From: Acidimicrobiales bacterium
Lineage (GTDB): Bacteria; Actinomycetota; Acidimicrobiia; Acidimicrobiales; JAHEJN01
Length of the DNA stretch: 64,000 bases
Reading direction: 5' to 3'
NCBI GenBank assembly: GCA_024638845.1
Contig: JAHEJN010000002.1
Coordinates: forward strand, 838-64,837
Shown: positions 1 to 64,000 of the stretch, piece after piece
How the letters are laid out: the number at the start of each line of letters is the position of its first letter
How positions within the stretch are numbered: the stretch's first letter is position 1
Translations under genes and position numbers: made by a program
Notes under the pieces: generated by a model
The model's input: only the letters and a program-made list of their open reading frames with translations
Databases searched by the model: none
What the model was told of the DNA's origin: nothing

Positions 1-542
1 CGCTCGCCGTAGCCGGCGACGACGCAGTCGCGCGCTTCGGCCGGGATCACGAAGTTGCCGCCCGCCATCTCCGCGGTGAGCATCGTGCCCAGGTCGGTGG
101 CGTCGACACAGGCGTACATGGAGTCGAGCAGGGCATCGACGTCGCCCTGATCGATCGGCCCGCCGTTGGTGTCGAGCTCGGCGAGGCGGGCCAACCCCAG
201 GTTGTCGACCATCTCGATGACGATGCAGTCGGCATCGTTCTCGCCGAACGTGTCGATGAAGTCGTTGTCGAGGTAGGCGCGCGCCCGGGCCAGCTCGTCG
301 TCGGACGCCGCGGCCTCATCGGGCCCCTCGGACTCGGGCGCCGGCTCGTCGGTGGCTGGCACCGGTTCCTGATCGGCCGCAGGCTCATCGGGCCCCTCGG
401 ACTCGGGCGCCGGGTCGTCGGTGGCCGGCGACGGTTCCTGATCGGCCCCGGTGGCGATCGACACGCCGCCGTTGTTGCTGCATGCCGAGAACGCCACGGC
501 CGACGACAGGATGACAGCGAGAACGAAGCGGTGGGGAATCAC
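1..542 (-). CDS. Secreted lipoprotein, C-terminally truncated by the window edge
   Basis: My own minus-strand translation from GTG (542-540) gives VIPHRFVLAVILSSAVAFSACSNNGG..., i.e. a signal peptide plus lipobox Cys. It continues into an acidic Pro-rich linker and a Cys-containing C-terminal part resembling the next gene. It runs off base 1, so it is absent from the ORF track. Confidence 0.6.
   Translation of the reverse strand, partial: MIPHRFVLAVILSSAVAFSACSNNGGVSIATGADQEPSPATDDPAPESEGPDEPAADQEPVPATDEPAPESEGPDEAAASDDELARARAYLDNDFIDTFGENDADCIVIEMVDNLGLARLAELDTNGGPIDQGDVDALLDSMYACVDATDLGTMLTAEMAGGNFVIPAEARDCVVAGYGE
315..452. repeat. 69-bp x2 near-perfect tandem duplication inside the lipoprotein linker
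   Basis: ctcatcgggcccctcggactcgggcgccgg(c/g)tcgtcggtggc(t/c)ggc..cggttcctgatcggcc starts at 315 and again at 384. The 69-nt period equals 23 codons (DQEP.PATD.PAPESEGPDE.AA). Confidence 0.85.
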
Positions 543-596
543 GATGGTCCAGTCGTTGCGGGGCGCAGGGTCACCAGGGTATTTCGCGGGGAGTGG

Positions 597-1238
597 TCAG
601 CCGAGGAGGCGGGCCAGCTCGTCGTCGCTCAGACAACTGACGACGGTGTCGACGCCGATCTGGTCGACCTCCGCGGGCACGGCGGCCAGATCGCGCTCGG
701 CCGCCCAGAGGGCCGCCGTGGTCGCCGCTTTGGCCACGACCGGATCGGCGAAGGCCACGTCGAGACAGTCGAGGGTCGGCTCCGACAGCGCCAGCCCGGC
801 GGCGTCGGCGTAGAGCCGACCAGGGTTCTCGAGGTCGGCACTGCAGATGCTCATCAACTCACCGACGGGTGGGATCTCGTCGTCGTTCAGACCGGTGTCG
901 GGCAGCTGGATCGATCGATCGGGGCCGAGGACCTGAACGATCCCGGCGATCGCGCAGTCGAGCGACACCTGGTCGATCGAGATTCCCGAGGATTCTTGGG
1001 CGGTTCCCAACACCCACGCAGCGGCTGCGGCCTCCACGGGTGCGACCTCGGCATCGGGCGGTACCAGGATCTCGATGACCGGCCCCGACGGCTCCGGAGC
1101 GGGATTCTCCTCGATGGCGACCGGTTCGGCCTGCGGAACGGCCAAAGGTCGGCCGACCATGGGTTCATCGACGGCGCAGGAGGCGAGGAGCACCGAACAC
1201 GCGAACAGCGCGAACAGCACCCGATGGGCACGGAGCAT
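597..1238 (-). CDS. Secreted lipoprotein, family unknown
   Basis: From ORF 597..1307(-). The internal Met at 1238 gives MLRAHRVLFALFACSVLLASCAV (signal peptide plus lipobox). The C-terminal region has spaced Cys residues (LDCAIAG, SICSAD, LDCLDVA, VSCLSDDE). Confidence 0.6.
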   Translation of the reverse strand: MLRAHRVLFALFACSVLLASCAVDEPMVGRPLAVPQAEPVAIEENPAPEPSGPVIEILVPPDAEVAPVEAAAAAWVLGTAQESSGISIDQVSLDCAIAGIVQVLGPDRSIQLPDTGLNDDEIPPVGELMSICSADLENPGRLYADAAGLALSEPTLDCLDVAFADPVVAKAATTAALWAAERDLAAVPAEVDQIGVDTVVSCLSDDELARLLG

Positions 1239-1441
1239 TTCCACCCATCGGCACGATGGGCCGCTTCCCTTAGTCTCGTGACAGTCTCGTGACGGAACAC
1301 CCCCCACCCATCTGCGCGGCCGATTGCCACGAGCCGACGGCGGCCAGCCACTACGTTCCTGCTAAGCAGGCTCGGTGGCGCCCGTCGAGCCCTACACTGA
1401 TTCGCGCACCCGAACACCAGTTCGCCTCCCTGGAGCCCCTC

Positions 1442-3868
1442 GTGTCCGACCAACAGGAACTCGCACTCGTGCCCTTCGCCCGCGAAGTGGTGGAGGTACC
1501 CGTCGCCGACGAGATGTCGGAGTCGTTCCTCGCGTACTCGCTCTCGGTCATCACCAGCCGGGCCATCCCCGACGTGCGAGACGGGCTCAAACCCGTGCAG
1601 CGCCGCATCCTGTACTCGATGCTGCAGATGGGCATCCGCCCCGAGAACCCGCACCGGAAGTGCGCCAGGGTGGTCGGCGACACCATGGGCCGGTATCACC
1701 CCCACGGCGACCAGGCCATCTACGAGGCGTTGGTGCGCATGGGCCAGGACTTCTCCCGCATGGTCACCCTCGTCGACCCCCACGGCAACTTCGGCAGCCT
1801 CGACGACCCGCCCGCCGCGCCGCGCTACACCGAGTGTCGGCTCACTGCGGCGGCGATGGAGATGATCGGGGAGATCACCGAGGACACCGTCGACTTCCGA
1901 CCCACCTACGACGGCGAGGACGACGAGCCGGTCTGTCTGCCCGGTCTGATCCCCAACCTGCTGGTGAACGGCGGGACCGGCATCGCCGTCGGCATGGCGA
2001 CCAACATGCCCACCCACAATCTCGGCGAGATCGCCGCCGCCATCGAGCTGGTGATGACCCGACGTCGCCCGCGGCCCACCATCGACCAGCTCATGGCATG
2101 CGTACCCGGTCCCGACTTCCCGTCGGGGGCCATCATGATCGACGACGGCATCCGCCAGGCCTACGAAACCGGTCGCGGTGCGGTTCGCATGCGCGCCCGC
2201 GCCGACGTCGAGCAACGCACCGCCCGTAGCCAGAGCATCGTGGTCACCGAACTGCCCTTCCAGGTCGGCCCCGAGAAGGTGGTCGCCCGGATCAACGAGC
2301 TGGTCGCCAACGACAAGGTCCCGGGTATCGCCGATGTGAAGAACCTCTCCGATCGCTCGACCGGCCTCCGCATCCAGATCGAATGCAAGCCCGACGTCAA
2401 CGCCCAGGCGGTGCTCGGACACCTGTTCCGCCTGACGCCTCTCGAGGAGACCTTCGGCATCAACAACGTGGTGCTGGTGAACGGCACCCCCCAGACACTC
2501 GGGTTGTACGACCTCTGCCGGCACTACATCACCCACCGGCTCGACATCGTGGTCCGCCGGAGCACCTATCGCCTCGAGCGAGCCCGGGCCCGCCTGCACA
2601 TCGTCGAGGGTCTCGTCGTCGCGCTCGACAACATCGACCTCGTGGTCGCCATCATCCGCAGCTCCGCCGACGTGGCCGAGGCACGAGAGCGACTCATGGC
2701 CGAACTGGCGCTCAGCGAGATCCAGGCCACCCACATACTCGACATGCAGCTGCGTCGCCTCACGGCGCTGGAGAAGCAGAAGATCCTCGACGAACGCGAC
2801 TCGCTGCTGGCCGGCATCGACGAGTTGGAGAAGCTGTTGGGTTCCGAGCAACGACAGCGGACTCTCGTGCTCAACGAGCTCAAGGGAGCCGTCGAACGTC
2901 ACGGGCGCGAGCGTCGTACGCAGATCGTGGCGCCCGACGAGCTGCCGGTCTACGACAACCTCGAGGTCACGCCGAGCACGACCACTGCCCCGGCGACCGA
3001 CGAGCCGTGCGTGATCACGTTGTCCACGTCGGGCACCGTCGGTCGCGCTCCCACCGAGGGAGCTCGACGAGCCACCCCCGGTCGCCACGACGTGTTGGTC
3101 GCAGCTGCCGTCGCCACCACCGCTCGCCGGATCGCCGGAGTGACGTCGCAGGGTCGGCTCGTGATCGTCTCGGCCCACGAGCTGGGCGAGGTCGAAGGTC
3201 GGAGCCGAGGGTCGACCGCCACGCAGGTCTTCGGTATCACCCGAGGGGAGGCGCTCCTGACCGTTGTGGCCGAGGGCACCGACGAGAACCTCGTGGTCGT
3301 CACGAGCAATGGCGTGGCCAAACGGCTGACTCCCGACGAGCTGTTCGAGACCCGTTCGGGCAAGACGATCATCTCGCTGCGAGACGACGACGTGGTCGTC
3401 GGTGCATTCACCTGCCCCGACGGCGCCGACATCGCCATGGTCACCTCCGACGCCCAGGTGCTGCGGACCGCGGCGTCGGGCATCAGCGTGCAGGGTCGCG
3501 GGGCCGGCGGTATCGCCGGCATGAAGGTCCGCACCGGTGCGACCGTGATCGCCGCAGGACCGGTACTGCCCGACGCGATCATCGTGTCGGTCACCGATGC
3601 GGGTGCGGCCAAGGCGACCGCATTCGACGAGATCGAGGCCAAGGGTCGCAACGGTCAGGGGGTGCGGCTCACCCGCCTCGGTGGCGACTCGCTCGTACTG
3701 GCTCGGATCGGCTCGCCCGTCGGGCTGATGGCCATGATGTCCACCGACGACGATCCGACCAAGGCCGACCCCACCCCCGTGCCCCTCGAGCTCGAGATCA
3801 CCCGACGCGATCTCCTCAGTACGGTCACCGAGCGCCGAATCCTCGCCATCGGCACGGCCCGCTGGTGA
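1442..3868 (+). CDS. Type IIA DNA topoisomerase subunit A (ParC/GyrA family, ParC-like)
   Basis: From ORF 1289..3868. Motifs seen: RAIPDVRDGLKPVQRRILY, HPHGD, the catalytic Tyr region AAPRYTECRL, and LVNGGTGIAVGMATN. No QRRGGKG GyrA-box is visible in the C-terminal domain. The start is uncertain (GTG 1289 or GTG 1442); I chose 1442 to leave a promoter gap to the divergent gene. Confidence 0.9.
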   Translation: MSDQQELALVPFAREVVEVPVADEMSESFLAYSLSVITSRAIPDVRDGLKPVQRRILYSMLQMGIRPENPHRKCARVVGDTMGRYHPHGDQAIYEALVRMGQDFSRMVTLVDPHGNFGSLDDPPAAPRYTECRLTAAAMEMIGEITEDTVDFRPTYDGEDDEPVCLPGLIPNLLVNGGTGIAVGMATNMPTHNLGEIAAAIELVMTRRRPRPTIDQLMACVPGPDFPSGAIMIDDGIRQAYETGRGAVRMRARADVEQRTARSQSIVVTELPFQVGPEKVVARINELVANDKVPGIADVKNLSDRSTGLRIQIECKPDVNAQAVLGHLFRLTPLEETFGINNVVLVNGTPQTLGLYDLCRHYITHRLDIVVRRSTYRLERARARLHIVEGLVVALDNIDLVVAIIRSSADVAEARERLMAELALSEIQATHILDMQLRRLTALEKQKILDERDSLLAGIDELEKLLGSEQRQRTLVLNELKGAVERHGRERRTQIVAPDELPVYDNLEVTPSTTTAPATDEPCVITLSTSGTVGRAPTEGARRATPGRHDVLVAAAVATTARRIAGVTSQGRLVIVSAHELGEVEGRSRGSTATQVFGITRGEALLTVVAEGTDENLVVVTSNGVAKRLTPDELFETRSGKTIISLRDDDVVVGAFTCPDGADIAMVTSDAQVLRTAASGISVQGRGAGGIAGMKVRTGATVIAAGPVLPDAIIVSVTDAGAAKATAFDEIEAKGRNGQGVRLTRLGGDSLVLARIGSPVGLMAMMSTDDDPTKADPTPVPLELEITRRDLLSTVTERRILAIGTARW

Positions 3869-3884
3869 GCCGAGGAGCCTTCCG

Positions 3885-5909
3885 ATGAACCCCACCACCG
3901 GTTACGACGCCGACTCGATCCAGACTCTCGAAGGGCTCGAGGCCGTCCGCAAGCGGCCGGGCATGTACATCGGCGGCACCGGCAGCGACGGGCTCATGCA
4001 CCTGGTGTGGGAGCTCATCGACAACGGGGTCGACGAAGCCGCCGCCGGGCACGCCAACCGCATCGATGTGACCCTGCATCGCGACCGCACCGTCGAGGTG
4101 GCCGACAACGGGCGGGGTATTCCCATCGATCTCCACGCCAAGCGCAAGGTGTCGGCGCTCGAGGTCGTGTTCACCGAGCTGCATGCGGGCGGGAAGTTCG
4201 GTGGCGGTGCCTACGGATCCTCGGGTGGGCTGCACGGCGTCGGGGCCTCGGTGGTGAACGCCTTGGCAACCAGGCTGGTGGCCGAGGTCGACCGCAACGG
4301 CGCCACGTGGCGGCTGGCGTTCAACGAGCGGGTGGCCGGCCGATTCGACGGCTCGAAGTTCACCAAGACCCACGAGCTCGAGAAGGTGAAGTCGATCTCG
4401 AAGAAGAAGACGGGCACCCGGATCCGGTTCCTTCCCGACCACGAGATCTTCGATCCCGAGGCCGCCATCGACTTCGAGACGATCTGCGAACGGGTCACCC
4501 GAGCCTGCTTCCTCGTCCCCGGTCTGCGCATCACCGTCACCGACAAGCGGTCGGGCACCGACAACGAACCGTTCGAGTTCGTCTCGCGTGGCGGTCTCGC
4601 CGATCTCGTCGACGAGGCGTCGATCGGCGATCCCGTCACCAAGATCATCCATCTCAACGGCATCGACACCTTCGAGGAGAAGGTGCCGGTCCACGGCAAG
4701 ATGACCCTCGTCGAGCGCGAGGTCACCGTCGACATCGCCCTCCGGTGGGTCAAGGGTTTCGACACCCGTGTCAGCTCGTTCGTCAACACCATTCCCACCG
4801 CCGAGGGTGGTACCCATCTCACCGGGTTCGAGCGCGCGCTCACGCGCGCGGTGAACGACGTCCTGTTGGCCAACACGCGGAAGCTGGCCAAGCTGGCCAG
4901 GCAGGGCAAGGACCGCGCCAGCAAGGAAGACATCCAGGAGGGCCTGGTCGCGGCGGTCAAGGTCACGCTTCCGGAACCACAGTTCCGGGGCCAGACCAAG
5001 CAAGAGCTCGGCACGCCCCCGGTGCAGAGCATCGTGTACGAGATCGCCAAGACGGGCCTGGTCGAGTGGTTCGACAACGACGGACCCAAGAGCCACGTGA
5101 ACGCGCTGCGCGACAAGGTCGCGACCGCCGTGATCAACCGCGTGGCGAGCCGTCAGGTGCTCGACAACAAGCGCAAGGCGGCCAGCCTGGGCTCGGCCGG
5201 CATGCCCGACAAGCTGGCTGATTGCCGCACTCATGGCCCCGACGCCGAGCTGCTCATCGTCGAGGGAGACTCGGCCGCCGGGCCGGCCAAAGCCGGCCGG
5301 AACTCCGAGAACATGGCGATCCTGCCGCTGCGAGGCAAGGTCGTGAACGCAGGCAAAGCCACCGCCAAGCAGGTGCTCGACAACGCCGAGGCCCAGGCCC
5401 TCATCACCGCGGTGGGGGCCGGCTCCGGCAAGGATTTCGACCTCGATGCGGCACGGTACGGTCGCATCATCATCCTCTGTGACGCCGACGTCGACGGCAG
5501 TCACATCCGCTGCCTCCTGCTCACGCTGATCTACCACTACATGCGACCGTTGCTCGATGCAGGCCGCGTGTATTCCGCACAACCGCCGCTGTTCTCGGCC
5601 AAGTGGCGGGGCGACACCTACTACGCCTTCACCGACGCCGAACGTGATCGGATCGTCGCCGACGACAATGTGCCCCGTGAGAAGTTCGTGCGCTTCAAGG
5701 GGCTGGGCGAGATGGATGTCGACGAGCTGGCGGAGACCACGCTCGACCCGGAGACCCGGATCCTCAAGCGCATCACCATCGACGACGCCGCGGCGGCCCG
5801 GCAGGCGGCATCGATGTTCGAGGTGCTGATGGGCTCGGATGTGGCCCGGCGCAAGGAGTTCCTGCTCGACAACTCCGATCTCGTCGACGCCGACGCCCTC
5901 GACATCTAG
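3885..5909 (+). CDS. Type IIA DNA topoisomerase subunit B (ParE/GyrB family)
   Basis: N-terminus LEGLEAVRKRPGMYIGGT and ELIDNGVDEA (GHKL ATPase). TOPRIM motifs EGDSAAG and DADVDGSHI. It starts 16 nt after subunit A. Confidence 0.93.
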   Translation: MNPTTGYDADSIQTLEGLEAVRKRPGMYIGGTGSDGLMHLVWELIDNGVDEAAAGHANRIDVTLHRDRTVEVADNGRGIPIDLHAKRKVSALEVVFTELHAGGKFGGGAYGSSGGLHGVGASVVNALATRLVAEVDRNGATWRLAFNERVAGRFDGSKFTKTHELEKVKSISKKKTGTRIRFLPDHEIFDPEAAIDFETICERVTRACFLVPGLRITVTDKRSGTDNEPFEFVSRGGLADLVDEASIGDPVTKIIHLNGIDTFEEKVPVHGKMTLVEREVTVDIALRWVKGFDTRVSSFVNTIPTAEGGTHLTGFERALTRAVNDVLLANTRKLAKLARQGKDRASKEDIQEGLVAAVKVTLPEPQFRGQTKQELGTPPVQSIVYEIAKTGLVEWFDNDGPKSHVNALRDKVATAVINRVASRQVLDNKRKAASLGSAGMPDKLADCRTHGPDAELLIVEGDSAAGPAKAGRNSENMAILPLRGKVVNAGKATAKQVLDNAEAQALITAVGAGSGKDFDLDAARYGRIIILCDADVDGSHIRCLLLTLIYHYMRPLLDAGRVYSAQPPLFSAKWRGDTYYAFTDAERDRIVADDNVPREKFVRFKGLGEMDVDELAETTLDPETRILKRITIDDAAAARQAASMFEVLMGSDVARRKEFLLDNSDLVDADALDI

Positions 5910-5943
5910 CTCGCTGTCACACCCAGGTGTTAGAACTACACCC

Positions 5944-6861
5944 ATGGCATTCGTCGTGACCCCGGAGGCCGAGAGCAACGGAACCGAGAGCAGCGGTACG
6001 AGGCCCACGCGCCTTTCTCCGTCCGGAGCCAGCCTCTTCCGCCAGTGCCCGCGCCGGTGGAAGTTCCGCTATCTCGACCGCCGGCCCGATCCGCCGGGAA
6101 TTCCGGCGCTGGCCGGCACCTTCGCCCACCGTGTGCTCGAGGTCCTGCTCGGCGAGGACCCTCCGGATCGGACGCCCGACCGGGCCAAGGTGATCGCCCG
6201 CGACGTCTGGCCCGAAACCGCCGCCGATCCCGACTTCGTCGCGCTCGACCTCGATGAGGCGGCCGAACGCGAGTTCCGGTGGAGAGGTTGGCTCGCCGTG
6301 CAGGGCCTCTGGGCCATCGAAGATCCCACCGCCGTGCAGGTCGATTCGACCGAGCTCGACATCGAGGTCGAGATCGCCGGTGTGCCCTTCCGAGGCATCG
6401 TCGATCGTATCGATGTGGGCGACGACGGGCGCATCATCAGCGACTACAAGTCCGGTCGGGCGCCGGCGGCACGGTTCGCGGCCGACCGGCTCACCCAGGT
6501 TCTGCTGTACGCCGCGGCCGTCCACGCCGACACCGGCGCCATGCCGACCAGGGCGCGGCTGCTCTATCTCGGTCAGAAGATCGTCGACATCGACGTGACG
6601 GCCGACAACATCGCCGAGGCCGTCAGCGAGCTCCAGGAAACCTGGAGTCGACTCAATGCCGCCTGCGACTCCGGCGAGTTCGAGGCCAGAACCGGGCCGC
6701 TCTGCGGCTGGTGCCCCTTCGTCGAAGGCTGTCCCGAGGGGTCCGACGAGGTCCAGCAACGGGTGAACGAGGGCCGGATGCGACTCGACGCCCCTGCCGT
6801 CGACCTGGTGGCCTTCGAGGAGGCCGCCGCCCTCGCCGATCTCCTCACCGACACCGCCTGA
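5944..6861 (+). CDS. PD-(D/E)XK nuclease, RecB/Cas4-like with a 4-Cys cluster pattern
   Basis: From ORF 5839..6861, using the Met at 5944 (MAFVV...). Features: N-terminal Cys (FRQCPRRW), IVDRID...ISDYKSG core, QVLLYA, and C-terminal CGWCPFVEGC. Confidence 0.8.
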   Translation: MAFVVTPEAESNGTESSGTRPTRLSPSGASLFRQCPRRWKFRYLDRRPDPPGIPALAGTFAHRVLEVLLGEDPPDRTPDRAKVIARDVWPETAADPDFVALDLDEAAEREFRWRGWLAVQGLWAIEDPTAVQVDSTELDIEVEIAGVPFRGIVDRIDVGDDGRIISDYKSGRAPAARFAADRLTQVLLYAAAVHADTGAMPTRARLLYLGQKIVDIDVTADNIAEAVSELQETWSRLNAACDSGEFEARTGPLCGWCPFVEGCPEGSDEVQQRVNEGRMRLDAPAVDLVAFEEAAALADLLTDTA

Positions 6862-6862
6862 C

Positions 6863-7066
6863 TCACCGGCGGCGGTTACGCCACCAGCGCCAGACCGCGA
6901 GGGAGCCCAGGGTGGCGACGACTCCGGTTGCGACGCTCATGGCGATCAGCACCGAGTCGGACGGCGCGGGTTCGGGCGTGACCCTCGGTGAGGCCGGCAC
7001 CCGGTACGTGGCCTCGGAGCTGTCGCTGCGAACCAGATCATGCAGCGGTTCGATCGATTCCGGCAC
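6863..7066 (-). CDS. Hypothetical small protein with a C-terminal TM helix and basic tail
   Basis: 67-aa ORF ending ...VLIAMSVATGVVATLGSLAVWRWWRNRRR. It has a GTG start, no clear RBS and no recognised family, so it may not be real. Confidence 0.25.
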   Translation of the reverse strand: MPESIEPLHDLVRSDSSEATYRVPASPRVTPEPAPSDSVLIAMSVATGVVATLGSLAVWRWWRNRRR

Positions 7067-7115
7067 GGACGCGAGCCTAGTGGCGACACGAGCCTTGTAG
7101 CAGCGAGTTGCCCCG

Positions 7116-7883
7116 TCAGTCGTTGACGGGTTCGGGCAGAGGTCGGCTCAGACAGGGGCCAGCGGACTCGCCCTCGGCGACGACATCGTCCAGGAAGGCG
7201 ATGACCTCCGAGGCTGCCACGGCGTAGGACCGTGCATCGTCGCGCCGCGACGTCGCGAACACCACCCCGACAACCTCACCGCGATCGTTGAACAGGCCCG
7301 AGCCCGACACGCCGGGCGCAACGGCAACGTCGAGCTCGATTGCGGCTCGGCGGGCTCCCGGTCGGCGGTAGATGTCGTCGCCGGTGGCGACGATGCTCCG
7401 CCCGCCATCGGTCGGGCGCTCCTCCATCCGGCCGTCATCGGAGACGGTCACCAGACGGAGCGGCGGCCCTTCGTCGCCGTCGTGGACCTCGACCGGAGTG
7501 AGGTCGGCGCCGGTCACCTGAACGGCCGCGAGGTCTCGGACGGCGTCGAAACCGAGCACGGTTCCCTCGAACGGCTCGTCGGTTCCGATCACGTCCACCG
7601 ACACCTCGACGACGCCAGCCACGACATGGGCATTGGTGACGACCAGATCCGATTCGACGGCCACTCCGCCCCCGACGGAGAGACTGCCGCACGCCTCACC
7701 GGAGACCCGCACGACCGACCGCTCGTCGATCATCACCCGCATCGCGGTCGTCGCCGTCTCGGGAGGCGTCGGCGTCGTCGAACGGTCGGTCGAGCTGCAC
7801 GCCGAAGTCGCGGCGAGCAGCACCGCCGACCAGGCCAGAAGGCCCCTAAAGCGCGTGGGTAGAAGTGCCGATGACCGCGCCAT
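7116..7883 (-). CDS. Trypsin-like (S1 family) serine protease, probable lipoprotein
   Basis: From ORF 7116..8093(-). The Met at 7883 gives MARSSALLPTRFRGLLAWSAVLLAATSACSS (signal peptide). Catalytic-type motifs: VTNAHVV (His), the Asp region VRDLAAVQV, and APGVSGSGLF (Ser). Confidence 0.75.
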   Translation of the reverse strand: MARSSALLPTRFRGLLAWSAVLLAATSACSSTDRSTTPTPPETATTAMRVMIDERSVVRVSGEACGSLSVGGGVAVESDLVVTNAHVVAGVVEVSVDVIGTDEPFEGTVLGFDAVRDLAAVQVTGADLTPVEVHDGDEGPPLRLVTVSDDGRMEERPTDGGRSIVATGDDIYRRPGARRAAIELDVAVAPGVSGSGLFNDRGEVVGVVFATSRRDDARSYAVAASEVIAFLDDVVAEGESAGPCLSRPLPEPVND

Positions 7884-9240
7884 GGAAAGCGCCGAGCTCA
7901 AATCACTCGCCTTCGTGCTGATCGCATCGGTGATTGCACTCCTCGCAGTTGCCGCGTGGCACCACTTCCGCGGCCAACGGCGCATCGTCCTCGACCTTCC
8001 GACCTCGAAGGTAGCCGGGGTCACCCTCGGCCTGACCGAGCTGCACGGTCGAGCGAGCTCGGGACATCCCACGACCAGCCCCCACGGCAGCAACCAATGC
8101 GCATTCTGGCGACAGGAGATCTACGCCGAACGGTCCGACAACGACGGCGACCGGAAGTGGACCAAGATCGGCGACCGAATGGGCGGCCGGGCCCAGCTCG
8201 ATCTGGTCGACGACACCGGCACGATTCGTGTGTGGGTCAAGGGCGCCGAGATCGACATGCCGCTGGTGTACGAAGGCACGCTGTACGAACAACCGGCACC
8301 CGCCACCGAAGGCCTCGATCTGGTCGCCATCCACGCGGGGAACCGCGCACCCGAGCGCCGGGTGAAGGAGTACGCGCTCGAGCTCGGGACCGAGATAATG
8401 GTGGTGGGGACCGCCCGGCTCGACGACAGCGTCGGGCGGCCGGTGATCGGCCCCGACCCGGCGGGCGAGAACCCATTCCTGGTGACCACCCACGACGAGA
8501 AGGGCGTGACGCGTACCCAGAGCATCGCCTCGTGGTTGGCGGCGACGATCGCCGTGGTGGCCGCCGCCGCCTTCGGAATCGCCTGGTACGAAGGCCCGAC
8601 GCTGTTCGCCGAGGGTCATCGGTTCACGGCCGGCTCGTTGCGGGTGCCCCTGGTGTGTGTCGTCACCGTGCTGGGGGTGATGGCGATCCTCTCTGTGTAC
8701 AGCACCTACAACGGGCTCGTTTCTCTGCGCAACCGCGCCCAGAGGGCATGGAGCCTGCTCGACGTGGAGATCGACCGCCGCCATTCCCTGCTGAACCCCC
8801 TCATCGAGCTGGTCAAGGGCGCCCACGCCCACGAGGCGAACCTCCATCGCCGGGTGACGGCGCTTCGTGCCGGCTGGGTCCGCGATCTCCCCGACAAGCC
8901 GAGCGATGACGCGGTGGCCGAGCTCGACGCCCCCCTCGAGCTGGAGGCCCGCGCCGTACGCGATCTGGTGGCGACCGCGGAGGAGTACCCCGATCTCAAG
9001 GCCAACGCCTCGTTTCTCCAGCTCCAACAGCAGTTGGTCGTCACCGAGGACCGCATCGCCCTGGCCCGCCACTTCTACAACGACAGTGTCCAACGCCTCC
9101 GCACCCGTCGAGCCAGCTTCCCCGACTCCTTCGTTGCGTGGTTCTTCGATCTCGACCTCACCGGGGAGTTCACCGAGTACTGGGACCAACGCCTCCCGCG
9201 TTCTCGGTCCTCGTCGTCTCGACCGGCGGTGACCGCATAA
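7882..9240 (+). CDS. Membrane protein fusing a GIDE-like domain (N-terminal) to a LemA domain (C-terminal)
   Basis: From ORF 7633..9240, using the Met at 7882 (MESAELKSLAFVLIASVIALLAVAAW = TM). The N-terminal half (LGLTELHGRA...SPHGSNQCAFWRQEIY...LDLVDDTGTIRVWVKG) looks like the bacterial GIDE domain. After two more TM segments, the C-terminal half (YNGLVSLRNRAQRAWSLLDVEIDRRHSLL...EEYPDLKANASFLQLQQQL...RHFYNDSV) is LemA-like. Confidence 0.75.
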   Translation: MESAELKSLAFVLIASVIALLAVAAWHHFRGQRRIVLDLPTSKVAGVTLGLTELHGRASSGHPTTSPHGSNQCAFWRQEIYAERSDNDGDRKWTKIGDRMGGRAQLDLVDDTGTIRVWVKGAEIDMPLVYEGTLYEQPAPATEGLDLVAIHAGNRAPERRVKEYALELGTEIMVVGTARLDDSVGRPVIGPDPAGENPFLVTTHDEKGVTRTQSIASWLAATIAVVAAAAFGIAWYEGPTLFAEGHRFTAGSLRVPLVCVVTVLGVMAILSVYSTYNGLVSLRNRAQRAWSLLDVEIDRRHSLLNPLIELVKGAHAHEANLHRRVTALRAGWVRDLPDKPSDDAVAELDAPLELEARAVRDLVATAEEYPDLKANASFLQLQQQLVVTEDRIALARHFYNDSVQRLRTRRASFPDSFVAWFFDLDLTGEFTEYWDQRLPRSRSSSSRPAVTA

Positions 9241-9251
9241 CCTCTTCCTTC

Positions 9252-10097
9252 GTGCAGGTGGAACGGTTCTCGGGGACGGGCGGGGTCACCATTTCCGGTC
9301 TCGACGTCCGAGACGCCGACGAGGCCACGATCGCCGGGATCCGCGCCGCGGTCGTCGACCATGTCGTCGCCGTCCTGCCCGAGCAAGGGCTCTCCCCGGC
9401 CGAACAGGTTGCCTTCAGCCGCCGCTTCGGCGGGCCGGGCGAGGTTCCCTTCATCGAGCCGCTGGCCGATCACCCCGAGGTGATCGCCGTGGTGAAGGAG
9501 GCCACCGACGGAAATGCCCCGAACTTCGGCGGCGTGTGGCACTCCGACTTCAGCTTCCAGCCCGCGCCCCCGTCGTTCACCTTTCTCCAGGCCGTGACCG
9601 TTCCGGCCGTCGGTGGCGACACGGTGTGGGCCAACATGAAGCTGGCGTACCGGCACCTCGACGAGCGCCACAAACAGATCATCGCCGGTCTGTCGGCGGT
9701 GCATTCCGCAGTTGGCTCCTACAGCCCCGACCGACGTGACCTGTTCGACCGGATCTCGGGCATGACCGTCGACCCGTCGGCCGATGACTCCGACCGGGCG
9801 GTTCACCCGCTGGTGACCCGCCATCCCGAGTCGGGCGACGAGGTGCTGTTCTTCAACCGCGGGTATGTCGCGGGTATCGACGGTTGGTCGGCGGCCGACG
9901 CCCGGCCCCTACTGTCGCGTCTTCACCACCACTCGACCCACGTTCGCTTCAGCATTCGTCATCGCTGGTCGGCGAACGACCTGGTGATCTGGGACAACCG
10001 CAGTTCGCAGCACTTCGCGATGAACGACTACGCCGGCCAGCCGCGCCGCATGCACCGCACGACCTGCGCAGGTTCGACGCCCGACGCTGCGGGTTGA
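9252..10097 (+). CDS. TauD/TfdA family Fe(II)/2-oxoglutarate dioxygenase
   Basis: From ORF 9138..10097. Motifs: GGVWHSDFSF (HxD) and VIWDNRSSQH. The start is taken at GTG 9252, just after the upstream stop at 9240. Confidence 0.85.
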   Translation: MQVERFSGTGGVTISGLDVRDADEATIAGIRAAVVDHVVAVLPEQGLSPAEQVAFSRRFGGPGEVPFIEPLADHPEVIAVVKEATDGNAPNFGGVWHSDFSFQPAPPSFTFLQAVTVPAVGGDTVWANMKLAYRHLDERHKQIIAGLSAVHSAVGSYSPDRRDLFDRISGMTVDPSADDSDRAVHPLVTRHPESGDEVLFFNRGYVAGIDGWSAADARPLLSRLHHHSTHVRFSIRHRWSANDLVIWDNRSSQHFAMNDYAGQPRRMHRTTCAGSTPDAAG

Positions 10098-10110
10098 CTG
10101 CGCCCGAAGG

Positions 10111-11214
10111 TCAACCCGGCGTCGATGTCCAGGCGCACAGCAGAGCTTGCGGCAGAACCCAGCGACCAGCCTCTGTGAGCCGTAGCTCGTCGTCGATCAC
10201 CCCGACCTCTCGCCAGGTCTCCATGGCGACGGCGAAGGCCCACGCGAACCACGATCGTTCCTTCTCGGGGATGACGCTGGTGACCTCGGGACACCGATTC
10301 ACGTGGTCGACGAGGATCTCGCCGGACAGGACCTCTCCCGCGCCGGCGCGAACGCTGCCGATCACCGCACCGAGCCAGTCGGCCCATTCGAGCGACGCCA
10401 GCGCCTCCAGCTCCTGGACGGGCCGCCCGACCGAGTCTGACCACCGAATCAGCTCCGCGACGGGCTCCACCATCGCCGGGGCTCCCGGTGGTACCGCGCC
10501 GGCGAGCACGTCGGGCACGGCCGCCCGCAACGTCTGGACCGCAACGGCATCGGCGTCGGGATCCACCAGCGGCGAAGGAGCATCGGCGAGCCATCGAGGC
10601 TCGACGCTGTCGGCGCCGAGCAGGCCCAGGCGCGCTCGAAGCAACACCATGTTGGCGAGCTCCGCATCGTCGGGCACGCCGGGAGCCTCGGCGCGCCGAT
10701 CGATTGCGGCGGCTGCGCCCGCTGCCGCCGCAGTCGGGTCGATCGGGGCAACCGACCCCTCGTCGGCTGCGACCTCGAGCAGCCCATCGGCCTCCGTCAC
10801 GAACTCGATCCCGATCAGCACGCCATTTCCATCGACATCGACGAGCAGTACCTCCCGGTCGTCGGCCGCGTGAACCAGCTCGATCGCCAGCATCTCGGTG
10901 TCGCCGTCGGTGAGGCGCCACGCTCGGCCCGGCGCAGGGGCCGGTACCGCCGCCACCACTGCGGCGGCGCGGTCAGACGCAGGCCCCAGCCCGAGCGAGC
11001 CGATGATGGCGAGGAGGAGGTCGGCGGTGGGGTCTCGTCGCTCGAGCAGCCAGCTCACGAAAGTGGCGTCGTCGACCACCGGGTCCTCGGCCACGCCGGG
11101 TTCCCGCCAGAGGGCCAGCGCACTCGACACCCAGGCGGCACGTTCGCCGTCCCCGGCATCGGGCAGGATCCTCCTGGCCGACGCGAGCACCGCGCTGAAC
11201 AACGCGTCGTCCAT
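10111..11214 (-). CDS. Hypothetical protein (367 aa), no family recognised
   Basis: A long ORF with an ATG start, 23 nt from and divergent to fpg. Its amino-acid composition is normal, unlike the G/R/H-rich antisense ORFs. Confidence 0.55.
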   Translation of the reverse strand: MDDALFSAVLASARRILPDAGDGERAAWVSSALALWREPGVAEDPVVDDATFVSWLLERRDPTADLLLAIIGSLGLGPASDRAAAVVAAVPAPAPGRAWRLTDGDTEMLAIELVHAADDREVLLVDVDGNGVLIGIEFVTEADGLLEVAADEGSVAPIDPTAAAAGAAAAIDRRAEAPGVPDDAELANMVLLRARLGLLGADSVEPRWLADAPSPLVDPDADAVAVQTLRAAVPDVLAGAVPPGAPAMVEPVAELIRWSDSVGRPVQELEALASLEWADWLGAVIGSVRAGAGEVLSGEILVDHVNRCPEVTSVIPEKERSWFAWAFAVAMETWREVGVIDDELRLTEAGRWVLPQALLCAWTSTPG

Positions 11215-11237
11215 CGGGGCAACGGTAGCGTGACCAG

Positions 11238-12035
11238 GTGCCCGAGCTGCCCGAGGTCGAGACGATCCGTCGTGCCTTGGAGCCGGAGCTGGTCGGTCGA
11301 CGTCTCCGGCATCCGTGGGCCTTCGCCTCGCCCAAGTTCACCCCTGCCCTGCTCGCCGACGATGTTCGGGTCGTGCACGTGCGTCGCCGGGCGAAGTACC
11401 TCCTGCTCGGGCTGCACGACGACCATGAGCTGGTCGTTCATCTCGGGATGACCGGCACCGTCCATCTCGGCGAAGCCATCGACGACGGCTACGTACGGGC
11501 CCGGTGGGCGCTCGACGACGACCGCACGCTCACCTTTCGCGACGTGCGCCGATTCGGTCGCCTGCGCGTGGTTCCCACCGGCGACTATCGCACCATACCC
11601 ACGCTCGCGACCGCCGGCCCCGAGCCGTTCGACCCGGAGTTCGACGGTGCCCACCTGTACGCCGCGGTCAAGCAGAGCCGCCGGCACGTGAAGACCCAGC
11701 TCCTCGCGCAGCGGGCCGTGGCCGGGCTGGGCAACATCTACGCCGACGAGGCGCTCTGGCTGGCCCGCGTGAATCCCGCGGTGCGGACGCTCACCCGTCG
11801 ACAGGCCGATGCGCTGGCTGAAGCCATCGTCGAGGCTCTCGGCGATGGCGTACGCAACGGGGGCACGACCCTGCGCGACTACCGCACCGTCGACGGCGAG
11901 ACCGGGCGCAACCAGCACCATCTCCACGCCTACGGACGCGCCGGCCAGACCTGCGATCGGTGCTCGACCGAGCTGCAGAGCCGGGTACTCGACGCCCGGA
12001 CCACCACCTGGTGCCCGACCTGCCAACGTCGGTGA
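11238..12035 (+). CDS. mutM: Formamidopyrimidine-DNA glycosylase
   Basis: N-terminal MPELPEVETIRR (catalytic Pro2/Glu3) and a C-terminal zinc finger CDRC...CPTCQRR. Confidence 0.95.
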   Translation: MPELPEVETIRRALEPELVGRRLRHPWAFASPKFTPALLADDVRVVHVRRRAKYLLLGLHDDHELVVHLGMTGTVHLGEAIDDGYVRARWALDDDRTLTFRDVRRFGRLRVVPTGDYRTIPTLATAGPEPFDPEFDGAHLYAAVKQSRRHVKTQLLAQRAVAGLGNIYADEALWLARVNPAVRTLTRRQADALAEAIVEALGDGVRNGGTTLRDYRTVDGETGRNQHHLHAYGRAGQTCDRCSTELQSRVLDARTTTWCPTCQRR

Positions 12036-12113
12036 CACGGTTCGAGTTGCACATCGGCTCGGGCGCGACTAGCAATGCAAGCTCGAACGCAGCGGGCGGA
12101 GTGCCGCTGATCG

Positions 12114-12145
12114 GTCGGGCCCGGTCGTTGACGACCGGGCCCGAC
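12114..12145 (+). terminator. Perfect 14-bp GC-rich hairpin downstream of fpg (possible tail-less terminator)
   Basis: gtcgggcccggtcg-ttga-cgaccgggcccgac, 79 nt after the fpg stop. No U tract follows it. Confidence 0.4.
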
Positions 12146-12317
12146 GGGTCTCTGCGGTGACCGCTGACACCCTCGTCGGAACCGAGCCGATCGCCCTCTA
12201 CACTCTGTATGGCTCTCTCGGCTGACCATTCGGTGTCGCCACGGATTCGCACCCACGAGAGCACGCCGGGCGGGATCGGCGTCTGAATCAACCCCCTTCG
12301 CCCCACTGGAGATCACG

Positions 12318-12608
12318 ATGGCCTCGAGCAGAACGACATTCGAGAAACTGCAGCGAGATCGGGCCAAAGCCGCCAAGAAGGCGCTGAAGCAGCAGAAGCG
12401 AGTCGAACGCAAGGCCGACGAGGTCGAGGAGACCATGGCCACCGAGCGCTCCGAGAGCCCGCTGGTGCCCGACAAGGACTCGCTCTCACCGGGAGAGCTC
12501 CTCGAAACGGTCGAGCGCCTCCACAACAGCTTCGCCAACGACGAGATCAGCTTCGACGAGTTCGAAGAGGCCAAGGCCGAGCTGATGGCCATGATCCAGG
12601 TCGACTGA
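12318..12608 (+). CDS. Hypothetical small protein with a basic N-terminus and an acidic SHOCT-like C-terminus
   Basis: 96-aa ORF with an ATG start. The C-terminal ISFDEFEEAKAELMAMI resembles the SHOCT short C-terminal motif. Confidence 0.5.
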   Translation: MASSRTTFEKLQRDRAKAAKKALKQQKRVERKADEVEETMATERSESPLVPDKDSLSPGELLETVERLHNSFANDEISFDEFEEAKAELMAMIQVD

Positions 12609-12621
12609 CCCGGCGGTTCAG

Positions 12622-13035
12622 CTACCGGCCGTCGGTCGGAGGTGCAGCACGATCCAATGCGGCCCGCACACGGCTCCCCGCGGCGCCGATTCTGAACGAG
12701 GGCCCCGCGTACCGCTGGTCGCGGCCACGGGCAATGTCGAGCACGGCGTTCACGCTCCACACGATCGAGAACCGCCGGCCGACATAGCTGGCCGGAGACC
12801 CGGCCGGGAGCAGCAGGTCGACCTCGTGGTCGCCCGACGTCGACGACACCGGCACCTCGGCGGTCACTCGGGACCCCGCCACTTCGTGGTGCTCACCGTC
12901 GAGGACGATGTCGGCCTGCGCCGAGACACGGATGGCGCGGGCCTCGGCGGCAACGCCCTTCCACTCGACCGCAACCCGGATCGAGTCGCCGGCCTCGACA
13001 TCGGCGTCTCGGGCAACGAGCTCCAGGCCGATCAC
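12622..13035 (-). CDS. Hypothetical protein, arrestin/Spo0M-like beta-sandwich (C-lobe-like)
   Basis: From ORF 12622..13074(-). GTG at 13035 overlaps the upstream stop (GTGTGA). The pattern PASYVGRRFSIVWSVNAVLDIARGRDQ resembles arrestin-like/Spo0M signatures. The fold assignment is inference only. Confidence 0.5.
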   Translation of the reverse strand: MIGLELVARDADVEAGDSIRVAVEWKGVAAEARAIRVSAQADIVLDGEHHEVAGSRVTAEVPVSSTSGDHEVDLLLPAGSPASYVGRRFSIVWSVNAVLDIARGRDQRYAGPSFRIGAAGSRVRAALDRAAPPTDGR

Positions 13036-13511
13036 ACGGTCACCTGCGCCGCGACGGGAAGCACGCGCTCGCAATCGACATGGGTTCCGTCAGCAGCATC
13101 GACCCGAACCGCAATGACCCAGCGAATCGAGGCCGCACGCGTGTGGACGCTCGCAGGGAAGCCCGACGCCGGTACTCGAACCACCAGGTCGGCCTCGACC
13201 AGATCGGCCGTCGAGTGATCGACGATCTCGATCGGCACCCGCCCCACGGGTTCGGCCTCGGGCTCGCCGCCCACCACCTCTTCGCACCGCAGCACGGCGC
13301 GTATGACGGCGCCGTCGGCCCCGCCCGGCGTTCGGGGCCGACGGCGGTGTCGAGCGACGATCTGGCCACCCAGTGGAACCGGTTCGTCGTGCGGGATGAA
13401 CAGCTCCGCGTTGTGCCACGGATCTTCGCGTCGTCGCCTGACGACCGCTGCGCCGACGAGGGCCACGACGACGGCCGCGACCGTCGCACCGATCACGATG
13501 GGCAGGATCAT
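13032..13511 (-). CDS. Membrane-anchored hypothetical protein, arrestin-like beta-sandwich (N-lobe-like)
   Basis: N-terminal TM MILPIVIGATVAAVVVALVGAAVVRRRR, followed by a beta-rich region (IRAVLRCEEVV..., ASIRWVIAVRVD). Confidence 0.5.
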   Translation of the reverse strand: MILPIVIGATVAAVVVALVGAAVVRRRREDPWHNAELFIPHDEPVPLGGQIVARHRRRPRTPGGADGAVIRAVLRCEEVVGGEPEAEPVGRVPIEIVDHSTADLVEADLVVRVPASGFPASVHTRAASIRWVIAVRVDAADGTHVDCERVLPVAAQVTV

Positions 13512-13582
13512 CGAATCGTCGATTCGCGCCGACAGCAGTCCACTGCGTCGAGAGTATCGGCCGAGCAGTACCCTCGGCCTCC

Positions 13583-14650
13583 GTGGCCGTGACTTCCGAC
13601 TTCCGAGTGCTGCAGAAGCAGAATCGCCGTCGGACCCAGCTGCTCCTGGCGGCGACCTTCGTGCTGTTGGCCGTGGTCGGAATCGTCGCGGCGGCTGCCT
13701 TGGGGTTCGGTGTCATCGGCACTGTGGGCTTCGTGCTCCTGGCGCTGGCCCTCACCCTGTTCGCGTACCGAGCAGCAGACCGAATTGCCCTGAGGTCGAA
13801 TCGGGCCGAGACCGCCGATCCGAACGAGTATCGTCAGCTCCACAACCTCGTCGACGGGCTCTGCATCGCCTCAGGCCTTCCGAAGCCACATGTCTACGTG
13901 GTCGACGATCCTGCGCCCAATGCCTTCGCCACGGGCCTCCGGCCGGAGAACGCATCGATAGCGGTGACCACGGGGCTCCTCGACAAGCTCAACCGACAGG
14001 AGCTCGAAGGCGTCGTCGCCCACGAACTGGCCCACATCCGCAACCACGACATCCGCGTGATGACCGTCGCGGTGGCCACCGCCGGGGTCATCGCGCTGAT
14101 CGCCGACATCTTCTGGCGGGCGCTCTGGTGGGGTGGCATCAACGGTGGACGGCGCGATCGGAGCCGGGAGAACGGCACCAATCCCGTCATCCTCATCGGC
14201 TTCGTGGTCGTAGTGGTGCTGGCGCCCGTCGCCGCTGCCCTTTTGCGGGCCGCGATCAGTCGCAGCCGCGAAGGCCTAGCCGATGCGTCGGCGGTCGAGT
14301 TCACCAGGAACCCCGGAGGCCTCCGCTCGGCGCTGGAGAAGCTGCGCGACGACGTGACGGTGGTACGGCACACGTCGCACGCCACCTCGCATCTCTGGAT
14401 CGAGTCGCCCGACGATCGCACCAAGGGCGACAAGGGTGCGTGGTTCAACGGTTTGTTCGACACCCACCCGCCGCTCGGGGAACGCATCGACGTGCTGCGC
14501 GCCATGGAGTTCGCCCGGGTCGGTGACTCCTCGGCCGCGACGCCGGAGACCCTCCTCCAACCCGCTCCCGGCTGGTACCGCGACCCCACCGGGTCGGGCC
14601 CCGAGCAACGATGGTGGGACGGCGACCGCTGGACCGAGCACACCAACTGA
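13583..14650 (+). CDS. htpX: M48 family zinc metalloprotease HtpX with a C-terminal DUF2510-like W-rich tail
   Basis: HELAHIRNHD (HExxH), multiple TM segments, and a C-terminal GWYRDPTGSGPEQRWWDGDRWTEH. Confidence 0.9.
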   Translation: MAVTSDFRVLQKQNRRRTQLLLAATFVLLAVVGIVAAAALGFGVIGTVGFVLLALALTLFAYRAADRIALRSNRAETADPNEYRQLHNLVDGLCIASGLPKPHVYVVDDPAPNAFATGLRPENASIAVTTGLLDKLNRQELEGVVAHELAHIRNHDIRVMTVAVATAGVIALIADIFWRALWWGGINGGRRDRSRENGTNPVILIGFVVVVVLAPVAAALLRAAISRSREGLADASAVEFTRNPGGLRSALEKLRDDVTVVRHTSHATSHLWIESPDDRTKGDKGAWFNGLFDTHPPLGERIDVLRAMEFARVGDSSAATPETLLQPAPGWYRDPTGSGPEQRWWDGDRWTEHTN

Positions 14651-14712
14651 ACAGCCCGGTCGGCGGGCCCAGCCGCGCTCACCGCGCCCACGCCGGCCGG
14701 TACCGTATCGAC

Positions 14713-16077
14713 GTGCCGATTCGGCTCCCCCTCGCATTGCTCCTCCTCGTCGCCTTCCTCGCCGCCTGCTCGTCAGAGCCGTCGGTCTCGGCGCGCGATC
14801 AAGTGGCCGAGGCCGTCCCGACCCCCACCGAAGCGCCGACGGCAACGGCTGAATCCGAGTCCGACGCACCCGTCGCACCGGTCGACGAACCACCGGCCGA
14901 GGACACCGATGGGAGCCGAATAGCGATCCAGGCCGCCGATTCCATCCTCACGGTGCTCCCCGACGGATCCGATCCGATCGCCCTCGGTGACGCCGCGAAC
15001 CTGAACGCACAACCGACATGGTCCGCCGATGCCGGGTTCATCGCCTGGTCGAGCACCGATCCCCTGTCGGGCGCGACGGCCGTCGCTGCGAGCCGCTTCG
15101 ACGGTTCGGCGGCCCACCGCGCCGACACCGCCGGGCCCGTCTCGGCCATCGCGTGGGACGCGACCTCGAGCGTGATCGCCTACCTGGCCGGCGTGCCGTC
15201 GGGCCAACAGCTGTCGACGGCGGCCATCGTCGAACCCGGACCCGAGCAGGCCATCGACACCGGCTCGCCGTACTGGTTCACCTGGGCTCCCACCGACCAG
15301 GAGTTCCTGGTGCATGCCGACGGATTCCGAGTCGACCGCGTCACCCTCGACGGCACCACCGTCGGCCTCAGCACCGAGAGTGCCGGCTTCCAGACGCCGG
15401 TGTGGCTGAACGCCGAACGGGCCCTCCTCTTCGCCGACGACGAGCCCGATGGTGCAGCACTGGTGAGCACCGGCGAGGAGGGCGAAGGACGGCGCCCGCT
15501 GATCGACTTCGACGGCTACCTGCGAATCGTCGCCAACCCCGACGCGAATCGGGTGGCGGTGCACGTGAACGAGCGGGCTCCGGACGTGGCGGAGATCATC
15601 ACCGCGGCGTTCCAGACCGAACCCGTCGCCCCGACGTCGATCGACCGGGGTCGGCTCACCGTCGTCTCGGTGTTCGGCGGCTCACCGGTGAGCGTCGACC
15701 GCCTGGCTGCCGAGGCGTTCCTGTGGGACGCCCAGGGTCAGATCCTGGCGTACCTCGTCCAGATCAGCGAGGGCGACGAACCCTGGTTCGAGTGGCGGTT
15801 CTTCGGTCCTGACGGCATCACGAGCGGACCGTTGCATCAGCTGACCGACGTGTTCACGCGCAACTACCTCCCCTACTTCGATCAGCTGGCCAACGACGTC
15901 ACCTTCTTCTCGCCCGATGCATCGCAGTTCGTGTTCGCCGGCCGCACCCTCGATGGAGACGAGGGCATCTGGATGCACACGATCGGCGACGCCTCGACCG
16001 TCACGCGTATCGCCGATGGAGAGTTCGCCACATGGTCGCCCGGTCCGGCCGGCGGCGGCGGACGCAGCGTGCTGTGA
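14713..16077 (+). CDS. Lipoprotein, probable TolB-like beta-propeller
   Basis: From ORF 14611..16077. GTG at 14713 gives VPIRLPLALLLLVAFLAACSSE (lipobox). The body has repetitive W/F-containing strands (PTWSADAGFIAWSS, FTWAPTDQEFLV, FFSPDASQFVFAG). The fold assignment is inference. Confidence 0.6.
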   Translation: MPIRLPLALLLLVAFLAACSSEPSVSARDQVAEAVPTPTEAPTATAESESDAPVAPVDEPPAEDTDGSRIAIQAADSILTVLPDGSDPIALGDAANLNAQPTWSADAGFIAWSSTDPLSGATAVAASRFDGSAAHRADTAGPVSAIAWDATSSVIAYLAGVPSGQQLSTAAIVEPGPEQAIDTGSPYWFTWAPTDQEFLVHADGFRVDRVTLDGTTVGLSTESAGFQTPVWLNAERALLFADDEPDGAALVSTGEEGEGRRPLIDFDGYLRIVANPDANRVAVHVNERAPDVAEIITAAFQTEPVAPTSIDRGRLTVVSVFGGSPVSVDRLAAEAFLWDAQGQILAYLVQISEGDEPWFEWRFFGPDGITSGPLHQLTDVFTRNYLPYFDQLANDVTFFSPDASQFVFAGRTLDGDEGIWMHTIGDASTVTRIADGEFATWSPGPAGGGGRSVL

Positions 16078-17582
16078 CCCGCCGCCGCATCCGCATCCTC
16101 GTCGTCATGGTTGTCGTTGCGATGCTCGGCGTCTCGGCGGTCAACGAGCGGCCCGCCGTCGCGCAGCTCGACGTCGACGAGCTGGCCCAGACCGAAGCCG
16201 AGATCCTCGCTCGTCAGGCTGAGCTCGATGCCGAGATCGCCGTCGCCCGCCAGGGCGTCGCCGAAGCCGAGTCGGCCCTGGTCCGGGCCCAGGCCGACCG
16301 GATACTGCTCCGACGCGACCTGGCCGACGCTCACCACCGCGACGACCGCGCGGCGGCAGCCCTGCGCTCACTGGCGGTGCAACGCTACGTGCTCGGCGAC
16401 CCGCGGATCGACGACTTCGTGAACGAGATCCTCCAAGAGCGGGCGACGGTCGAGCCGGCCATCGAGCGAGCCCTGTACGCCCAGGTGCTCGAAGAGGCCA
16501 TCGACTCGGCCGACGGCACCGACGCCGTGCTCGACGATCTTCGCGACCGGCTCGACGCCCGCCTCGCCGAGATCGACGAGAGAACCGCGGAGCTACCCGT
16601 GCTCCGGGGCGCCGTCACCGTGCTCGAGGCCGCCAAGAGCGCAACCGATGTCGAGCTCACCGCCATTCGCGACGAGCTCGACTGGGAACGATCGCTGCTT
16701 CGGAGGGCGAGACTGACCGGCCGCGACGACGGCACCGACAACAGCCGCCCCGTGTTGGCCGTGAAGATCGACAACGTCACCCAGGCTCGACCCCAGACCG
16801 GCATCAACCAGGCCGACGTCGTGTTCGAGGAGCTGGTGGAAGGTGACCTCACCCGTCTGGTCGGGCTGTTCCATTCCACCGGCTCGGATCCGGTGGGGCC
16901 GATCCGATCGGTGCGTACCAGCGACGTGCACATCCTGGCGAACCTCAACCGACCGTTGCTGGGGAACTCGGGCGGCAACCCGGGTGTGATGGAGGCCCTG
17001 CGGGCCTCTCCCGTCATCGACGTCGGAGCCCTGAGCCCGATCGCGGCCCGCTATTTCCGCTCGCCGGACAAGCCGGCGCCGAACAACCTCTTCTCGACGA
17101 CCACCGACCTGTGGGCGGCCGGCCAGGGATCCGAGGCCGGTGCCGCTCCCCCGCTGTTCTCGTTCCGCCGCCCGGATCGACCGTGGGGTGGCGACGCCCA
17201 GCCGACCAGCGGCGTCGACATCGACTACGGCGCCAACTTCGTCAGCTACCGATGGGATGCGACATCGCAACAGTTCCTGCGGTCCCAGGGCGGTTCCCCT
17301 CACGTCGACTCGGCCGGTGCCCAGGTGGCCCCCACCAACGTGATCGTGCAGATCACCGGATACCGACCGACCGTGTTCGCGCAGTTCTCCCCCGAGGCGC
17401 AGGTCGAGGGCGAGGGTGAGGTCTTCGTATTCGCCGGCGGCGAGGTCCGAACCGGTACCTGGCGACGCAACGGCCCCGAGGCGCCGACGCGCTACCTGGA
17501 CACCGCCGGCAACGAGATCGAGCTGTTGCCGGGCTCCACGTGGATCGCCCTGGCCCCACCCGGCTCGGTCACGGTTCGCTGA
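16074..17582 (+). CDS. DUF3048 domain protein with an N-terminal coiled coil
   Basis: GTG at 16074 overlaps the upstream TGA (GTGA). A TM/signal segment is followed by about 200 aa of coiled coil. The DUF3048-like core then reads PVLAVKIDNVTQARPQTGINQADVVFEELVEG..TRL..LFHS. Confidence 0.75.
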   Translation: MTRRRIRILVVMVVVAMLGVSAVNERPAVAQLDVDELAQTEAEILARQAELDAEIAVARQGVAEAESALVRAQADRILLRRDLADAHHRDDRAAAALRSLAVQRYVLGDPRIDDFVNEILQERATVEPAIERALYAQVLEEAIDSADGTDAVLDDLRDRLDARLAEIDERTAELPVLRGAVTVLEAAKSATDVELTAIRDELDWERSLLRRARLTGRDDGTDNSRPVLAVKIDNVTQARPQTGINQADVVFEELVEGDLTRLVGLFHSTGSDPVGPIRSVRTSDVHILANLNRPLLGNSGGNPGVMEALRASPVIDVGALSPIAARYFRSPDKPAPNNLFSTTTDLWAAGQGSEAGAAPPLFSFRRPDRPWGGDAQPTSGVDIDYGANFVSYRWDATSQQFLRSQGGSPHVDSAGAQVAPTNVIVQITGYRPTVFAQFSPEAQVEGEGEVFVFAGGEVRTGTWRRNGPEAPTRYLDTAGNEIELLPGSTWIALAPPGSVTVR

Positions 17583-17604
17583 GGGCGCAACTAGGTTGGG
17601 GCGC

Positions 17605-18669
17605 GTGAATGCACCCGAATCACGGCTGACGCAGTACAGCCACGGAGCCGGTTGAGCCTGCAAGCTCGGTCCCGGTGACCTGGCGCAGGTTCTGCGCCAC
17701 GACGACAACACGACCCGACCCGCCGACCTCGTCGTCGGGTTCGAGACCGGCGACGACGCTGCCGTGTGGCGCCGTCCCGACGGACGCGCCCTGGTGTCGA
17801 CCGCCGACTTCTTCACCCCCATCGTCGACGACGCCCGCACCTGGGGTCGTATCGCCGCCGCCAACGCGGCGAGCGATGTGTACGCCATGGGAGCCACGCC
17901 GCTGTTCGCGTTGAACCTCGTGGCCTGGCCCCGCGATCTCCTCCCGCTCGAGCTGCTCGCCGAGGTGCTCGACGGCGGCGCCTCGATGGCCGCCGAGGGC
18001 GGCTGGACCATCGCGGGCGGTCACACCGTCGACGGTCCCGAGCCGATGTACGGGCAGGCCGTGACGGGCGAGGTCGACCTCGATCACCTGATGACCAACG
18101 CCGGTGTGCGAACCGGTCAGGTGCTCGTGCTCACCAAGCCTCTGGGAACGGGCCTGGTCGCCACGGCGATCAAGCGGCTCGATCCCGCCGAGACCGCGCC
18201 GGGCGGCCGCTTGGCTGATCTCACGGCCGAGGCAGTGGCGGAGATGACCCGCCTCAACGACGTGGCCGCGCGGGTCGCCGGGTCGGTCGGCGCAACCGGA
18301 GCCACCGACGTCACCGGATTCGGTCTGCTGGGGCACCTCCAGAAGATGGCCCTCGCCAGTGATGTCGGCGCCGTGGTGCGTGCCCGGGACGTGCCGCTCC
18401 TGCATGGCGTCGGCGAGCTGCTCGCCGAGGGATTCGTGCCCGGGGGCACGACCCGCAACGTCGATCATTTCCGCCCGCACGTCACCGGTGATCGTTCCGA
18501 GCGGACCCTCACCCTGTTGGCCGACGCCCAGACGTCGGGAGGACTGCTCTTCGGCTGCTCGGCCGATCGCGTCGACGATGCGGTGGCCGAGCTCATCGAC
18601 GCCGGCCACCGAGCGGCTGCCATCGGCGAGCTCGTCGACGAGCCCCCGGGAAGCATTCGCGTCGAGTGA
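17605..18669 (+). CDS. selD: Selenide, water dikinase (selenophosphate synthetase) with UGA-encoded selenocysteine at 17653-17655
   Basis: Track ORFs 17416..17655 and 17764..18669 are in the same frame. Reading through the TGA gives RLTQYSHGAG-U-ACKLGPGDL, matching the SelD catalytic loop (E. coli RLTQYSHGAGCGCK). Downstream motifs: STADFFTPIVDD, GRIAAANAASDVYAMGA, TDVTGFGLLGH. The start at GTG 17605 is tentative. Confidence 0.9.
17656..17700 (+). promoter_or_regulatory. Candidate bacterial SECIS element
   Basis: Two alternative folds lie directly 3' of the UGA. One pairs 17656-17661 with 17685-17690, enclosing GGUC-CCGGU-GACC (17668-17680). The other is an 8-bp stem, 17681-17688 with 17692-17699, with a GUU/GGUUC loop. 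Confidence 0.5.
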
Positions 18670-19766
18670 ACCGTCTCGTCGCTATTGCCCTGCCCGCAGG
18701 CACTGCGTTCGTCGAGGCCTTGCAGCGGGCCTGGGACGACGACGATGCTGTTGCGCCCATCGACCTGCGTCTTCCCCCGTCGGCCCGGACCCGACTCCTC
18801 GAGGTGCTGCGCCCGTCGGTGGTGGTCGAACCCGGGGCCATCCACGAACGCCCCGACGGCCGGCCCGTCGAGCCCGGCGATGCGCTCGTGATGACCACGA
18901 GCGGCACCACCGGTGACCCGAAGGGCGTCGTGCTCACCCACGATGCGATCGTGGCCTCGGCGCTCGCGACGTCGGCGCGGCTCGGCGTCGACCCTCTGGC
19001 TGATTCGTGGCTCGCGTGCATGCCCCTTGCCCACATCGGAGGTCTCTCGGTGGTTTGTCGAGCGCTCGTCACCGGCACGCCCTTCACCGTGCAGCCGTCG
19101 TTCGATCCGGCCGCGGCCGAGCTCGCCGCCCGCGAAGGAGCCACCCTCGTGTCGATGGTGCCCACCATGTTGGCGCGCACCGACGTGTCGTCGTTTCGGC
19201 AGGTGGTGCTGGGCGGTGCTTCACTGCCGCCGGTGCGTCCCCCGAACACGGTGGCCTCCTACGGCATGACCGAGACCGGGAGCGGAATGGTCTACGAGGA
19301 CGAGCCGCTCGACGGCGTCGAGCTCCGGGTGGTCGACGGCGAGATCCAGGTCCGAGGTCCGATCCTGTTGCGGTGCTATCGCGACGGCACCGACCCGAAG
19401 GATGCCGAGGGCTGGTTCGCCACCGGCGACGGCGGCTCGCTCGAATCGGGCCACCTGGAGGTGCACGGTCGCATCGGCGACATGATCATCAGCGGCGGCG
19501 AGAACGTGTGGCCGGCACCGGTGGAGGCGCTTCTGTCAGTGCATCCCGGCATTGCCGAGGTTGCCATCGTGGGCCGACCCGACCCCGAATGGGGACAACG
19601 AGTCACCGCGGTCGTCGTCCCGCGTGGTCGACCCGATCTGAAGCTCCGGGAGCTGCGAGACCTGGTGCGGGCCGAGCTTCCGGCGTACTGCGCACCTCAC
19701 CGCATCGAGTACGTCACCGAGCTCACCCGTACCCCGATCGGCAAGATCCGTCGAGAGGCGCTGTGA
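18666..19766 (+). CDS. menE: o-Succinylbenzoate-CoA ligase (AMP-binding family)
   Basis: TSGTTGDPKGVVLTH AMP-binding motif, a short ~366-aa MenE-type length, and men gene context. Its GTG start overlaps the selD stop (GTGA). Confidence 0.8.
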   Translation: MNRLVAIALPAGTAFVEALQRAWDDDDAVAPIDLRLPPSARTRLLEVLRPSVVVEPGAIHERPDGRPVEPGDALVMTTSGTTGDPKGVVLTHDAIVASALATSARLGVDPLADSWLACMPLAHIGGLSVVCRALVTGTPFTVQPSFDPAAAELAAREGATLVSMVPTMLARTDVSSFRQVVLGGASLPPVRPPNTVASYGMTETGSGMVYEDEPLDGVELRVVDGEIQVRGPILLRCYRDGTDPKDAEGWFATGDGGSLESGHLEVHGRIGDMIISGGENVWPAPVEALLSVHPGIAEVAIVGRPDPEWGQRVTAVVVPRGRPDLKLRELRDLVRAELPAYCAPHRIEYVTELTRTPIGKIRREAL

Positions 19767-20821
19767 GTCATCGGCCGAGCCGCGACGTCCGCCTCATCTC
19801 GCTGGCGCAGCCCGATGCCCTCGGCGCGGCCCACGACACCACCATCGGCACGCAACGAGAGCTGGTGATCGTCGAGCTGATCGATCCCGAGACCGGGACA
19901 TCGGGGTGGGGTGAGTGCTCGGCCCTCAACGAGCCCGGCTACACCTCCGAGTGGGCCCGTGGCGCCTACGACGTGTTGACCGCAGGAGCACCCGTCGACC
20001 CGGCCGATCATCCCCAGGCGGCGGCCGCACTCGAGATGGCCCGGATCGACCTCGACCTTCGTCGGCGCTCGCAATCGCTGCTCGAGCTGTTGGCCATCGA
20101 TGCGGCACCCGTCGTGGCCGGTGCGACGATCGGTCTCGGCCGACCCGACGCGGTCACCGCCCGGGCCCTCGATCTCGTCACCGCGGGCTACCGGCGACTG
20201 AAGCTCAAGATCGCACCCGACCACGATCTCGCGATCGTTGCCGACGTCGCACGAGCCCATCCCGGCGTCGAGATCCACGTCGACGCCAACGGCTCCTTTC
20301 CACCCGCGGCCGTCGATCACCTCGCGGCGATCGACGGCGACGTGGCCGTGTTCGAACAGCCCTTCGCGATCGACGACCTCGACTCGAGCCGCACGCTCCG
20401 TGAACGAACCGAAGCCAAGGTGATGGCCGACGAGGGCGCCCGACCTGGCCATCGTCTCGACCGCCTCCTGGCGGCACGGGCCGTCGACGGCATCGCCGTG
20501 AAGCCGGGGTGCGTGGGCGGCATTCGCGCCGCGGCGTCCACCATCGAACGGTGTGGCGAAGCAGGTCTCGACGTCTCCATCGGCGGCATGCTCGAGAGCG
20601 GGCTCGGTCGCCACGTGCTGGCGGCGTTGGCGGCCCACAAGGCCGTCACGGTCGTCGGTGACGTCTCGCCGGCCGCACTGTGGCTGCGCGACGACCCGTG
20701 GCCCGATCTGGGGCTCGTCGACGGTCGGGTCTCGCCTCATGCGGGCACGGGTGTGGCGCCGGCACCCGATCTCGCCGTACTCGAACGATGCACCGTCACG
20801 AGACGGCGGTTGTCCGCCTGA
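19763..20821 (+). CDS. menC: o-Succinylbenzoate synthase (enolase superfamily)
   Basis: This is the in-frame tail of ORF 19007..20821. GTG at 19763 overlaps the menE stop. Motifs: RLKLKI, HVDANGSF, FEQP, MADEG, plus men context. Confidence 0.8.
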   Translation: MSHRPSRDVRLISLAQPDALGAAHDTTIGTQRELVIVELIDPETGTSGWGECSALNEPGYTSEWARGAYDVLTAGAPVDPADHPQAAAALEMARIDLDLRRRSQSLLELLAIDAAPVVAGATIGLGRPDAVTARALDLVTAGYRRLKLKIAPDHDLAIVADVARAHPGVEIHVDANGSFPPAAVDHLAAIDGDVAVFEQPFAIDDLDSSRTLRERTEAKVMADEGARPGHRLDRLLAARAVDGIAVKPGCVGGIRAAASTIERCGEAGLDVSIGGMLESGLGRHVLAALAAHKAVTVVGDVSPAALWLRDDPWPDLGLVDGRVSPHAGTGVAPAPDLAVLERCTVTRRRLSA

Positions 20822-21551
20822 ACTCGGAGACGAGGTCGGCCACCGCATCGGGTGCCTCGAGGTGGGCGGCATGGCCGGCGCCGGCCACCACCGCGACGCT
20901 TGCGTGCGGCATCGAACGGGCCATTTGGACCGCAACCGCGCGGAACTCCTGATCGGACTCGCCGACGACCAGCTTGGTGGGCGTCGTGATGTCGATCAGC
21001 CGACCCCACAGCGGCTCCTGTGCACCCGTGCCGCACCGACGCAGGCTCGAGGCCAGGCCGTCTGGTCGGTTCAGGAGACGAGCAGACCGGTGCTGTTGCT
21101 CGTCGCTCAACCCCGCGAACATCGGCATGGCGAGCCATCGGTCGACGAAGGCCGGTAACCCGTCGGCTTCCAGTCGACGGGCCAGTACGGCGTCGGAGCG
21201 GAACCGTTCGGCCCGCTGCGCCGGATCTTCGATTCCCGGGGTGGCACCGATCAGGACCATCGACTTCACCGTCTCGGGATGGTCGAGCGCGGCGTGGAGC
21301 AGTATCCGGCCCCCCATCGAGTAGCCGAGGTAGTGGGCGGGCCCACCAGTCTCCACGACCAGCCGGGCGGCCTCGACCAGATCGGCATCGTCGCTCGCCG
21401 ACTCGCCATGGCCGGGTGCATCGACGAGCACGAGCTCGTGGTCGTTCGCCAAGCGGTCCGCGATCGGCCCCCAGCACCGACGATTCTGGGTGAAACCATG
21501 CACCAGAACCAGCCGCTCACCGCGGCCCCGACACTCGTGGGCCAGGCTCAC
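20796..21551 (-). CDS. menH: Alpha/beta hydrolase, probable SHCHC synthase
   Basis: LVLVHGF, GHGES, and the nucleophile elbow YLGYSMGG. It sits in men context and overlaps menC convergently by 26 nt. Confidence 0.7.
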   Translation of the reverse strand: MSLAHECRGRGERLVLVHGFTQNRRCWGPIADRLANDHELVLVDAPGHGESASDDADLVEAARLVVETGGPAHYLGYSMGGRILLHAALDHPETVKSMVLIGATPGIEDPAQRAERFRSDAVLARRLEADGLPAFVDRWLAMPMFAGLSDEQQHRSARLLNRPDGLASSLRRCGTGAQEPLWGRLIDITTPTKLVVGESDQEFRAVAVQMARSMPHASVAVVAGAGHAAHLEAPDAVADLVSEFRRTTAVS

Positions 21552-21982
21552 GAGTCGCCGGTACCCGCCGCCACGGCCTTCTCGAGCAGGTGGGCCATGA
21601 CGGCCAGTTCCCGGGTGGTCAGAGGCGAGATGATGGGATGGGACCGCATGAGACGCTCGTGGATCTCGGCCGCGACGCGCTCGCCCTTGTCGGTGCGCAC
21701 GAGCTGCTTGACGCGGCGATCGTCGGGGTCGGCTCGCCGCTCGATGAGGGCGCGTTCCTCGAGCTGGTCGGCCAGACCGGTGATGTACGAAGCGTCGTAG
21801 CCGAGTCGCTCGGCCAGAGCGCCCATCGGAAGCGGCGAGTCGAGCTCGCGAAGCGCATGGGCCATCGGTAGGCTCATGTCGAACGGGTCGAGCTCGGCGC
21901 GAAACGTGGTTGTCATGCGGGCCCCGAGCACGCGCAGCGCCGTCGAGATCCGATCGAGGTGCTCTGCCCGGCTGGCGTCCAT
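21548..21982 (-). CDS. MarR family transcriptional regulator
   Basis: Winged-helix region LGALAERLGYDASYITGLADQLEERALIERRADPDDRRVK. The track start (TTG at 22027) is replaced by ATG at 21982. Its stop overlaps the menH start (ATGA). Confidence 0.8.
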   Translation of the reverse strand: MDASRAEHLDRISTALRVLGARMTTTFRAELDPFDMSLPMAHALRELDSPLPMGALAERLGYDASYITGLADQLEERALIERRADPDDRRVKQLVRTDKGERVAAEIHERLMRSHPIISPLTTRELAVMAHLLEKAVAAGTGDS

Positions 21983-22022
21983 GTCCTCCAGCCTAGTTGT
22001 CACCGGGCAGGTTCTTGCTAAA

Positions 22023-22035
22023 GTCAATACTTGAC
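22023..22035. promoter_or_regulatory. Candidate MarR operator palindrome
   Basis: GTCAA-TAC-TTGAC is a perfect inverted repeat in the AT-richer gap between divergent marR (21982) and the ABC ATPase gene (22063). Confidence 0.35.
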
Positions 22036-22062
22036 CCTTTAAACCTTTCTGAGGATCCGCTG

Positions 22063-23010
22063 ATGACTGCCCCTGCAGTACGTGCCGAGAACGTCGTCAA
22101 GCACTTCGGCGACGTGAAGGCCCTCGATGGCGTGTCGCTCACCTTCGAACCCGGAATGATCTACGGCCTGCTCGGGCCCAATGGCGCCGGCAAGACGACA
22201 CTGATCCGCGTGCTCACCACACTGCTGCGACCCGACTCGGGATCGGCCGAGGTGGCCGGAGTCGACGTGCTGGCGAATCCCACCGGCGCCCGGCGCCGGC
22301 TCGGTCTCGCCGGCCAGTCTGCAGCAGTCGACGAGTTCCTCACCGGCTACGAGAACCTCGAGATGGTCGGACGTCTCTACGGCCTCGGCCGCGCCGAGGC
22401 GAAGCGACGGGCCAACGACGTGCTCGAACGCTTGACGCTGAGCGACGCATCGGCTCGCCAGGTCAAGACGTACTCGGGAGGCATGCGCCGCCGTCTCGAC
22501 CTCGGCGCATCGATGGTCGGGCGACCCGACGTGCTGTTCCTCGACGAACCCACCACCGGGATCGATCCGGCCAGCCGCATAGACATCTGGGGCCTCATCA
22601 CCGATCTCGTGGCCAGCGGAACCACGATTCTCATGACCACGCAGTACCTGGAGGAGGTCGATCAGCTGGCCACCCGAATCGGCGTCATCGACCATGGCGT
22701 CATGATCGCCGAGGGCACCTCCGATGACCTCAAGAATCAGATCGGCGGTGCGATCATCGAGCTCATGGTGCGAGCGGGCAATCGCGAGCGGGTGATGGAG
22801 ACATTGCGATCCTCCACGAGCCAGGAACCGACCTACGACCCGGTTCGCGACCTGATCACCTTGCCGGCGCCCGGCGGAACCGCCGACCTGTTCTGTGTGG
22901 TGCGCGCCCTCGACGCCATCGACATCACCCCACTGGCGATCGATGTCCACAAGCCGACCCTCGACGACGCCTTCTTGGCCCTCACCGCCGACCAGGAGGT
23001 TCCGGCGTGA
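22063..23010 (+). CDS. ABC transporter ATP-binding protein (DrrA/ABC-2 type)
   Basis: Walker A GPNGAGKTT, signature YSGGMRRRL, Walker B LFLDEPTTGID. The Met at 22063 lies within ORF 21997..23010. Confidence 0.9.
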   Translation: MTAPAVRAENVVKHFGDVKALDGVSLTFEPGMIYGLLGPNGAGKTTLIRVLTTLLRPDSGSAEVAGVDVLANPTGARRRLGLAGQSAAVDEFLTGYENLEMVGRLYGLGRAEAKRRANDVLERLTLSDASARQVKTYSGGMRRRLDLGASMVGRPDVLFLDEPTTGIDPASRIDIWGLITDLVASGTTILMTTQYLEEVDQLATRIGVIDHGVMIAEGTSDDLKNQIGGAIIELMVRAGNRERVMETLRSSTSQEPTYDPVRDLITLPAPGGTADLFCVVRALDAIDITPLAIDVHKPTLDDAFLALTADQEVPA

Positions 23011-23864
23011 CCACCGCAACCCTTCCCGAGGCTGCCATTTCGGGCGACGCCCACCGGATCTCGCTGATCGCCGGACTGCGCGACACCAGCGTGATCGTGC
23101 GCCGCAACATGGTGCGCAACGTGCGACTGCCGCAACTCCTCATCTTCGCCACGATCCAGCCGGTGCTGTTCCTGCTGCTGTTCAACTACGTCTTCGGTGG
23201 ATCGATCGGCCTTTCGCTCGGGGGCGCGTACGGTGGCAAGTACATCAACTATCTCCTCCCTGGCATGCTCGTGCAGACGGCGATGTTCTCCTCGATGCAG
23301 ACCGCCATCGGCCTGACCGAGGATCTCGGCAACGGGGTGATCGACCGCTTTCGTTCGCTCCCGATCGCCCGCTCGGCGGTACTGGCGGGGCGCACGTCGG
23401 CCGACATGGTGCGCACGCTGTTCGTCGTGTCCTTGCTCACGATCGTCGGGTACATCGTGGGATTCCGCACCGCCGACGGCCTCCCGAAACTGGCGATCGG
23501 CCTGATCTTCTGTGTGCTCTTCGGCTTTGCGCTGTCGTGGGTCATGGCCTTCGTGGGTCTGGCCGTGAAGACACCGGAGGCGGCGAACTCGGCGGCGTTC
23601 CTGCCCCTGTTCCCGCTCATGTTCGCCAGCTCGATCTTCGTTCCCGTCGACACCCTGCCCAGCTGGATGCAGGGATTCGCCGAGAATCAGCCGGTCACCG
23701 TGCTGGCCGACACGATGCGCGGCTACGTGCTCGGCCAGGAGTTCCTCTCGACCTCCCCGCGGTCGTTGACCACCTTGTCGCTGTTCTCGATGTTCTGGAT
23801 CGTCGTGATCCTCGTGATCGCCGTGCCCCTGGCCGTGCGCAAGTACCGCCGCACGGTCGCGTAG
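23007..23864 (+). CDS. ABC-2 type transporter permease
   Basis: Six predicted hydrophobic segments. Its start overlaps the ATPase stop. Confidence 0.8.
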   Translation: MTTATLPEAAISGDAHRISLIAGLRDTSVIVRRNMVRNVRLPQLLIFATIQPVLFLLLFNYVFGGSIGLSLGGAYGGKYINYLLPGMLVQTAMFSSMQTAIGLTEDLGNGVIDRFRSLPIARSAVLAGRTSADMVRTLFVVSLLTIVGYIVGFRTADGLPKLAIGLIFCVLFGFALSWVMAFVGLAVKTPEAANSAAFLPLFPLMFASSIFVPVDTLPSWMQGFAENQPVTVLADTMRGYVLGQEFLSTSPRSLTTLSLFSMFWIVVILVIAVPLAVRKYRRTVA

Positions 23865-23865
23865 A

Positions 23866-24540
23866 TCAGTCCGAGGCGACAGCGGCCTTCAGGAATCCCA
23901 TCACCGGCGCGGCCACCGCCCACTGGTCGAGGATGAACTGATCGAGCTCGGGATCGAGCAGCAGTTCCGGGTCCTCGAAGTCGGCCCAGAACACCCACTG
24001 CTTGTTGAGCACCAGCGGCTCGATCTCGGCCAGCTCCTTCAACTCGGTCGGCACCCGCTTGTGGGCATCACCGGTGAGCTCACCGTACGTGGCAACGAAA
24101 TCCTTTGCGGTGGTGAGCTTCCGAAGCTCGGGCGAATGCTCGCCGACGTAGCGGCGAACGCTATCTCGCAGCTCGGTGTCGGGCATGTACAAGCCGCCGG
24201 CAACGGCCACGCCGTTGATGCCGACCCGACAGGTGTAGCCGGGGTAGCTGCCGTCGTGCTTCTCGCGGCGACCGACGGTGATGCCGAGCTGGGTCTTGTA
24301 CGGCGACTTGTCGTTGCTGAAGCGCACGTCGCGGTTGATCCGATAGATCGCTTTCGTCGGGTCCGTCCGGTACTCGGGGTGGTCGGCCTGCAAGCCCGCG
24401 ACCAGCGCAACCGCCAGTGCGCGGTACGGCTCCTTCAGATTCTCCTCGTAGCTCCTTCGGTTGGCGTCGAAGTACGCCTTGGAGTTGTCGGCGGCCAGCC
24501 CTCGCCAGAAGTCGAGCGTCTCCTGCGTGAAGAATCCCAT
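23866..24540 (-). CDS. DUF2461 (TIGR02453-like) family protein
   Basis: This is the C-terminal 224 aa of the spurious 727-aa ORF. It reads MGFFTQETLDFWRGLAADNSKAYFDANRRSYEENLKEPY...IYRINRDVRFSNDKSPYKT. Confidence 0.75.
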   Translation of the reverse strand: MGFFTQETLDFWRGLAADNSKAYFDANRRSYEENLKEPYRALAVALVAGLQADHPEYRTDPTKAIYRINRDVRFSNDKSPYKTQLGITVGRREKHDGSYPGYTCRVGINGVAVAGGLYMPDTELRDSVRRYVGEHSPELRKLTTAKDFVATYGELTGDAHKRVPTELKELAEIEPLVLNKQWVFWADFEDPELLLDPELDQFILDQWAVAAPVMGFLKAAVASD

Positions 24541-24606
24541 CGGTCGATCCTGTCGCGGCCAGAGCGACGACGCCACAAGGACGACTCGGCATCTACGCTC
24601 GCCGGG

Positions 24607-26274
24607 ATGACCGTCACCGCCGCCGCCACCTTCTGCGCCACCCTCGTCGACGAGTTCGCCCGGCGGGGTGTCACGCAGGCCTTCGTTGCACCGGGATCGC
24701 GTTCCACGCCGTTGTTGCTCGCCCTCGATACCGACGCACGCGTCGCCGTGCACGTCTTCCACGACGAGCGGTCGGCGTCGTTCGCCGCGCTCGGGTACGC
24801 CAACACCACCGGCGTGCCCGGCATCGTCCTGTGCACCTCGGGAACCGCAACCGCCCACCTCTACGCGGCCATCATCGAGGCCGACCAGTCCGGTGTGCCG
24901 ATGATCGTGTGCACCGCCGACCGGCCGCCCGAGCTGTGGGCTCGCGGCGCACCGCAGACCATCGATCAGACCAGGATGTACGGCAAGGCCCCACGCCTGT
25001 TCGTGCAGCCAGGCCCGGCCGACGACGACCACGCCCCGACGTGGAGGCCCCTCGCCGCCGACATCGCCGACCATGCTGCAGGCTTTCGGGGCGCCCGACC
25101 CGGGCCGGTCCACGCCAACCTGTCGTTTCGTGATCCGCTGGTCGGTGAGCCGGGCCCGCTCCCAGACCCGCTCGAACCGAGCCCGCCAACCCCTCGACCG
25201 TCGGTCGCCGACTCCGAGGCAGCCGCGATCGCCGAGCTGTGCCGCCAACGCAGCGGGGTGATCGTAGCCGGCCGCGGCACCACCGGTCGCGACGACCTGC
25301 ACCTTCTGGCCGATCGGCTCGGATGGCCGATCGTCGCCGATCACCAGTCGGGCGCCCGCACCGACGACACGGTCGCCCACGCCGACGCCCTGCTGCGTCA
25401 CGCGCCCTTCGCCGCGAGCCGACGACCCGAGGTGATCCTCCGCTTCGGCGAGGCACTCTCGTCGAAGGCGCTGAGCCAGTGGATGGCTGCGTGTGCCGCC
25501 GACGGCTGCGACGTGGTGTCGTTGCACCAGCCCGGACGCCTGATCGATCCCGAGACCATCGCCGCGCTCGTTGCGCCCGAGGACGGCGCGGCGGCCGCCA
25601 TCCTCGAACACGTCGGACGATGCAGCCCCGTCGACGAGTCCGGAACCTGGCTCGACGCCGACCACCGAGCGCGGTCGATCATCACCGAGGCCATCGCGGC
25701 CGCTCCCGACTCCGAGCTCGCCGTGGCCATCCGTGCCCTTCACGCCGCCGGCCCCGACGGCATCGTCGTCTCCGCATCGTCGATGCCGGTGCGCTACCTC
25801 GAGTGGTTCGACTCCCACCCACCCGACGGCACGCGGGTACTCTCCAATCGCGGGGCCAACGGCATCGACGGTGTGATCGCGACGTCGATCGGCGCAGCCC
25901 TCACCGGTGCGCCGACGGTGTGTCTCGTCGGCGATGTGGCCTTCCTGCACGACGCGAGCTCGCTCACGGCACTGACCCGTCGTCGCATCGATCTCACCGT
26001 CGTGGTGATCCACAACGACGGCGGCGGCATCTTCTCGTTCCTGCCCCAAGCCGACCTGCTAGAACCCGATCGCTTCGACCGGCTGTTCGGCACTCCTCAC
26101 GGCACCGACCTGGTCGCTCTCGCCGCCGCCCACGGCATCGAAGCAACCGATGACACCGCGGACCTCTCACCACAGGGCGTGCGGGTGATCGTGGCCCGGA
26201 CCGCCGACCGACCGGACCATGTCGAGCGGGTTCGAGCGATCAACGACGCCGTGGCCTCTACGCTCGACCCATGA
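24607..26274 (+). CDS. menD: SEPHCHC synthase (ThDP-dependent)
   Basis: The Met at 24607 gives MTVTAAATFCATLVDEFARRGVTQAFVAPGSRSTPL...CTSGTATAHL...CTADRPPEL, with a ThDP motif GDVAFLHD...NDGGGIF. Confidence 0.9.
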   Translation: MTVTAAATFCATLVDEFARRGVTQAFVAPGSRSTPLLLALDTDARVAVHVFHDERSASFAALGYANTTGVPGIVLCTSGTATAHLYAAIIEADQSGVPMIVCTADRPPELWARGAPQTIDQTRMYGKAPRLFVQPGPADDDHAPTWRPLAADIADHAAGFRGARPGPVHANLSFRDPLVGEPGPLPDPLEPSPPTPRPSVADSEAAAIAELCRQRSGVIVAGRGTTGRDDLHLLADRLGWPIVADHQSGARTDDTVAHADALLRHAPFAASRRPEVILRFGEALSSKALSQWMAACAADGCDVVSLHQPGRLIDPETIAALVAPEDGAAAAILEHVGRCSPVDESGTWLDADHRARSIITEAIAAAPDSELAVAIRALHAAGPDGIVVSASSMPVRYLEWFDSHPPDGTRVLSNRGANGIDGVIATSIGAALTGAPTVCLVGDVAFLHDASSLTALTRRRIDLTVVVIHNDGGGIFSFLPQADLLEPDRFDRLFGTPHGTDLVALAAAHGIEATDDTADLSPQGVRVIVARTADRPDHVERVRAINDAVASTLDP

Positions 26275-27185
26275 CCGAACCGGTTTCCGAGCTCTTCGAT
26301 GCCGATGCCTGGACCGACGTGGACGGCTTCGACTTCACCGACATCACCTATCACCGGGCCCGGCACGTGCCGGCCGTTCGCATCGCCTTCGACCGACCCG
26401 AGGTGCGCAACGCCTTTCGGCCCCACACTGTCGACGAGCTCTACACCGCTCTCGATCACGCCCGTCAGTCGTCCGACGTCGGCTGCGTGCTGCTCACCGG
26501 CAACGGCCCGTCGGCCAAGGACGGCGGCTGGGCGTTCTGCTCGGGCGGCGACCAACGCATACGCGGCACCGACGGGTACCGCTACACGACCGACGACGGC
26601 GAGACCGCCGACGCCATCGATCCGGGCCGGAGCGGGCGTCTGCACATCCTCGAGTGCCAGCGTCTCATCCGCTTCATGCCCAAGCCGGTTGTCGCCGTGG
26701 TACCGGGCTGGGCTGCGGGAGGCGGCCACAGCCTCCACGTGGTGTGCGATCTCACGATCGCCAGCCGCGAACACGCCCGGTTCAAGCAGACCGACACCGA
26801 CGTCGCCAGTGTCGATGCCGGCTTCGGCTCGGCCTACCTCGCCCGTCAGGTGGGCCAGAAGGTCGCACGAGAGATCTTCTTCCTGGGGCTCACCTACACC
26901 GCAGACGAGGCCATGGCTCAGGGAGCGGTCAACAAGGTCGTGACCCACGCCGAGCTCGAAGCCACCGCGCTCGAGTGGGCGGCCGAGATCTGTAAGAAGA
27001 GCCCGACGGCCCAGCGCATGGCGAAGTTTGCGTTCAACCTCATCGACGACGGTCTGGTCGGTCAGCAGGTGTTCGCCGGCGAGACCACCCGTCTCATCTA
27101 CGGCACCGACGAGGCCAAGGAGGGCCGCGACGCCTTCCTCGACAAGCGAGACCCCGACTGGTCGGACTTCCCTTACTACTACTGA
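26271..27185 (+). CDS. menB: 1,4-Dihydroxy-2-naphthoyl-CoA synthase
   Basis: Crotonase fold with FCSGGDQRIRG and GWAAGGGHSLHVVCDLTIAS. Its start overlaps the menD stop (ATGA). Confidence 0.95.
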   Translation: MTEPVSELFDADAWTDVDGFDFTDITYHRARHVPAVRIAFDRPEVRNAFRPHTVDELYTALDHARQSSDVGCVLLTGNGPSAKDGGWAFCSGGDQRIRGTDGYRYTTDDGETADAIDPGRSGRLHILECQRLIRFMPKPVVAVVPGWAAGGGHSLHVVCDLTIASREHARFKQTDTDVASVDAGFGSAYLARQVGQKVAREIFFLGLTYTADEAMAQGAVNKVVTHAELEATALEWAAEICKKSPTAQRMAKFAFNLIDDGLVGQQVFAGETTRLIYGTDEAKEGRDAFLDKRDPDWSDFPYYY

Positions 27186-27240
27186 CGCGTGGGCTCACGA
27201 CCAGGGCGGCAGGCCGGGAAGTGTGCCGGTGGGCCTCCGG

Positions 27241-27777
27241 TCAGGCGAAGGGCCGAATGGGGACGGTTCGGTCCCATCCGATGGTCTGCTTCCAGAAATT
27301 GGTGAAGACGGCTTCCATCAGCTCGCTGGTCTCGATGAGCTCGATGTACCCGGGAAGGGCGCCGTTCGTGTCGAGGTACCCGACCTTGCCACCCGTGGGA
27401 ACTCCTGCCTCGAAGGCGAGCTCGTAACCCATGGCCAGGTACTTCGCCTTGTCGGCGGGATAGTCGTCGGTGGCCATGCCGAAGTGGTGGAAGCCGTGTC
27501 CCTTCACCGCAATGTGCTCGTTGTACACCGAGGGGAGGTCGTCGTTGGGTTGGATGAGCTCGACGTTCATGTGCCCGGCGAAGCTCATGGCGAGCTTCGC
27601 GCTGCCCTGGGCCGGCTGACCACGGTAGACGGGGTCGTCGCCGGTGAAGCGGTCGAGGAGAAACCACGGGCCGACGCCGAGGTTGTCGATCCAGCTCTGG
27701 ATGGCCGCCTCGATGTCGGCTACCACGTAGGCCATCTGCATGATGCCGTCGTCGGGCTGGCCGAAGTCGAGATCCAT
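27241..27777 (-). CDS. VOC (glyoxalase/bleomycin resistance/dioxygenase) family protein
   Basis: IMQMAYVVADIEAAIQSW...GVGPWF plus a second half with HHFGMATDD, typical of tandem VOC modules. Confidence 0.7.
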   Translation of the reverse strand: MDLDFGQPDDGIMQMAYVVADIEAAIQSWIDNLGVGPWFLLDRFTGDDPVYRGQPAQGSAKLAMSFAGHMNVELIQPNDDLPSVYNEHIAVKGHGFHHFGMATDDYPADKAKYLAMGYELAFEAGVPTGGKVGYLDTNGALPGYIELIETSELMEAVFTNFWKQTIGWDRTVPIRPFA

Positions 27778-27847
27778 GACGCACTCCCCTGGTCGAGATC
27801 CGCGCCGATACTAGGTGCGCCGGGTGCGGCCCACCTAACGTGCCCCC

Positions 27848-28339
27848 ATGGTTCGCTACGCCGACAGACCGACCGCTACCGAGACCATCGACATCGGCGC
27901 CCCGCCGGCCACCGTGTGGACGCTGGTCAGCGACCCCGAGGTGCCGGCGCAGTTCTCCACCGAGCTCCAGTCGGCCTCCTGGAGCGACACCGGGCCCCAC
28001 GAGGGCGCCGTCATCGTGGGCACCAACTTCCACGAAGCTCGCGGGACTTGGACCACCACGTCGGTGGTCACTGTCTGCGACGTCGAGCACGAGTTCACCT
28101 GGACCGTCGGCGACGTCGACAACCCCACGGCCCAGTGGAGCTTCCGCCTCGAGGCCATCGACGCCGGGACCCGGCTCGGGTTCCGGGCGGTGATGGGACC
28201 CGGGCCCTCCGGCGTGTCGAGCTTCATCGAGAAACGGCCCGACCTGGAGGAGGAGATCGTCGCCAACCGACTGGCCATGTGGAGCGAGAACATGCGCCGC
28301 ACGCTGGCCGGCGTCAAACAGTTGGCCGAAGCCGTCTGA
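27848..28339 (+). CDS. SRPBCC (START/polyketide cyclase-like) family protein
   Basis: TIDIGAPPATVWTLVSDPEVPAQFS is a typical SRPBCC N-terminus. Confidence 0.7.
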   Translation: MVRYADRPTATETIDIGAPPATVWTLVSDPEVPAQFSTELQSASWSDTGPHEGAVIVGTNFHEARGTWTTTSVVTVCDVEHEFTWTVGDVDNPTAQWSFRLEAIDAGTRLGFRAVMGPGPSGVSSFIEKRPDLEEEIVANRLAMWSENMRRTLAGVKQLAEAV

Positions 28340-28347
28340 GCCGCCGC

Positions 28348-28854
28348 TCAGAGCACCTTGTTGCCGTACATCTCGCCGAGCCGATCGTTGATCAGCTCGA
28401 GCCGTTCGCCGTCGGGACCCGTGAAGTACAGCGATGACCCGCCCACCTCGTGGACCTCGACGCCGGCTTCGGCCAGGCGGCCGCGAAGCTCGGTCCAGAC
28501 GGCGGGGGGCACCGAGATGGCGAGATGGTGATGGCCACCGAGCACCTCCTGATAGGGCCCGAGGCCGAGATCGGGGAAGTCGAAGAACGCCAAGGCGTTC
28601 CCGTTGCCGATGTCGAAGAAGAAGTGTGTCGAGCCGGGATAGTCGCGGTTCTCGAACAGCTCGGTCAGCGGGAAACCGAGGAGCCCCTGATAGAAGCGAA
28701 TCGTGGTCTCGACGTCGCTGCTCAGCAGGGCTTGATGGTGCACTCCCCGACCGTTGCTGGCCGGTCGTTGGTCATCGGACTGGAGGTACTGCGCGCGCAG
28801 TTGATCCCATTCGGCCTGTCGTTCGGGGGTGGCTCGTGAATCGGTCGTTGCCAT
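28348..28854 (-). CDS. VOC family protein
   Basis: VHHQALLSSDVETTIRFYQGLLGFPL...HFFFDIGNG...HHLAISV. The Met at 28854 is preferred over the track start at 28890. Confidence 0.7.
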   Translation of the reverse strand: MATTDSRATPERQAEWDQLRAQYLQSDDQRPASNGRGVHHQALLSSDVETTIRFYQGLLGFPLTELFENRDYPGSTHFFFDIGNGNALAFFDFPDLGLGPYQEVLGGHHHLAISVPPAVWTELRGRLAEAGVEVHEVGGSSLYFTGPDGERLELINDRLGEMYGNKVL

Positions 28855-28893
28855 GCCCCACTCTGCCACGGTCACCCGCGCCGGTACCACGCG

Positions 28894-30105
28894 TCAATCG
28901 GTGAGCACCGAGAGCATGGCCTGGAGCTTGGCCTCGGTCTCGGCCAGCTCGGCGACCGGGTCACTGTCGGCCACCACCCCAACGCCCGCCCAGAGCCGAG
29001 CGCAGTTCCCCTCGATCTGAGCCGACCGGATACCGACCGCGAAGGCCCCGTTGCCGCCCGCATCGACCCAGCCGACGGGGCCGGCGTAGCGGCCGCGATC
29101 GCCGCCCTCGAGCTCGCCGATGAGCTCGAGCGCGGTCGCCTGCGGGTCGCCGCCGACCGCTGGCGTCGGGTGGAGCGCGGCGACGAGCTCGAGAATCGAG
29201 GCGGCGGGCCTCGACAGGACTCCCTCCACCCGGGTGCCGAGGTGATGCACGTTGGCCAGCGAGACGATCGTGGGCTCGGGCTCGGCATCGACATAGGAGC
29301 AGAACGGCAACAACGTGTCGAGCAGCCAGTCGATGGTGATGCGATGCTCCCACTGGTCCTTGGTCGATGCCAACAGATCAGCGGCGACGACGGCATCGGC
29401 GGCGGGATCGGTACGTCGGGCTGCGGTGCCGGCCAGCGGGTGGGCTCGAACGACCGTGTCGGAGCGGCCGACCAGCAGCTCCGGCGACGCGCCGATGAAT
29501 CCGTCGACGGCGAAGACCGCGGTGGACGGAAACCTTTCGACGAGCCCGGCGAGCACGGCCGGAGTGGCGATCGGCTCGGTGGCGGTGACCCGCAGTTCTC
29601 GGGCCAACACGACCTTCCGCAGCGCGCCCGCCGCGATGCGTTCGACCGCACGCGCGACCGCGGTATCACGCCACTCGGCCGGTGACCGCATCGACTCGAC
29701 GCGGGGCGCGCGAGGACGAACACCGACGGGTGAGTCGAGGATCTCCTCGCACCTCGCACGAGCATCATCGGTGTCGCCGTCGAGCGCGGTGAGCCAGCCC
29801 GACCCGTCGGCATCCCGACCGACGATCACCTCGGGAACCACGAGCTCGCCCGGCGCGCCCCGATCGAACGGGAACGCACCGAAGCCCACCACTCCGCGTC
29901 CTGGAGTCCCCGCCGGCCCGGAGCCGGCGAGGTCGGCCAGCGCCTGTTGGGCCGCGGGCGCACCTCCGGGCCGCTCGACGACGACACGACCGGCAGTGCC
30001 GATGCCGGCGAGACGCACCTGCTCGCCGGCCCAGAGCGTGCCGCTGCGGATGCCGATGGCCGCGGGGTCGAGCGGTGGATCGAGGCCGATGGTGCGCGGG
30101 TTCAC
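28894..30105 (-). CDS. menF: Isochorismate synthase
   Basis: Chorismate-binding C-terminus LHPTPAVGG...GRYAGPVGW...FAVGIRSA...WAGVGVVADSDP..E..E...K. The start is taken at GTG 30105, and the upstream extension of ORF 28894..30465 is rejected. Confidence 0.8.
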   Translation of the reverse strand: MNPRTIGLDPPLDPAAIGIRSGTLWAGEQVRLAGIGTAGRVVVERPGGAPAAQQALADLAGSGPAGTPGRGVVGFGAFPFDRGAPGELVVPEVIVGRDADGSGWLTALDGDTDDARARCEEILDSPVGVRPRAPRVESMRSPAEWRDTAVARAVERIAAGALRKVVLARELRVTATEPIATPAVLAGLVERFPSTAVFAVDGFIGASPELLVGRSDTVVRAHPLAGTAARRTDPAADAVVAADLLASTKDQWEHRITIDWLLDTLLPFCSYVDAEPEPTIVSLANVHHLGTRVEGVLSRPAASILELVAALHPTPAVGGDPQATALELIGELEGGDRGRYAGPVGWVDAGGNGAFAVGIRSAQIEGNCARLWAGVGVVADSDPVAELAETEAKLQAMLSVLTD

Positions 30106-30138
30106 GCACCCGAGGCTACGGCCGCCACACTGGAGGTC

Positions 30139-30570
30139 GTGGATCGCCGCGCCAGCACCGACACCTCGGCCACCCCCGACCATCTGCACGCCGTCGTGGC
30201 CGACCTCGGCCGCTATCCCGAGTGGCTCGACGAGGTCACCCGGGCCGAACCGGCGACCGGACACGGCGATGCATGGTCGGTCACCCTCCGGGCCCGGGTG
30301 GGTCCCTTCGCCCGATCGAAGCGGCTGCGTATGGTCCGCACCCGCAACGACGTGCCTCGACACGTGCGTTTCGAACGAGCAGAAGTCGACGGTCGCAACC
30401 ACTCGGCCTGGACGCTCGACGCCACGGTCGAACCGACCGCAGGCGGCAGCCGGGTCACCATGCATCTGGCCTACGACGGCAACCTCTGGTCCGGGGTCCT
30501 CGATCGGGTGCTCGGTTCGATGATCGACGACGCCATCCCCGATCTCAAACGCCTCGTCGAGACCGACTGA
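30139..30570 (+). CDS. SRPBCC family protein
   Basis: This is the tail of ORF 29947..30570. It reads PDHLHAVVADLGRYPEWLDEVT...VGPFARSKRLRM. The start (GTG 30139) is tentative. Confidence 0.6.
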   Translation: MDRRASTDTSATPDHLHAVVADLGRYPEWLDEVTRAEPATGHGDAWSVTLRARVGPFARSKRLRMVRTRNDVPRHVRFERAEVDGRNHSAWTLDATVEPTAGGSRVTMHLAYDGNLWSGVLDRVLGSMIDDAIPDLKRLVETD

Positions 30571-30579
30571 CCGGCTCGC

Positions 30580-31068
30580 TCAGAGGCGCTTCTCGAAGAA
30601 ATGCAGGGCGTAGGGGTTGTCGTTGTACCGCTCGATCTCGACGTAGCCGGCGCGCTCGTACATCGCTATGGCCTCGGTGAGCACGCTGTTGGTGTCGAGG
30701 CGAACGGTGCCATAGCCCAGGTCCGACGCATGGCACTCGAGCTCCCGCAGCATGCGTCTTCCCAGACCGCGTCCCCGGTGACCAGGCGCAACCCACATGC
30801 GCTTGATCTCGGCGACCGCTGCGCTGAAGCGTTGGACTCCGCCGCAGGCAACCGGCCGCTTCTCGTGCCGGGCGATGACGAACACCCCGGCGGGGGCGTC
30901 GAACAGCGGCGCGTCGGAATCGAGGGCGTCACCGGGGTCGAAGCCGGCGTGGAACCGACGATCGAGCTCGTCGAAGTAGCTCTGCACCGATGCCACGGCC
31001 TCGGAACTGCGCGGGTCGACCACCGCGAAGGTGACATCGACGGGGACCCGGTCTGGTCGATCGGACAC
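30580..31068 (-). CDS. GNAT family N-acetyltransferase
   Basis: Acetyl-CoA binding motif VAPGHRGRGLGRRML, with AMYERAGY at the C-terminus. Confidence 0.85.
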   Translation of the reverse strand: MSDRPDRVPVDVTFAVVDPRSSEAVASVQSYFDELDRRFHAGFDPGDALDSDAPLFDAPAGVFVIARHEKRPVACGGVQRFSAAVAEIKRMWVAPGHRGRGLGRRMLRELECHASDLGYGTVRLDTNSVLTEAIAMYERAGYVEIERYNDNPYALHFFEKRL

Positions 31069-31074
31069 CGACGA

Positions 31075-32028
31075 TCAGGCCAGGGCCTCGGCGTAGCGAT
31101 CGTGGGCGCTTTCGCCGGCCTCGGTGACGGTCAGGATCTCGACACCGTCGGGGGTGACGACCATGGTGTGCTCGAACTGCGCCGATCGGCAGCCATCGGC
31201 GGTGACCGCGGTCCAGTCGTCGTCCCAGATCTCGCCGAGCTCCCAACGACCGAGATTCAGCATGGGCTCGATGGTGAAGCTCATGCCCTCCTCCATGACC
31301 AGATCGAAGCGGCGCACGTAGTAGTGCGGGATCTGCAAGGAGGTGTGGAACTCGGTGCCGACCCCGTGCCCGATGAAGTCGCGCACGACGCTCAGCCCGT
31401 TTCTGGTGGCGTGGTTCTCGATGGCGCGGCCGATGGCGTTGAACGGCGCGCCGGGACGGACTTCGGCGATGGCCAGATCGAGAGCCCGTTTCGTCTCGAC
31501 CACGAGGTGTCGGCTCGCGTCGTCGACGTCGCCGACGAGGAAGGTGATGGAGGTGTCGCCGTGCACGCCACCGATGTAGGCGGTGACGTCGATGTTGACG
31601 ATGTCGCCGTCCTGCAGCTGGCGGCTGTCGGGGATGCCGTGACAGATCACCTCGTTCACCGAGGTGCAGACCGACTTGGGGTACCCCTTGTACCCGAGCG
31701 GGCTCGGGTAGGCGCCCCGGCTGATGTAGGCCTCGTGGGCGACGATGTCGAGCTTCTCGGTGCTCACACCCGGTGCCACCGCCGCGCCGACCTCGAGCAG
31801 GATCTCCGCCGCGACCGAACCGGCCGTGCGCATGCGCTCGATCTCGTCGGCGGTGCGGACCGGGGAGGATGCCGACAGGCCCGGGTCGCCGCCGTTGGCC
31901 ACGTAGGGAGGACGCTCGATGCTGCCGGGAACCGCCCGCATCGGGGACACGAGCCCGGGCCGCACGGGCGGGTCCGAAGCCACGACGTCGAACAGCGGTT
32001 TCGGTTGTCGGCGTTTGCGCTTGGCCAT
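31075..32028 (-). CDS. map: Type I methionyl aminopeptidase with an N-terminal extension
   Basis: CHGIPD, DIVNIDVTA, GDTS, HGVGTEFH, EPM. There is a ~40-aa basic/Pro-rich N-terminal extension. Confidence 0.95.
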   Translation of the reverse strand: MAKRKRRQPKPLFDVVASDPPVRPGLVSPMRAVPGSIERPPYVANGGDPGLSASSPVRTADEIERMRTAGSVAAEILLEVGAAVAPGVSTEKLDIVAHEAYISRGAYPSPLGYKGYPKSVCTSVNEVICHGIPDSRQLQDGDIVNIDVTAYIGGVHGDTSITFLVGDVDDASRHLVVETKRALDLAIAEVRPGAPFNAIGRAIENHATRNGLSVVRDFIGHGVGTEFHTSLQIPHYYVRRFDLVMEEGMSFTIEPMLNLGRWELGEIWDDDWTAVTADGCRSAQFEHTMVVTPDGVEILTVTEAGESAHDRYAEALA

Positions 32029-32089
32029 GCGATCTCCCGGGTCCAGACCATCAGGTTAGCGGCGCACTCCGGAGCCTCACGCCTGGCCT

Positions 32090-32866
32090 TCAGGCGTCGC
32101 CTCCGGGGAAGCGCCGCTGGAGACGCTGCATGCCCGCAATCCATCGCTCGCGATCGGTTCCCTTACGGGCGACGTACTCGGCCACCTCGGGATGGGGCAG
32201 GATCAGGAACTCGTCGGCCTCGATCCCCGCAGCGACCACGTCGGCCACCTCCTCGGCGCTGAGCATCCCGTCGACGCCGGCGACACCCCCACCGTCGAAC
32301 CCCGCCGTCATCGGGGTGGCGACCGCCTGCGGGCAGACGACCGATACCGAGATGCCCTGCTCGCCGTGGGTGATGGCCACCCACTCGGCGAAGCTGACCG
32401 CAGCCGCCTTGGTGACGGCGTAGGGAGCGCTGCCGATCTGCGACAACAGGCCGGCGGCCGAGGCGGTGTTCACGAGATGGCCCCGACCCCGGTCGATCAT
32501 GCCGGGCAGCAGCGCGCGGGCCGCGTGCACGTGCGCCATGAGGTTGATGTCCCAGATGCGCTGCCACTCGTCGGTAGGCACCTCGGCGCCTCCGAGCACC
32601 AAGATCCCGGCGTTCGAGCAGAAGATGTCGATGGGGCCGACCGCCGCCTCGGTCTCGGCCACGACCCGCTCCACCTCCGCCTGATCGGCCAGATCGGCCA
32701 CGATGGCCAGCGCGCCGAGGCTCGCGGCCACGGTCTCGAGGCGGGGCCGGTCGAAATCGACGAGCGCGAGCGCCGCCGCCCCGTCGGCCGCGAAACGACG
32801 GGCCATCGCCTCGCCGATGCCACCGGCGGCTCCGGTGACGACGATGACCGATCCTGCGATCTTCAT
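32090..32866 (-). CDS. SDR family oxidoreductase
   Basis: TGAAGGIG cofactor motif, NAG, and YAVTK (YxxxK). Confidence 0.9.
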   Translation of the reverse strand: MKIAGSVIVVTGAAGGIGEAMARRFAADGAAALALVDFDRPRLETVAASLGALAIVADLADQAEVERVVAETEAAVGPIDIFCSNAGILVLGGAEVPTDEWQRIWDINLMAHVHAARALLPGMIDRGRGHLVNTASAAGLLSQIGSAPYAVTKAAAVSFAEWVAITHGEQGISVSVVCPQAVATPMTAGFDGGGVAGVDGMLSAEEVADVVAAGIEADEFLILPHPEVAEYVARKGTDRERWIAGMQRLQRRFPGGDA

Positions 32867-32902
32867 GCGAGCTCCTGCGACGGCGGCGACGGGGAGGAGA
32901 GA

Positions 32903-33682
32903 CTAGGACGGCCAGTTGGGATGGCGCTTGTCGATGAACGCGCTCATGCCTTCCTGGGCGGTCTCGTCACCCGCGTTGGCAGCCATGACCGTACGGGTGA
33001 GCTCGTAGGCGTCGTCCTCGTGCAAGCCGTCCTGGCGGTAGAAGGCGACCTTGCCGATCGCGATGGTCGACGGGCTGAACCGGGTGATCGAATCGGCGAG
33101 ACGGTCGACCTCGGCCGCAAGGTCCTCGGGTGCGACCACCCGGTTGACCAGACCCCAGTCGGCGGCGGTGGCGGCATCGACGGACTCCCCGGTGAGCAAC
33201 ATCTCCATGGCCCGCTTGCGGCCCACCGCACGGGCGATGGGCACCATGGGTGTCGAGCAGAAGAGCCCGATGCGAACGCCGGGCGTGGCGAACTGCGAAC
33301 GGTCGGTGGCCACGGCGAGATCGCAGGTGGCAACGAGCTGACAGCCCGCCGCGGTGGCCACGCCGTCGACCGCCGCGATCACCGGCTGCGGCAGTCGGTG
33401 GATGGCCTGCATGAGATCGGTGCACACCGCGAAGAGCTGATCGTAGAACTCGGCCGGGCGGTCGATCATCTCCTTCACGTTGTGGCCGGCCGAGAACGCC
33501 GGCCCCTCGTGATCGATCACCACGACCTGCACCGAGGGGTCGGTGCCGATCTCGCCGAGCACCTTGATGAGCTCGAGCATGGTGTGCAGCCCCAGAGCGT
33601 TGCGAGCGGCCGGGTTGGCCAGGGTGATGGTGGCGCGCGGTCCGTCGCCCGCGGCAACCCGAACAGTGGCGTCGTTGTCCAT
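32903..33682 (-). CDS. Enoyl-CoA hydratase/isomerase family protein
   Basis: Crotonase motifs FSAGHNVKE and DGVATAAGCQLVATCDLAVA. Confidence 0.9.
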   Translation of the reverse strand: MDNDATVRVAAGDGPRATITLANPAARNALGLHTMLELIKVLGEIGTDPSVQVVVIDHEGPAFSAGHNVKEMIDRPAEFYDQLFAVCTDLMQAIHRLPQPVIAAVDGVATAAGCQLVATCDLAVATDRSQFATPGVRIGLFCSTPMVPIARAVGRKRAMEMLLTGESVDAATAADWGLVNRVVAPEDLAAEVDRLADSITRFSPSTIAIGKVAFYRQDGLHEDDAYELTRTVMAANAGDETAQEGMSAFIDKRHPNWPS

Positions 33683-33735
33683 TCCCGCAGGCTAGTTCGA
33701 TCGGTCGACCACCGGTTTGGGCTATACCAAGGGTC

Positions 33736-34692
33736 ATGTCCGCCGGTGGTTCGAAGCGTGCGATCTTGGCTGCCCTCCTGGCCAACTTCGGCATCACCAT
33801 CGCCAAGTTCTTCGGGTTCCTCATCACCGGCTCGTCCTCGATGCTCGCCGAGTCGGTGCACTCGGGAGCCGACACCGGCAACCAGGCCCTGCTGTTGTGG
33901 GGCGGCAGGCAGGCAACCCGCACCGCCACCCCCGAGCATCCGTTCGGCTTCGGACGTGAGCGGTTCTTCTGGTCCTTCGTGGTGGCCCTCGTCCTGTTCT
34001 CGCTCGGTTCGCTGTTCGCGATCTACGAAGGCATCGAGAAGATCCGTCATCCCCACGAGCTCGACAGCCTCGGCTGGGCCATCGGCATCCTCGCCTTCGG
34101 CATCGTGCTCGAGTCGTTCTCGTTCCGCACTGCCATCGTCGAGTCGAACCGGGTGCGAGGCGACGCCGGCTGGAGCGAGTTCATCCGCCACTCACGCACC
34201 CCCGAGCTCCCCGTGGTGCTGCTCGAGGACCTCGGTGCCCTCATCGGGCTCGTTCTCGCCCTGGTAGCGATCGTGCTCGCGTCGATCACCGACGATCCCG
34301 TCTGGGACGGCGTCGGCACGCTGTCGATCGGCATCCTGCTCGGGGTGATCGCCGTCATCCTGGCGTTCGAGATGAAGAGTCTGCTCATCGGCGAGAGCGC
34401 CGTACCCGAACAAGTGGCCCGGCTCCGGCGCGAAATCGAGGACGGCGACGACGTCGACCGTCTGATCCACATGCGAACCCAGCACATCGGCCCCGAGGAG
34501 CTCCTGGTGGCGGCCAAGGTGAGCTTCCGCCCGGGCCTCACCACGTCGCAGCTGGCCGATGCCATCGACGCCGCCGAGTCGCGAGCCCGGGCGGCGGTCC
34601 CCATCGCCCGCATGATCTACCTCGAACCCGACCTGTACGAGGCCGACTACGTCGAGCACGACGACGTCGCGACCGACAGCTCCCCGCACTGA
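33736..34692 (+). CDS. Cation diffusion facilitator family transporter
   Basis: ITGSSSMLAESVHSGADTGNQ, six TM segments, and a C-terminal cytoplasmic domain. Confidence 0.9.
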   Translation: MSAGGSKRAILAALLANFGITIAKFFGFLITGSSSMLAESVHSGADTGNQALLLWGGRQATRTATPEHPFGFGRERFFWSFVVALVLFSLGSLFAIYEGIEKIRHPHELDSLGWAIGILAFGIVLESFSFRTAIVESNRVRGDAGWSEFIRHSRTPELPVVLLEDLGALIGLVLALVAIVLASITDDPVWDGVGTLSIGILLGVIAVILAFEMKSLLIGESAVPEQVARLRREIEDGDDVDRLIHMRTQHIGPEELLVAAKVSFRPGLTTSQLADAIDAAESRARAAVPIARMIYLEPDLYEADYVEHDDVATDSSPH

Positions 34693-34717
34693 CCGTCCGC
34701 CACCAACGGAGACTCCG

Positions 34718-35704
34718 ATGATCCGCGCCCTCCTGCTCGAGAAGACCGACGAGGCCGTCACGTGCTCGCTGACCGAGCTCACCGACGACCGACTACCCGA
34801 TGGCGACGTGACCGTCGACATCGAGTACTCCACCCTGAACTACAAGGACGCGCTGGCGATCACCGACACGTCACCCGTCGTGCGCTCCTGGCCCATGGTC
34901 CCCGGCGTGGACTTCGCCGGGACCGTCTCGGCCAGCAGCGACGACAGCATTGCCGTCGGCGACCGGGTGGTACTCAACGGCTGGGATGTCGGCGAGCAGC
35001 GATGGGGTGGGCTCACCACTCGGACCCGCATCGACGGCAGCCTGCTCGTGAAGCTCCCCGACGCCCTCTCGACCCGCGAGGCGATGGCCATCGGCACCGC
35101 CGGGTACACGGCCATGCTGTGTGTGCTCGCCCTGGAGGATCACGGCGTCACCCCCGAGTCGGGTCCGGTGGTGGTCACCGGAGCCGCAGGGGGCGTGGGC
35201 AGCGTGTCGGTGAGCCTGCTGTCGGGTCTGGGGTACGACGTGCATGCCGTCACCGGTCGACCCGACACGCAGGGCGACTACCTACGGGGCCTCGGTGCCG
35301 TCGAGCTGATCGATCGTTCCACCCTCGAAGAGCCCGGCCGGCCCCTTGCCCGTGCGGTGTGGGCCGGCGTGATCGATGCCGTCGGCGGACAGATCCTCGC
35401 CAATCTGCTCGCCCAGGTGCAGCCGCGGGGCTGTGTGGTTGCGTGCGGCCTGGCGGCGAGCATGGACCTGCCGACGACCGTGGCGCCGTTCATCCTGCGC
35501 GGGATCACCCTGGTGGGGATCGATTCGGTTCACGAGACGACGGCCCGACGCGAGCTCGCCTACGCGCGGCTGGCCACCGACCTCGACCGCAGCGCGCTCG
35601 CATCGATGACCACCGAGATCGGTCTGGGCGAGGTCGAGGCTGCGGCCCCCCGGTTCCTGCGCGGGGAGGTGGCGGGCCGCATCGTCGTCGACGTGACCCG
35701 CTAA
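34718..35704 (+). CDS. MDR family NADPH-dependent oxidoreductase, YhdH/AcuI-like
   Basis: VDIEYSTLNYKDALAIT and VVVTGAAGGVGS are typical of the YhdH/acryloyl-CoA reductase subgroup. Confidence 0.85.
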   Translation: MIRALLLEKTDEAVTCSLTELTDDRLPDGDVTVDIEYSTLNYKDALAITDTSPVVRSWPMVPGVDFAGTVSASSDDSIAVGDRVVLNGWDVGEQRWGGLTTRTRIDGSLLVKLPDALSTREAMAIGTAGYTAMLCVLALEDHGVTPESGPVVVTGAAGGVGSVSVSLLSGLGYDVHAVTGRPDTQGDYLRGLGAVELIDRSTLEEPGRPLARAVWAGVIDAVGGQILANLLAQVQPRGCVVACGLAASMDLPTTVAPFILRGITLVGIDSVHETTARRELAYARLATDLDRSALASMTTEIGLGEVEAAAPRFLRGEVAGRIVVDVTR

Positions 35705-35714
35705 CGTCGCGCCC

Positions 35715-36311
35715 GTGAGCGGCTCCGAAGAACGAAAGCCATCTCCCCAAGAGGATCTCCTCGCCCTGCTGTCGAACCCCGACGCCGTGCGCCTGCTCGC
35801 GTTCGGCGCTCGCACCATGGGACGGGTGGTCGACACCGGACGGGAGATCAGCAAGGTCGCATCGGCCATCACGCCCGGGCCCTTCGTCCCTTCGCCCGCG
35901 ACCCCCTCGCCGCCGAAGCCCGACCCGGCCAAGAGACAAACGGCCGGCGGCGCCGTCGAGTCCGACCGCACCTCCGCACCCGGGCCGGCCGCCGACGTGC
36001 CCGAGGGGTCGATGCTCGTCCCGGTCGAGGCGTGGAACCGCGTGCTCGACCAGCTCGGCAACATCCACGAAGCGGGCCAGGCGTTGGCCGAGGCCCGGGA
36101 GCGCGCCGCCCGGGCCGAAGCCGTGGCCGAGTTCCAGGCCGAACGGCGCCGATTGGCCGAGGCCGAGGCCGAACGTCTGGCGGCCGAGCTCGAGGCAAGC
36201 CAGGCGCCGCCACCGCCGACGGAACCGGCAACTTCTCCGGTGCCGGCCGAAGCGACCCTCGTCACCCGTCGCCGCCTCTTCCAGGGCGTGAGCAACTGGT
36301 TGAGGAGCTGA
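35715..36311 (+). CDS. Hypothetical protein with a Pro-rich linker and a coiled-coil C-terminus
   Basis: 198-aa ORF whose stop lies 1 nt before the FrhB-like gene. No family recognised. Confidence 0.5.
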   Translation: MSGSEERKPSPQEDLLALLSNPDAVRLLAFGARTMGRVVDTGREISKVASAITPGPFVPSPATPSPPKPDPAKRQTAGGAVESDRTSAPGPAADVPEGSMLVPVEAWNRVLDQLGNIHEAGQALAEARERAARAEAVAEFQAERRRLAEAEAERLAAELEASQAPPPPTEPATSPVPAEATLVTRRRLFQGVSNWLRS

Positions 36312-36312
36312 C

Positions 36313-37485
36313 GTGGCCGTAGCTCCTGCGTCGTCCGAAGCTGCGTCGCCGAAGCGAGAACGGTGGACGTTCCAGTGGAAGGAGCTCTACGACGAGGTGA
36401 TCACCTCCGGGCTCTGTACGGGCTGTGCGGGGTGCGTCATCGCCTGCCCCCACGATGTGATCGGCTACGAGCACGAGCCCGGCCAGTACAAGCCCTTCCA
36501 CCTCGAGGACGAGCTCGGCCCCACCGATTGCGGCCATGGCCAGAAGGGCTGTACCTCTTGTACGAGAGCGTGCCCGCGCTTTCGCGACTGGGAGACCGAG
36601 GCCGACGAGCATCTGTTCGCCCGTACCCGTGGCGACGACGAGCCCGCCGGCATCTACAAGGACATCCTCCTGTGTCGGGCCAGCGATGACTTCGTCTACG
36701 AGGTCGGCCAGGACGGCGGGCTGGTGTCGGCCATCCTCATCTGGTGCCTCGAGAACCAGGTGATCGACGGCGCGCTCACGTCATTCCTCGAAGGTGGCGA
36801 CAAGGGCGGCTGGAAGGCGGTGCCGGGCCTGGCCACCGATCGAGACCAGGTCCTCAGAGGCGCAGGGAGCCGGTACACGTATTCGGCCAACACGCTCGCC
36901 TACGACGACGCCATGGCCGCCGGTCTCGAGGCGCTCGCGCTCGTGGGTATGAGCTGTCAGACCTCCATCGGCCCGGTGATGTGGCATCGCAGGGTGGGCA
37001 AGGTCGGCAAGCCCATCAAGCTCAACATCGGGCTCCTCTGCTCGAAGAGCTTCGACGATTCGCTCTTCGTCGAGCTGTTCGAGGTCAAGTACGGGCTTCG
37101 TCGCGAAGACATCGTCAAGATGAACATCAAGGGCGTGTTCCAGGTGTGGATGCGCAACGGCGACTACCACGAGATCAAACTGAAGGAGTGCCATGCGTGG
37201 ACCCGCGAGGGCTGCAACCACTGCCCCGACTTCGCGGCCGAGCACGCCGACATCTCCACCGGCGGCATCGGCGACGCCACCGACTGGACCCTGACCATCG
37301 TCCGCACCGACCTCGGACGGGCGGTCATCGAGGCGATGATCGACGACGGTGTCATCGAGACCCAGCCCGGCGACGCCGACCCCGGCGCCATTGCGCTGAT
37401 GAACCGACTGGCCGCCAAGAGCCGCGAACGCTGGCCCGAGTGGGCAGCCGAGCCGGTGCGATTGGGGCTCCCGACCAAGAAGTGA
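36313..37485 (+). CDS. Coenzyme F420 hydrogenase/dehydrogenase beta subunit (FrhB/FdhB) family Fe-S protein
   Basis: Ferredoxin-type CTGCAGCVIACP and CTSCTRACP. FrhB-type motifs: GQDGGLVSAIL, GSRYTYS, VGMSCQTS. Confidence 0.8.
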   Translation: MAVAPASSEAASPKRERWTFQWKELYDEVITSGLCTGCAGCVIACPHDVIGYEHEPGQYKPFHLEDELGPTDCGHGQKGCTSCTRACPRFRDWETEADEHLFARTRGDDEPAGIYKDILLCRASDDFVYEVGQDGGLVSAILIWCLENQVIDGALTSFLEGGDKGGWKAVPGLATDRDQVLRGAGSRYTYSANTLAYDDAMAAGLEALALVGMSCQTSIGPVMWHRRVGKVGKPIKLNIGLLCSKSFDDSLFVELFEVKYGLRREDIVKMNIKGVFQVWMRNGDYHEIKLKECHAWTREGCNHCPDFAAEHADISTGGIGDATDWTLTIVRTDLGRAVIEAMIDDGVIETQPGDADPGAIALMNRLAAKSRERWPEWAAEPVRLGLPTKK

Positions 37486-37504
37486 CGCGGCCGGCGTCGG
37501 CTGC

Positions 37505-37822
37505 TCAGGCCGACTCGCGAATGCAATCGGCGAAGAACTTCGTGTACTCCTCGGGGAACGGCGTGTCGATGTCTTCCCTCAGCGCGTTGTCGAACGCCTT
37601 GAACTCGTCGTACGGCACGTCCGCCTCGAACTTGTCGTAGGCGCAGGTGCACGTCGACATCAGCGCCGCCTCGAGCTGCTGGGTCTGCTCTCCGGATGCG
37701 ACGCATGCCTCGATGAAATTGTCGCGCACCGCCTCGTCGTAGTCGTCGGGTTCGCCCGACGCAGCACACGCACCGCCGAGCAGGGTGAGCGCGATGACGA
37801 GGGATGACAGACGGGTCTTCAC
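37505..37822 (-). CDS. Small Cys-rich lipoprotein
   Basis: GTG at 37822 gives VKTRLSSLVIALTLLGGACAASG (lipobox). The mature part has 5 Cys (IEACVASG, STCTCAYD, FADCI). Confidence 0.55.
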   Translation of the reverse strand: MKTRLSSLVIALTLLGGACAASGEPDDYDEAVRDNFIEACVASGEQTQQLEAALMSTCTCAYDKFEADVPYDEFKAFDNALREDIDTPFPEEYTKFFADCIRESA

Positions 37823-37842
37823 AGCAGATGAGGCTACAAGGG

Positions 37843-38529
37843 TCAGCCCGTGAGTTGACGGGCGCGGGCGAACACGGCATCGAGCATGGTCTCGGTGAGT
37901 CGACCCGTGAAGGTGTTCTGCTGGCTGACGTGATAGCTGCACAGCAGCACCCGGTCGCGCGATCCGGGAATCGGAACCTCGAGGCCGTGGGCGAACTTGG
38001 GGCGCGGCGCGATGCCGAGCTCGCCGCACACTGCCGCGTAACCGATGGCACCGAGGGCGATGACGACGCGCACGTCGGTGAGGAGGTGAAGCTCTCGCTG
38101 GAAGAACCGACGACAGTTCGCCCGCTCGTCGGCCGTGGGCTTGTTCGCCGGGGGTGCGCACTTCACCGGCGAGGTGACGAACGCACCGTCGAGCTCGAGG
38201 CCGTCGGCGCGGTCGCGAGCCTCGGGTTGGTTGGCATAGCCGGCGCGATGGAGGGCACGGTAGAGCCAGTCACCGCTGCGATCGCCGGTGAACATCCGGC
38301 CGGTGCGATTGGCACCGTGGGCCGCCGGGGCCAGACCCACGATGAGCACGCGGGCGGCCGGGTCACCGAAGCCCGGAACCCCCCGACCCCAGTACTCCTC
38401 GTCACGGAACGCCGCCCGCTTGTCGCGTGCGACCTGCTCGCGCCAGCCGACCAGGCGCGGACATCGTCGACATCCAGCGACCTCGACGGCCAGGGCATCG
38501 AGCAGCTCGGCGGAACGGTCTGGGGCCAC
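37843..38529 (-). CDS. Uracil-DNA glycosylase superfamily protein (family 5/UdgB-like, Fe-S)
   Basis: CRRCPRL, GLAPAAHGANRTGRMFTGD, and SYHVSQQN. Confidence 0.9.
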   Translation of the reverse strand: MAPDRSAELLDALAVEVAGCRRCPRLVGWREQVARDKRAAFRDEEYWGRGVPGFGDPAARVLIVGLAPAAHGANRTGRMFTGDRSGDWLYRALHRAGYANQPEARDRADGLELDGAFVTSPVKCAPPANKPTADERANCRRFFQRELHLLTDVRVVIALGAIGYAAVCGELGIAPRPKFAHGLEVPIPGSRDRVLLCSYHVSQQNTFTGRLTETMLDAVFARARQLTG

Positions 38530-38603
38530 GGCGCCACCCTAGGGCTGGGCCGGACCGCTCGGGCGGGCCGTCTCCGGCACCCCTCCCGATAGGGTTCGAG
38601 ACC

Positions 38604-39260
38604 ATGGCGAGTCGCCCGAAGAAGAAGGTCGAGGCTCCCGGGCCGACCACCGTGCTGTTCGTCCGTCACGGCAGGACTCCCACCACCGGCGCCGTTCTGC
38701 CCGGTAGAGCACCCGGCCTCCATCTCGCCGACGCAGGCCTCGAACAAGCCGAGGCCGCCGCGCAACGCATCGCCATGCTGTCGCAGGTCGCAGCCGTCTA
38801 CGCGTCGCCCATGGAACGCACAAAGGAGACGGCTGCCCCGATCGCCAAGGCGCTGAAGCTACGGGTGCGGACCGAACGTGGGCTGATCGAGTGCGACTTC
38901 GGCGCGTGGACCGGACGCAAGCTGTCCGATCTCCGGAAGCTCCCGGCCTGGGACACCGTGCAACGACACCCCACGGGATTCCGCTTTCCGAAGGGCGAAT
39001 CGTTCAGCGAGATGCAGACGCGAATGGTGAGCGCCGTGCATCGCCTGGTCGCCGCTCATCCTGGCGAGGTCATCGTCGCCGTATCCCACGCCGACACCAT
39101 CAAAGCCGCCCTCGCCGATGCCATCGGCACCCATCTCGACCTGTTCCAGCGCATCGTGGTGGGCCCGTGCTCGATCAGCGCGGTCACCTACACGAGTGGT
39201 GGCCCGATCGTCCTCGCCCAGAACTCCACCGGATCGCTCACCGATCTGGTGCCCTCGTAG
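38604..39260 (+). CDS. Histidine phosphatase family protein (MSMEG_4193-type putative phosphomutase)
   Basis: The Met at 38604 is followed by VLFVRHGRT (RHG catalytic motif) and VSHADTIKA. Confidence 0.85.
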   Translation: MASRPKKKVEAPGPTTVLFVRHGRTPTTGAVLPGRAPGLHLADAGLEQAEAAAQRIAMLSQVAAVYASPMERTKETAAPIAKALKLRVRTERGLIECDFGAWTGRKLSDLRKLPAWDTVQRHPTGFRFPKGESFSEMQTRMVSAVHRLVAAHPGEVIVAVSHADTIKAALADAIGTHLDLFQRIVVGPCSISAVTYTSGGPIVLAQNSTGSLTDLVPS

Positions 39261-39264
39261 CGCC

Positions 39265-39765
39265 ATGGGGAACTCCTTCGAGCTCGACGATGTCGATCGC
39301 TTCACCGCGGGCACCATCGGTCCACGAGGCCAGCGCGTGTTCTACATCCAGGCCGTCGCCGGCGCCGAGGTCGTGAGCCTGCGGCTCGAGAAGCAGCAGG
39401 TTCTCGCCCTGGCCGACTACCTCGCTGGTGTGCTCGACGACCTGCCTCAGCCCAGCGACGCGGCGGCCGTGGAGAGTGACCTCATCGAGCCGGTGATCGC
39501 CGAATGGGTGGTGGGCAACATCGGCGTGGCCTACGCCGAGTCCGACGACCGAGTCGTGCTGTGGGCCGACGAGCTCCTCGAGGCCGACGAGCACGACGAT
39601 GCGCCCGACGTCGACCAGGGAACGGCCCGCTTCCGGATCAGCCGCCCCCTCGTAGCTGCCTTCATCCTCCAGGCTCGCGAGCTCGCAGCCGCCGGACGAC
39701 CTCCCTGCCCGTACTGCGGCCGCCCGCTCGACGGCGACGGCTCGTGGTGCTCGTGCCACAACTGA
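39265..39765 (+). CDS. DUF3090 family protein
   Basis: MGNSFELDDVDRFTAGTIGPRGQRVFYIQA... with a C-terminal CPYCGRPLDGDGSWCSCHN. It starts 4 nt after the phosphatase stop. Confidence 0.75.
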   Translation: MGNSFELDDVDRFTAGTIGPRGQRVFYIQAVAGAEVVSLRLEKQQVLALADYLAGVLDDLPQPSDAAAVESDLIEPVIAEWVVGNIGVAYAESDDRVVLWADELLEADEHDDAPDVDQGTARFRISRPLVAAFILQARELAAAGRPPCPYCGRPLDGDGSWCSCHN

Positions 39766-39772
39766 CACTGCC

Positions 39773-40516
39773 GTGAGTGACGAATCGCCGGTTCGCGAAC
39801 GGGGACCCATCTCCGAGACCCAGGCCATCGAGCTGTTGAGCACGGCCGACATCGAGATCCTCGGCCGCATGCCGTGGAGCAGCAACGGCACGTTCCTGGT
39901 CGACCTGGTGGTCGAGATCGACGAGGTTCCGGCCCAGGGCATCTACAAGCCGGCCCAGACCGAACGTCCGCTGTGGGACTTCCCGTCGGGCCTGCACCGA
40001 CGCGAGGTGGCCACCTACGAGCTCTCCCACCAACTGGGATGGGATCTCGTTCCCGCCACGGTCGAGCGTGACGGCCCCCTCGGGATCGGCTCACTCCAGT
40101 TGTTCGTGCCGACCGACTACGACGAGCACTACTTCACCATCGCCGAGGCCGGTTCTCACGTCGACCCGCTCCAGCGGCTCTGCGTGCTCGACATCATCGC
40201 GAACAGCACCGACCGCAAGGGCGGACACTGCCTGGTCGACACCGAAGGCCGGGTATGGGCGATCGACAACGGTCTCACGTTCCACCAGGAGTTCAAGCTC
40301 CGCACGGTGATCTGGGAGTGGGCGGGCGAACCGATCCCCCTGGCCATTCTCGACGACGTCTCAACGTTCGTGGCGGGTGGCCTCGCCGACGCGCTGGGGG
40401 CATTGCTCGATCCCCTCGAACGGGAGGCAACCCTCATCCGGGCGCGTTCGGTGCTCGATGCCGGCCACTTCCCCACCGACCCGACCGGTCGGCGCCATCC
40501 CTGGCCGCTGCTCTGA
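39773..40516 (+). CDS. SCO1664 family protein (PI3/4-kinase-like fold)
   Basis: LGRMPWSSNGTFLVDL...GIYKPAQTERPLWDFP...REVATYELS...NSTDRKGGHCL...IDNGLTFH (kinase-like catalytic loop). Confidence 0.7.
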   Translation: MSDESPVRERGPISETQAIELLSTADIEILGRMPWSSNGTFLVDLVVEIDEVPAQGIYKPAQTERPLWDFPSGLHRREVATYELSHQLGWDLVPATVERDGPLGIGSLQLFVPTDYDEHYFTIAEAGSHVDPLQRLCVLDIIANSTDRKGGHCLVDTEGRVWAIDNGLTFHQEFKLRTVIWEWAGEPIPLAILDDVSTFVAGGLADALGALLDPLEREATLIRARSVLDAGHFPTDPTGRRHPWPLL

Positions 40517-40523
40517 CCGTCGC

Positions 40524-40760
40524 TCAGAACGGAGTGCGGAGTGTACCGGTGCCCTCGCACACGGGACAGGGCCGCAATCCACCCCGGGAGCGGGTCGCAC
40601 CCGAACCCCCGCACTCGAAACACCGATCGTCGTCGGTCAAGGACCGGAGCTCGTCGTCGACGTCGACGTGGCCGTGCACCCGCCCGACCAGCCAACGCAT
40701 CCCAACCGCGCAGATACCGACGACCAAGAGCAGGGCGACGAGGCTCATCACGACGGCCAC
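40524..40760 (-). CDS. Small membrane-anchored protein with a DnaJ-type CxxCxGxG zinc-finger pair
   Basis: N-terminal TM MAVVMSLVALLLVVGICAVGM, followed by CFECGGSG...CPVCEGTG. Confidence 0.5.
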   Translation of the reverse strand: MAVVMSLVALLLVVGICAVGMRWLVGRVHGHVDVDDELRSLTDDDRCFECGGSGATRSRGGLRPCPVCEGTGTLRTPF

Positions 40761-40793
40761 GGATTCAGTGTAGGCAAGCCGGGCGCCGTGTCA

Positions 40794-41753
40794 TCAACGG
40801 GCAGCGAGCGCTTCGAGCAGTTGCGGGAGCACCTTGTGCACGTCGCCCACGATGCCGAGATCGGCCACGCCGAATATCGGGGCCTCGGCGTCCTTGTTGA
40901 TGGCGATGATGTGCTTGGAGCCCTTCATGCCCACCATGTGCTGGGTCGCACCCGAGATGCCGGCGGCGATGTACACATCGGGCTTCACCACCTTGCCGGT
41001 CTGACCGACCTGCAGGCTGTAGGGCACCCAACCGGCGTCGACGATGGCCCGGGTGGCGCCGGCCGCGCCGCCGAGTGCTTTCGCGAGCTGGTCGACCATC
41101 TGGAACTTGTCGGCATCGCCGAGCCCCCGGCCACCCGACACGACCACTCCGGCCTCGTCGAGCTTGGGTCCCTCGGTCTCCTCGACGTGCACGTTGACGA
41201 CCCGTGCGGCACCGGTGGCGCCCAGGTCGGGTACGGCGAGCGGGTGGACCGCCGCCACGCCACCATCGGTCGGCTCGGCGACGAAGGACTTGGGGCGGAC
41301 CAGGAAGATTCCCGGCTTGTCGGTGTCGAACCGAGTGTTCACGTTCACCGTGCCGCCGAAGATGGGCTCGGTGCCCACCAGGGAGTCGCCGTCGACGGTG
41401 AGATCGACCACATTGGTGATCACCGGTGCGTCGAGCCTCACCGACAGGCGGCCGGCGACGTCGCGACCGTCTTTGGTGGTGCCCAACAAGATGGCGCTCG
41501 GGGCCGCGCCCGCCGCAAGCGCGTCGGCGAGGGCGCCGGCCAACGCCGGGCCCACGAGCCCTCCTGCGAGCTCGCCTGTCGCATGAACCGCCGAGGCGCC
41601 GTGCTCGCCGAGCGTGGCGGCGACGGCCTCGCCGTCGCCGGCCACGAAACACTCGACGGTGTCGGCCAGTGCGCGGGCCTTGGCCAGCATCTCGAGGGTG
41701 ATGGAGGCGACCTTTCCATCGGCTGCTTCCGCGTGAACCCAGATCGTTTCCAT
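40794..41753 (-). CDS. etfA: Electron transfer flavoprotein subunit alpha
   Basis: C-terminal FAD-binding region GGRGLG...RAIVDAGW...[22 protein letters not shown]. Confidence 0.95.
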
Positions 41754-41761
41754 GGGGCCTC

Positions 41762-42541
41762 CTACAGGACCTTCAGTTGCTCGAGATAGGCGACGATGCG
41801 TTCGTATCCGGTGCCGTCGTCCTCGACCACCTCACCGGCCTCCCGCTCGGGTGCCGTCGCCACGTCGACGATCGCCTGGCCTGCTCCGGCCCAGCCGACC
41901 GAACCGGCGTCGATGCCGAGATCGGCGACGCTGAGCTCTGCGACCGGCTTCCCCTTGGCCGCCATGATGCCCTTGAACGAGGGGTACCGAGGCTCGACCA
42001 CGCCGGCAGTGACCGACACCAGCGCAGGCAGCGGGCACTCGATGTCGTCGTAGCCGGCTTCGGTCTGTCGCTGGGCCTTCACGACGCCGTCGGCGATCTC
42101 GACGGACTTCGCGAAGGTCACCGACGGCAGGCCCAACAGCTCGGCGACCTGCTCGGGCACGGTGCCTGTGTATCCGTCGCTCGACTCGGTGCCGGTCATG
42201 ACCAGGTCGGCCTCGACCCGCTCGATCGCCTTGGCCAGCACCTTGGCCGTACCCAACGCGTCGGTCCCGGCCAGGGCGTCGTCACTCACGAGGATGGCCT
42301 CGGCTGCGCCCATGGCCAGCGCAGTACGCAGCCCATTGGTCTCGTTGTGCGGCGCCATCGACACGAGCACGACATCGCCACCACCGGCAGCCTCGGCCAG
42401 CTGCAGCGCCATCTCCACGCCGTAGCTGTCGGACTCGTCGAGGATCAGCTTCATGTCGCGCTTCAGGGCGTGGGTCTCGGGGTCGAGCTCACCCGGATCG
42501 GCGGGGTCGGGAATCTGCTTCACACACACGGCGATCTTCAT
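41762..42541 (-). CDS. etfB: Electron transfer flavoprotein subunit beta
   Basis: The Met at 42541 gives MKIAVCVKQIPDP.... It lies directly upstream of etfA. Confidence 0.95.
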   Translation of the reverse strand: MKIAVCVKQIPDPADPGELDPETHALKRDMKLILDESDSYGVEMALQLAEAAGGGDVVLVSMAPHNETNGLRTALAMGAAEAILVSDDALAGTDALGTAKVLAKAIERVEADLVMTGTESSDGYTGTVPEQVAELLGLPSVTFAKSVEIADGVVKAQRQTEAGYDDIECPLPALVSVTAGVVEPRYPSFKGIMAAKGKPVAELSVADLGIDAGSVGWAGAGQAIVDVATAPEREAGEVVEDDGTGYERIVAYLEQLKVL

Positions 42542-42636
42542 CCCGACAGTGTGGAGCGCAATCGACCCGGTTGCCAACCCGTCGGTGACTCGGGCTTCGA
42601 GAGCACGGCCCGGCCCGTCTCGGTAGCGTTGCGCCG

Positions 42637-43560
42637 GTGCGCGTCCTGCTCATCGCCAATCCCACGGCCTCGTCGGTCACACCGCGGGCTCGCGTGATCA
42701 TCGAGCAGGCCCTGGCGGAGGATCACGACGTCACCGTCGCCGAGACCCGTCGCCGAGGCCACGCCACCCGGCTGGCGCAGTCGGCGGCCAACAGCGGCGT
42801 CGACATCGTCGCGGTGCTCGGTGGCGACGGCACGCTGAATGAGGCGGCCAACGGGCTGGCGGGCACCGACACCGCCCTTGCGTGTCTCCCGGGCGGATCG
42901 ACGAACGTCTTCGCTCGCACCCTCGGACTCCCCGACGAACCGGTCGAGGCCACCGCGATCACCCTCGACGCCATCGCCGCCGGTCGGATTCGGCGGGTCG
43001 GGCTCGGCTCGGTGAATCGCCGATACTTCCTGTTCCACACCGGAATCGGGTTCGACGCATCGGTGGTCGAACAGGTCGAGCGGCGAGGCGACCTGAAGCG
43101 CTACGCGAACCATGCGTTGTTCGCGTGGGCGGCGGTCACGACCTTCCTCCGTCACTACGACCGCTCGAAGCCACGTTTCGCCATCAACTTCACCGACGGC
43201 ACGTCGGTGACCGACGCCTACTTCACCATCTGCCTCAACACCAATCCCTACACGTTCGTCGGATCGCGTCCCTTCGACATCGCGCCCGAGGCCACCCTCG
43301 ATCGCGGGCTGGCCACGGTCACCGTCCGGTCGCTCAAGCTCCGCCGGTTCCTTCCCGTCCTGGCCTGGGGCCTGTTCTCCCCGGCGAGGATCCGAACCAG
43401 CAACGTGGTCGACTACCGGACCGATCTCACCGAGTTCGAGGTGGTCGGCCACGCGCCGTTCCCGTATCAGGTCGACGGCGACTTCCTGGGCACGGTTCGC
43501 AGCCTGAGGCTCCGACACGAGCCCGAGAAGCTGTTGCTCGTCGAGCCGGGCACCGCCTGA
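42637..43560 (+). CDS. Diacylglycerol/lipid kinase family protein (YegS/DagK-like)
   Basis: LLIANP.., VAVLGGDGTLNEAANGL. Confidence 0.9.
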   Translation: MRVLLIANPTASSVTPRARVIIEQALAEDHDVTVAETRRRGHATRLAQSAANSGVDIVAVLGGDGTLNEAANGLAGTDTALACLPGGSTNVFARTLGLPDEPVEATAITLDAIAAGRIRRVGLGSVNRRYFLFHTGIGFDASVVEQVERRGDLKRYANHALFAWAAVTTFLRHYDRSKPRFAINFTDGTSVTDAYFTICLNTNPYTFVGSRPFDIAPEATLDRGLATVTVRSLKLRRFLPVLAWGLFSPARIRTSNVVDYRTDLTEFEVVGHAPFPYQVDGDFLGTVRSLRLRHEPEKLLLVEPGTA

Positions 43561-43576
43561 CGGCTCTCACGGGGCC

Positions 43577-45130
43577 ATGGCACCCATACTGGGCGCCATG
43601 GCCCTCCTCCGCGACATCGGCTCGCTCGTCGTCGTGGCGCTCGCGCTCGCCGGGTGCTCGGGCGGAGCCGAAGTGCGGCTCGAGGCGGCGCCGGCAGTGG
43701 CGCCCACGCCGACGGCTGCGCTCGGCGAGGCGCTCGCGCCGCCTCTGGCGGTGGTCCCGGAAGCCCGGTCCGAGTCGGCCGTCGCCGCCGAACCGACCGG
43801 CGTGGTCGGTCGCGACGGGGTCGGCGACTCGCTCTACGCGCAACTGGGCAACAGCGGGTACGACGTCACGCACTACGACCTGGACATCCACTTCAGCCCC
43901 GACGACCTCGACGGCCCGGGCACCATCGTGGCCCGGGCGACCATCGCGGCCGAGACGACCGACGATCTCGTCTCGTTCAATCTGGACCTCTCCGGCCTCG
44001 ACGTGTCGGCGGTGAGTGTCGACGGTCGGGCTGCGACCTTCGACCGGTCGGGCTCGGAGCTGACGATCGTCCCGGCCGAGCCGATGCCCAGCGCCACCGA
44101 GTTCGTCACAGTCGTCGACTACGCGGGTGCTCCGGCCCCGGTGTCCGTCGAGGAAACGAGCCCGGTGAACGGGTGGACACCGAGCGACGGCGGCGTGTTC
44201 GTCGCCGGCGAACCCACGGGAGCGTCGGGCTGGTTCCCGGTGAACGACCACCCCTCCGACCGGGCGAGCTACACGATCACCGTCACCGCCCCCGACGATC
44301 TCGTCGTGGCGTCCAATGGGATCCTCGTGTCGCAAGACGCCCACGAAGACGGCACGACCACATGGCGCTACGACGCAGCCGCGCCGATGGCAAGCTATCT
44401 CGTGACGCTCGCCATCGACGATCTGATCTTCGTCGAGCAGGGAACCTTCGACGGCGTACTCCTGCGGCATGCCTTCGCCCGCGAGCTGGCCGAGGCGGCT
44501 CGGGCCGACACCGAGCGGCTGCCCGAGGTGCTCGAGTACTACACCTCGGTATTCGGACCGTTCCCGTTCGACGTCTACGGGCATCTCGTCGTCGACCGGC
44601 CCTTCAGCGCGGCGCTCGAGACACAGACCCTGACCGTCTTCGGCTCTGACACGGTCGCGGGAACCGGCATGCTCACCAACATCGTCGTGCACGAGCTCGC
44701 CCATCAGTGGTTCGGCGACGCCGTCGGGCTCGCCGACTGGGGTGATCTGTGGCTGAACGAGGGCTTCGCCACCTACGCCGAGCTCCTCTGGTTCGAGCAC
44801 GACGGCATGTTCACGCGTGATCAGATCGGCCCGCTGATCGTCGGTAACGGCTTTCCCCTCGCTCCTCCGGGCCGGCCCGATCCCACCGACCTCTTCTCAC
44901 CGAGCATCTACTTCCGCGGCGCCCTCACCCTCCATGCCATCCGACTCACCGTCGGCGACGAGGCGTTCTTCGACATCCTGCGGGGCTGGACCGCGGCGTT
45001 CGGTGGAGCGACCGCCACCACCGACGACTTCATCGAATTGGCCGAAGCGGCGAGTGGCCAGACGCTTCGACCGATCATCGAGGCGTGGCTGTACGACGAC
45101 GTCATGCCCGAGCTCCCGCCTGCGGGCTGA
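43577..45130 (+). CDS. M1 family metallopeptidase, lipoprotein
   Basis: Signal/lipobox VVVALALAGCSGG. Zinc site HELAHQWFGD...WLNEGFATY. Confidence 0.9.
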   Translation: MAPILGAMALLRDIGSLVVVALALAGCSGGAEVRLEAAPAVAPTPTAALGEALAPPLAVVPEARSESAVAAEPTGVVGRDGVGDSLYAQLGNSGYDVTHYDLDIHFSPDDLDGPGTIVARATIAAETTDDLVSFNLDLSGLDVSAVSVDGRAATFDRSGSELTIVPAEPMPSATEFVTVVDYAGAPAPVSVEETSPVNGWTPSDGGVFVAGEPTGASGWFPVNDHPSDRASYTITVTAPDDLVVASNGILVSQDAHEDGTTTWRYDAAAPMASYLVTLAIDDLIFVEQGTFDGVLLRHAFARELAEAARADTERLPEVLEYYTSVFGPFPFDVYGHLVVDRPFSAALETQTLTVFGSDTVAGTGMLTNIVVHELAHQWFGDAVGLADWGDLWLNEGFATYAELLWFEHDGMFTRDQIGPLIVGNGFPLAPPGRPDPTDLFSPSIYFRGALTLHAIRLTVGDEAFFDILRGWTAAFGGATATTDDFIELAEAASGQTLRPIIEAWLYDDVMPELPPAG

Positions 45131-45817
45131 TCAGCGGCGGTCGATGGCAGCGCGAGCGAGATCGACGCGGTCGGTGATGATGCCGTCGACGCCGAGGTCC
45201 AGCATGCGTTCGAGGCCTTCGTCGTCATTCACCGTCCAGACGTTGACGGCAATTCCCGATTCGTGGGCTCGCTCCACCAACCGGGTCGTGGTGAGCGTCA
45301 GGAACGGGAGAATGGCGGCATGGCCCCGACCCTTCGCCCGCTCGACGAGCTGGAGGGGGTCGAGGGCATCGAAGGTGACCAGCCCCACCGGGATCGTGGG
45401 GTCGACGGCCTGGATCTGCTCGACCGAATCGGGATTGAACGACGTGACGAGGACGTCTGACGGCGATCGATACGCCGCCACCAGCCCGGCAACGGCGATC
45501 GACGCGTGGTGAGCCTCGTCGTAGTCGGGGTCACCCGGTGAGTTCTTGATCTCGACGTTGATGCCGAGGTCCGGGCACGCCTCGAAGACATCGACGAGGG
45601 TGGGAACGTCGTCGGGGAGCTCGTCGGCAGTCAGACCCACGATCACCCGGCCATCGGTGAGGTGAGCGTCGTGATGCACCACGAGCACGTCGTCGCGGGT
45701 GCGACGCACGTCGAGCTCGATCCAGTCTGCCCCCGATCGCGCGGCGGCGGCATAGGCCGCGAGGGTGTTCTCGCGCGCCGCGACCGCATAGCCACGATGG
45801 GCGATCAGGTTGGTCAT
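45131..45817 (-). CDS. Glycerophosphodiester phosphodiesterase family protein
   Basis: IAHRGY..ENTL.A...A...GAD.IELDV..T.D..LVV.HD. Confidence 0.9.
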   Translation of the reverse strand: MTNLIAHRGYAVAARENTLAAYAAAARSGADWIELDVRRTRDDVLVVHHDAHLTDGRVIVGLTADELPDDVPTLVDVFEACPDLGINVEIKNSPGDPDYDEAHHASIAVAGLVAAYRSPSDVLVTSFNPDSVEQIQAVDPTIPVGLVTFDALDPLQLVERAKGRGHAAILPFLTLTTTRLVERAHESGIAVNVWTVNDDEGLERMLDLGVDGIITDRVDLARAAIDRR

Positions 45818-45968
45818 GACGGCTCACACTACGCGTGCGAGCCGGAAAGACCCCTTGCACAAGTGACACAGCGACTGTAGGTTCTTCGCCGGTCAGGCGT
45901 TCCGGGGGTGCGAACGCCGATCCACCCAAAAGCGTGGTCAACGTGGTCCACGTGAGACAGGAGGCATT

Positions 45969-46253
45969 GTGGCACTCACCCTCCCGCACACCGTTACGAC
46001 CGGCGACTGGCGCGAGGTCTCGGCTTGCCGAGACACCGATCCGGAGCTGTTCTTCCCGGTGGGAACCACGGGATCTGCCGTCGATCAGATCGCCAGTGCC
46101 AAGGCCGTGTGCAATCAGTGCCCGGCGCGCGTCGAGTGTCTCGAGTTCGCGCTCGAGACCAATCAGGACTCCGGCGTCTGGGGCGGCGCGTCCGAGGAGG
46201 AACGCCGGGCGCTGCGCCGACTGGCACGACAGCGCCGCGCGGCAAGCAACTGA
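45969..46253 (+). CDS. whiB: WhiB family transcriptional regulator (WhiB1-like)
   Basis: CRDTDPELFFP...AKAVCNQCPARVECLEFAL...DSGVWGG.SE.ERR. The GTG start is preceded by GACAGGAGG. Confidence 0.95.
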   Translation: MALTLPHTVTTGDWREVSACRDTDPELFFPVGTTGSAVDQIASAKAVCNQCPARVECLEFALETNQDSGVWGGASEEERRALRRLARQRRAASN

Positions 46254-46277
46254 CCGAGGCCCAGGCCCCTCGGACGC

Positions 46278-47726
46278 TCAACACGGAAACGTGATGTCGA
46301 CGCGCGTGCCGGGACGATCCGGCGGACCACCCGCGGGCCGATAGGACACCGTCCCGTAGAGCTCCGACTCGACCAGGGTGGTCACGATCGTCATGCCCAA
46401 CCCGTTCGAGTCGGTCGCCAGAGGGGTGGCTCCCCGCCCATCGTCGCTCACGCTCACGCTCACCTGCTCGCCGTCGTTGGCCATGGCGATGGTCACCACG
46501 CCGCGGCCGATGCCGGGAGCCGCGAACGCATGCTCCACGGCGTTCTGCAGTAGCTCGGTGAGCACGATCGCGAGCTGAGTCGACTGGTCCGAGCGGAGCT
46601 CGCCGGCATCGCCATCGATGTGGAACTCGACCGGATGGGTCGGGCCGACCAGACCCTCCTCGACCAGTCGAACCAGGGTGCGCAGGATGTCGGCGAAGGG
46701 CATGGCGTCACCGGGATCCTGCGAGAGGATCTCGTGCACCACGGCAATCGACTGGATGCGGCGAACCGACTCGTCGATGGCCTGTTTCGCCGCCGGCTCG
46801 GTCAGGCGACGTCCCTGGAGCCGCAGCAGCGAGGAGATGGTCTGGAGGTTGTTCTTCACGCGGTGGTGGATCTCGGCAATCGAGGCGTCCTTGCTCATGA
46901 GCAGGCGATCGCGTCGCCGAAGGTCGGTGACATCGCGAACCAGCACGAGGCCACCGGTGAGGCATTGCGACTCGACGAGGGGGAGGCAGTAGACGAGGGC
47001 AATCGAGTCGTCGGTGGCCTCGAGCTCGTCGATCCCAGGCGAGAGTCTCGCCATGCCGCGCTCGATTCCCGGCGTCTCGAGTCCGATCGCCGCAAAGCTC
47101 CGGCCCTCGAGATCGCCGTCGTAGCCGAGGCCGACCAGCGTCGACCGTGCGTTCGGTGACACGAACTCGATGCGGCACTCCGGATCGATGACGAGCACCC
47201 CGTCGCCCACCCGGGGCATCTCGTCGACGTCGGCCCGTTCGGCGAAGGGGAACGCTCCCTCGGCGACCATACGATCGAGTCGGCGACACGCGGTGAAGTA
47301 AGCGATCTCGAGGTCACCCGGCGCGCGCTGCATGTCGGGCGAGAACTGTCGGGACAGGACTCCGATGAGCTCACCGTCGTGGCGAACCGGGATGTCGAGG
47401 ACGCGGATGCGCGGCGACTCGTCACGGAACAGGAGACCGCCGTCGACGACCTGGCCAATGGCGAAGGCCGACGCGAGCAACGGCCGGTCGTCGGAGACGA
47501 TCTGGCCGATGCGATCGTGGCGGTAGAGCGTCGGACCCGTCGTCGGCCGCACCTGATCGAGGATCACGAACGTTTCGGTCCGGTCGCGGACCTTGCCGAA
47601 CAACAAGATGTCGGCAAAGGAGAGATCGGCCAGCAGATCCCAGGCGCGAGTCAATCGTTGCAGGTGCGCGATCTGGTCGGGGCCGAGATCGGTGTGCTGC
47701 CGGGCCAGCTCGGCGAGTGAAGCCAC
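46278..47726 (-). CDS. Sensor histidine kinase, PdtaS-like (GAF/PAS, HisKA_2, HATPase)
   Basis: EIHHRVKNNLQTISSLLRLQ (HisKA_2 H-box) and LTELLQNAVEHAF...GLGMTIV. Confidence 0.85.
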   Translation of the reverse strand: MASLAELARQHTDLGPDQIAHLQRLTRAWDLLADLSFADILLFGKVRDRTETFVILDQVRPTTGPTLYRHDRIGQIVSDDRPLLASAFAIGQVVDGGLLFRDESPRIRVLDIPVRHDGELIGVLSRQFSPDMQRAPGDLEIAYFTACRRLDRMVAEGAFPFAERADVDEMPRVGDGVLVIDPECRIEFVSPNARSTLVGLGYDGDLEGRSFAAIGLETPGIERGMARLSPGIDELEATDDSIALVYCLPLVESQCLTGGLVLVRDVTDLRRRDRLLMSKDASIAEIHHRVKNNLQTISSLLRLQGRRLTEPAAKQAIDESVRRIQSIAVVHEILSQDPGDAMPFADILRTLVRLVEEGLVGPTHPVEFHIDGDAGELRSDQSTQLAIVLTELLQNAVEHAFAAPGIGRGVVTIAMANDGEQVSVSVSDDGRGATPLATDSNGLGMTIVTTLVESELYGTVSYRPAGGPPDRPGTRVDITFPC

Positions 47727-47747
47727 ACCGCGAATGCTAGGCGGGCC

Positions 47748-48917
47748 TCAGCCCGCCCGATCGCGGAAAAGCGCCTCGCCCATTCGGAGCAGACCATCGA
47801 GATCGTGGACGTCGTCATCGAAGAAGGGGATCTGCACGGTGGCGTCGGCCGAGAAGCTCAGCTCGGCGAGCATCTCGGCCTCGCGTGTCGCCGGTACCCG
47901 GAAGTTGAGGTAGCTCTCACCGACGTCGGCGAGCACTGCGCTCAGCGCCGCTGGATCGGTGTCAGGCAGCGCCAGACGCCGCGCGAGGTCGGGCGCGTCC
48001 TTGACCATGGCCCGGGCGGCCGTCGCCCCGCCTCGCTGGCGCAGCACTTCCGGCAGCACCCGGTTCAAGACGAGGCCACCGAGGTGCAGCTTGCGTTCGG
48101 CCAGCGCCTCGATGAAGAACTCGGCCTCGGTGACCGATGCCGACTCGAGCGTGCTCACCACCACGAAGGTGGTGCGCCGGTCTCCGACCGTTCGTTCGAC
48201 CGCACGTGCCCGTTCGACGAAGCCCTTGTGCATCGTCTGGAACAGCACGAAGAACTCGGCGATGTCGCGAAGGAAGTCGGAGCCGAGCACTCGATCGGCC
48301 ACCGTGTAGAACGGCCTCGACGCAACCGTGACGATGCGGGAGCGGTACGGCACTGTGAGCCAGCGCAGGAGACGACTCGAGAAGAAGTCGCCCATTCGCC
48401 GGGGCGCCTCGAGGAAGTCGATCGCGTTCCTCGATGGTGGGGTGTCGACCACGATGAGGTCGTAGTCGCCGGTCGCGTGCAGCTCGTGCAGCCGCTCCAT
48501 CGCGATGTAGTCGTGGCTCTGCACGAATCGGCGCGTGATGTTCTCGTACAGCGGATTGTCGAGAATCGCTGTGCGCACCTCGTCGTCGGGAGCATGGGCC
48601 CGGACCAGGTCGTCCCACGATGCCTTGGTGTCGAGCATGGCGGCCCAGAGCTCCCCTCGGGGCTCGAGGCCGATCGCCGCGAACGCTTCATCGGGAACAC
48701 GGGTCGCCTGGTTGCCGAGGGCGCCGACACCGAGCGCGGTGGCCAGACGCCGAGCAGGGTCGACCGTGAGCACCAGCACCCGGCCACCCAGTTGGGAGCC
48801 GGCCATCAGCGCCGCCGAGGCCGCCACGGTGGTCTTGCCGACGCCTCCGGGGCCGCACACGATCACGATCTCGCGGCTGGCGAGGACGCGTTCGAAGGCC
48901 GAGGCTTCTGCGCTCAT
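47748..48917 (-). CDS. ArsA/Get3-like ATPase (paralog 2)
   Basis: The Met at 48917 gives ...IVIVCGPGGVGKTTVAA (P-loop) and VDTPPS. Its start overlaps the upstream stop (ATGA). Confidence 0.8.
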   Translation of the reverse strand: MSAEASAFERVLASREIVIVCGPGGVGKTTVAASAALMAGSQLGGRVLVLTVDPARRLATALGVGALGNQATRVPDEAFAAIGLEPRGELWAAMLDTKASWDDLVRAHAPDDEVRTAILDNPLYENITRRFVQSHDYIAMERLHELHATGDYDLIVVDTPPSRNAIDFLEAPRRMGDFFSSRLLRWLTVPYRSRIVTVASRPFYTVADRVLGSDFLRDIAEFFVLFQTMHKGFVERARAVERTVGDRRTTFVVVSTLESASVTEAEFFIEALAERKLHLGGLVLNRVLPEVLRQRGGATAARAMVKDAPDLARRLALPDTDPAALSAVLADVGESYLNFRVPATREAEMLAELSFSADATVQIPFFDDDVHDLDGLLRMGEALFRDRAG

Positions 48918-49852
48918 ACGGTGAAGATCTCGTCGGCAAGAGCCTCGCCGATCTTGTGGGTGGTGCGGAGGCCATGAGTGCGAGTGAACAGGAACGGAAC
49001 GTTCATCAGAGGCACCTGCGGAGGGAGCCCGGCGCGCAGCCGGGCGATGTGGGCCGCCCGGCTGCGGCGGAGACGGACCGCGAGCTGGGCACCGGCAAGG
49101 ACGGGCTCGGCGCCGGGACCGAGCTCGCCGACCAGTCGGTCGCGGTGATCGAGAAGCGTGTCGAACACGGCCTCCTCCCGCTGACCGAACAGCTCGGGCA
49201 GCACGCGGTTCATCACCACACCGGCCAGCGCCACAGAGGTCTCCGCATCGAGCTGCCCGATGAGCTCCAGCGTCTCGGTCACCGGCATCTCCTCGGGTGT
49301 GGCCACCACGATGGCGCCGGTCTGGGCCGGATCGGTCAGGATCTCGAGCATCCATTCGGTCTGCTGGCGCACCAGGCCCACCTGTACGAGATCCCTGATC
49401 GCCGACGGGGCCGCCAGCTGGCCGATGATGTGGCCAGTGGCCGAGGCGTCGACGACGACGAGATCGTAGTGATCCTCGCGGACCTCGTAGGCGAGCTTGC
49501 CGACGATGAGGATCTCCTTCACCCCCGGCGCCGCGTTGGCGACGAAATCGAAGCTGCGAGCCACCGGCCCGATGCGTCCGATCAGCGGCACGCGGACGTG
49601 GAGCTTGAGGTACTCACGAAGCGAAGCCTCGGTGTCCATGACCATGGCGTGGAGCCCGGGCGCGACTTCGCGTTCATCGAAGCTGAGCGGGGCGGTTTCG
49701 AACGCAGCAGCCAGCCCACCCGTGGCATCGACCTCGCACACGAGCGTCCGCTTCCCCTCCCGGGCGGCGAGGAAGGCCAGCGCAGCCGCGATGGTGGTCT
49801 TGCCGACACCGCCCTTTCCGGTGACGAAGAGCAGGCGCTTGTCGAGCAGCAT
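48914..49852 (-). CDS. ArsA/Get3-like ATPase (paralog 1)
   Basis: LLFVTGKGGVGKTTIAAALA and VVVDASATGH. Confidence 0.85.
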   Translation of the reverse strand: MLLDKRLLFVTGKGGVGKTTIAAALAFLAAREGKRTLVCEVDATGGLAAAFETAPLSFDEREVAPGLHAMVMDTEASLREYLKLHVRVPLIGRIGPVARSFDFVANAAPGVKEILIVGKLAYEVREDHYDLVVVDASATGHIIGQLAAPSAIRDLVQVGLVRQQTEWMLEILTDPAQTGAIVVATPEEMPVTETLELIGQLDAETSVALAGVVMNRVLPELFGQREEAVFDTLLDHRDRLVGELGPGAEPVLAGAQLAVRLRRSRAAHIARLRAGLPPQVPLMNVPFLFTRTHGLRTTHKIGEALADEIFTV

Positions 49853-49879
49853 GGGCGCGGTGACGATCGGGGCCGTCGT

Positions 49880-50113
49880 TCAGGCGCCGAATCCGATGCG
49901 GCCGGTAGCAGCCTTGGGGGTGAGGTCGACCCAACCGATGCGCTCGACGGGCACGCCGATCTGGCGATCGCGCTTGTCGGTGAGCCAGAGGACACCCTCG
50001 CCGGCGGCGAGGACGGCGTCGATGTCGTCGCGGAGGCTGTCGAAATCGGTTTCGGGGTCCATCTCGACCTCGAGCTCCTTGGGGGTGTGCAGCACTCCGA
50101 TACGTACGTTCAT
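49880..50113 (-). CDS. DUF3107 family protein
   Basis: MNVRIGVLHTPKELEVEMD...VLWLTDKRDRQIGVPVERIGWVDL. This is the only plausible part of the 678-aa ORF 49880..51916. Confidence 0.65.
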   Translation of the reverse strand: MNVRIGVLHTPKELEVEMDPETDFDSLRDDIDAVLAAGEGVLWLTDKRDRQIGVPVERIGWVDLTPKAATGRIGFGA

Positions 50114-50127
50114 GACGGCCTCCGGCC

Positions 50128-51270
50128 TCAGACGATCTTCAACTCGGGATGGAACCGGCGGGTGGGCGCCAGCTCGTCGGCAATGACCGTAGCCATGTGG
50201 GCGAAGATCGTCGCGGCCTCGCTGTCGGGGTCGGTCACGGTGATGGGGAGACCGCTGTCGCTGCCCGCTCGCAGCGCCGGCACGAGCGGCACCCTGCCGA
50301 GCAGAGGCACTTCGAGTCGTTCGGCCAGGTCGTGGCCGCCCCCGGAGCCGAAGATGTCGTACCTCGTGCCGTCGTCGCCGGTGAACCACGACATGTTCTC
50401 GATGACGCCCTTGACCTCGAGGTTCACCTTCTGAGCCATGAACGCGGCGCGCTGGGCCACTCGTTGGGCGGCAGGCTGGGGCGTGGTGACGACATAGACC
50501 TCGGCACGGGGCAGGAACTGGGCAAGCGACAGCGAGATGTCGCCGGTGCCCGGGGGCAGGTCGACGAGGAGGAAGTCGGGGTCGTCCCAGAACACGTCGG
50601 TCAGGAACTGCTCGAGTGCCTTGTGCAACATGGGACCGCGCCAGATGACGGGCTGATCGTCCCTGGCGAAGAAGCCCATCGAGATCACGTGCACACCGTG
50701 GCTGAGCGGAGGAACCAGCATGTCGTCGATGACAACGGGTGGCCGGTCGACACCCAACATGCGCGGAATGGAGAAGCCCCACACGTCGGCATCGACGACG
50801 GCGACCTTGTGGCCCTGCTGGGCCAGCGACACGGCCAGGTTGGTGGTGACCGACGACTTGCCGACGCCACCCTTGCCCGAGGCGATGAGCAGACAACGGG
50901 TCTTCGACGCCGGATCGGCAAACGGAATGAGCCGACCCTCGGCATGCCCGTGCCCGTCCTGGGAGCCGGCGGTGGCCGCGGGATCGCCGATCATCATCTC
51001 CCGCACCTTGGCGCGCTGCTCGTCGGTCATGACCCCGAACCGGAGGTCGACATCGGTGACGTCGGCGAGGGCCGTGAGGGCGTCGGTGACCCGCGTCTGG
51101 ATCTCGTTCCGCAGCGGGCAACCCGAAATGGTGAGGGTGACCTCGAGCGAGACGGTTGCGCCGGAGACCGAGACGTCGTGGACCATGCCGAGGTCGACGA
51201 TGCTCCGATTCAGCTCGGGATCCTGGACCGGACGCAGGGCTTCGATCACCTGGTCGGTGGTGGCGGCCAT
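50128..51270 (-). CDS. mrp: Mrp/ApbC family Fe-S cluster carrier ATPase with an N-terminal DUF59
   Basis: The Met at 51270 is followed by DUF59 (VQDPELNRSIVDLGMV), a deviant Walker A SGKGGVGKSS, and the CxxC-equivalent region. Confidence 0.9.
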   Translation of the reverse strand: MAATTDQVIEALRPVQDPELNRSIVDLGMVHDVSVSGATVSLEVTLTISGCPLRNEIQTRVTDALTALADVTDVDLRFGVMTDEQRAKVREMMIGDPAATAGSQDGHGHAEGRLIPFADPASKTRCLLIASGKGGVGKSSVTTNLAVSLAQQGHKVAVVDADVWGFSIPRMLGVDRPPVVIDDMLVPPLSHGVHVISMGFFARDDQPVIWRGPMLHKALEQFLTDVFWDDPDFLLVDLPPGTGDISLSLAQFLPRAEVYVVTTPQPAAQRVAQRAAFMAQKVNLEVKGVIENMSWFTGDDGTRYDIFGSGGGHDLAERLEVPLLGRVPLVPALRAGSDSGLPITVTDPDSEAATIFAHMATVIADELAPTRRFHPELKIV

Positions 51271-51334
51271 GGTGCACTCCTGTGTCAGACGGGGACGAGC
51301 TCTGGCCGAGACCCGTGGGCCGTACACTAGCGAT

Positions 51335-52048
51335 GTGGATCGACCACCCCTCACGCCCACCGAGTTCGCCAGCGCCGTCACGGCGATCACCTCCGCGTTC
51401 GGCGATCCGACCCGCCGCGACATCTATCTCTTCGCCGCCGAGCACCCCGAGGGCATCACCGCGGCGGAGGCCGCCAAGCAGTTCGACCTGCATCCGAACG
51501 TCGCCCGCCACCACCTCGACAAGCTCGCCGGCGGCGCGTATCTCGACATCGACACCGCGCCGCGGCAGGGCGCAGGCCGGCCATCGAAGCGTTACCGCGC
51601 CACCACCAGCGGAGTGAACCTCGAGTTCCGGGTCGCCCACCACGATGTCCTGGTCACCCTGTTGGGCCGGGCGCTGGCGATGCTTCCGCCCGAGCAGGCC
51701 GAGGCCATGGCCGAAGAGGTCGGTGCCGAGTACGGCAAGACCATGGCGGCATCCTTCGGCGGCGAGGGCGAGATCTCCCGCTCGTTCCGGTCCTCGCTGC
51801 ACGCAGTGGCCGATGCGCTGACGGCCAACGGCTTCTCGGCCCACGCCGAGAAGGACGGCGATCAGTTGCGCATCGTCAGCGAGAACTGCCCCTTCGGCGG
51901 TGCGGCCATCGAACACCCGGTCATCTGTGCGGTCGACCGGGGCATGGTGCGGGGCATGTTGGGCGAGTTGTGGGGCGAGTCCTCACCGGCCCTGTCCGCG
52001 TCGCTGCCGATGGGCGACGACGTGTGCGTCACCGCCGTCGACTTCTGA
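51335..52048 (+). CDS. Helix-turn-helix (ArsR-like) transcriptional regulator
   Basis: GDPTRRDIYLFAAEHPEGITAAEAAKQFDLHPNVARHHLDKL, with C-terminal Cys residues (NCPF, ICAVD). The start (GTG 51335) is tentative. Confidence 0.7.
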   Translation: MDRPPLTPTEFASAVTAITSAFGDPTRRDIYLFAAEHPEGITAAEAAKQFDLHPNVARHHLDKLAGGAYLDIDTAPRQGAGRPSKRYRATTSGVNLEFRVAHHDVLVTLLGRALAMLPPEQAEAMAEEVGAEYGKTMAASFGGEGEISRSFRSSLHAVADALTANGFSAHAEKDGDQLRIVSENCPFGGAAIEHPVICAVDRGMVRGMLGELWGESSPALSASLPMGDDVCVTAVDF

Positions 52049-52055
52049 GCCGACC

Positions 52056-52970
52056 GTGGCCATCGAGTTCCTCACGTGGTCCGACGTCGAACACGGTCGT
52101 TGTGACACGGTCTCGCCGCTGATCCGGCGGGTGATCGCGCCGAACCCCGGCCCGTACACCTACACCGGTACCGGCACCTACATCGTCGGCCACGGCGAGG
52201 TGGCCATCATCGATCCCGGGCCCGACGACGACACCCATGTCGATGCCCTCCTTGCCGCCACCGCCGGCGAGACCGTGAGCCACATCGTGGTCACCCACAC
52301 CCATCGGGACCACTCACCGGCCAGCCGGGCCCTGGCATCGGAGACCGGCGCCGCCATCGTGGGTTGCGCTCCTCATCCGCCGGAGGACACAGGGAGCGAC
52401 CTCCACGAGGGCGAGGCTGACGACGGCGTGGCGGGCGAGGAACCGGGCGATTTCCACTTCCTCGCCGATCGCGAGCTGCATCATGGCGACCGTGTACGCG
52501 GCACCTCCTTCACCCTCGAAGCGGTCGCGACCCCGGGTCACATCTCCAACCACCTCTGCTTCGCTCTGGTCGAGGAAGAAGCGCTGTTCACCGGCGATCA
52601 CGTCATGGGCTGGTCGACAACGGTCATCCCCCAGCCGGCGGGTGATCTCCGTCAGTACCTCCGCTCGCTGGAGCTGGTCATCGAACGCTCCGACGAGCGG
52701 TTCCTCCCGACCCACGGGCCGGTGATCGACGAGCCGGTGCGGTTCGCCGAGGCACTGCTCGCCCACCGGCGACAACGCGAGCGTCAGATCGTCGAGCAGC
52801 TCCGCCTCGGAAGCCGGTCGATTCCCGAGATCGTCGCGGCCCTCTACGTCGGTCTCGACGAGCGACTGCATCGGGCGGCCGGAGCCTCGGTGCAGTCCCA
52901 TCTCGTGGCGCTGTGCGCCGACGGCACCGTCGACCACGACGCCGACGGCGACACCTACCGACTGTCCTGA
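52056..52970 (+). CDS. MBL fold metallo-hydrolase
   Basis: VTHTHRDH (HxHxDH) and a TPGH later. Confidence 0.85.
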   Translation: MAIEFLTWSDVEHGRCDTVSPLIRRVIAPNPGPYTYTGTGTYIVGHGEVAIIDPGPDDDTHVDALLAATAGETVSHIVVTHTHRDHSPASRALASETGAAIVGCAPHPPEDTGSDLHEGEADDGVAGEEPGDFHFLADRELHHGDRVRGTSFTLEAVATPGHISNHLCFALVEEEALFTGDHVMGWSTTVIPQPAGDLRQYLRSLELVIERSDERFLPTHGPVIDEPVRFAEALLAHRRQRERQIVEQLRLGSRSIPEIVAALYVGLDERLHRAAGASVQSHLVALCADGTVDHDADGDTYRLS

Positions 52971-53000
52971 GCCGATTGCCCCGAGCCCCCGGGCCTCCGG

Positions 53001-53744
53001 TCAGTTCTCGAGCTCGGCGAACCGGGAGAGGTCGATGTCGCACTCCTCGAAGGCCTGGAAGATCAGGTTCGGATCGTCGCTCGAGGCCAGGAGATCGCCC
53101 CCGAGCGCGTTGGCCAGGCACTCGGCCTCGCCCTGGGAGAACCCGGCGCTCACCAGACTTTCGATGATGATGTCGCCAACCGTACCGTCGGTGGGCAGCT
53201 CGAGATCGTCGCCCGAGGAGTCGTCGGCAGGGGGTTCATCGACCGTCGAGGGCTCGTCGGGGTCGACAATGCCGCACGTGTCGCGCAGGTAGGCCTCGAT
53301 CTTGGCGCTGGCCTCGGTGTACTTGGGATCGTCCAGCAGCTCGATGGTGGCGAGGTCGACGTTCATGAAGTCGTAGTCGGCCGCACGGAAGGCCTCGAAG
53401 ATCAGCTGGAACCCCTCGACCGATGTCGCGACAGCGTCGGCGATCTCGGACGGTGCCCCCTGCTTGATGCTCTCGAACTGGCCGGAGATCTCCTCGTAGG
53501 CCGCCTCGATGACCTCGGGCGAGGGCGGCACATCGCTGTCCAGCACGTTGATGGAGTCGTCGAAGACCTTCGCCCGCGCACACCAGTCGCCGCCGTCACC
53601 GTCGAAGATGCTGTCGCCGGCGTCACCGCTCTCGACGGAACTGTCGGCCTCGTCGTCGCCGACCGACAGGCTCGCACCATCACCGTTGCTACACGCCGTT
53701 GCTGCCAACACGAGTGCTACCGCGAGCACCAAGAGCTTCTTCAT
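53001..53744 (-). CDS. Acidic secreted lipoprotein with a C-terminal two-Cys module
   Basis: MKKLLVLAVALVLAATACSNGDG (lipobox), with C-terminal GFSQGEAECLANAL...FEECDIDL. Confidence 0.7.
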   Translation of the reverse strand: MKKLLVLAVALVLAATACSNGDGASLSVGDDEADSSVESGDAGDSIFDGDGGDWCARAKVFDDSINVLDSDVPPSPEVIEAAYEEISGQFESIKQGAPSEIADAVATSVEGFQLIFEAFRAADYDFMNVDLATIELLDDPKYTEASAKIEAYLRDTCGIVDPDEPSTVDEPPADDSSGDDLELPTDGTVGDIIIESLVSAGFSQGEAECLANALGGDLLASSDDPNLIFQAFEECDIDLSRFAELEN

Positions 53745-53838
53745 GCGAGGGATCCCGACCTTCCGACTGAATCGACGATGAGAGAGAAGACCCTAGTAAA
53801 GCTTGCGCCCCAGTTGGTGCCGCGGGGCAGCTGAGCAC

Positions 53839-54210
53839 TCAGTCGGCGGGAGCTCCCCCGAGCTCCACCAGTCGGTCGAGGCCGACCGTGCACGACGCGT
53901 AGACGTCGATCAGCTCGTCGGGGCTGGCCGAGACCATCGCGGCGATGGTGAGCGACCGGGCCAGACAGTTGGCCTCGGCGGCGCTGAACCCGTCGTTCAC
54001 GAGCCGTTCGAACACGACTTCGTCGCGCCCACCGTCGGGGATCGGGACATCGTCGGCGCCGTCCAGCGGGGCGACTGTCGTCGTCGGCGGTTCGATCTCG
54101 GACTCGAGGCTCGGCGCAGAGCTCGGACCCGCGCTGCACCCGAACGCGACTGCGGTGAGCAGCGCGAGCGCCGTCTTCGACGCCGGACCGGTTCGGGACG
54201 TGCAGGTCAT
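53839..54210 (-). CDS. Small lipoprotein with the same C-terminal two-Cys module
   Basis: The Met at 54210 gives ...ALALLTAVAFGCSAG (lipobox), with C-terminal GFSAAEANCLARSL...YASCTVGL. Confidence 0.6.
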   Translation of the reverse strand: MTCTSRTGPASKTALALLTAVAFGCSAGPSSAPSLESEIEPPTTTVAPLDGADDVPIPDGGRDEVVFERLVNDGFSAAEANCLARSLTIAAMVSASPDELIDVYASCTVGLDRLVELGGAPAD

Positions 54211-54265
54211 GACCGGGAATCGTGGCATGGATGCACGTCGAGGACCATGGCGGTACCGTTCGAGC

Positions 54266-54709
54266 ATGGCCTCCGACCGGTTTCTGGCGGCTGCGATCGC
54301 CGAGGCTCAGACCGGCAGGAGCGAGGGCGGCATCCCGATCGGGTCGGTGCTCGTGATCGACGACGAGATCGTCGGCCGCGGTCACAATCGGCGGGTTCAA
54401 CGAGGATCCGTCGTCCTCCACGGCGAGATGGACTGTCTGGAGAACGCGGGTCGGCTCCCCGCCGCCGCCTACCGGCGCTCGACCATCTACACCACGTTGT
54501 CGCCGTGCGACATGTGTACGGGGGCGATCCTGCTGTACGGAATCCCTCGCGTGGTCGTGGGCGAGAACCGCACCTTCGTCGGAGGGGAGGCACTGCTCCG
54601 GTCTCGTGGCATCGAGGTCGACGTGGTCGACGATCGGGAGTGCGTGACCTTGATGCGCGACTTCATCACTGCGCATCCGAGCCTGTGGAACGAGGACATC
54701 GGCGAATGA
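54266..54709 (+). CDS. Cytidine/deoxycytidylate deaminase-fold nucleoside/cytosine deaminase
   Basis: HGEMDCLE (H-x-E) and PCDMCTGAI (PCxxC). Confidence 0.9.
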   Translation: MASDRFLAAAIAEAQTGRSEGGIPIGSVLVIDDEIVGRGHNRRVQRGSVVLHGEMDCLENAGRLPAAAYRRSTIYTTLSPCDMCTGAILLYGIPRVVVGENRTFVGGEALLRSRGIEVDVVDDRECVTLMRDFITAHPSLWNEDIGE

Positions 54710-54715
54710 GCCGGC

Positions 54716-56152
54716 TCAGTCGCCGAGACGGCGACGCACTCGGGGCAACAACGGCCCGAACCGACGGCTCCGCAGACATCCCACCCAGACACCCGTGCCG
54801 TAGGCGACATCGTCGGCCACCGAGAGCGCGGCGCCCCGAATGATCCCCACTCGTGGCCGATTCCGGATCTCGTCGACGAGCGGATACCCGAGAAACGCGA
54901 TGGCGCACGCTCGTCGGAGGCGCCGGGATCCGAGCGCGGCGACGGCGACAACGGGCCACCATTCGCGGCGCAACGTCTCGCACAACTTGCGTCCGGCGGC
55001 AAGGTTGCCCCTTCCGCCGAGCTCCAACGCGACCGCGACCGGCCGATCGACGACGCCGGTCAGCCGGCGGGCCAGCAACACCGTCGACACCCCGGCTGTG
55101 AGCGGCCCCACGAGGCGGAATCGGCCCGGCGAGAACGCACCGAGGGTCCACGAGACCGCCGTCCACGGGTGCATCTCGATGGCGGCGAGGCGGCCGGGAT
55201 GACGACGATCGAGGTCGGCCGCGCTGAGGCCGTAGCGATACCGCTGCTGCAGCCACGACATGACCGTGGGTCGGGACCGATGCGTGACCGTCACCGCCGG
55301 CTCGTACCGCACGGTGCCCAGCTCCAGCAGTCGCCAGACGAGGTCGACGTCCTCGCCGACCGCCAGCCGCCGATCGAAGCCGCCTGACTCGACCAACGAC
55401 TCGCGCCGCACCAGTAGGGCAGCCGAGGGCACGAAGGTGACGGCACCCACGCCCACCCGAGCCGGCCCGGCACCCCGATCGATCGGACCGTGATCGTGTT
55501 CGAACCGGCTGAGCAGGCTCGTGGCCGGCCCGTTGACCCCCGACACCCGCGGGGCAACCGCGACGACGTCGTCGTCGCCGAGATACGCGAGAAGTGGCTC
55601 GAGCCAACCACGATCGGGGACACAGTCGGCGTCCACGAAGGCGACCACCGGTTGGCTCGTCGCTCGCCACCCGCGCTCCCGAGCAGCACCGGGCCCGCCA
55701 ATCGCGTCGTTGACCAGGAGCCGGACGCGATGGCGTTCGGCCACTTCCCCGACCTCCGGGTCCGTCGAACCGTCGTCGACCACGACGACGTCGGCCACGC
55801 CATCGAGAGCGCCGCTGCCGAGCAACCGGTCGAGCCCCTCTGCGTCGTCGAGCACCGGGATCACCACCGCCACCTCGTCACGACGCGGACCGGAACGATC
55901 GGTGAGGGGGTGGGCGAAGCCGGCATCGAGGAGCCGACGGGCCAGCATCCGGGCCGAGGGCGTGGCCGCGTCGTGACCGGCCGCGAGCTGGTCGAACACC
56001 TCCGACCCGGCGTCGGTGAGACGCAGGATCCGCCGCGGCGTCCCACCGGTCAGGGTGTGGCCGCGACGTCGCACCCGGCGGTCGATACGCAGCCGCAACG
56101 AGCACGTCCGGGGGTTGGAGCCGATCACGCCCGCAACGCTAGGGTGTCGCAT
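54716..56152 (-). CDS. mftF: Mycofactocin-associated glycosyltransferase
   Basis: GT2 core VVIPVLDD...VVVDDGSTD...FVDADC, followed by multi-TM C-terminal segments. It is divergent from mftA. The Met at 56152 was chosen so that it does not overlap mftA. Confidence 0.8.
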   Translation of the reverse strand: MRHPSVAGVIGSNPRTCSLRLRIDRRVRRRGHTLTGGTPRRILRLTDAGSEVFDQLAAGHDAATPSARMLARRLLDAGFAHPLTDRSGPRRDEVAVVIPVLDDAEGLDRLLGSGALDGVADVVVVDDGSTDPEVGEVAERHRVRLLVNDAIGGPGAARERGWRATSQPVVAFVDADCVPDRGWLEPLLAYLGDDDVVAVAPRVSGVNGPATSLLSRFEHDHGPIDRGAGPARVGVGAVTFVPSAALLVRRESLVESGGFDRRLAVGEDVDLVWRLLELGTVRYEPAVTVTHRSRPTVMSWLQQRYRYGLSAADLDRRHPGRLAAIEMHPWTAVSWTLGAFSPGRFRLVGPLTAGVSTVLLARRLTGVVDRPVAVALELGGRGNLAAGRKLCETLRREWWPVVAVAALGSRRLRRACAIAFLGYPLVDEIRNRPRVGIIRGAALSVADDVAYGTGVWVGCLRSRRFGPLLPRVRRRLGD

Positions 56153-56188
56153 CGGCGACTGCCGACCCCCGGTACCAAGGAGGCTCCC

Positions 56189-56332
56189 ATGGCACCTTCC
56201 GACGATGTCGAGACCGACCGCGACGCCGACGCCGGCACCGATCCGGTGTCGGTCGAGGGAACCGATGCGCTCGTCACCGACGAGGTATTGGTCGAGGAGA
56301 TCTCGATCGACGGCATGTGCGGGGTGTACTGA
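56189..56332 (+). CDS. mftA: Mycofactocin precursor peptide
   Basis: 47 aa: MAPSDDVETDRDADAGTDPVSVEGTDALVTDEVLVEEISIDGMCGVY, with the hallmark C-terminal IDGMCGVY. RBS AAGGAGG at 56177-56183. Confidence 0.95.
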   Translation: MAPSDDVETDRDADAGTDPVSVEGTDALVTDEVLVEEISIDGMCGVY

Positions 56333-56607
56333 TCGCCGCCACCGCCTCCTTCGAGACCGACCGGGCGCTACGACTGTCGCCCCAGGTCGGGCTTCGACCC
56401 GAGCCCTTCGGTGCACTGGCGTATCACTTCGACTCGCGCCGCCTGGTGTTCCTCAAGTCGCAAGAGCTGGTCGAGCTCGTCCAGGCACTGTCCCGGCATC
56501 GCACCGCGGCCGACGCCGTGTCGGCCGCGCCATCGACCCATTCGCCGGCGAGCTACATCGCCGCGCTGGCCTCGCTCGAGGAAGCCGGAGTCATCTGTGA
56601 GCAGTAG
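56317..56607 (+). CDS. mftB: Mycofactocin biosynthesis chaperone (RRE protein)
   Basis: LRLSPQVGLRPEPFGALAYHFDSRRLVFLKS is a typical MftB N-terminus. Its GTG start overlaps the mftA 3' end. Confidence 0.85.
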   Translation: MRGVLIAATASFETDRALRLSPQVGLRPEPFGALAYHFDSRRLVFLKSQELVELVQALSRHRTAADAVSAAPSTHSPASYIAALASLEEAGVICEQ

Positions 56608-57727
56608 CACCCCCGCCCTGGTCGACCAGCTGAAGAGCGGGCTCGATGCACCGATCTGCCTGACCTGGGAGCTCACCTACGCCTGCAATCTCGAGTGCGT
56701 GCACTGCCTGAGCTCGTCGGGCCGACGCGACCAGCGAGAGCTCAGCACCGCCGAGGCCCGACGTGTCATCGACGAGCTTCGTGACCTGCAGGTCTTCTAC
56801 GTCAACATCGGAGGCGGCGAGCCGCTGGTCCGACGCGACTTCTTCGAGATCCTCGAGTACTCGATCGACAACCACGTCGGCGTGAAGTTCTCGACCAACG
56901 GCTACCTCCTCGACCAGGCCAAGGCCGATCACCTGGCCACGCTCGACAACGTCGACGTCCAACTGAGCCTCGACGGTGCCGATGCGGCGACCAACGACCC
57001 CATCCGGGGTGAGGGCTCCTACGCCGCCGTACGCCGGGCGATCGACAACCTCGGGAGGGCCGGCTTCGAGAACTTCAAGATCAGCGTCGTCGCCACCCGC
57101 CACAACGTGAGCCAGATGGACGCCTTCGAGCAGCTCGCAGGCGATCACGGCGCCGAGCTGCGCGTCACCCGACTGCGCCCGTCGGGCCGAGGCGCCGATG
57201 TCTACCACGAGCTACGCCTGACCCAGCCCCAACAGGTCGACCTCTACCACTGGTTGCTCGCCCGCCCCCACGTCCTCACCGGCGACTCGTTCTTCCACCT
57301 CTCGGCGCTGGGTGAGCCGTTGCCCGGGCTCAACCTCTGCGGCGCCGGACGAGTGGTGTGCCTCATCGATCCGGTGGGTGACGTCTACGCCTGCCCGTTC
57401 GTGATCCACGACGAGTTCCTGGCCGGCAACGTCCGATCACCCGGCGGATTCCGTCGGGTGTGGACACAGTCCGAGCTCTTCGGTGCGCTGCGCGAGCCCG
57501 ACAACCCCGGGGCGTGCGCCAGCTGCGGATCGTACGACGCGTGCGGCGGAGGGTGCCTCGCCACCAAGTTCTTCACCGGCCTTCCTCTCGCCGGCCCCGA
57601 TCCCGATTGCGTGTTCGGCAACGCCGACGACGCCCTCTCCGGCATCGATCCGCAGTCAGTGCCGCGAGCCAGCCAGGATCACAGCAAGCCGGCGCGAACC
57701 AAGGTGGTGCTGACCCGAAAGGGTTGA
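56597..57727 (+). CDS. mftC: Mycofactocin radical SAM maturase (rSAM-SPASM)
   Basis: GLDAPICLTWELTYACNLECVHC (CxxxCxxC) and the C-terminal SPASM Cys pattern (CGAG..VC, ACPF, CASCGSYDACGGGC). The GTG at 56597 gives the usual short N-terminus. Confidence 0.95.
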   Translation: MSSSTPALVDQLKSGLDAPICLTWELTYACNLECVHCLSSSGRRDQRELSTAEARRVIDELRDLQVFYVNIGGGEPLVRRDFFEILEYSIDNHVGVKFSTNGYLLDQAKADHLATLDNVDVQLSLDGADAATNDPIRGEGSYAAVRRAIDNLGRAGFENFKISVVATRHNVSQMDAFEQLAGDHGAELRVTRLRPSGRGADVYHELRLTQPQQVDLYHWLLARPHVLTGDSFFHLSALGEPLPGLNLCGAGRVVCLIDPVGDVYACPFVIHDEFLAGNVRSPGGFRRVWTQSELFGALREPDNPGACASCGSYDACGGGCLATKFFTGLPLAGPDPDCVFGNADDALSGIDPQSVPRASQDHSKPARTKVVLTRKG

Positions 57728-57740
57728 CTACGGTCGGGGG

Positions 57741-58556
57741 ATGACCATCACCGAATCCGGCAAAGCGTCCGTCGACGGGGTCGAGCTCACGCCCAAGGAG
57801 ATCACGTTCCCCCTCCCCGAGCCCTTCGCCACCGTCGAGGAGGAACGAGCCCACCGCAAGGCCAAGCTGGCCGGCGCGCTGCGCATCTTCGGTCGCCTCG
57901 GCTTCGGCGAGGGCGTCGCCGGCCACATCACGGTGCGCGACCCGGAGTTCCCCGACCACTTCTGGGTGAACCCCTTCGGCATGAGCTTCCGTCACATCAA
58001 GGCGAGCGACCTCATCCTGGTCAATCACCAGGGCGAGGTCGTCTACGGTCACTCGCCTCTGAACACCGCTGCCTACGTGCTGCACTCGGCCATCCATTCG
58101 GCCCGTCCCGAAGTCGTGGCCGCGGCCCATGCCCACAGTGTGTACGGCAAGGCGTTCAGCTCACTCGGCCTTCCGCTCGCTCCGCTCACCCAGGACTCGT
58201 GCATCTTCTACGACGACCACGCGGTGATCGCCGAGCAGGGGGGCGCGGTCGTGTTCGAGATCGACGCCGGCAAGGAGTTCGCGGCGAAGTTCCCCAGCGG
58301 GAAGGCCGCCATCCACCAGAACCACGGGCTGTTCACGGTCGGCGAGACCGTCGACGAGGCGGCATTCTGGTTCATCAGCATGGAACGCTCGTGCCAGGCC
58401 CAGCTGCTGGCCATGGCGGCCGGCGAGCCTCACCACATCAGCGCCGAGTACGCCACCTACACCCGTGAACAGACCGGCTACCCGCTCGCCGGCTGGTTCC
58501 AGTTCCAGCCGCTGTGGCAGGAGATCTGCGCCACCGACCCGGAGATCTTCGACTGA
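57741..58556 (+). CDS. Class II aldolase/adducin domain protein
   Basis: GHITVRDPE...FWVNPFG, NTAAYVLHSAIH, AAHAHS (metal His), and HGLFTVGETV. It starts 13 nt after mftC. Confidence 0.85.
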   Translation: MTITESGKASVDGVELTPKEITFPLPEPFATVEEERAHRKAKLAGALRIFGRLGFGEGVAGHITVRDPEFPDHFWVNPFGMSFRHIKASDLILVNHQGEVVYGHSPLNTAAYVLHSAIHSARPEVVAAAHAHSVYGKAFSSLGLPLAPLTQDSCIFYDDHAVIAEQGGAVVFEIDAGKEFAAKFPSGKAAIHQNHGLFTVGETVDEAAFWFISMERSCQAQLLAMAAGEPHHISAEYATYTREQTGYPLAGWFQFQPLWQEICATDPEIFD

Positions 58557-58631
58557 GCCTCCGCTGCTCGGCGACAGCATCTGTTGGCGTGATGGTCCAC
58601 GATCGGGGGCCGCCCGTGGGAAACTGATGCA

Positions 58632-60026
58632 GTGATCCCCCGGAGCCCACGGCAGATCTGTCGCCGTATCGTGACCGCAGCAGTCCTCGTCGCCGTTGCC
58701 GTCCCGGTATCGGCCGCATCCTCCGGTGCCGACCCCGACGTCACCCCGATCGAGCCCACGACACCGTCCGGCTCCGTACGCGCCGCGGCCTTCGACCAGG
58801 TGTATGTCAGCGCCGGCCTCGACGGCAGCGGCAGCGACTACTCGTTCGTGTATCCCGGAAACAGCACCGATGTGGTCACCGGCGACTGGAACGGCGATGG
58901 CCAAACCGGCTTCGCCAGTCGTTCGGCCAACGTCTTCACGCTCCTCGACGAGAAGGGCTACTTCTCCGGCACCGCCGCGTACGGGCAGGCGACCGATCGG
59001 CTCGTGATCGGCGACTGGGACGGCAACCGATCCGACACCTTCGGTGTACGTCGCGGCAACCAGTACTTCCTCCGCAACCACGCCTCCACCGGCGTGGCCG
59101 ACATAGTCCTGGCCTACGGTCAGGCGACCGACGAGTTGTTCGTCGGTGACTGGAACGGCGACGGCACCGACACCTTCGCCGTACGCCGCGGCAACATCTT
59201 CTTCGTCCGCAACTCGATCACCACCGGTGTCGCCGACACCGTCTTCGCCTACGGTCGGGCCGGCGACGAGACCTACGTCGGTGACTGGAACGGCGACGGC
59301 ACCGACACCTTCGCCGTACGCCGCGGCAACGAGTTCTTCATCCGCAACGACTTCCGCACCGGTGTGGCCCAGCTCACCTTCCAGCTCGGGCTCGCCAGCG
59401 ATCGAGTGGTGGTCGGCGACTTCGACGGCGACGGTGACGACACCTTCGCCCTCCTGCGAAACGTCGACGGAGCCGTACCGGCCGAGCGCAACGTCGTCGC
59501 CCAGGGCTACACGCCGTTCGGCTCCGCCGGCGGTGTCGTGTTCGTCCATCCCTCGACGCAGGTCGAGCTCATCGGTTTCCATCAGGGCGCCCATCCGGGA
59601 AGCCAAGAGCTGAGCGTGGCCGCCACAGCGGTGGCGAACACCAACCTCCCCAGTCGGGGCAGGGGTACCGGGCTGCGCAGTGCCGCCGACATCGTCGTCG
59701 AGCCCCACCGGACCATCCGGTCGCCGGTGAGCGGCACCGTCCGGGTGTCGGGCACCTATGCGCTGTACTGCCAGTTCAGCGATGACTTCCTGTACATCGC
59801 CCCTGACGCACAGCCCACCTGGGAAGTTCGGATCTACCACATCGACGGCGTGCAGGTGCAGGCCGGCGATCGGGTCGAGGCCGGCATCACCGTCATCGCC
59901 CCGCAACCCACCCAGTTGCCGTTCGACTCCCAGGTCGACGACTACACCGCGGAGCCGTCGTGGCCCCACGTGCACGTCGAGCTCATCGATCTGTCGATTC
60001 CTGCCAACGGCAACGGCGGTTGCTGA
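58632..60026 (+). CDS. Secreted FG-GAP/VCBS-like repeat protein with a C-terminal M23/LytM-like domain
   Basis: Signal peptide ...AVAVPVSAASSGA, then five ~45-aa repeats GDWNGDG.DTFAVRRGN.FF.RN. The C-terminus has GDRVEAGITVIA and WPHVHVE (HxH). The M23 call is tentative. Confidence 0.65.
   Translation: MIPRSPRQICRRIVTAAVLVAVAVPVSAASSGADPDVTPIEPTTPSGSVRAAAFDQVYVSAGLDGSGSDYSFVYPGNSTDVVTGDWNGDGQTGFASRSANVFTLLDEKGYFSGTAAYGQATDRLVIGDWDGNRSDTFGVRRGNQYFLRNHASTGVADIVLAYGQATDELFVGDWNGDGTDTFAVRRGNIFFVRNSITTGVADTVFAYGRAGDETYVGDWNGDGTDTFAVRRGNEFFIRNDFRTGVAQLTFQLGLASDRVVVGDFDGDGDDTFALLRNVDGAVPAERNVVAQGYTPFGSAGGVVFVHPSTQVELIGFHQGAHPGSQELSVAATAVANTNLPSRGRGTGLRSAADIVVEPHRTIRSPVSGTVRVSGTYALYCQFSDDFLYIAPDAQPTWEVRIYHIDGVQVQAGDRVEAGITVIAPQPTQLPFDSQVDDYTAEPSWPHVHVELIDLSIPANGNGGC
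58881..59484 (+). repeat. Five ~135-bp in-frame coding repeats (FG-GAP-like), including a 55-bp perfect direct repeat
   Basis: cgtcggtgactggaacggcgacggcaccgacaccttcgccgtacgccgcggcaac occurs at 59141-59195 and again at 59276-59330. Confidence 0.85.
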
Positions 60027-60039
60027 CCTCCTCTCCGGG

Positions 60040-61065
60040 TCAGCTCTCGTCGGATGTACCGGCGACGAAGGTCGCTACGAACAGGCTCATGATGTCGGCC
60101 ACGACCTCGTCGCGTACATGTCGACCGTCCTCGCCCCAGGCCAGATCGCGGTGCGACTGAGTGACGATCTCGTAGCTCGGGAAGTAGTGGACGTTCTCGT
60201 GAGCGGCCGCGGCCTCCTCGGCCACCGTGCGCAGGAGCGACTTCGAGTACGCGTTGGCGAGCACCACGTCGCGATCGGAGAAGGTGGCCATCAGCGGCAC
60301 CGGGGACACGGTGACGATCATCTGCACGTCGGGGTGCCCGTGTGCGTTCAGCGTCGAGACCGCCCGCTCGAGGGCGGCTGCGTTCTGATCGAAGGAGGTG
60401 ACCTCGAAGCGATAACGATCGGGATGCATTTCTCGCATGATCGCAATTGGTGTCATGTTGAGATAGCACCCGGCCCACTCGTCGAACCAGGTCTCCACCA
60501 GGCCGAGCGTCATCACGACGATCCGGGTGCGCCGCAATCGCGCGTACACGTCGGCGATGATCGATCGCCGCTCGAGGGTCGTGGCTCGATCGACCCACTT
60601 GAGCGTGGGATTCGTGTGCGGATCGATGGTCGTGCCGTCGGGCAGGTCGACCAGGGACTCGACCGGAAAGGGCGCAGCCGGGTCGATGGCCCAGCGGATC
60701 TCGTTCTCGATGGCGAAGGTCGTGTACTTGTTGGTGAACCCACGCCCGGTGACCTGGTCGTTGGCCACTTCGAAGGCGTCGAACTCGTCGGCGTAGCTCG
60801 GCACGGCGAAGCCGCGCTGCACCATGGCCAGCTCGATCCCTCGTGCGAAGCACGACCCGATGGCGAACATCTCGTCACGGGGATCGACGCGGAGTGGACT
60901 CGGGGGCACGGTGGGCCGGAACACAGGCTGGGCCAGCCGCTGAACCGCGAAGTTGCCGGTGACGTCGCGCACGTCGATGCCGTTCTTGTACCAGCGTGCA
61001 TGCGGGTTCTCGCCGAAGTTCTTCGCCGCTGACCCGCTGTCGAATGATTGAAGCGCCAACTTCAC
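60040..61065 (-). CDS. GSCFA domain protein
   Basis: The eponymous motif FAIGSCFARGIE, with SGNH-like spacing (VMTLGLVE). Confidence 0.8.
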   Translation of the reverse strand: MKLALQSFDSGSAAKNFGENPHARWYKNGIDVRDVTGNFAVQRLAQPVFRPTVPPSPLRVDPRDEMFAIGSCFARGIELAMVQRGFAVPSYADEFDAFEVANDQVTGRGFTNKYTTFAIENEIRWAIDPAAPFPVESLVDLPDGTTIDPHTNPTLKWVDRATTLERRSIIADVYARLRRTRIVVMTLGLVETWFDEWAGCYLNMTPIAIMREMHPDRYRFEVTSFDQNAAALERAVSTLNAHGHPDVQMIVTVSPVPLMATFSDRDVVLANAYSKSLLRTVAEEAAAAHENVHYFPSYEIVTQSHRDLAWGEDGRHVRDEVVADIMSLFVATFVAGTSDES

Positions 61066-61132
61066 TCCCGTTCCGAGGGCGGACGGGTGCAGACTAGTTC
61101 GTCACGGGGCCCGCCCCGCAGGTGACCTCACA

Positions 61133-62848
61133 TCAGGTCTTCATCACACCCTTGTCGACCAGGCCGTTGACGGCGCTCACGACGGCACGGAACGATGCGG
61201 TGAGGATCGACGGGTGGAGACCAACGCCCCAGACCGTGTCGCGATCGCCCGTGTCGACCTCGACGTAGGCTGCGGCGCTGGTATCGGAGCCGGTGCCGAC
61301 CGCATGCTCCACGTAGTCGACGAGCTTGCCCTCGAATAGCCCGGCGTCTCGCAGCGCGGTGACGAAGGCGTCGATGGGTCCGTTGCCCTCGCCCTTCACC
61401 TTGACCTCGGTGCCCTTCACCAGCAGATGCGCGCTGACCTTGGCCCCCTGATCCTCGTCGCTGGTCGTGCGGGTCTTGTGGCTGAGGAGCTCGACCATCG
61501 GATCGGGCGATTCCACGTACCGCGTCATGAACCGGCGGTGGATCTCATACGACGTGATCTCGGTCCCCGACTCCTCGGTGACGGCCTGGATCTTCTGCGA
61601 GAACGCCACCTGCAGGGCGCGGGGAAGATCGAGGCCGTACTCGTGGAGCAGCACGTAGGCGACCCCACCCTTGCCCGACTGGCTGTTCACCCGGATGACC
61701 GCCTCGTAGCTCCGGCCGAGGTGTTTCGGGTCGATCGGCAGGTACGGCACGTCCCAGACCTCGTAGTCGCCGGTGAGGCGACTCCCCTCCTCTGCGTGAT
61801 AGATGGCAGCCATACCCTTCTTGATGGCGTCTTGATGACTCCCCGAGAACGACGTGTACACCAGGTCCCCCACCCACGGATGACGAGGGCCGATGGGCAG
61901 CCGGTTGGAGAACTCCACCACCCGGCGCATCTCGTCGATGTCGCTGAGATCGAGCTCGGGGTCGACGCCCTGCGTGAACAGGTTGATGGCTACGTTCACG
62001 AGATCGAGGTTGCCGGTGCGCTCACCGTTACCGAACAACGTGCCTTCGACCCGATCGGCGCCGGCCATTATCCCGAACTCCGCCGCGGCCACTCCCGTGC
62101 CGCGGTCGTTGTGGGGATGGAGCGATAGAACCACACTGTCGCGGTCCCTGATCGTGCGGTGGAAGCGCTCGATCAGGTCGCCGTAGAGGTTGGCGGTGGA
62201 CATCTCGACGGTCGCCGGGAGGTTGAAGATGATCGGCTGGGCCGGTGTCGGCTGGAACACGTCCATCACCGCTTCGCACACCTCGACCGCGAAGTCGGGC
62301 TCGGTGCCGGTGAAGCTCTCGGGTGAGTACTCCCATCGGATACCCGGGTTGTCGGCGATCTCGTAGCACGCCTGGCAGACCTCGGCGCCGGCCACCGCGA
62401 TGTCGACGATGCCCTTGCGGTCGGTCTTGAACACCACTCGGCGCTGGGTGGTCGACGTGGAGTTGTAGAGGTGCACGATCGCGTTCTCGGCCCCGTCGAT
62501 GGCCTCGAAGGTGCGCTCGATCAGCTCGCCGCGAGCCTGGGTGAGCACCTGGATGGTGACGTCGTCGGGAATGAGGTCGTCCTCGATGATGTGCCGGACG
62601 AAGTCGAAGTCGGGCTGGGACGCAGCCGGGAAGCCGACTTCGATCTCCTTGAAGCCGATTCTGACCAACAGGTCCCACATCCGCCGCTTCCGCGTGATGT
62701 CCATCGGGTCGACCAACGCCTGATTGCCGTCACGAAGATCGACCGAACACCAGATCGGAGCGGTCTCGATGCGCGTGTCGGGCCACGTGCGGTCGAGCAG
62801 CTCGACCGCGGGATACGGGCGATACTTCTCGAAGGGCATGCGGTTCAT
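61133..62848 (-). CDS. leuA: 2-Isopropylmalate synthase (long actinobacterial form)
   Basis: The Met at 62848 gives MNRMPFEKYRPYP...WCSVDLRDGNQAL...HPHNDRGTGVA. RBS AAGGA lies 8 nt upstream. Confidence 0.95.
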   Translation of the reverse strand: MNRMPFEKYRPYPAVELLDRTWPDTRIETAPIWCSVDLRDGNQALVDPMDITRKRRMWDLLVRIGFKEIEVGFPAASQPDFDFVRHIIEDDLIPDDVTIQVLTQARGELIERTFEAIDGAENAIVHLYNSTSTTQRRVVFKTDRKGIVDIAVAGAEVCQACYEIADNPGIRWEYSPESFTGTEPDFAVEVCEAVMDVFQPTPAQPIIFNLPATVEMSTANLYGDLIERFHRTIRDRDSVVLSLHPHNDRGTGVAAAEFGIMAGADRVEGTLFGNGERTGNLDLVNVAINLFTQGVDPELDLSDIDEMRRVVEFSNRLPIGPRHPWVGDLVYTSFSGSHQDAIKKGMAAIYHAEEGSRLTGDYEVWDVPYLPIDPKHLGRSYEAVIRVNSQSGKGGVAYVLLHEYGLDLPRALQVAFSQKIQAVTEESGTEITSYEIHRRFMTRYVESPDPMVELLSHKTRTTSDEDQGAKVSAHLLVKGTEVKVKGEGNGPIDAFVTALRDAGLFEGKLVDYVEHAVGTGSDTSAAAYVEVDTGDRDTVWGVGLHPSILTASFRAVVSAVNGLVDKGVMKT

Positions 62849-62861
62849 GGTCGATTCCTTG

Positions 62862-62913
62862 CTGATGGTTGGGGCTGATGGGTGGGGCTGATGGTTGGGG
62901 CTGATGGGTGGGG
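62862..62913 (-). repeat. 13-nt x4 tandem repeat in the leuA 5' UTR
   Basis: The plus strand reads ctgatgg(t/g)tgggg x4, alternating. The mRNA sense is CCCCA(C/A)CCAUCAG x4, ending 13 nt before the leuA ATG. Confidence 0.9.
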
Positions 62914-62920
62914 TTCGAGT

Positions 62921-62962
62921 CCGAAAAGCACGAAACCCTCCGGTGCCCGAAGGCACGGAGGG
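62921..62962 (-). terminator. Intrinsic terminator of the leuA attenuator
   Basis: mRNA sense: CCCUCCGUGCC-UUCG-GGCAC(C)GGAGGG, an 11-bp stem with one bulge and a UUCG tetraloop, followed by UUUCGUGCUUUUCGG. Confidence 0.6.
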
Positions 62963-62990
62963 TCTGGCAAGCACCTATGTGGGTGCTCGC

Positions 62991-63026
62991 CTACACGAGA
63001 AGAAGGAGGCTGCTGGAGGGACGCAT
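62991..63026 (-). CDS. Leucine-rich leader peptide of leuA (MRPSSSLLLLV)
   Basis: ATG CGT CCC TCC AGC AGC CTC CTT CTT CTC GTG TAG on the minus strand. Four consecutive Leu codons sit at 62997-63008. Two hairpins follow immediately, the second being terminator-like. It is too short to appear in the ORF track. Confidence 0.6.
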   Translation of the reverse strand: MRPSSSLLLLV

Positions 63027-63034
63027 CAACCACC

Positions 63035-63065
63035 AACGTAACCCGATTCGCACCCCGATGTCCAA
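63035..63065 (-). promoter_or_regulatory. Putative promoter for the leader transcript
   Basis: Minus strand reads TTGGAC (63065-63060), 18 nt, then TACGTT (63040-63035). The leader ATG lies 8 nt downstream of the -10, implying a leaderless or near-leaderless transcript. This is pattern matching only. Confidence 0.3.
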
Positions 63066-63073
63066 CCCCACCT

Positions 63074-63123
63074 CGAAATTGGTTTGCTTCTGCCCACCTG
63101 TGGGCTTGGAGCAACCAATTTCG
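63074..63123 (-). terminator. Long hairpin just after the HAD gene stop
   Basis: CGAAATTGGTTGC...GCCCAC-AG-GTGGGC...GCAAACCAATTTCG: an outer 13-bp arm with one bulge and an inner 6-bp arm. It is AT-richer than its surroundings and has no clear U tract. Confidence 0.4.
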
Positions 63124-63129
63124 CCGATT

Positions 63130-63756
63130 TCAGACGTAGCGGCGGAGGGCTTCCAGTACGTCGTCACCGGTGGTCACCTTCACGGTGGTCATGCCCATGG
63201 CCCGGGCCGACTTGAGGTTGACTCCCAGGTCGTCGAGGAACAGACATCGGGCCGGCGCGACGCCGAGGCGCTCGCAGGCGATCTGGTAGAAGCGCGGGTC
63301 GGGCTTGCGCAACCCGACGAGGCACGACTGCACGATCGTGTCGAAGGCTTCGAACACATCGTGCGCCGACGTGGGGAGAGCGGCGACGTCGAGTGCCTCG
63401 GAGTTGTTGGTGAGCAACGCGGTTGCGATGCCCCGCTGTTGCACCTCCCGAACGGCGGCGATCACCGCCGGGCGCAGCTCGACCTCGAGGCAAGCCAACA
63501 CCGCCGCACCGTCGACGTGGTGCCCGAGCGCGGCGGCCTCGGCCTCGAAGGCGGCGATGAAGCCAGCGGCGTCGAGCTGACCTCGCTCGAGTCGCGACCA
63601 GGCGTTCGTGTCGGGACCGGTGGAGTTGACCAACCGAATGAAGTGCGGGGGTAACCCGGCCCGTGCCTCGTAGTCGGCGAAGTTGTCGAAGGGACTCGTG
63701 GTTAGCACGCCACCCATGTCGAACAGGATCGCGCCCGGACCAGTCACGGCTTGCAC
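63130..63756 (-). CDS. HAD-IA family hydrolase
   Basis: ILFDMGGVL (DxG motif I), LLTNNS, RKPDP, and FLDDLGVNL. Confidence 0.85.
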
Positions 63757-63795
63757 ACTACGAGGTCGCGTGCGCCCGCCCGTAGGCTCTCGGGC

Positions 63796-64000
63796 ATGGC
63801 CGCAGAGTTCATCATGACCATGCGCAATCTCGGGCGCTTCGTCCCGCCCGACCGCGACGTGCTGAAAGACATCAACCTGAGCTTCTACCCGGGCGCCAAG
63901 ATCGGCGTGCTCGGCGGCAACGGTGCCGGAAAGTCCACGCTCCTGCGCATCATGGCGGGCCGCGACGAGGACTTCAGCGGCGAGTGCCGCCTCACCCCGG
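63796..64000 (+). CDS. ettA: Energy-dependent translational throttle ABC-F protein, N-terminal fragment (runs off the window)
   Basis: My own translation gives [55 protein letters not shown], which closely parallels the EttA N-terminus. Confidence 0.9.

Follow-up and report, generated by a model that had tools for sequence, protein, structure and literature searches.

Our analysis of a 64,000-nucleotide stretch of DNA (hereafter the window) indicates that its selD gene, for selenide, water dikinase, carries a recoded stop codon. The in-frame UGA at 17653-17655 is very probably read as selenocysteine (Sec), and we are almost certain that selD here encodes a selenoprotein and has been cut short by gene callers. 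The features on which this reading is built are collected in Table 1.

Table 1 Features of the selD locus, in window coordinates
Feature	Position	Strand	Details
Putative weak ribosome-binding AGG	17593..17595	+	9 nt 5' of the GTG start; proposed from sequence
selD (selenide, water dikinase) CDS	17605..18669	+	354 sense codons including one UGA; stop 18667-18669
N-terminal catalytic loop H13-G-A-G-U17-A-C19-K20	17641..17664	+	From translation; aligned column by column to E. coli HGAGCGCK
In-frame UGA, predicted Sec codon (residue 17)	17653..17655	+	Opposite E. coli Cys17; homologous codons are only TGA, TGC or TGT
Hairpin H1, GGUC / CCGGU / GACC	17668..17680	+	Proximal, weak; spacer or auxiliary element
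Hairpin H2, UGGCGCAG / GUU / CUGCGCCA	17681..17699	+	8-bp stem 17681-17688/17692-17699; best bacterial SECIS candidate

The selD reading frame and its internal UGA

The selD frame is opened by GTG at 17605 and closed by the TGA at 18667-18669, so that 354 sense codons lie from GTG to TGA. Translation reveals one internal stop within it, the TGA at 17653-17655. The conceptual read-through product is VNAPESRLTQYSHGAG-*-ACKLGPGDLAQVLRH..., which continues for 337 residues beyond the internal stop. GTG 17605 was set as the probable start by analogy with relatives: in L082, which uses GTG, and in L084, which uses ATG, the start codon is found six codons ahead of the residues RLT.

For scoring against protein profiles, Cys was put in place of the internal stop. 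The SelD protein scored 370.9 bits against TIGR00476 (cut-off 125), with coverage of model positions 1-309 of 311, and 359.8 bits against NF002098 (cut-off 299), with coverage of positions 3-344 of 347. The two-domain AIR-synthase-like architecture was found as well, with AIRS (PF00586) at 86 bits and AIRS_C (PF02769) at 66.8 bits. Among solved structures, the protein matched E. coli SelD (PDB 3u0o, E = 8e-75) and chain 2yye (E = 2e-54). Residue 17 of the query, which is encoded by the TGA, stands opposite Cys17 in the alignment with E. coli SelD, and Lys20 is kept. The Gly-rich loop with its Cys or Sec and its Lys (GAG-C17-G-C-K20 in E. coli) is present here as HGAG-U-ACK. The gene at 17605..18669 is a full-length SelD, a selenophosphate synthetase by family, and ATP-dependent conversion of selenide to selenophosphate is its predicted function.

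The initial annotation had called this gene selD and had placed the UGA at the catalytic Cys/Sec position. Both claims are borne out, the former by the end-to-end scores of TIGR00476 and NF002098 and the latter by the residue opposite E. coli Cys17. The check that it had proposed, a comparison of the read-through protein with SelD family models, returned two scores above cut-off with end-to-end coverage. Its coordinates for the TGA and for the two pieces of open reading frame (17416..17655 and 17764..18669, in one frame) are accurate to the base. It had also pointed out that the catalytic loop would be lost with a start at 17764, and the codons of the loop indeed occupy 17641..17664.

The same annotation had expected gene callers to split or truncate selD, which is what the public records show. 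The public call of this gene (P0001) is 291 aa long and begins with MSTADFF, at a start even later than 17764, and the loop is missing from it. The closest relatives in the protein database mostly have 310-326 residues (about 324 aa is typical) and cover 88-92% of the query, while full-length SelD entries in the database carry HGAGCACK. Truncated annotation of selenoprotein SelD is a recognised artefact (PMC13326102). The annotation of this gene should read as one 354-residue selenoprotein, and the same error is present in most of its close database relatives.

The codon itself was compared across related genomic loci. A total of 80 loci were fetched and the homologous codon was readable in 78, giving 79 sequences together with the window. 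TGA occupies the site in 40 sequences (39 loci and the window) and TGC or TGT in 39; TAA or TAG occurs in none. The UGA-type selD genes come from Acidimicrobiia, other Actinomycetota, Gemmatimonadota, Marinimicrobia, Chloroflexota, Bacillota and others. About 16 codons 5' of the TGA (...RLTxxSHGAG) are kept in frame in all UGA-type relatives, and ACKLGP is conserved downstream of the site. Homology thus flanks the UGA on both sides.

Reassignment of UGA across the genome was also considered and ruled out. TGA is the terminator of 46 of the 53 predicted genes in the 64-kb window, and UGA is therefore an ordinary stop codon here.

Stem-loops downstream of the UGA

The 48 nt from the UGA onward fold into three small hairpins. 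Hairpin H2, which presents G17689 and U17690 in its loop, has a folding energy of -12.9 kcal/mol (z = -4.35), and none of 200 shuffled sequences was as stable. Covariation was assessed in an ungapped alignment of 40 UGA-type sequences (A1) and in one of 39 Cys-type sequences (A2). Among UGA-type selD genes, 79.4% of the cells in the H2 stem are paired, compared with 35-46% in controls with slid 3' partners. Double-sided changes occur in six of the eight pairs, in 28 cells; for example, G-C at columns 33/43 becomes C-G or U-A. The covariation score of H2 in the UGA-type set is 0.322 versus 0.169 in shuffles, a value reached by 0 of 500 shuffles. By contrast, the 39 Cys-type genes give no signal in these columns, where their 50% pairing does not exceed that of slid controls. 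Of the 40 UGA-type sequences, 28 have at least seven of the eight H2 pairs, versus only 1 of the 39 Cys-type ones.

The 39 UGA-type sequences other than the window were then used to build a covariance model. Searched against the 64 kb, this model recovered 17653-17706 at 59 bits (E = 1.6e-18), and the next best match scored 11.9 bits. Held-out UGA-type relatives score 57.7-59.4 bits in such a model. Scores of Cys-type sites are 7.7-52.3 bits, and the top value belongs to a Gemmatimonadota gene with remnant hairpins.

The bSECISearch model of bacterial SECIS elements, in the outline given in PMC13188914, specifies a loop of 3-9 nt, a stem of 4-16 bp and a G in the first two loop positions. The same outline sets a distance of 16-37 nt from UGA to loop and a minimum free energy of -7.5 kcal/mol or lower. 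H2 falls within every one of these bounds, with its GUU loop, 8-bp stem, 33 nt from the UGA and the energy given above. The 33-nt distance of its loop is near the upper end of the consensus spacing, which we counted against it. Loop bases G37 and U38 also serve as positions 1 and 2 of a conserved Val codon, and conservation of the loop sequence alone is thus not creditable to RNA.

Rfam searches of the whole window at gathering thresholds matched no family, and the Rfam SECIS models gave no match around the site at E values up to 10. These nulls are uninformative, since Rfam covers bacterial SECIS elements poorly (bioRxiv 10.64898/2026.04.03.716425). Together, its stability and its covariation in UGA-type genes make H2 the most likely candidate for the SelB-binding bacterial SECIS stem-loop, in support of the 8-bp stem that the initial annotation had put forward.

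Hairpin H1 lies between the UGA and H2. On its own it has 4 bp and -3 kcal/mol (z = -0.5). The H1 region as a whole folds with a mean of -8.9 kcal/mol in UGA-type genes versus -4.1 kcal/mol in Cys-type genes (p = 5e-8), with a G+C of 63% versus 57%. Two registers of H1 were found, and they track the codon eight positions after the UGA, which is either Asp GAC or Glu GAG. The register with GAC (GGUC...GACC) has a mean of 4.16 of 5 pairs in its own class, and that with GAG, (A)GCUCGG...CCGAGC(U), a mean of 6.71 of 7. GAU occupies this codon in none of the UGA-type genes versus 14 of the 39 Cys-type genes. A shuffle test for covariation in the mixed alignment was significant for neither register. 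We thus rejected H1 as a helix of a single register, for which there is no significant covariation; the case for H1 rests on the comparison of Sec with Cys genes and on the codon-linked registers, and H1 is supported only moderately.

The initial annotation had enclosed the inner GGUC-CCGGU-GACC in an outer stem. The inner part stands, as it recurs in relatives, and the outer stem falls, as it shows no covariation. This outer stem (17656-61/17685-90), which belongs to the minimum-energy fold that includes the UGA, has 72.5% of its cells paired, equal to the 72.9% in shuffles. In 27 of the 40 sequences its 6-36 pair is lost, and it cannot coexist with the covarying H2. We therefore rejected the outer stem as a conserved element, together with the long helix that takes in the UGA.

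Genomic context, proposed mechanism and rival explanations

The window has a G+C of 68%, and the nearest named relatives of selD are in Acidimicrobiia/Ilumatobacteraceae metagenome-assembled genomes. The gene is located between a DUF3048 gene (stop TGA 17580-17582) and an AMP-ligase gene, inside a menaquinone cluster with menE, menC, menD, menB and menF homologues. The selD stop overlaps the menE-like start in the sequence GTGA (18666-18669), and the order DUF3048-selD-menE-menC is kept in the relatives of 88% and 72% identity.

The initial annotation had taken the recoding to imply a complete Sec-decoding system and probably further selenoprotein genes, and both were searched for in this context. 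ARAGORN found no tRNA in the 64-kb window, and Pfam found no SelA, SelB or selenouridine synthase among the approximately 59 open reading frames scanned. Neither the window nor the Acidimicrobiia loci gave a match in tblastn searches with SelA and SelB from L067 and L033, and no tRNA-Sec, selA or selB was seen within 10 kb of selD in close relatives. The best 120 SelA matches are all Thermoleophilia-like. No other convincing read-through gene was found in the window: the eight TGA codons with coding-like flanks are all explained by adjacent genes that share a frame or by antisense frames of real genes.

Elsewhere, Sec machinery (tRNA-Sec and/or selA, selB) does adjoin UGA-type selD, namely in L033, L062, L067 and L075. 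The neighbour is tRNA-Sec in three loci and selA or selB in L033, L067 and L075. All complete genomes of another Acidimicrobiia order are reported to have selA, selB and selC together with Sec-SelD (bioRxiv 10.64898/2026.04.03.716425). By analogy, it is plausible that the present genome also encodes SelB, SelA and tRNA-Sec.

We propose the following model for the expression of this gene. The selD mRNA would be translated from GTG 17605. At the UGA, a SelB-type elongation factor carrying Sec-tRNA(Sec) would be tethered to a downstream stem-loop within the coding sequence, most likely H2, with G-U presented in the loop, and H1 would take up the gap that separates this SECIS hairpin from the UGA. 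SelB would thereby put in selenocysteine in place of termination. We predict a selenophosphate synthetase of 354 residues, whose Gly-rich N-terminal loop would carry Sec17. That the residue put in would be Sec, and not another amino acid, is what the sequence leads us to infer.

Three other accounts of the TGA have to be weighed against Sec insertion. A sequencing or assembly error that turned TGC or TGT into TGA would require a single-base difference, beyond which nothing specific favours it. However, an independent Logan assembly covering this gene (L081) shows the identical TGA, as do the related assemblies L082 (88% protein identity), L084 (72%) and L083 (69%). Because of this recurrence an error can be excluded, and with TGA at the same codon in 39 other genomes we regard this account as effectively refuted. 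It is also highly improbable that the TGA is a true stop, leaving either a selD pseudogene or an N-terminally truncated protein made from a start such as 17764. Public gene callers do annotate the gene in this way, and Sec machinery is not seen in the 64-kb window. However, all UGA-type relatives, whatever their phylum, conserve the 16 codons 5' of the TGA in frame; the only stop ever found at the site is TGA, never TAA or TAG; and the RNA structure with compensatory changes 3' of the TGA is confined to UGA-type genes. Furthermore, truncation would remove from the protein the Gly-rich loop, Cys/Sec17 and Lys20, all of which lie within the family models and the solved structures. The remainder of the gene is undamaged, and the models are covered over their full length. 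The last account, to which we give little more credence than to a true stop, is Sec-independent read-through, in which a near-cognate tRNA inserts Trp, Cys or Arg, the hairpins act as stimulators and the Sec machinery has been lost. The machinery of this genome is indeed only inferred, and stem-loops by the UGA promote read-through of this type in insect SPS1-UGA genes (PMC4561486). Nevertheless, the hairpin, a bacterial SECIS by type, is found also in the UGA-type selD genes that adjoin tRNA-Sec, selA or selB, and a Cys or Sec nucleophile is required at position 17. We know of no bacterial precedent for Sec-independent read-through of a UGA in this manner, which also counts against this account.

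If Sec is inserted, the SelB-binding element could still be H1, with H2 as an accessory or stabilising structure. The H1 loop places GGU at 22-24 from the UGA, the same distance as G22-G23-U24 of E. coli fdhF. A perfect proximal hairpin with G first in the loop, GGUCC-GGN-GGACC, occurs in 6 of 12 UGA-type genes without H2 versus 2 of 28 with H2 (Fisher p = 0.005, a value that ignores kinship), and in the example record of BSepDB this proximal hairpin is given as the canonical SECIS of Acetomicrobium SelD (PMC13326102). Against this, H1 in the window has only the 4 bp and marginal stability described above, it showed no significant covariation in the shuffle test, and in H2-bearing relatives its loop varies freely, some loops having no G (AAAAU, CAAAC), and its register shifts. 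We thus consider SelB binding at H1 rather unlikely and H2 the more probable binding hairpin. The simplest reading of these sequences is that the selD family has two layouts, with the window in the H2 class and H1 as its spacer. It is tempting to extend this to a tandem-hairpin class of SECIS, although we do so tentatively and would not yet bet on it: for this lineage, as for about 70% of the sampled UGA-type selD genes, the SelB site would be the distal hairpin, with its loop kept at 33 nt from the UGA by a conserved 13-nt spacer hairpin, while elsewhere it would be the proximal hairpin alone. The suggestion of two interchangeable SECIS layouts in SelD could help bacterial SECIS predictors.

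Comparison with known selenocysteine-containing SelD and the fdhF SECIS

The earliest descriptions of Sec-containing SelD are from Haemophilus influenzae and Methanococcus jannaschii (Guimaraes et al. 1996, cited through bioRxiv 10.64898/2026.04.03.716425), and surveys have followed (PMC1794560, PMC4561486, PMC13188914). In abundance, SelD ranks among the top two selenoprotein families of bacteria (PMC1794560); among those of prokaryotes it is second in how widely it occurs (PMC13188914), and the bSECIS elements of Sec-type SelD genes have been recovered earlier (PMC4561486). The gene reported here belongs to the same family, has the same UGA-encoded residue, equivalent to E. coli Cys17, and carries a stem-loop within the coding sequence directly 3' of it. 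It shares with the known cases the Sec/Cys polymorphism among close relatives and the truncation by annotation pipelines. Nothing essential differs; the host is an uncultured high-GC actinobacterium, and this copy of selD lies in a menaquinone cluster, not beside selA or selB. The recoded gene points to this uncultured actinobacterium as a likely selenocysteine user, with a bearing on its needs for trace elements.

The SECIS of E. coli fdhF, whose sequence we confirmed in 5,419 of 5,426 E. coli genomes, is likewise a stem-loop within the coding sequence 3' of the UGA, with a GGUC loop that binds SelB. The apices are nearly identical, GCAGGUCUGC in fdhF and GCAGGUUCUGC in H2 (one base longer), and both expose G-U in the loop. 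The layouts differ. The minihelix of fdhF starts about 11 nt after the UGA and puts its GGUC loop at +22 to +25, whereas the H2 loop is at +37 to +39 and a separate 13-nt hairpin fills the gap. The apex of H2 is therefore 14 nt further from the UGA, with the loop G at +37 instead of +22/23. In addition, the fdhF stem has a bulged U and the H2 stem has no bulge, and the UGA here is not in a supported lower helix, unlike that of fdhF. By analogy, H2 may work like the fdhF SECIS with a different layout.

Compared with the bSECISearch consensus, H2 is within all bounds, with its spacing near the top and a second conserved hairpin ahead of it. In other SelD lineages, the proximal hairpin alone appears to serve as the SECIS. 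The finding is correct and of use to annotation but ordinary, as Sec-SelD has been known for decades and nothing here is new in kind; only the tandem-hairpin layout, which seems to alternate within one family with a SECIS made of the proximal hairpin alone, may be mildly new.

Gene neighbourhood of selD and apparent read-through

In the window, selD sits within a menaquinone-biosynthesis cluster (18666-30465). The start of the menE-like gene overlaps the selD stop codon in the sequence GTGA (18666-18669), and this overlap suggests that the two genes may be translationally coupled. The gene order DUF3048-selD-menE-menC also occurs in two of the fetched SelD loci, L082 (88% identity) and L084 (72%).

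On the minus strand, four successive genes (28348-32055) lie in one frame with a single TGA between neighbours: methionine aminopeptidase, a GNAT acetyltransferase, the menF-like enzyme and a glyoxalase-family protein. This layout mimics read-through, which was rejected: each of the four genes starts separately and belongs to a Pfam family of its own, so they are no more than neighbouring genes. The FrhB/FdhB gene, which has an actinobacterial context, contains no in-frame UGA. A long minus-strand ORF (47748-49355) comes after the ArsA-family gene (48917-49852) and overlaps it; this ORF is not included in the composition-based gene list for the window. A plus-strand ORF in the same stretch (47805-48974) has no Pfam match. 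The gene boundaries in this stretch are tentative.

Genes in the window and in fetched loci (L-numbers) encoding SelD relatives
Feature	Position	Strand	Source or remark
menE-like AMP-ligase	18666-19766		window
menC-like, enolase superfamily	about 19850-20818		window
menD-like ThDP enzyme	inside 24061-26271		window
menB-like enoyl-CoA hydratase	26271-27182		window
menF-like chorismate-binding enzyme	28897-30465	minus	window
FrhB/FdhB N- and C-terminal domains (coenzyme F420 hydrogenase/dehydrogenase beta-subunit family)	36313-37482	plus	window
ArsA-family ATPase	48917-49852	minus	window, region 47751-49852
tRNA-Sec	L033:4149-4247		Symbiobacterium MAG
tRNA-Sec	L062:14259-14357		Halanaerobiales MAG
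tRNA-Sec	L067:14600-14697		Aliibacillus thermotolerans

Catalytic loop and tRNA-Sec of UGA-type selD genes

Twelve UGA-type SelD genes (L008, L010, L019, L024, L025, L056, L061, L062, L074, L075, L077 and L083) have Ser, Gly or Ala in place of the equivalent of E. coli Cys19, giving the loops U-A-S-K, U-A-G-K and U-A-A-K, so the second loop cysteine is not obligatory in Sec forms of SelD. The window SelD retains it (U-A-C-K). In three loci, a tRNA-Sec with anticodon TCA lies a few kb or less from a UGA-type selD, and the gene order in A. thermotolerans is selA, selD, one further gene, selB and tRNA-Sec.

Codon choice and apparent remnant hairpins

Eight positions past the Sec/Cys site, an Asp/Glu codon occupies columns 25-27 of both alignments (window 17677-17679). 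In the UGA-type alignment (A1) this codon is GAC in 25 sequences, GAG in 14 and GAU in none; GAU is found in 14 of the 39 Cys-type sequences (A2), high-GC genomes included. Judged from these alignments, the codon bias of UGA-type selD is a signature of the RNA structure.

In a Gemmatimonadota MAG, a Cys-type selD with the codon TGC (L038:10031-10084) retains a perfect proximal hairpin together with 6 of the 8 pairs of the distal one, and the site scores 52.3 bits against the UGA-type covariance model. These hairpins look like a remnant SECIS left after a recent Sec-to-Cys conversion, and remnants of this kind are known in other families (PMC1794560).

What the first reader, a model, noticed from the sequence alone, without database searches (positions are those of the whole stretch)
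62921..63065. Unannotated Leu-rich leader peptide plus terminator upstream of leuA: a classical transcription attenuator
On the minus strand, 142 nt upstream of the leuA ATG, there is an 11-codon ORF: ATG CGT CCC TCC AGC AGC CTC CTT CTT CTC GTG TAG (63026..62991). It encodes MRPSSSLLLLV, with four consecutive Leu codons.

Two structures follow:
- The stop codon runs directly into a 10-11-bp hairpin, GGCGAGCACCC-ACAUA-GGUGCUUGCC (62991..62966).
- After 3 nt comes a GC-rich 11-bp hairpin with a UUCG tetraloop and a U-rich tail, UUUCGUGCUUUU (62962..62921). This looks like an intrinsic terminator, which is rare in this GC-rich sequence.

The arrangement matches leucine-codon-controlled ribosome-mediated attenuation as known for the enterobacterial leu operon and reported for some actinobacterial leuA genes. 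A TTGGAC-18-TACGTT promoter-like pair ends 8 nt before the leader ATG, so the leader peptide may be translated from a leaderless mRNA. I could not identify the antiterminator pairing unambiguously by eye.
Basis: partly seen in the sequence, partly recalled or inferred. Interest (0 to 1): 0.6.

Follow-up and report, generated by a model that had tools for sequence, protein, structure and literature searches.

The report
Leucine-sensing leader before leuA gene
An 11-codon mini-gene with four leucine codons, a hairpin and a transcription stop signal sit just upstream of the leucine-synthesis gene leuA; they most likely switch leuA on when leucine runs short, and they form a widely conserved but undescribed variant of a well-known kind of switch.

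Summary
On the minus strand lie ATG 63026 to TAG 62991 (MRPSSSLLLLV), hairpin 1 (62991-62966), a terminator hairpin (62965-62933) with a U-rich tail, and leuA at 62848.

The same three-part leader precedes leuA in 65 of 81 sequences examined (the window plus 80 related loci). By their labels these come from Acidimicrobiia, Chloroflexota, Rokubacteria and Dormibacterota. It also precedes leuA in every informative metagenome hit.
- Three Leu codons are invariant at positions 1 and 2 and free at position 3.
- The rare codon CUU is enriched sixfold.
- Both helices covary.
- A -35/-10 pair ends 5-10 nt before the start codon in 90% of loci, so the mini-ORF is probably leaderless.

It matches no Rfam family. 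It also differs from the actinomycete LEU element, which has no terminator and has its stop codon inside a hairpin.

The "classical" reading is only partly supported. No antiterminator pairing exists in constrained folds or in complementarity tests. What is conserved is geometry:
- Hairpin 1 starts 5 nt after the last Leu codon.
- The terminator follows it with a 0-3 nt gap.

I infer that a stalled ribosome leaves hairpin 1 folded, and this hinders the adjacent terminator. A ribosome that reaches the stop codon unwinds hairpin 1 and allows termination. It is a new variant of a known kind, of moderate interest.

The parts
63059..63064 (-). -35-like hexamer TGGACA (the overlapping TTGGAC is 63060-63065)
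   Evidence: Read. The same TGGACA or TTGACA lies 16-18 nt upstream of the -10 element in relatives. The combined -35/-10 score is at least 8 in 90% of leader starts against 1.5% of control ATG/GTG positions.
63035..63040 (-). -10-like hexamer TACGTT, ending 8 nt before the leader ATG; implies a leaderless or nearly leaderless mRNA
   Evidence: In 58 sequences (the window and 57 related loci) a TANNNT or CANNNT hexamer ends 6-10 nt before the leader start codon in 57 (3 nt in one). No transcription start site data exist.
62991..63026 (-). Leader mini-ORF, 11 codons plus stop: MRPSSSLLLLV*
   Evidence: Homologous 9-15-codon ORFs (most often 11) ending LLL(L)-X-stop occur in 58 sequences (the window and 57 related loci) by regex plus fold. 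A further 7 were found with the covariance model.
62997..63008 (-). Run of four Leu codons, CTC CTT CTT CTC (the sensor)
   Evidence: In alignment A1 three CTN codons are invariant at positions 1 and 2 in 58/58 sequences, and position 3 is free. CUU makes up 33% of run codons against 5.6% of Leu codons in the leuA genes.
62966..62991 (-). Hairpin 1: 10-bp stem whose first base is the G of the TAG stop codon, loop CACAUA
   Evidence: inverted repeat I3. Seven basal pairs are kept in 99.2% of cells, with compensatory changes at 4 pairs. The hairpin starts 5 nt (range 2-7) after the last Leu codon across loci.
62933..62965 (-). Terminator hairpin: CCCUCC/GGAGGG plus GUGCC/GGCAC with a UUCG loop, extended by AGA/UUU. 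It abuts hairpin 1 with no gap.
   Evidence: inverted repeat I4. The lower stem is 100% paired, with CG/UA exchanges in 20-25 sequences. The gap to hairpin 1 is 0 nt in 36 of 56 loci and at most 3 nt in 55 of 56.
62921..62932 (-). U-rich tail CGUGCUUUUCGG; with the preceding UUU it reads UUUCGUGCUUUU, an interrupted and therefore suboptimal U tract
   Evidence: The same interrupted tract occurs in the closest relatives (L001-L013). More distant families have canonical tracts such as UUUUUUGUUU.
62861..62913 (-). C-rich, G- and U-poor spacer made of 4 copies of a 13-nt unit (CCCCAMCCAUCAG). It contains no promoter-like hexamer, so leuA depends on read-through.
   Evidence: direct repeat D1. Composition is C 0.54, A 0.27, G 0.10, U 0.08. 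Similar C/A-rich spacers of variable length, some with repeats, occur in relatives.
62856..62860 (-). Shine-Dalgarno-like AAGGA, 7 nt before the leuA ATG
   Evidence: Read directly.
61133..62848 (-). leuA, 2-isopropylmalate synthase (571 aa), the regulated gene
   Evidence: NCBIfam NF002991 at 835 bits and TIGR00970 at 782 bits, both above their cut-offs. Related loci were recovered.

Best explanation
This is a leucine-responsive, ribosome-mediated attenuator of leuA, built differently from the textbook one.

Proposed steps:
1. A promoter (TGGACA-18-TACGTT) starts the transcript at or within about 2 nt of the ATG. A leaderless 11-codon ORF is therefore translated as soon as the RNA emerges.
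2. Its four Leu codons, two of them the rare CUU, report the supply of charged tRNA-Leu.
3. Hairpin 1 begins in the stop codon, 5 nt after the last Leu codon. A ribosome waiting at a Leu codon sits against hairpin 1 without opening it. A ribosome that moves on to GUG-UAG must unwind the 5' arm.
4. The terminator hairpin follows hairpin 1 with no spacer.
5. leuA has no promoter of its own in the 95 nt after the terminator, so it is expressed only by read-through.

No RNA pairing exists that could replace the terminator. I therefore infer that hairpin 1 itself is the switch.
- Leucine scarce: hairpin 1 stays folded, with the stalled ribosome butted against it. It is a rigid body attached directly to the 5' end of the terminator stem. 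This hinders the last base pairs of that stem from forming in the polymerase's RNA exit channel, and transcription reads through.
- Leucine plentiful: the ribosome reaches the stop codon and unwinds hairpin 1. Its 3' arm becomes a flexible linker, the terminator forms, and transcription ends near 62933-62921.
- Hairpin 1 probably also pauses the polymerase, which would keep transcription and translation in step.

Shown here:
- the anatomy and its conservation;
- the coding constraint on the Leu codons;
- covariation of both helices;
- the fixed spacings;
- the exclusive link to leuA;
- the lack of an antiterminator pairing.

Inferred:
- leaderless start;
- stalling at the Leu codons;
- pausing at hairpin 1;
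- the steric way in which hairpin 1 blocks the terminator.

My confidence that this is a Leu-codon leader-peptide attenuator of leuA is about 0.85. My confidence in the hairpin-adjacency step is about 0.35.
For: Conservation:
- The three-part leader occurs in 58 of 81 sequences (the window plus 80 leuA loci) by regex plus fold, and in 7 more by covariance model.
- A metagenome scan used a pattern for hairpin 1 only. Thirty of the 80 listed hits had an upstream Leu run (29 with at least 3 Leu codons, one with 2). All 30 also had the terminator. All 27 with enough contig had leuA 108-185 nt downstream. The other 50 hits were unrelated matches inside coding sequence.

Translation of the Leu run:
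- Three CTN codons are invariant at positions 1 and 2 in 58/58 sequences, with all four bases seen at position 3.
- CUU makes up 33% of run codons against 5.6% in the leuA genes and 6% in the window's long ORFs.

Structure:
- 99.5% of cells are paired, and 8 of 12 pairs show double changes. None of 500 shuffles reaches this, and the slid controls give 44-58% paired.

Leaderless start:
- The -35/-10 score is at least 8 at 90% of leader starts against 1.5% of control ATG/GTG positions.

Geometry:
- The last Leu codon is followed by hairpin 1 after 5 nt (range 2-7).
- The gap between hairpin 1 and the terminator is 0 nt in 36 of 56 loci and at most 3 nt in 55 of 56.

No antiterminator:
- Constrained folds never displaced the terminator.
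- Only the two arms of hairpin 1 (mean z -4.3) and the two terminator arms (mean z -4.0) are complementary beyond shuffles.
- Cognate and non-cognate pairings of hairpin 1's 3' arm with the terminator have equal energies.
- With the 5' arm masked, the best fold that sequesters the terminator's 5' arm is -5.3 kcal/mol on average, against -17.9 for the terminator.

Dependence on read-through and insulation:
- Only three terminator-like sites occur in 128 kb scanned. One is this terminator. Another lies directly behind the upstream HAD gene and would insulate the leader promoter.

Precedent for the logic:
- The M. tuberculosis ilvB1 attenuator has been tested by reporter. In its model a ribosome at the stop codon masks the hairpin that otherwise prevents termination (PMC13236596).
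- Leaderless Leu leader peptides have been mapped by RNA-seq in Streptomyces lividans (PMC8079986).
Against: - There are no transcript-end, ribosome or reporter data for this organism or any relative.
- In free solution both hairpins coexist in the minimum-energy fold. The mutual exclusion I propose is steric, inside the transcription complex. It cannot be computed here, and I know of no demonstrated precedent for it.
- Nine of 56 loci have a 3-5 nt gap and very strong terminators. A steric effect would be weaker there.
- The default state without a ribosome (read-through or termination) cannot be decided from sequence.
- The window's U tract is weak (UUUCGUGCUUUU), so termination efficiency is uncertain.
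- For the actinomycete LEU element, Seliverstov et al. cite an experiment in which mutating the Leu codons did not change regulation. This is a caution against assuming stalling is the signal in every leuA leader.
Confidence: 0.5

Rival explanations
1. This is a classical alternative-pairing attenuator after all. A ribosome stalled on the last Leu codons covers the 5' arm of hairpin 1. The freed 3' arm then pairs weakly with the top of the terminator (GGUGCUU with GGGCACC in the window; GGCGC with GUGCC in close relatives). This delays terminator folding long enough for read-through.
For: - In the window the duplex between hairpin 1's 3' arm and the terminator's 3' arm is -12.8 kcal/mol, z = -2.1.
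- In the closest subfamily (L001-L019), pairing of the 3' arm with the terminator's 5' arm is about -9 kcal/mol, z = -1.6 to -2.0.
- With the 5' arm of hairpin 1 masked, L010 can pair 8 nt of the terminator's 5' arm at -8.3 kcal/mol.
Against: - The pairing is not conserved across the family. Mean z is +0.1 to +1.1 with the arm alone, and -0.46 and +0.56 when half of the loop is included; cognate and non-cognate energies are equal.
- The terminator persists in every constrained minimum-energy fold.
- The alternative fold is about 12-13 kcal/mol weaker than the terminator.
- The terminator top, with its UUCG loop, should fold faster.
- The ribosome helicase reaches only about 7 nt past the first base of the A-site codon. 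A ribosome stalled at the Leu codons therefore should not open a hairpin that starts 5 nt after the last one (established ribosome geometry combined).
Confidence: 0.17
2. The terminator is a constitutive partial stop that sets a low basal level. Leucine control is exerted after transcription, by one or more of three routes. The stalled ribosome could keep the pyrimidine-rich Leu run from pairing with the leuA ribosome-binding region, as in the LEU element and the mycobacterial Cys leaderless ORFs. It could protect the 5' end of the mRNA. Or Rho could load on the C-rich spacer when leuA is not translated.
For: - The actinomycete LEU elements fetched here show exactly this pairing. In Microbacterium, GCUUCUUCU pairs with AGAAGAAGC just before the leuA ATG.
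- Canestrari et al. demonstrated the mechanism for Cys.
- Here the Leu run and the leuA start region can form duplexes of about -8 to -11 kcal/mol.
- The spacer is strongly C-rich and G-poor, with C 0.54 and G 0.10.
Against: - The complementarity is only compositional. z is +0.24 to +0.26, and cognate equals non-cognate.
- The spacer length varies from roughly 25 nt to more than 140 nt, so no fixed base stem is possible.
- This reading does not explain why hairpin 1 and the terminator are held 0-3 nt apart, or why the stop codon sits at the base of hairpin 1.
Confidence: 0.2
3. The roughly 105-nt terminated transcript is a product in its own right. It could act as a small RNA whose single-stranded C/U-rich 5' region pairs with purine-rich ribosome-binding sites, or as the mRNA of a functional micropeptide. 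Its linkage to leuA would then be secondary.
For: - The layout resembles a small RNA: a 5' single strand, then two hairpins, then a U tail.
- There is precedent in attenuator-derived rnTrpL and peTrpL in Sinorhizobium (abstracts seen: PMC6614838, PMC7298713).
Against: - The N-terminal half of the peptide is not conserved.
- Third codon positions in the Leu run vary freely, which argues against a base-pairing seed.
- The element is always immediately upstream of leuA, which lacks its own promoter.
- No second copy occurs elsewhere in the window.
Confidence: 0.05
4. The arrangement is a chance combination of a short ORF with the terminator of an upstream gene.
For: In GC-rich DNA short ORFs and hairpins are common. 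The hairpin-only pattern matched 50 unrelated coding sites in metagenomes.
Against: - Covariance model E = 1e-15.
- Conservation across 65 of 81 sequences examined and across lineages labelled as four phyla.
- Codon-periodic conservation.
- The upstream genes differ between loci while the leader stays.
- A separate terminator-like hairpin already follows the upstream HAD gene.
Confidence: 0.01

Closest known systems
Enterobacterial leu operon leader (leuL; Rfam Leu_leader RF00512)
   Same: A short ORF with four consecutive Leu codons, including rare ones, is followed by an intrinsic terminator upstream of leuA. The expected logic is the same: leucine starvation gives read-through.
   Different: - No sequence or structure match: Rfam cmscan found nothing up to E = 10.
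- The peptide is 11 aa rather than 28 aa (E. coli length from my own knowledge).
- It is leaderless rather than Shine-Dalgarno-led.
- The Leu run sits at the C-terminal end.
- No region 2:3 antiterminator exists.
LEU element upstream of leuA in Actinomycetes (Seliverstov et al. 2005, PMC1262725; S. lividans LeuL1, PMC8079986)
   Same: - Same gene and same phylum.
- A leaderless ORF of 13-16 codons with a run of 3-4 Leu codons.
- A GC-rich hairpin starts a few nt after the run.
   Different: In the LEU element:
- the ORF continues 6-8 codons past the run;
- the stop codon lies in the hairpin loop;
- there is no terminator;
- the Leu run pairs specifically with the leuA Shine-Dalgarno region.

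In the window element:
- the stop codon is at the hairpin base;
- a terminator follows;
- pairing between the Leu run and the Shine-Dalgarno region is not specific.

The covariance model of this family does not detect the four LEU elements fetched.
Mycobacterium tuberculosis ilvB1 and Corynebacterium glutamicum ilvBNC leader-peptide attenuators (PMC13236596, PMC11857589)
   Same: - An actinobacterial short upstream ORF with branched-chain amino acid codons. It is leaderless or nearly so in C. glutamicum.
- A hairpin right after the ORF, followed by a Rho-independent terminator.
- In the M. tuberculosis model a ribosome at the stop codon masks the first hairpin and thereby permits termination.
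   Different: In those systems the first hairpin overlaps the terminator in sequence, so the two exclude each other by pairing. Here the hairpins are adjacent but share no nucleotides, and both form in the minimum-energy fold.
Streptomyces leuS leader LeuL2 (MRAVRLLLSEPR*; PMC8079986, and predicted by Seliverstov et al. 2005)
   Same: A leaderless 12-codon ORF with three Leu codons, followed by a hairpin and a U stretch.
   Different: It regulates leuS rather than leuA. Three codons follow the Leu run. An antiterminator was predicted there.
Mycobacterial polycysteine leaderless short ORFs (Canestrari et al., bioRxiv 10.1101/834739)
   Same: A leaderless sensory mini-ORF has its regulatory codons at the 3' end. 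Ribosome occupancy decides the fate of the downstream gene.
   Different: Those act on translation, through a long duplex with the Shine-Dalgarno region, and were shown not to involve termination. Here a conserved terminator is present and no specific Shine-Dalgarno pairing is found.
Coupling-type attenuators without an antiterminator (E. coli pyrBI and pyrE; from my own knowledge, not tested here)
   Same: Whether the terminator forms is decided by how close the lead ribosome is to it, not by an alternative RNA pairing.
   Different: In pyrBI the leader ORF runs through the terminator, and the signal is polymerase speed (UTP). Here the ORF stops about 29 nt before the terminator, and a folded hairpin would have to bridge that distance.

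Membership tests
Leader-peptide transcription attenuators (general class) | Short ORF in the 5' leader enriched in codons for the pathway's end-product amino acid | tested here: met
   MRPSSSLLLLV. The Leu run is conserved at codon positions 1 and 2 in 58/58 sequences, and position 3 is free. CUU is enriched sixfold.
Leader-peptide transcription attenuators (general class) | Intrinsic terminator between the leader ORF and the structural gene | tested here: met
   A covarying GC stem plus U-rich tail is found in the window and relatives. Whether it actually terminates cannot be tested with these tools.
Leader-peptide transcription attenuators (general class) | The leader ORF is actually translated, and ribosome stalling changes read-through | not testable with these tools
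   Only indirect evidence is available: the codon-periodic conservation and the promoter placed for a leaderless start.
Classical trp/leu/his-type attenuator (regions 1:2, 2:3, 3:4) | An antiterminator pairing mutually exclusive with the terminator and comparable to it in stability | tested here: not met
   - The terminator persists in all ribosome-constrained folds.
- Pairing of hairpin 1's 3' arm with the terminator arms gives z = +0.1 to +1.1 (arm alone), and -0.46 and +0.56 with half of the loop included; cognate equals non-cognate.
- The best alternative fold is about -5 kcal/mol against about -18.
Classical trp/leu/his-type attenuator (regions 1:2, 2:3, 3:4) | The regulatory codons lie within or overlap region 1, so that a stalled ribosome masks it | tested here: not met
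   Hairpin 1 starts at the stop codon, 5 nt (range 2-7) after the last Leu codon.
Rfam Leu_leader (RF00512) and any other Rfam 15 family | Covariance-model match | tested here: not met
   No relevant hit up to E = 10 in 62700-63300. No gathering-score hit anywhere in the 64-kb window.
Actinomycete LEU element | Leaderless Leu-run ORF upstream of leuA | tested here: met
   for this family. for LEU elements.
Actinomycete LEU element | Base stem between the Leu run and the leuA Shine-Dalgarno region, enclosing a pseudoknot or hairpin, with no terminator | tested here: not met
   - No specific complementarity between the Leu run and the Shine-Dalgarno or start region (z = +0.26 and +0.24).
- A terminator is present.
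- The spacer is variable in length.
- Model R1 does not hit L081-L084.
Leaderless short-ORF attenuators of Actinobacteria | Transcription start at the first base of the ORF's start codon | tested here: inconclusive
   The promoter geometry fits: the -10 element ends 6-10 nt before the start codon in nearly all loci, and no Shine-Dalgarno sequence is present. No transcription start site data exist.

The most novel reading that the evidence does not exclude
This would be an attenuator that works without any antiterminator pairing. A stable hairpin wedged between the stop codon and the terminator acts as a collapsible spacer. When folded, it places the stalled ribosome (or its own rigid helix) directly at the foot of the terminator stem and blocks its completion in the RNA exit channel. 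When unwound by a terminating ribosome, it releases the terminator. Such a steric, ribosome-position-read switch, conserved across lineages labelled as Acidimicrobiia, Chloroflexota, Rokubacteria and Dormibacterota, would be a new mechanism within ribosome-mediated attenuation.
Probability: 0.3. Interest if true: 0.65.

Novelty: new variant of a known kind. Interest (0 to 1): 0.42.

Why it matters
- Leader-peptide attenuation is a textbook mechanism, but it has been worked out almost only in Proteobacteria, Firmicutes and a few Actinomycetes.
- This element shows that a compact, leaderless, roughly 105-nt version controls the first committed step of leucine synthesis in Acidimicrobiia and in several poorly studied, mostly uncultured phyla. 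No Rfam model covers it.
- It lacks the alternative pairing on which all prediction tools for conditional terminators rely. Such tools would miss it. It also raises a concrete, testable question: how does a ribosome decide termination when the RNA has only one fold?
- In practical terms, the covariance model and the architecture rules allow annotation of an otherwise invisible 11-codon gene, and of leuA regulation, in metagenome-assembled genomes.

Tried and rejected
1. Classical antiterminator. I tested it with ribosome-constrained minimum-energy folds for 33 leaders. I also ran duplex z-scores for all pairs of regions in 56 leaders and forced-alternative folds. Nothing was conserved, so I reject it as the family-wide mechanism.

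2. Leu-starvation frameshifting that would carry the ribosome through the terminator. The +1 frame closes inside the hairpins in 8 of 58 sequences and the -1 frame in 9 of 58. No single frame is always open, and the pattern fits chance. In the window itself the +1 frame hits UAG in the loop of hairpin 1.

3. A second upstream ORF starting at the GUG inside the U tract, preceded by GGAGGG. In the window it runs to a UGA overlapping the leuA ATG. Among the ten closest sequences with this GUG (the window included) it ends at the ATGA overlap in 3, is in frame with leuA in 6, and falls in the third frame in 1. The spacer repeats are 13 and 16 nt long, not multiples of 3. The open frames follow from the lack of U and G. 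Not supported.

4. LEU-like pairing of the Leu run with the leuA Shine-Dalgarno or start region. This includes a 7-nt match of CUUCUCG with CGAGAAG in leuA codons 6-8 that appears in the full-leader fold. The complementarity is compositional only and is not conserved.

5. Pairing of the Leu run with the terminator's 3' arm. Mean energy is -10.6 kcal/mol and mean z is -0.85. The logic would be inverted, because the run is covered by the ribosome in both states, and the free third codon positions argue against it.

6. T-box or riboswitch readings. There is no Rfam match, and the loop of hairpin 1 is not conserved across subfamilies.

7. Rfam and tRNA scans of the whole window returned nothing.
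Full report
**What is there**

On the minus strand the window reads: TGGACA (63064-63059), 18 nt, TACGTT (63040-63035), 8 nt, then ATG CGT CCC TCC AGC AGC CTC CTT CTT CTC GTG TAG (63026-62991).
- The G of the TAG stop codon is the first base of a 10-bp hairpin, GGCGAGCACC / GGUGCUUGCC, with loop CACAUA (62991-62966).
- A second hairpin follows directly (62965-62933): CCCUCC-GUGCC, UUCG loop, GGCAC-C-GGAGGG.
- Then comes the tail UUUCGUGCUUUUCGG.
- A 53-nt C-rich tandem repeat (62913-62861) and an AAGGA Shine-Dalgarno sequence lead to leuA. The leuA ATG is at 62848; the protein is 571 aa and scores above the NCBIfam cut-offs.

The only correction is that the promoter spacing is 19 nt for TTGGAC, or 18 nt for TGGACA.

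A homemade scan of both strands of the 64 kb finds only three comparable hairpin-plus-U sites, and this is one of them.

**Is it more than chance?**

I fetched 80 loci encoding relatives of this LeuA from one genome per GTDB species. The best identity is 75%, to Acidimicrobiia MAGs, so the source genome itself is not in that collection. Counts below are out of 81 sequences: the window plus these 80 loci.

A regex for three or more Leu codons, at most one further codon and a stop, combined with folding, finds the same three-part layout in 58 of 81. A covariance model built from those 58 adds 7 more. That model scores the window element at 78.5 bits (E = 1e-15), with nothing else in the window.

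The carriers are labelled Acidimicrobiia or Actinomycetota, Chloroflexota (including Limnocylindrales), Rokubacteria or Methylomirabilia, and Dormibacterota. MAG labels are only as good as their depositors' calls.

As an independent test I scanned metagenome contigs with a pattern for hairpin 1 alone. Of the 80 hits returned:
- 30 have a Leu run in frame before the TAG (29 with at least 3 Leu codons, one with 2);
- all 30 also have the terminator;
- all 27 with enough contig have leuA 108-185 nt downstream;
- the other 50 are unrelated matches inside coding sequence, with neither a Leu run nor a terminator.

**Evidence that the mini-ORF is decoded**

In the 58-sequence alignment three consecutive CTN codons are invariant at positions 1 and 2, while position 3 takes all four bases. 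The rest of the peptide is unconserved. This is a coding signature, not a pairing signature.

CUU makes up 33% of run codons. It makes up 5.6% of Leu codons in the adjacent leuA genes and 6% in the window's long ORFs. Rare regulatory codons are typical of attenuators.

The ORF length is held at 9-15 codons, most often 11.

**Evidence for a leaderless start**

A TANNNT or CANNNT hexamer ends 6-10 nt before the start codon in nearly all loci, with a TTGACA or TGGACA 16-18 nt further up. The combined score is at least 8 for 90% of leader starts, against 1.5% of 5769 control ATG/GTG positions in the same loci.

Leaderless Leu leader peptides have been mapped by RNA-seq in Streptomyces lividans. 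No start-site data exist for this lineage.

**Structure**

RNAalifold recovers the base of hairpin 1 and the lower terminator stem. On the unfitted MAFFT alignment:
- 99.5% of cells pair;
- 8 of 12 pairs show changes on both sides;
- none of 500 shuffles reaches any observed measure;
- structures slid by 1-3 columns pair only 44-58% of cells.

Most relatives have canonical U tracts such as UUUUUUGUUU. The window and its nearest relatives share an interrupted tract, UUUCGUGCUUUU.

**The missing antiterminator**

- I folded 33 leaders with the ribosome footprint placed at the first Leu codon, the last Leu codon or the stop codon. The terminator stayed in every case.
- Duplex energies between every pair of regions were compared with shuffles. 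The regions were the 5' part of the ORF, the Leu run, both arms of hairpin 1, both arms of the terminator, the tail, and the leuA Shine-Dalgarno region. Only the two known helices stand out (z = -4.3 and -4.0).
- Pairing of hairpin 1's 3' arm with the terminator arms gives z = +0.1 and +1.1. Cognate and non-cognate combinations have equal energies.
- With the 5' arm of hairpin 1 masked, the best fold that ties up the terminator's 5' arm averages -5.3 kcal/mol. The terminator contributes -17.9.
- A weak, lineage-specific pairing exists in the window and its closest relatives: -12.8 kcal/mol (z = -2.1) in the window, and about -9 kcal/mol (z about -1.7) in the relatives. I keep this as a rival at low weight.

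**What is conserved instead is geometry**

The first paired base of hairpin 1 lies 5 nt (range 2-7) after the last Leu codon. The terminator starts 0 nt after hairpin 1 in 36 of 56 leaders, and at most 3 nt after it in 55 of 56.

The ribosome's helicase site lies about 11 nt from the first base of the P-site codon (established knowledge). A ribosome with any of the Leu codons in its A site therefore abuts hairpin 1 without opening it. Decoding the last codon and the stop codon requires unwinding most of its 5' arm.

The only structural difference between 'stalled' and 'finished' is therefore whether hairpin 1 is folded. Physiology requires starvation to give read-through. I therefore infer that folded hairpin 1, with the stalled ribosome against it, interferes with the adjacent terminator, and that its unwinding permits termination.

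The most economical physical reason is steric.
- The base of a terminator stem has to form inside the RNA exit channel.
- The RNA 5' of it has to leave that channel as a single strand.
- A GC-rich helix attached with no linker cannot do so, still less with a ribosome behind it.

This matches the logic proposed, and tested by reporter, for M. tuberculosis ilvB1. There a ribosome at the stop codon masks the hairpin that otherwise prevents termination. In that system the two hairpins overlap in sequence. The steric step is my inference and has no computed or published support here.

**Comparison with known systems**

- *Rfam.* No family matches, so this is not the enterobacterial Leu leader.
- *LEU element.* The 'actinobacterial leuA' element of Seliverstov et al. 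is a Leu-run ORF plus a pseudoknot whose base stem pairs the Leu run with the Shine-Dalgarno region. It has no terminator. I recovered four such elements from actinomycete chromosomes filed as plasmids in PLSDB: Nocardia, Tsukamurella, Nonomuraea and Microbacterium.
  - They are leaderless ORFs of the form M..LLL(S/G)CR(G/D)G..*, with the stop codon in a hairpin loop.
  - In Microbacterium the Leu run GCUUCUUCU is perfectly complementary to AGAAGAAGC just before the leuA ATG.
  - My model does not detect them.
  - The window family shows no specific pairing between the Leu run and the Shine-Dalgarno region.
- *Shared design.* The two families share a leaderless ORF, a Leu run, and a GC hairpin a few nt later. 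They differ in stop-codon placement, in having a terminator or not, and therefore probably in the level of control.
- *Literature.* A search found no paper combining Acidimicrobiia with attenuators or leader peptides.

I therefore class this as a new variant of a known kind.

**Alternative ideas tested and dropped**

Frameshifting through the terminator, a second upstream ORF coupled to leuA, and a 7-nt match between the Leu run and leuA codons 6-8 all behave as chance or as compositional effects.

**Verdict**

- It is wrong in calling the mechanism classical.
- Confidence is about 0.85 that this is a Leu-responsive leader-peptide attenuator of leuA, and about 0.35 for the hairpin-adjacency mechanism.
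- Interest is moderate. The kind is well known, but the antiterminator-less architecture, its spread across several phyla and its absence from Rfam make it worth a targeted experiment.

Noticed in passing
window 62861-62913 (minus strand): Four tandem copies of a 13-nt unit (CCCCAMCCAUCAG) fill the spacer between the terminator and the leuA Shine-Dalgarno sequence. The spacer is C 0.54, A 0.27, G 0.10, U 0.08. Relatives have similarly C/A-rich spacers of very different lengths, some with their own repeats (16-nt units in L001, 6-7-nt units in L021). Possible roles are a Rho loading site or an unstructured landing pad for ribosomes. The function is unexplained.
   Followed up: partly
window 63074-63123: A perfect 11-nt inverted repeat, CGAAATTGGTT / AACCAATTTCG, encloses a second small hairpin. 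It lies between the stop codon of the upstream HAD-family hydrolase gene (63130) and the leader's -35 element. The fold is -30 kcal/mol with z = -3.6. On the plus strand it is followed by TTTCGCCGATTT. It is probably a bidirectional terminator insulating the leader promoter, but an AT-rich palindrome next to a -35 element could also be a regulator binding site.
   Followed up: partly
window 62962-62974 and 62919-62931: The 3' arm of hairpin 1 plus its linker (GUGCUUGCCAGAC) is repeated at 77% identity just after the terminator (GUGCUUUUCGGAC), 43 nt away. The tail therefore mimics the partner of hairpin 1's 5' arm. This may explain the conserved CGUGC interruption of the U tract in this subfamily. 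The meaning is unknown (direct repeat D2).
   Followed up: no
window 62845-62931 (minus strand): A GUG inside the U tract, 4 nt after GGAGGG, opens a 28-codon frame that ends in a UGA overlapping the leuA ATG (ATGA). Among the ten closest sequences with this GUG, the equivalent frame ends at the ATGA overlap in 3 (the window, L001, L004), is in frame with leuA in 6, and falls in the third frame in 1. The spacer repeat units are not multiples of 3. This is probably a by-product of the U- and G-poor composition.
   Followed up: yes
L039:1726-1770, L040:1812-1856; also L034, L046, L047, L060: A second, unrelated leader type lies upstream of leuA in other Acidimicrobiia MAGs. It is a 14-codon ORF, M(R/L)FLLDLRLLNPAA*, followed by a hairpin that appears, on reading L040 by eye, to carry the stop codon in its loop (not folded with a tool). 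An alphaproteobacterial-labelled locus (L066) has ...LLRLTRPAA*.
   Followed up: no
L084:561-676 (Microbacterium sp., PLSDB NZ_CP072877.1): In this actinomycete LEU element the Leu run GCUUCUUCU is perfectly complementary to AGAAGAAGC, which ends 7 nt before the leuA ATG. The minimum-energy fold closes this base stem around an internal hairpin. This clear example supports translational control in that family.
   Followed up: partly
PLSDB records NZ_LN868939.1, NZ_LT559118.1, NZ_LR134469.1, NZ_CP072877.1: Two records filed as plasmids (Nocardia farcinica 2.66 Mb, Nonomuraea gerenzanensis 11.85 Mb) are of chromosome size and are evidently chromosomes or chromosome fragments. Two smaller records (Tsukamurella 154 kb, Microbacterium 465 kb) also carry leuA, a core biosynthetic gene.
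   Followed up: no
window 62825-62831 versus 62996-63002: CUUCUCG in the Leu run is exactly complementary to CGAGAAG in leuA codons 6-8 (the conserved FEK motif). The pairing appears in the minimum-energy fold of the full leader. It is not conserved in relatives and not better than shuffles.
   Followed up: yes
window 60043-61065 (minus strand): The 341-aa ORF immediately downstream of leuA has no NCBIfam match at E <= 0.001.
   Followed up: no
window 1-64000: No Rfam family reaches its gathering score, and no tRNA or tmRNA gene is found anywhere in the 64 kb. Only three hairpin-plus-U terminator-like sites are present on both strands; the third is at about 35940 on the minus strand.
   Followed up: no
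L038, L089, L092, L148, L159 (leader ORFs): Some leaders mix Ile codons into or next to the Leu run (LYILLIS*, ILLLT*, LLLIT*). This hints at joint sensing of leucine and isoleucine in those lineages.
   Followed up: no
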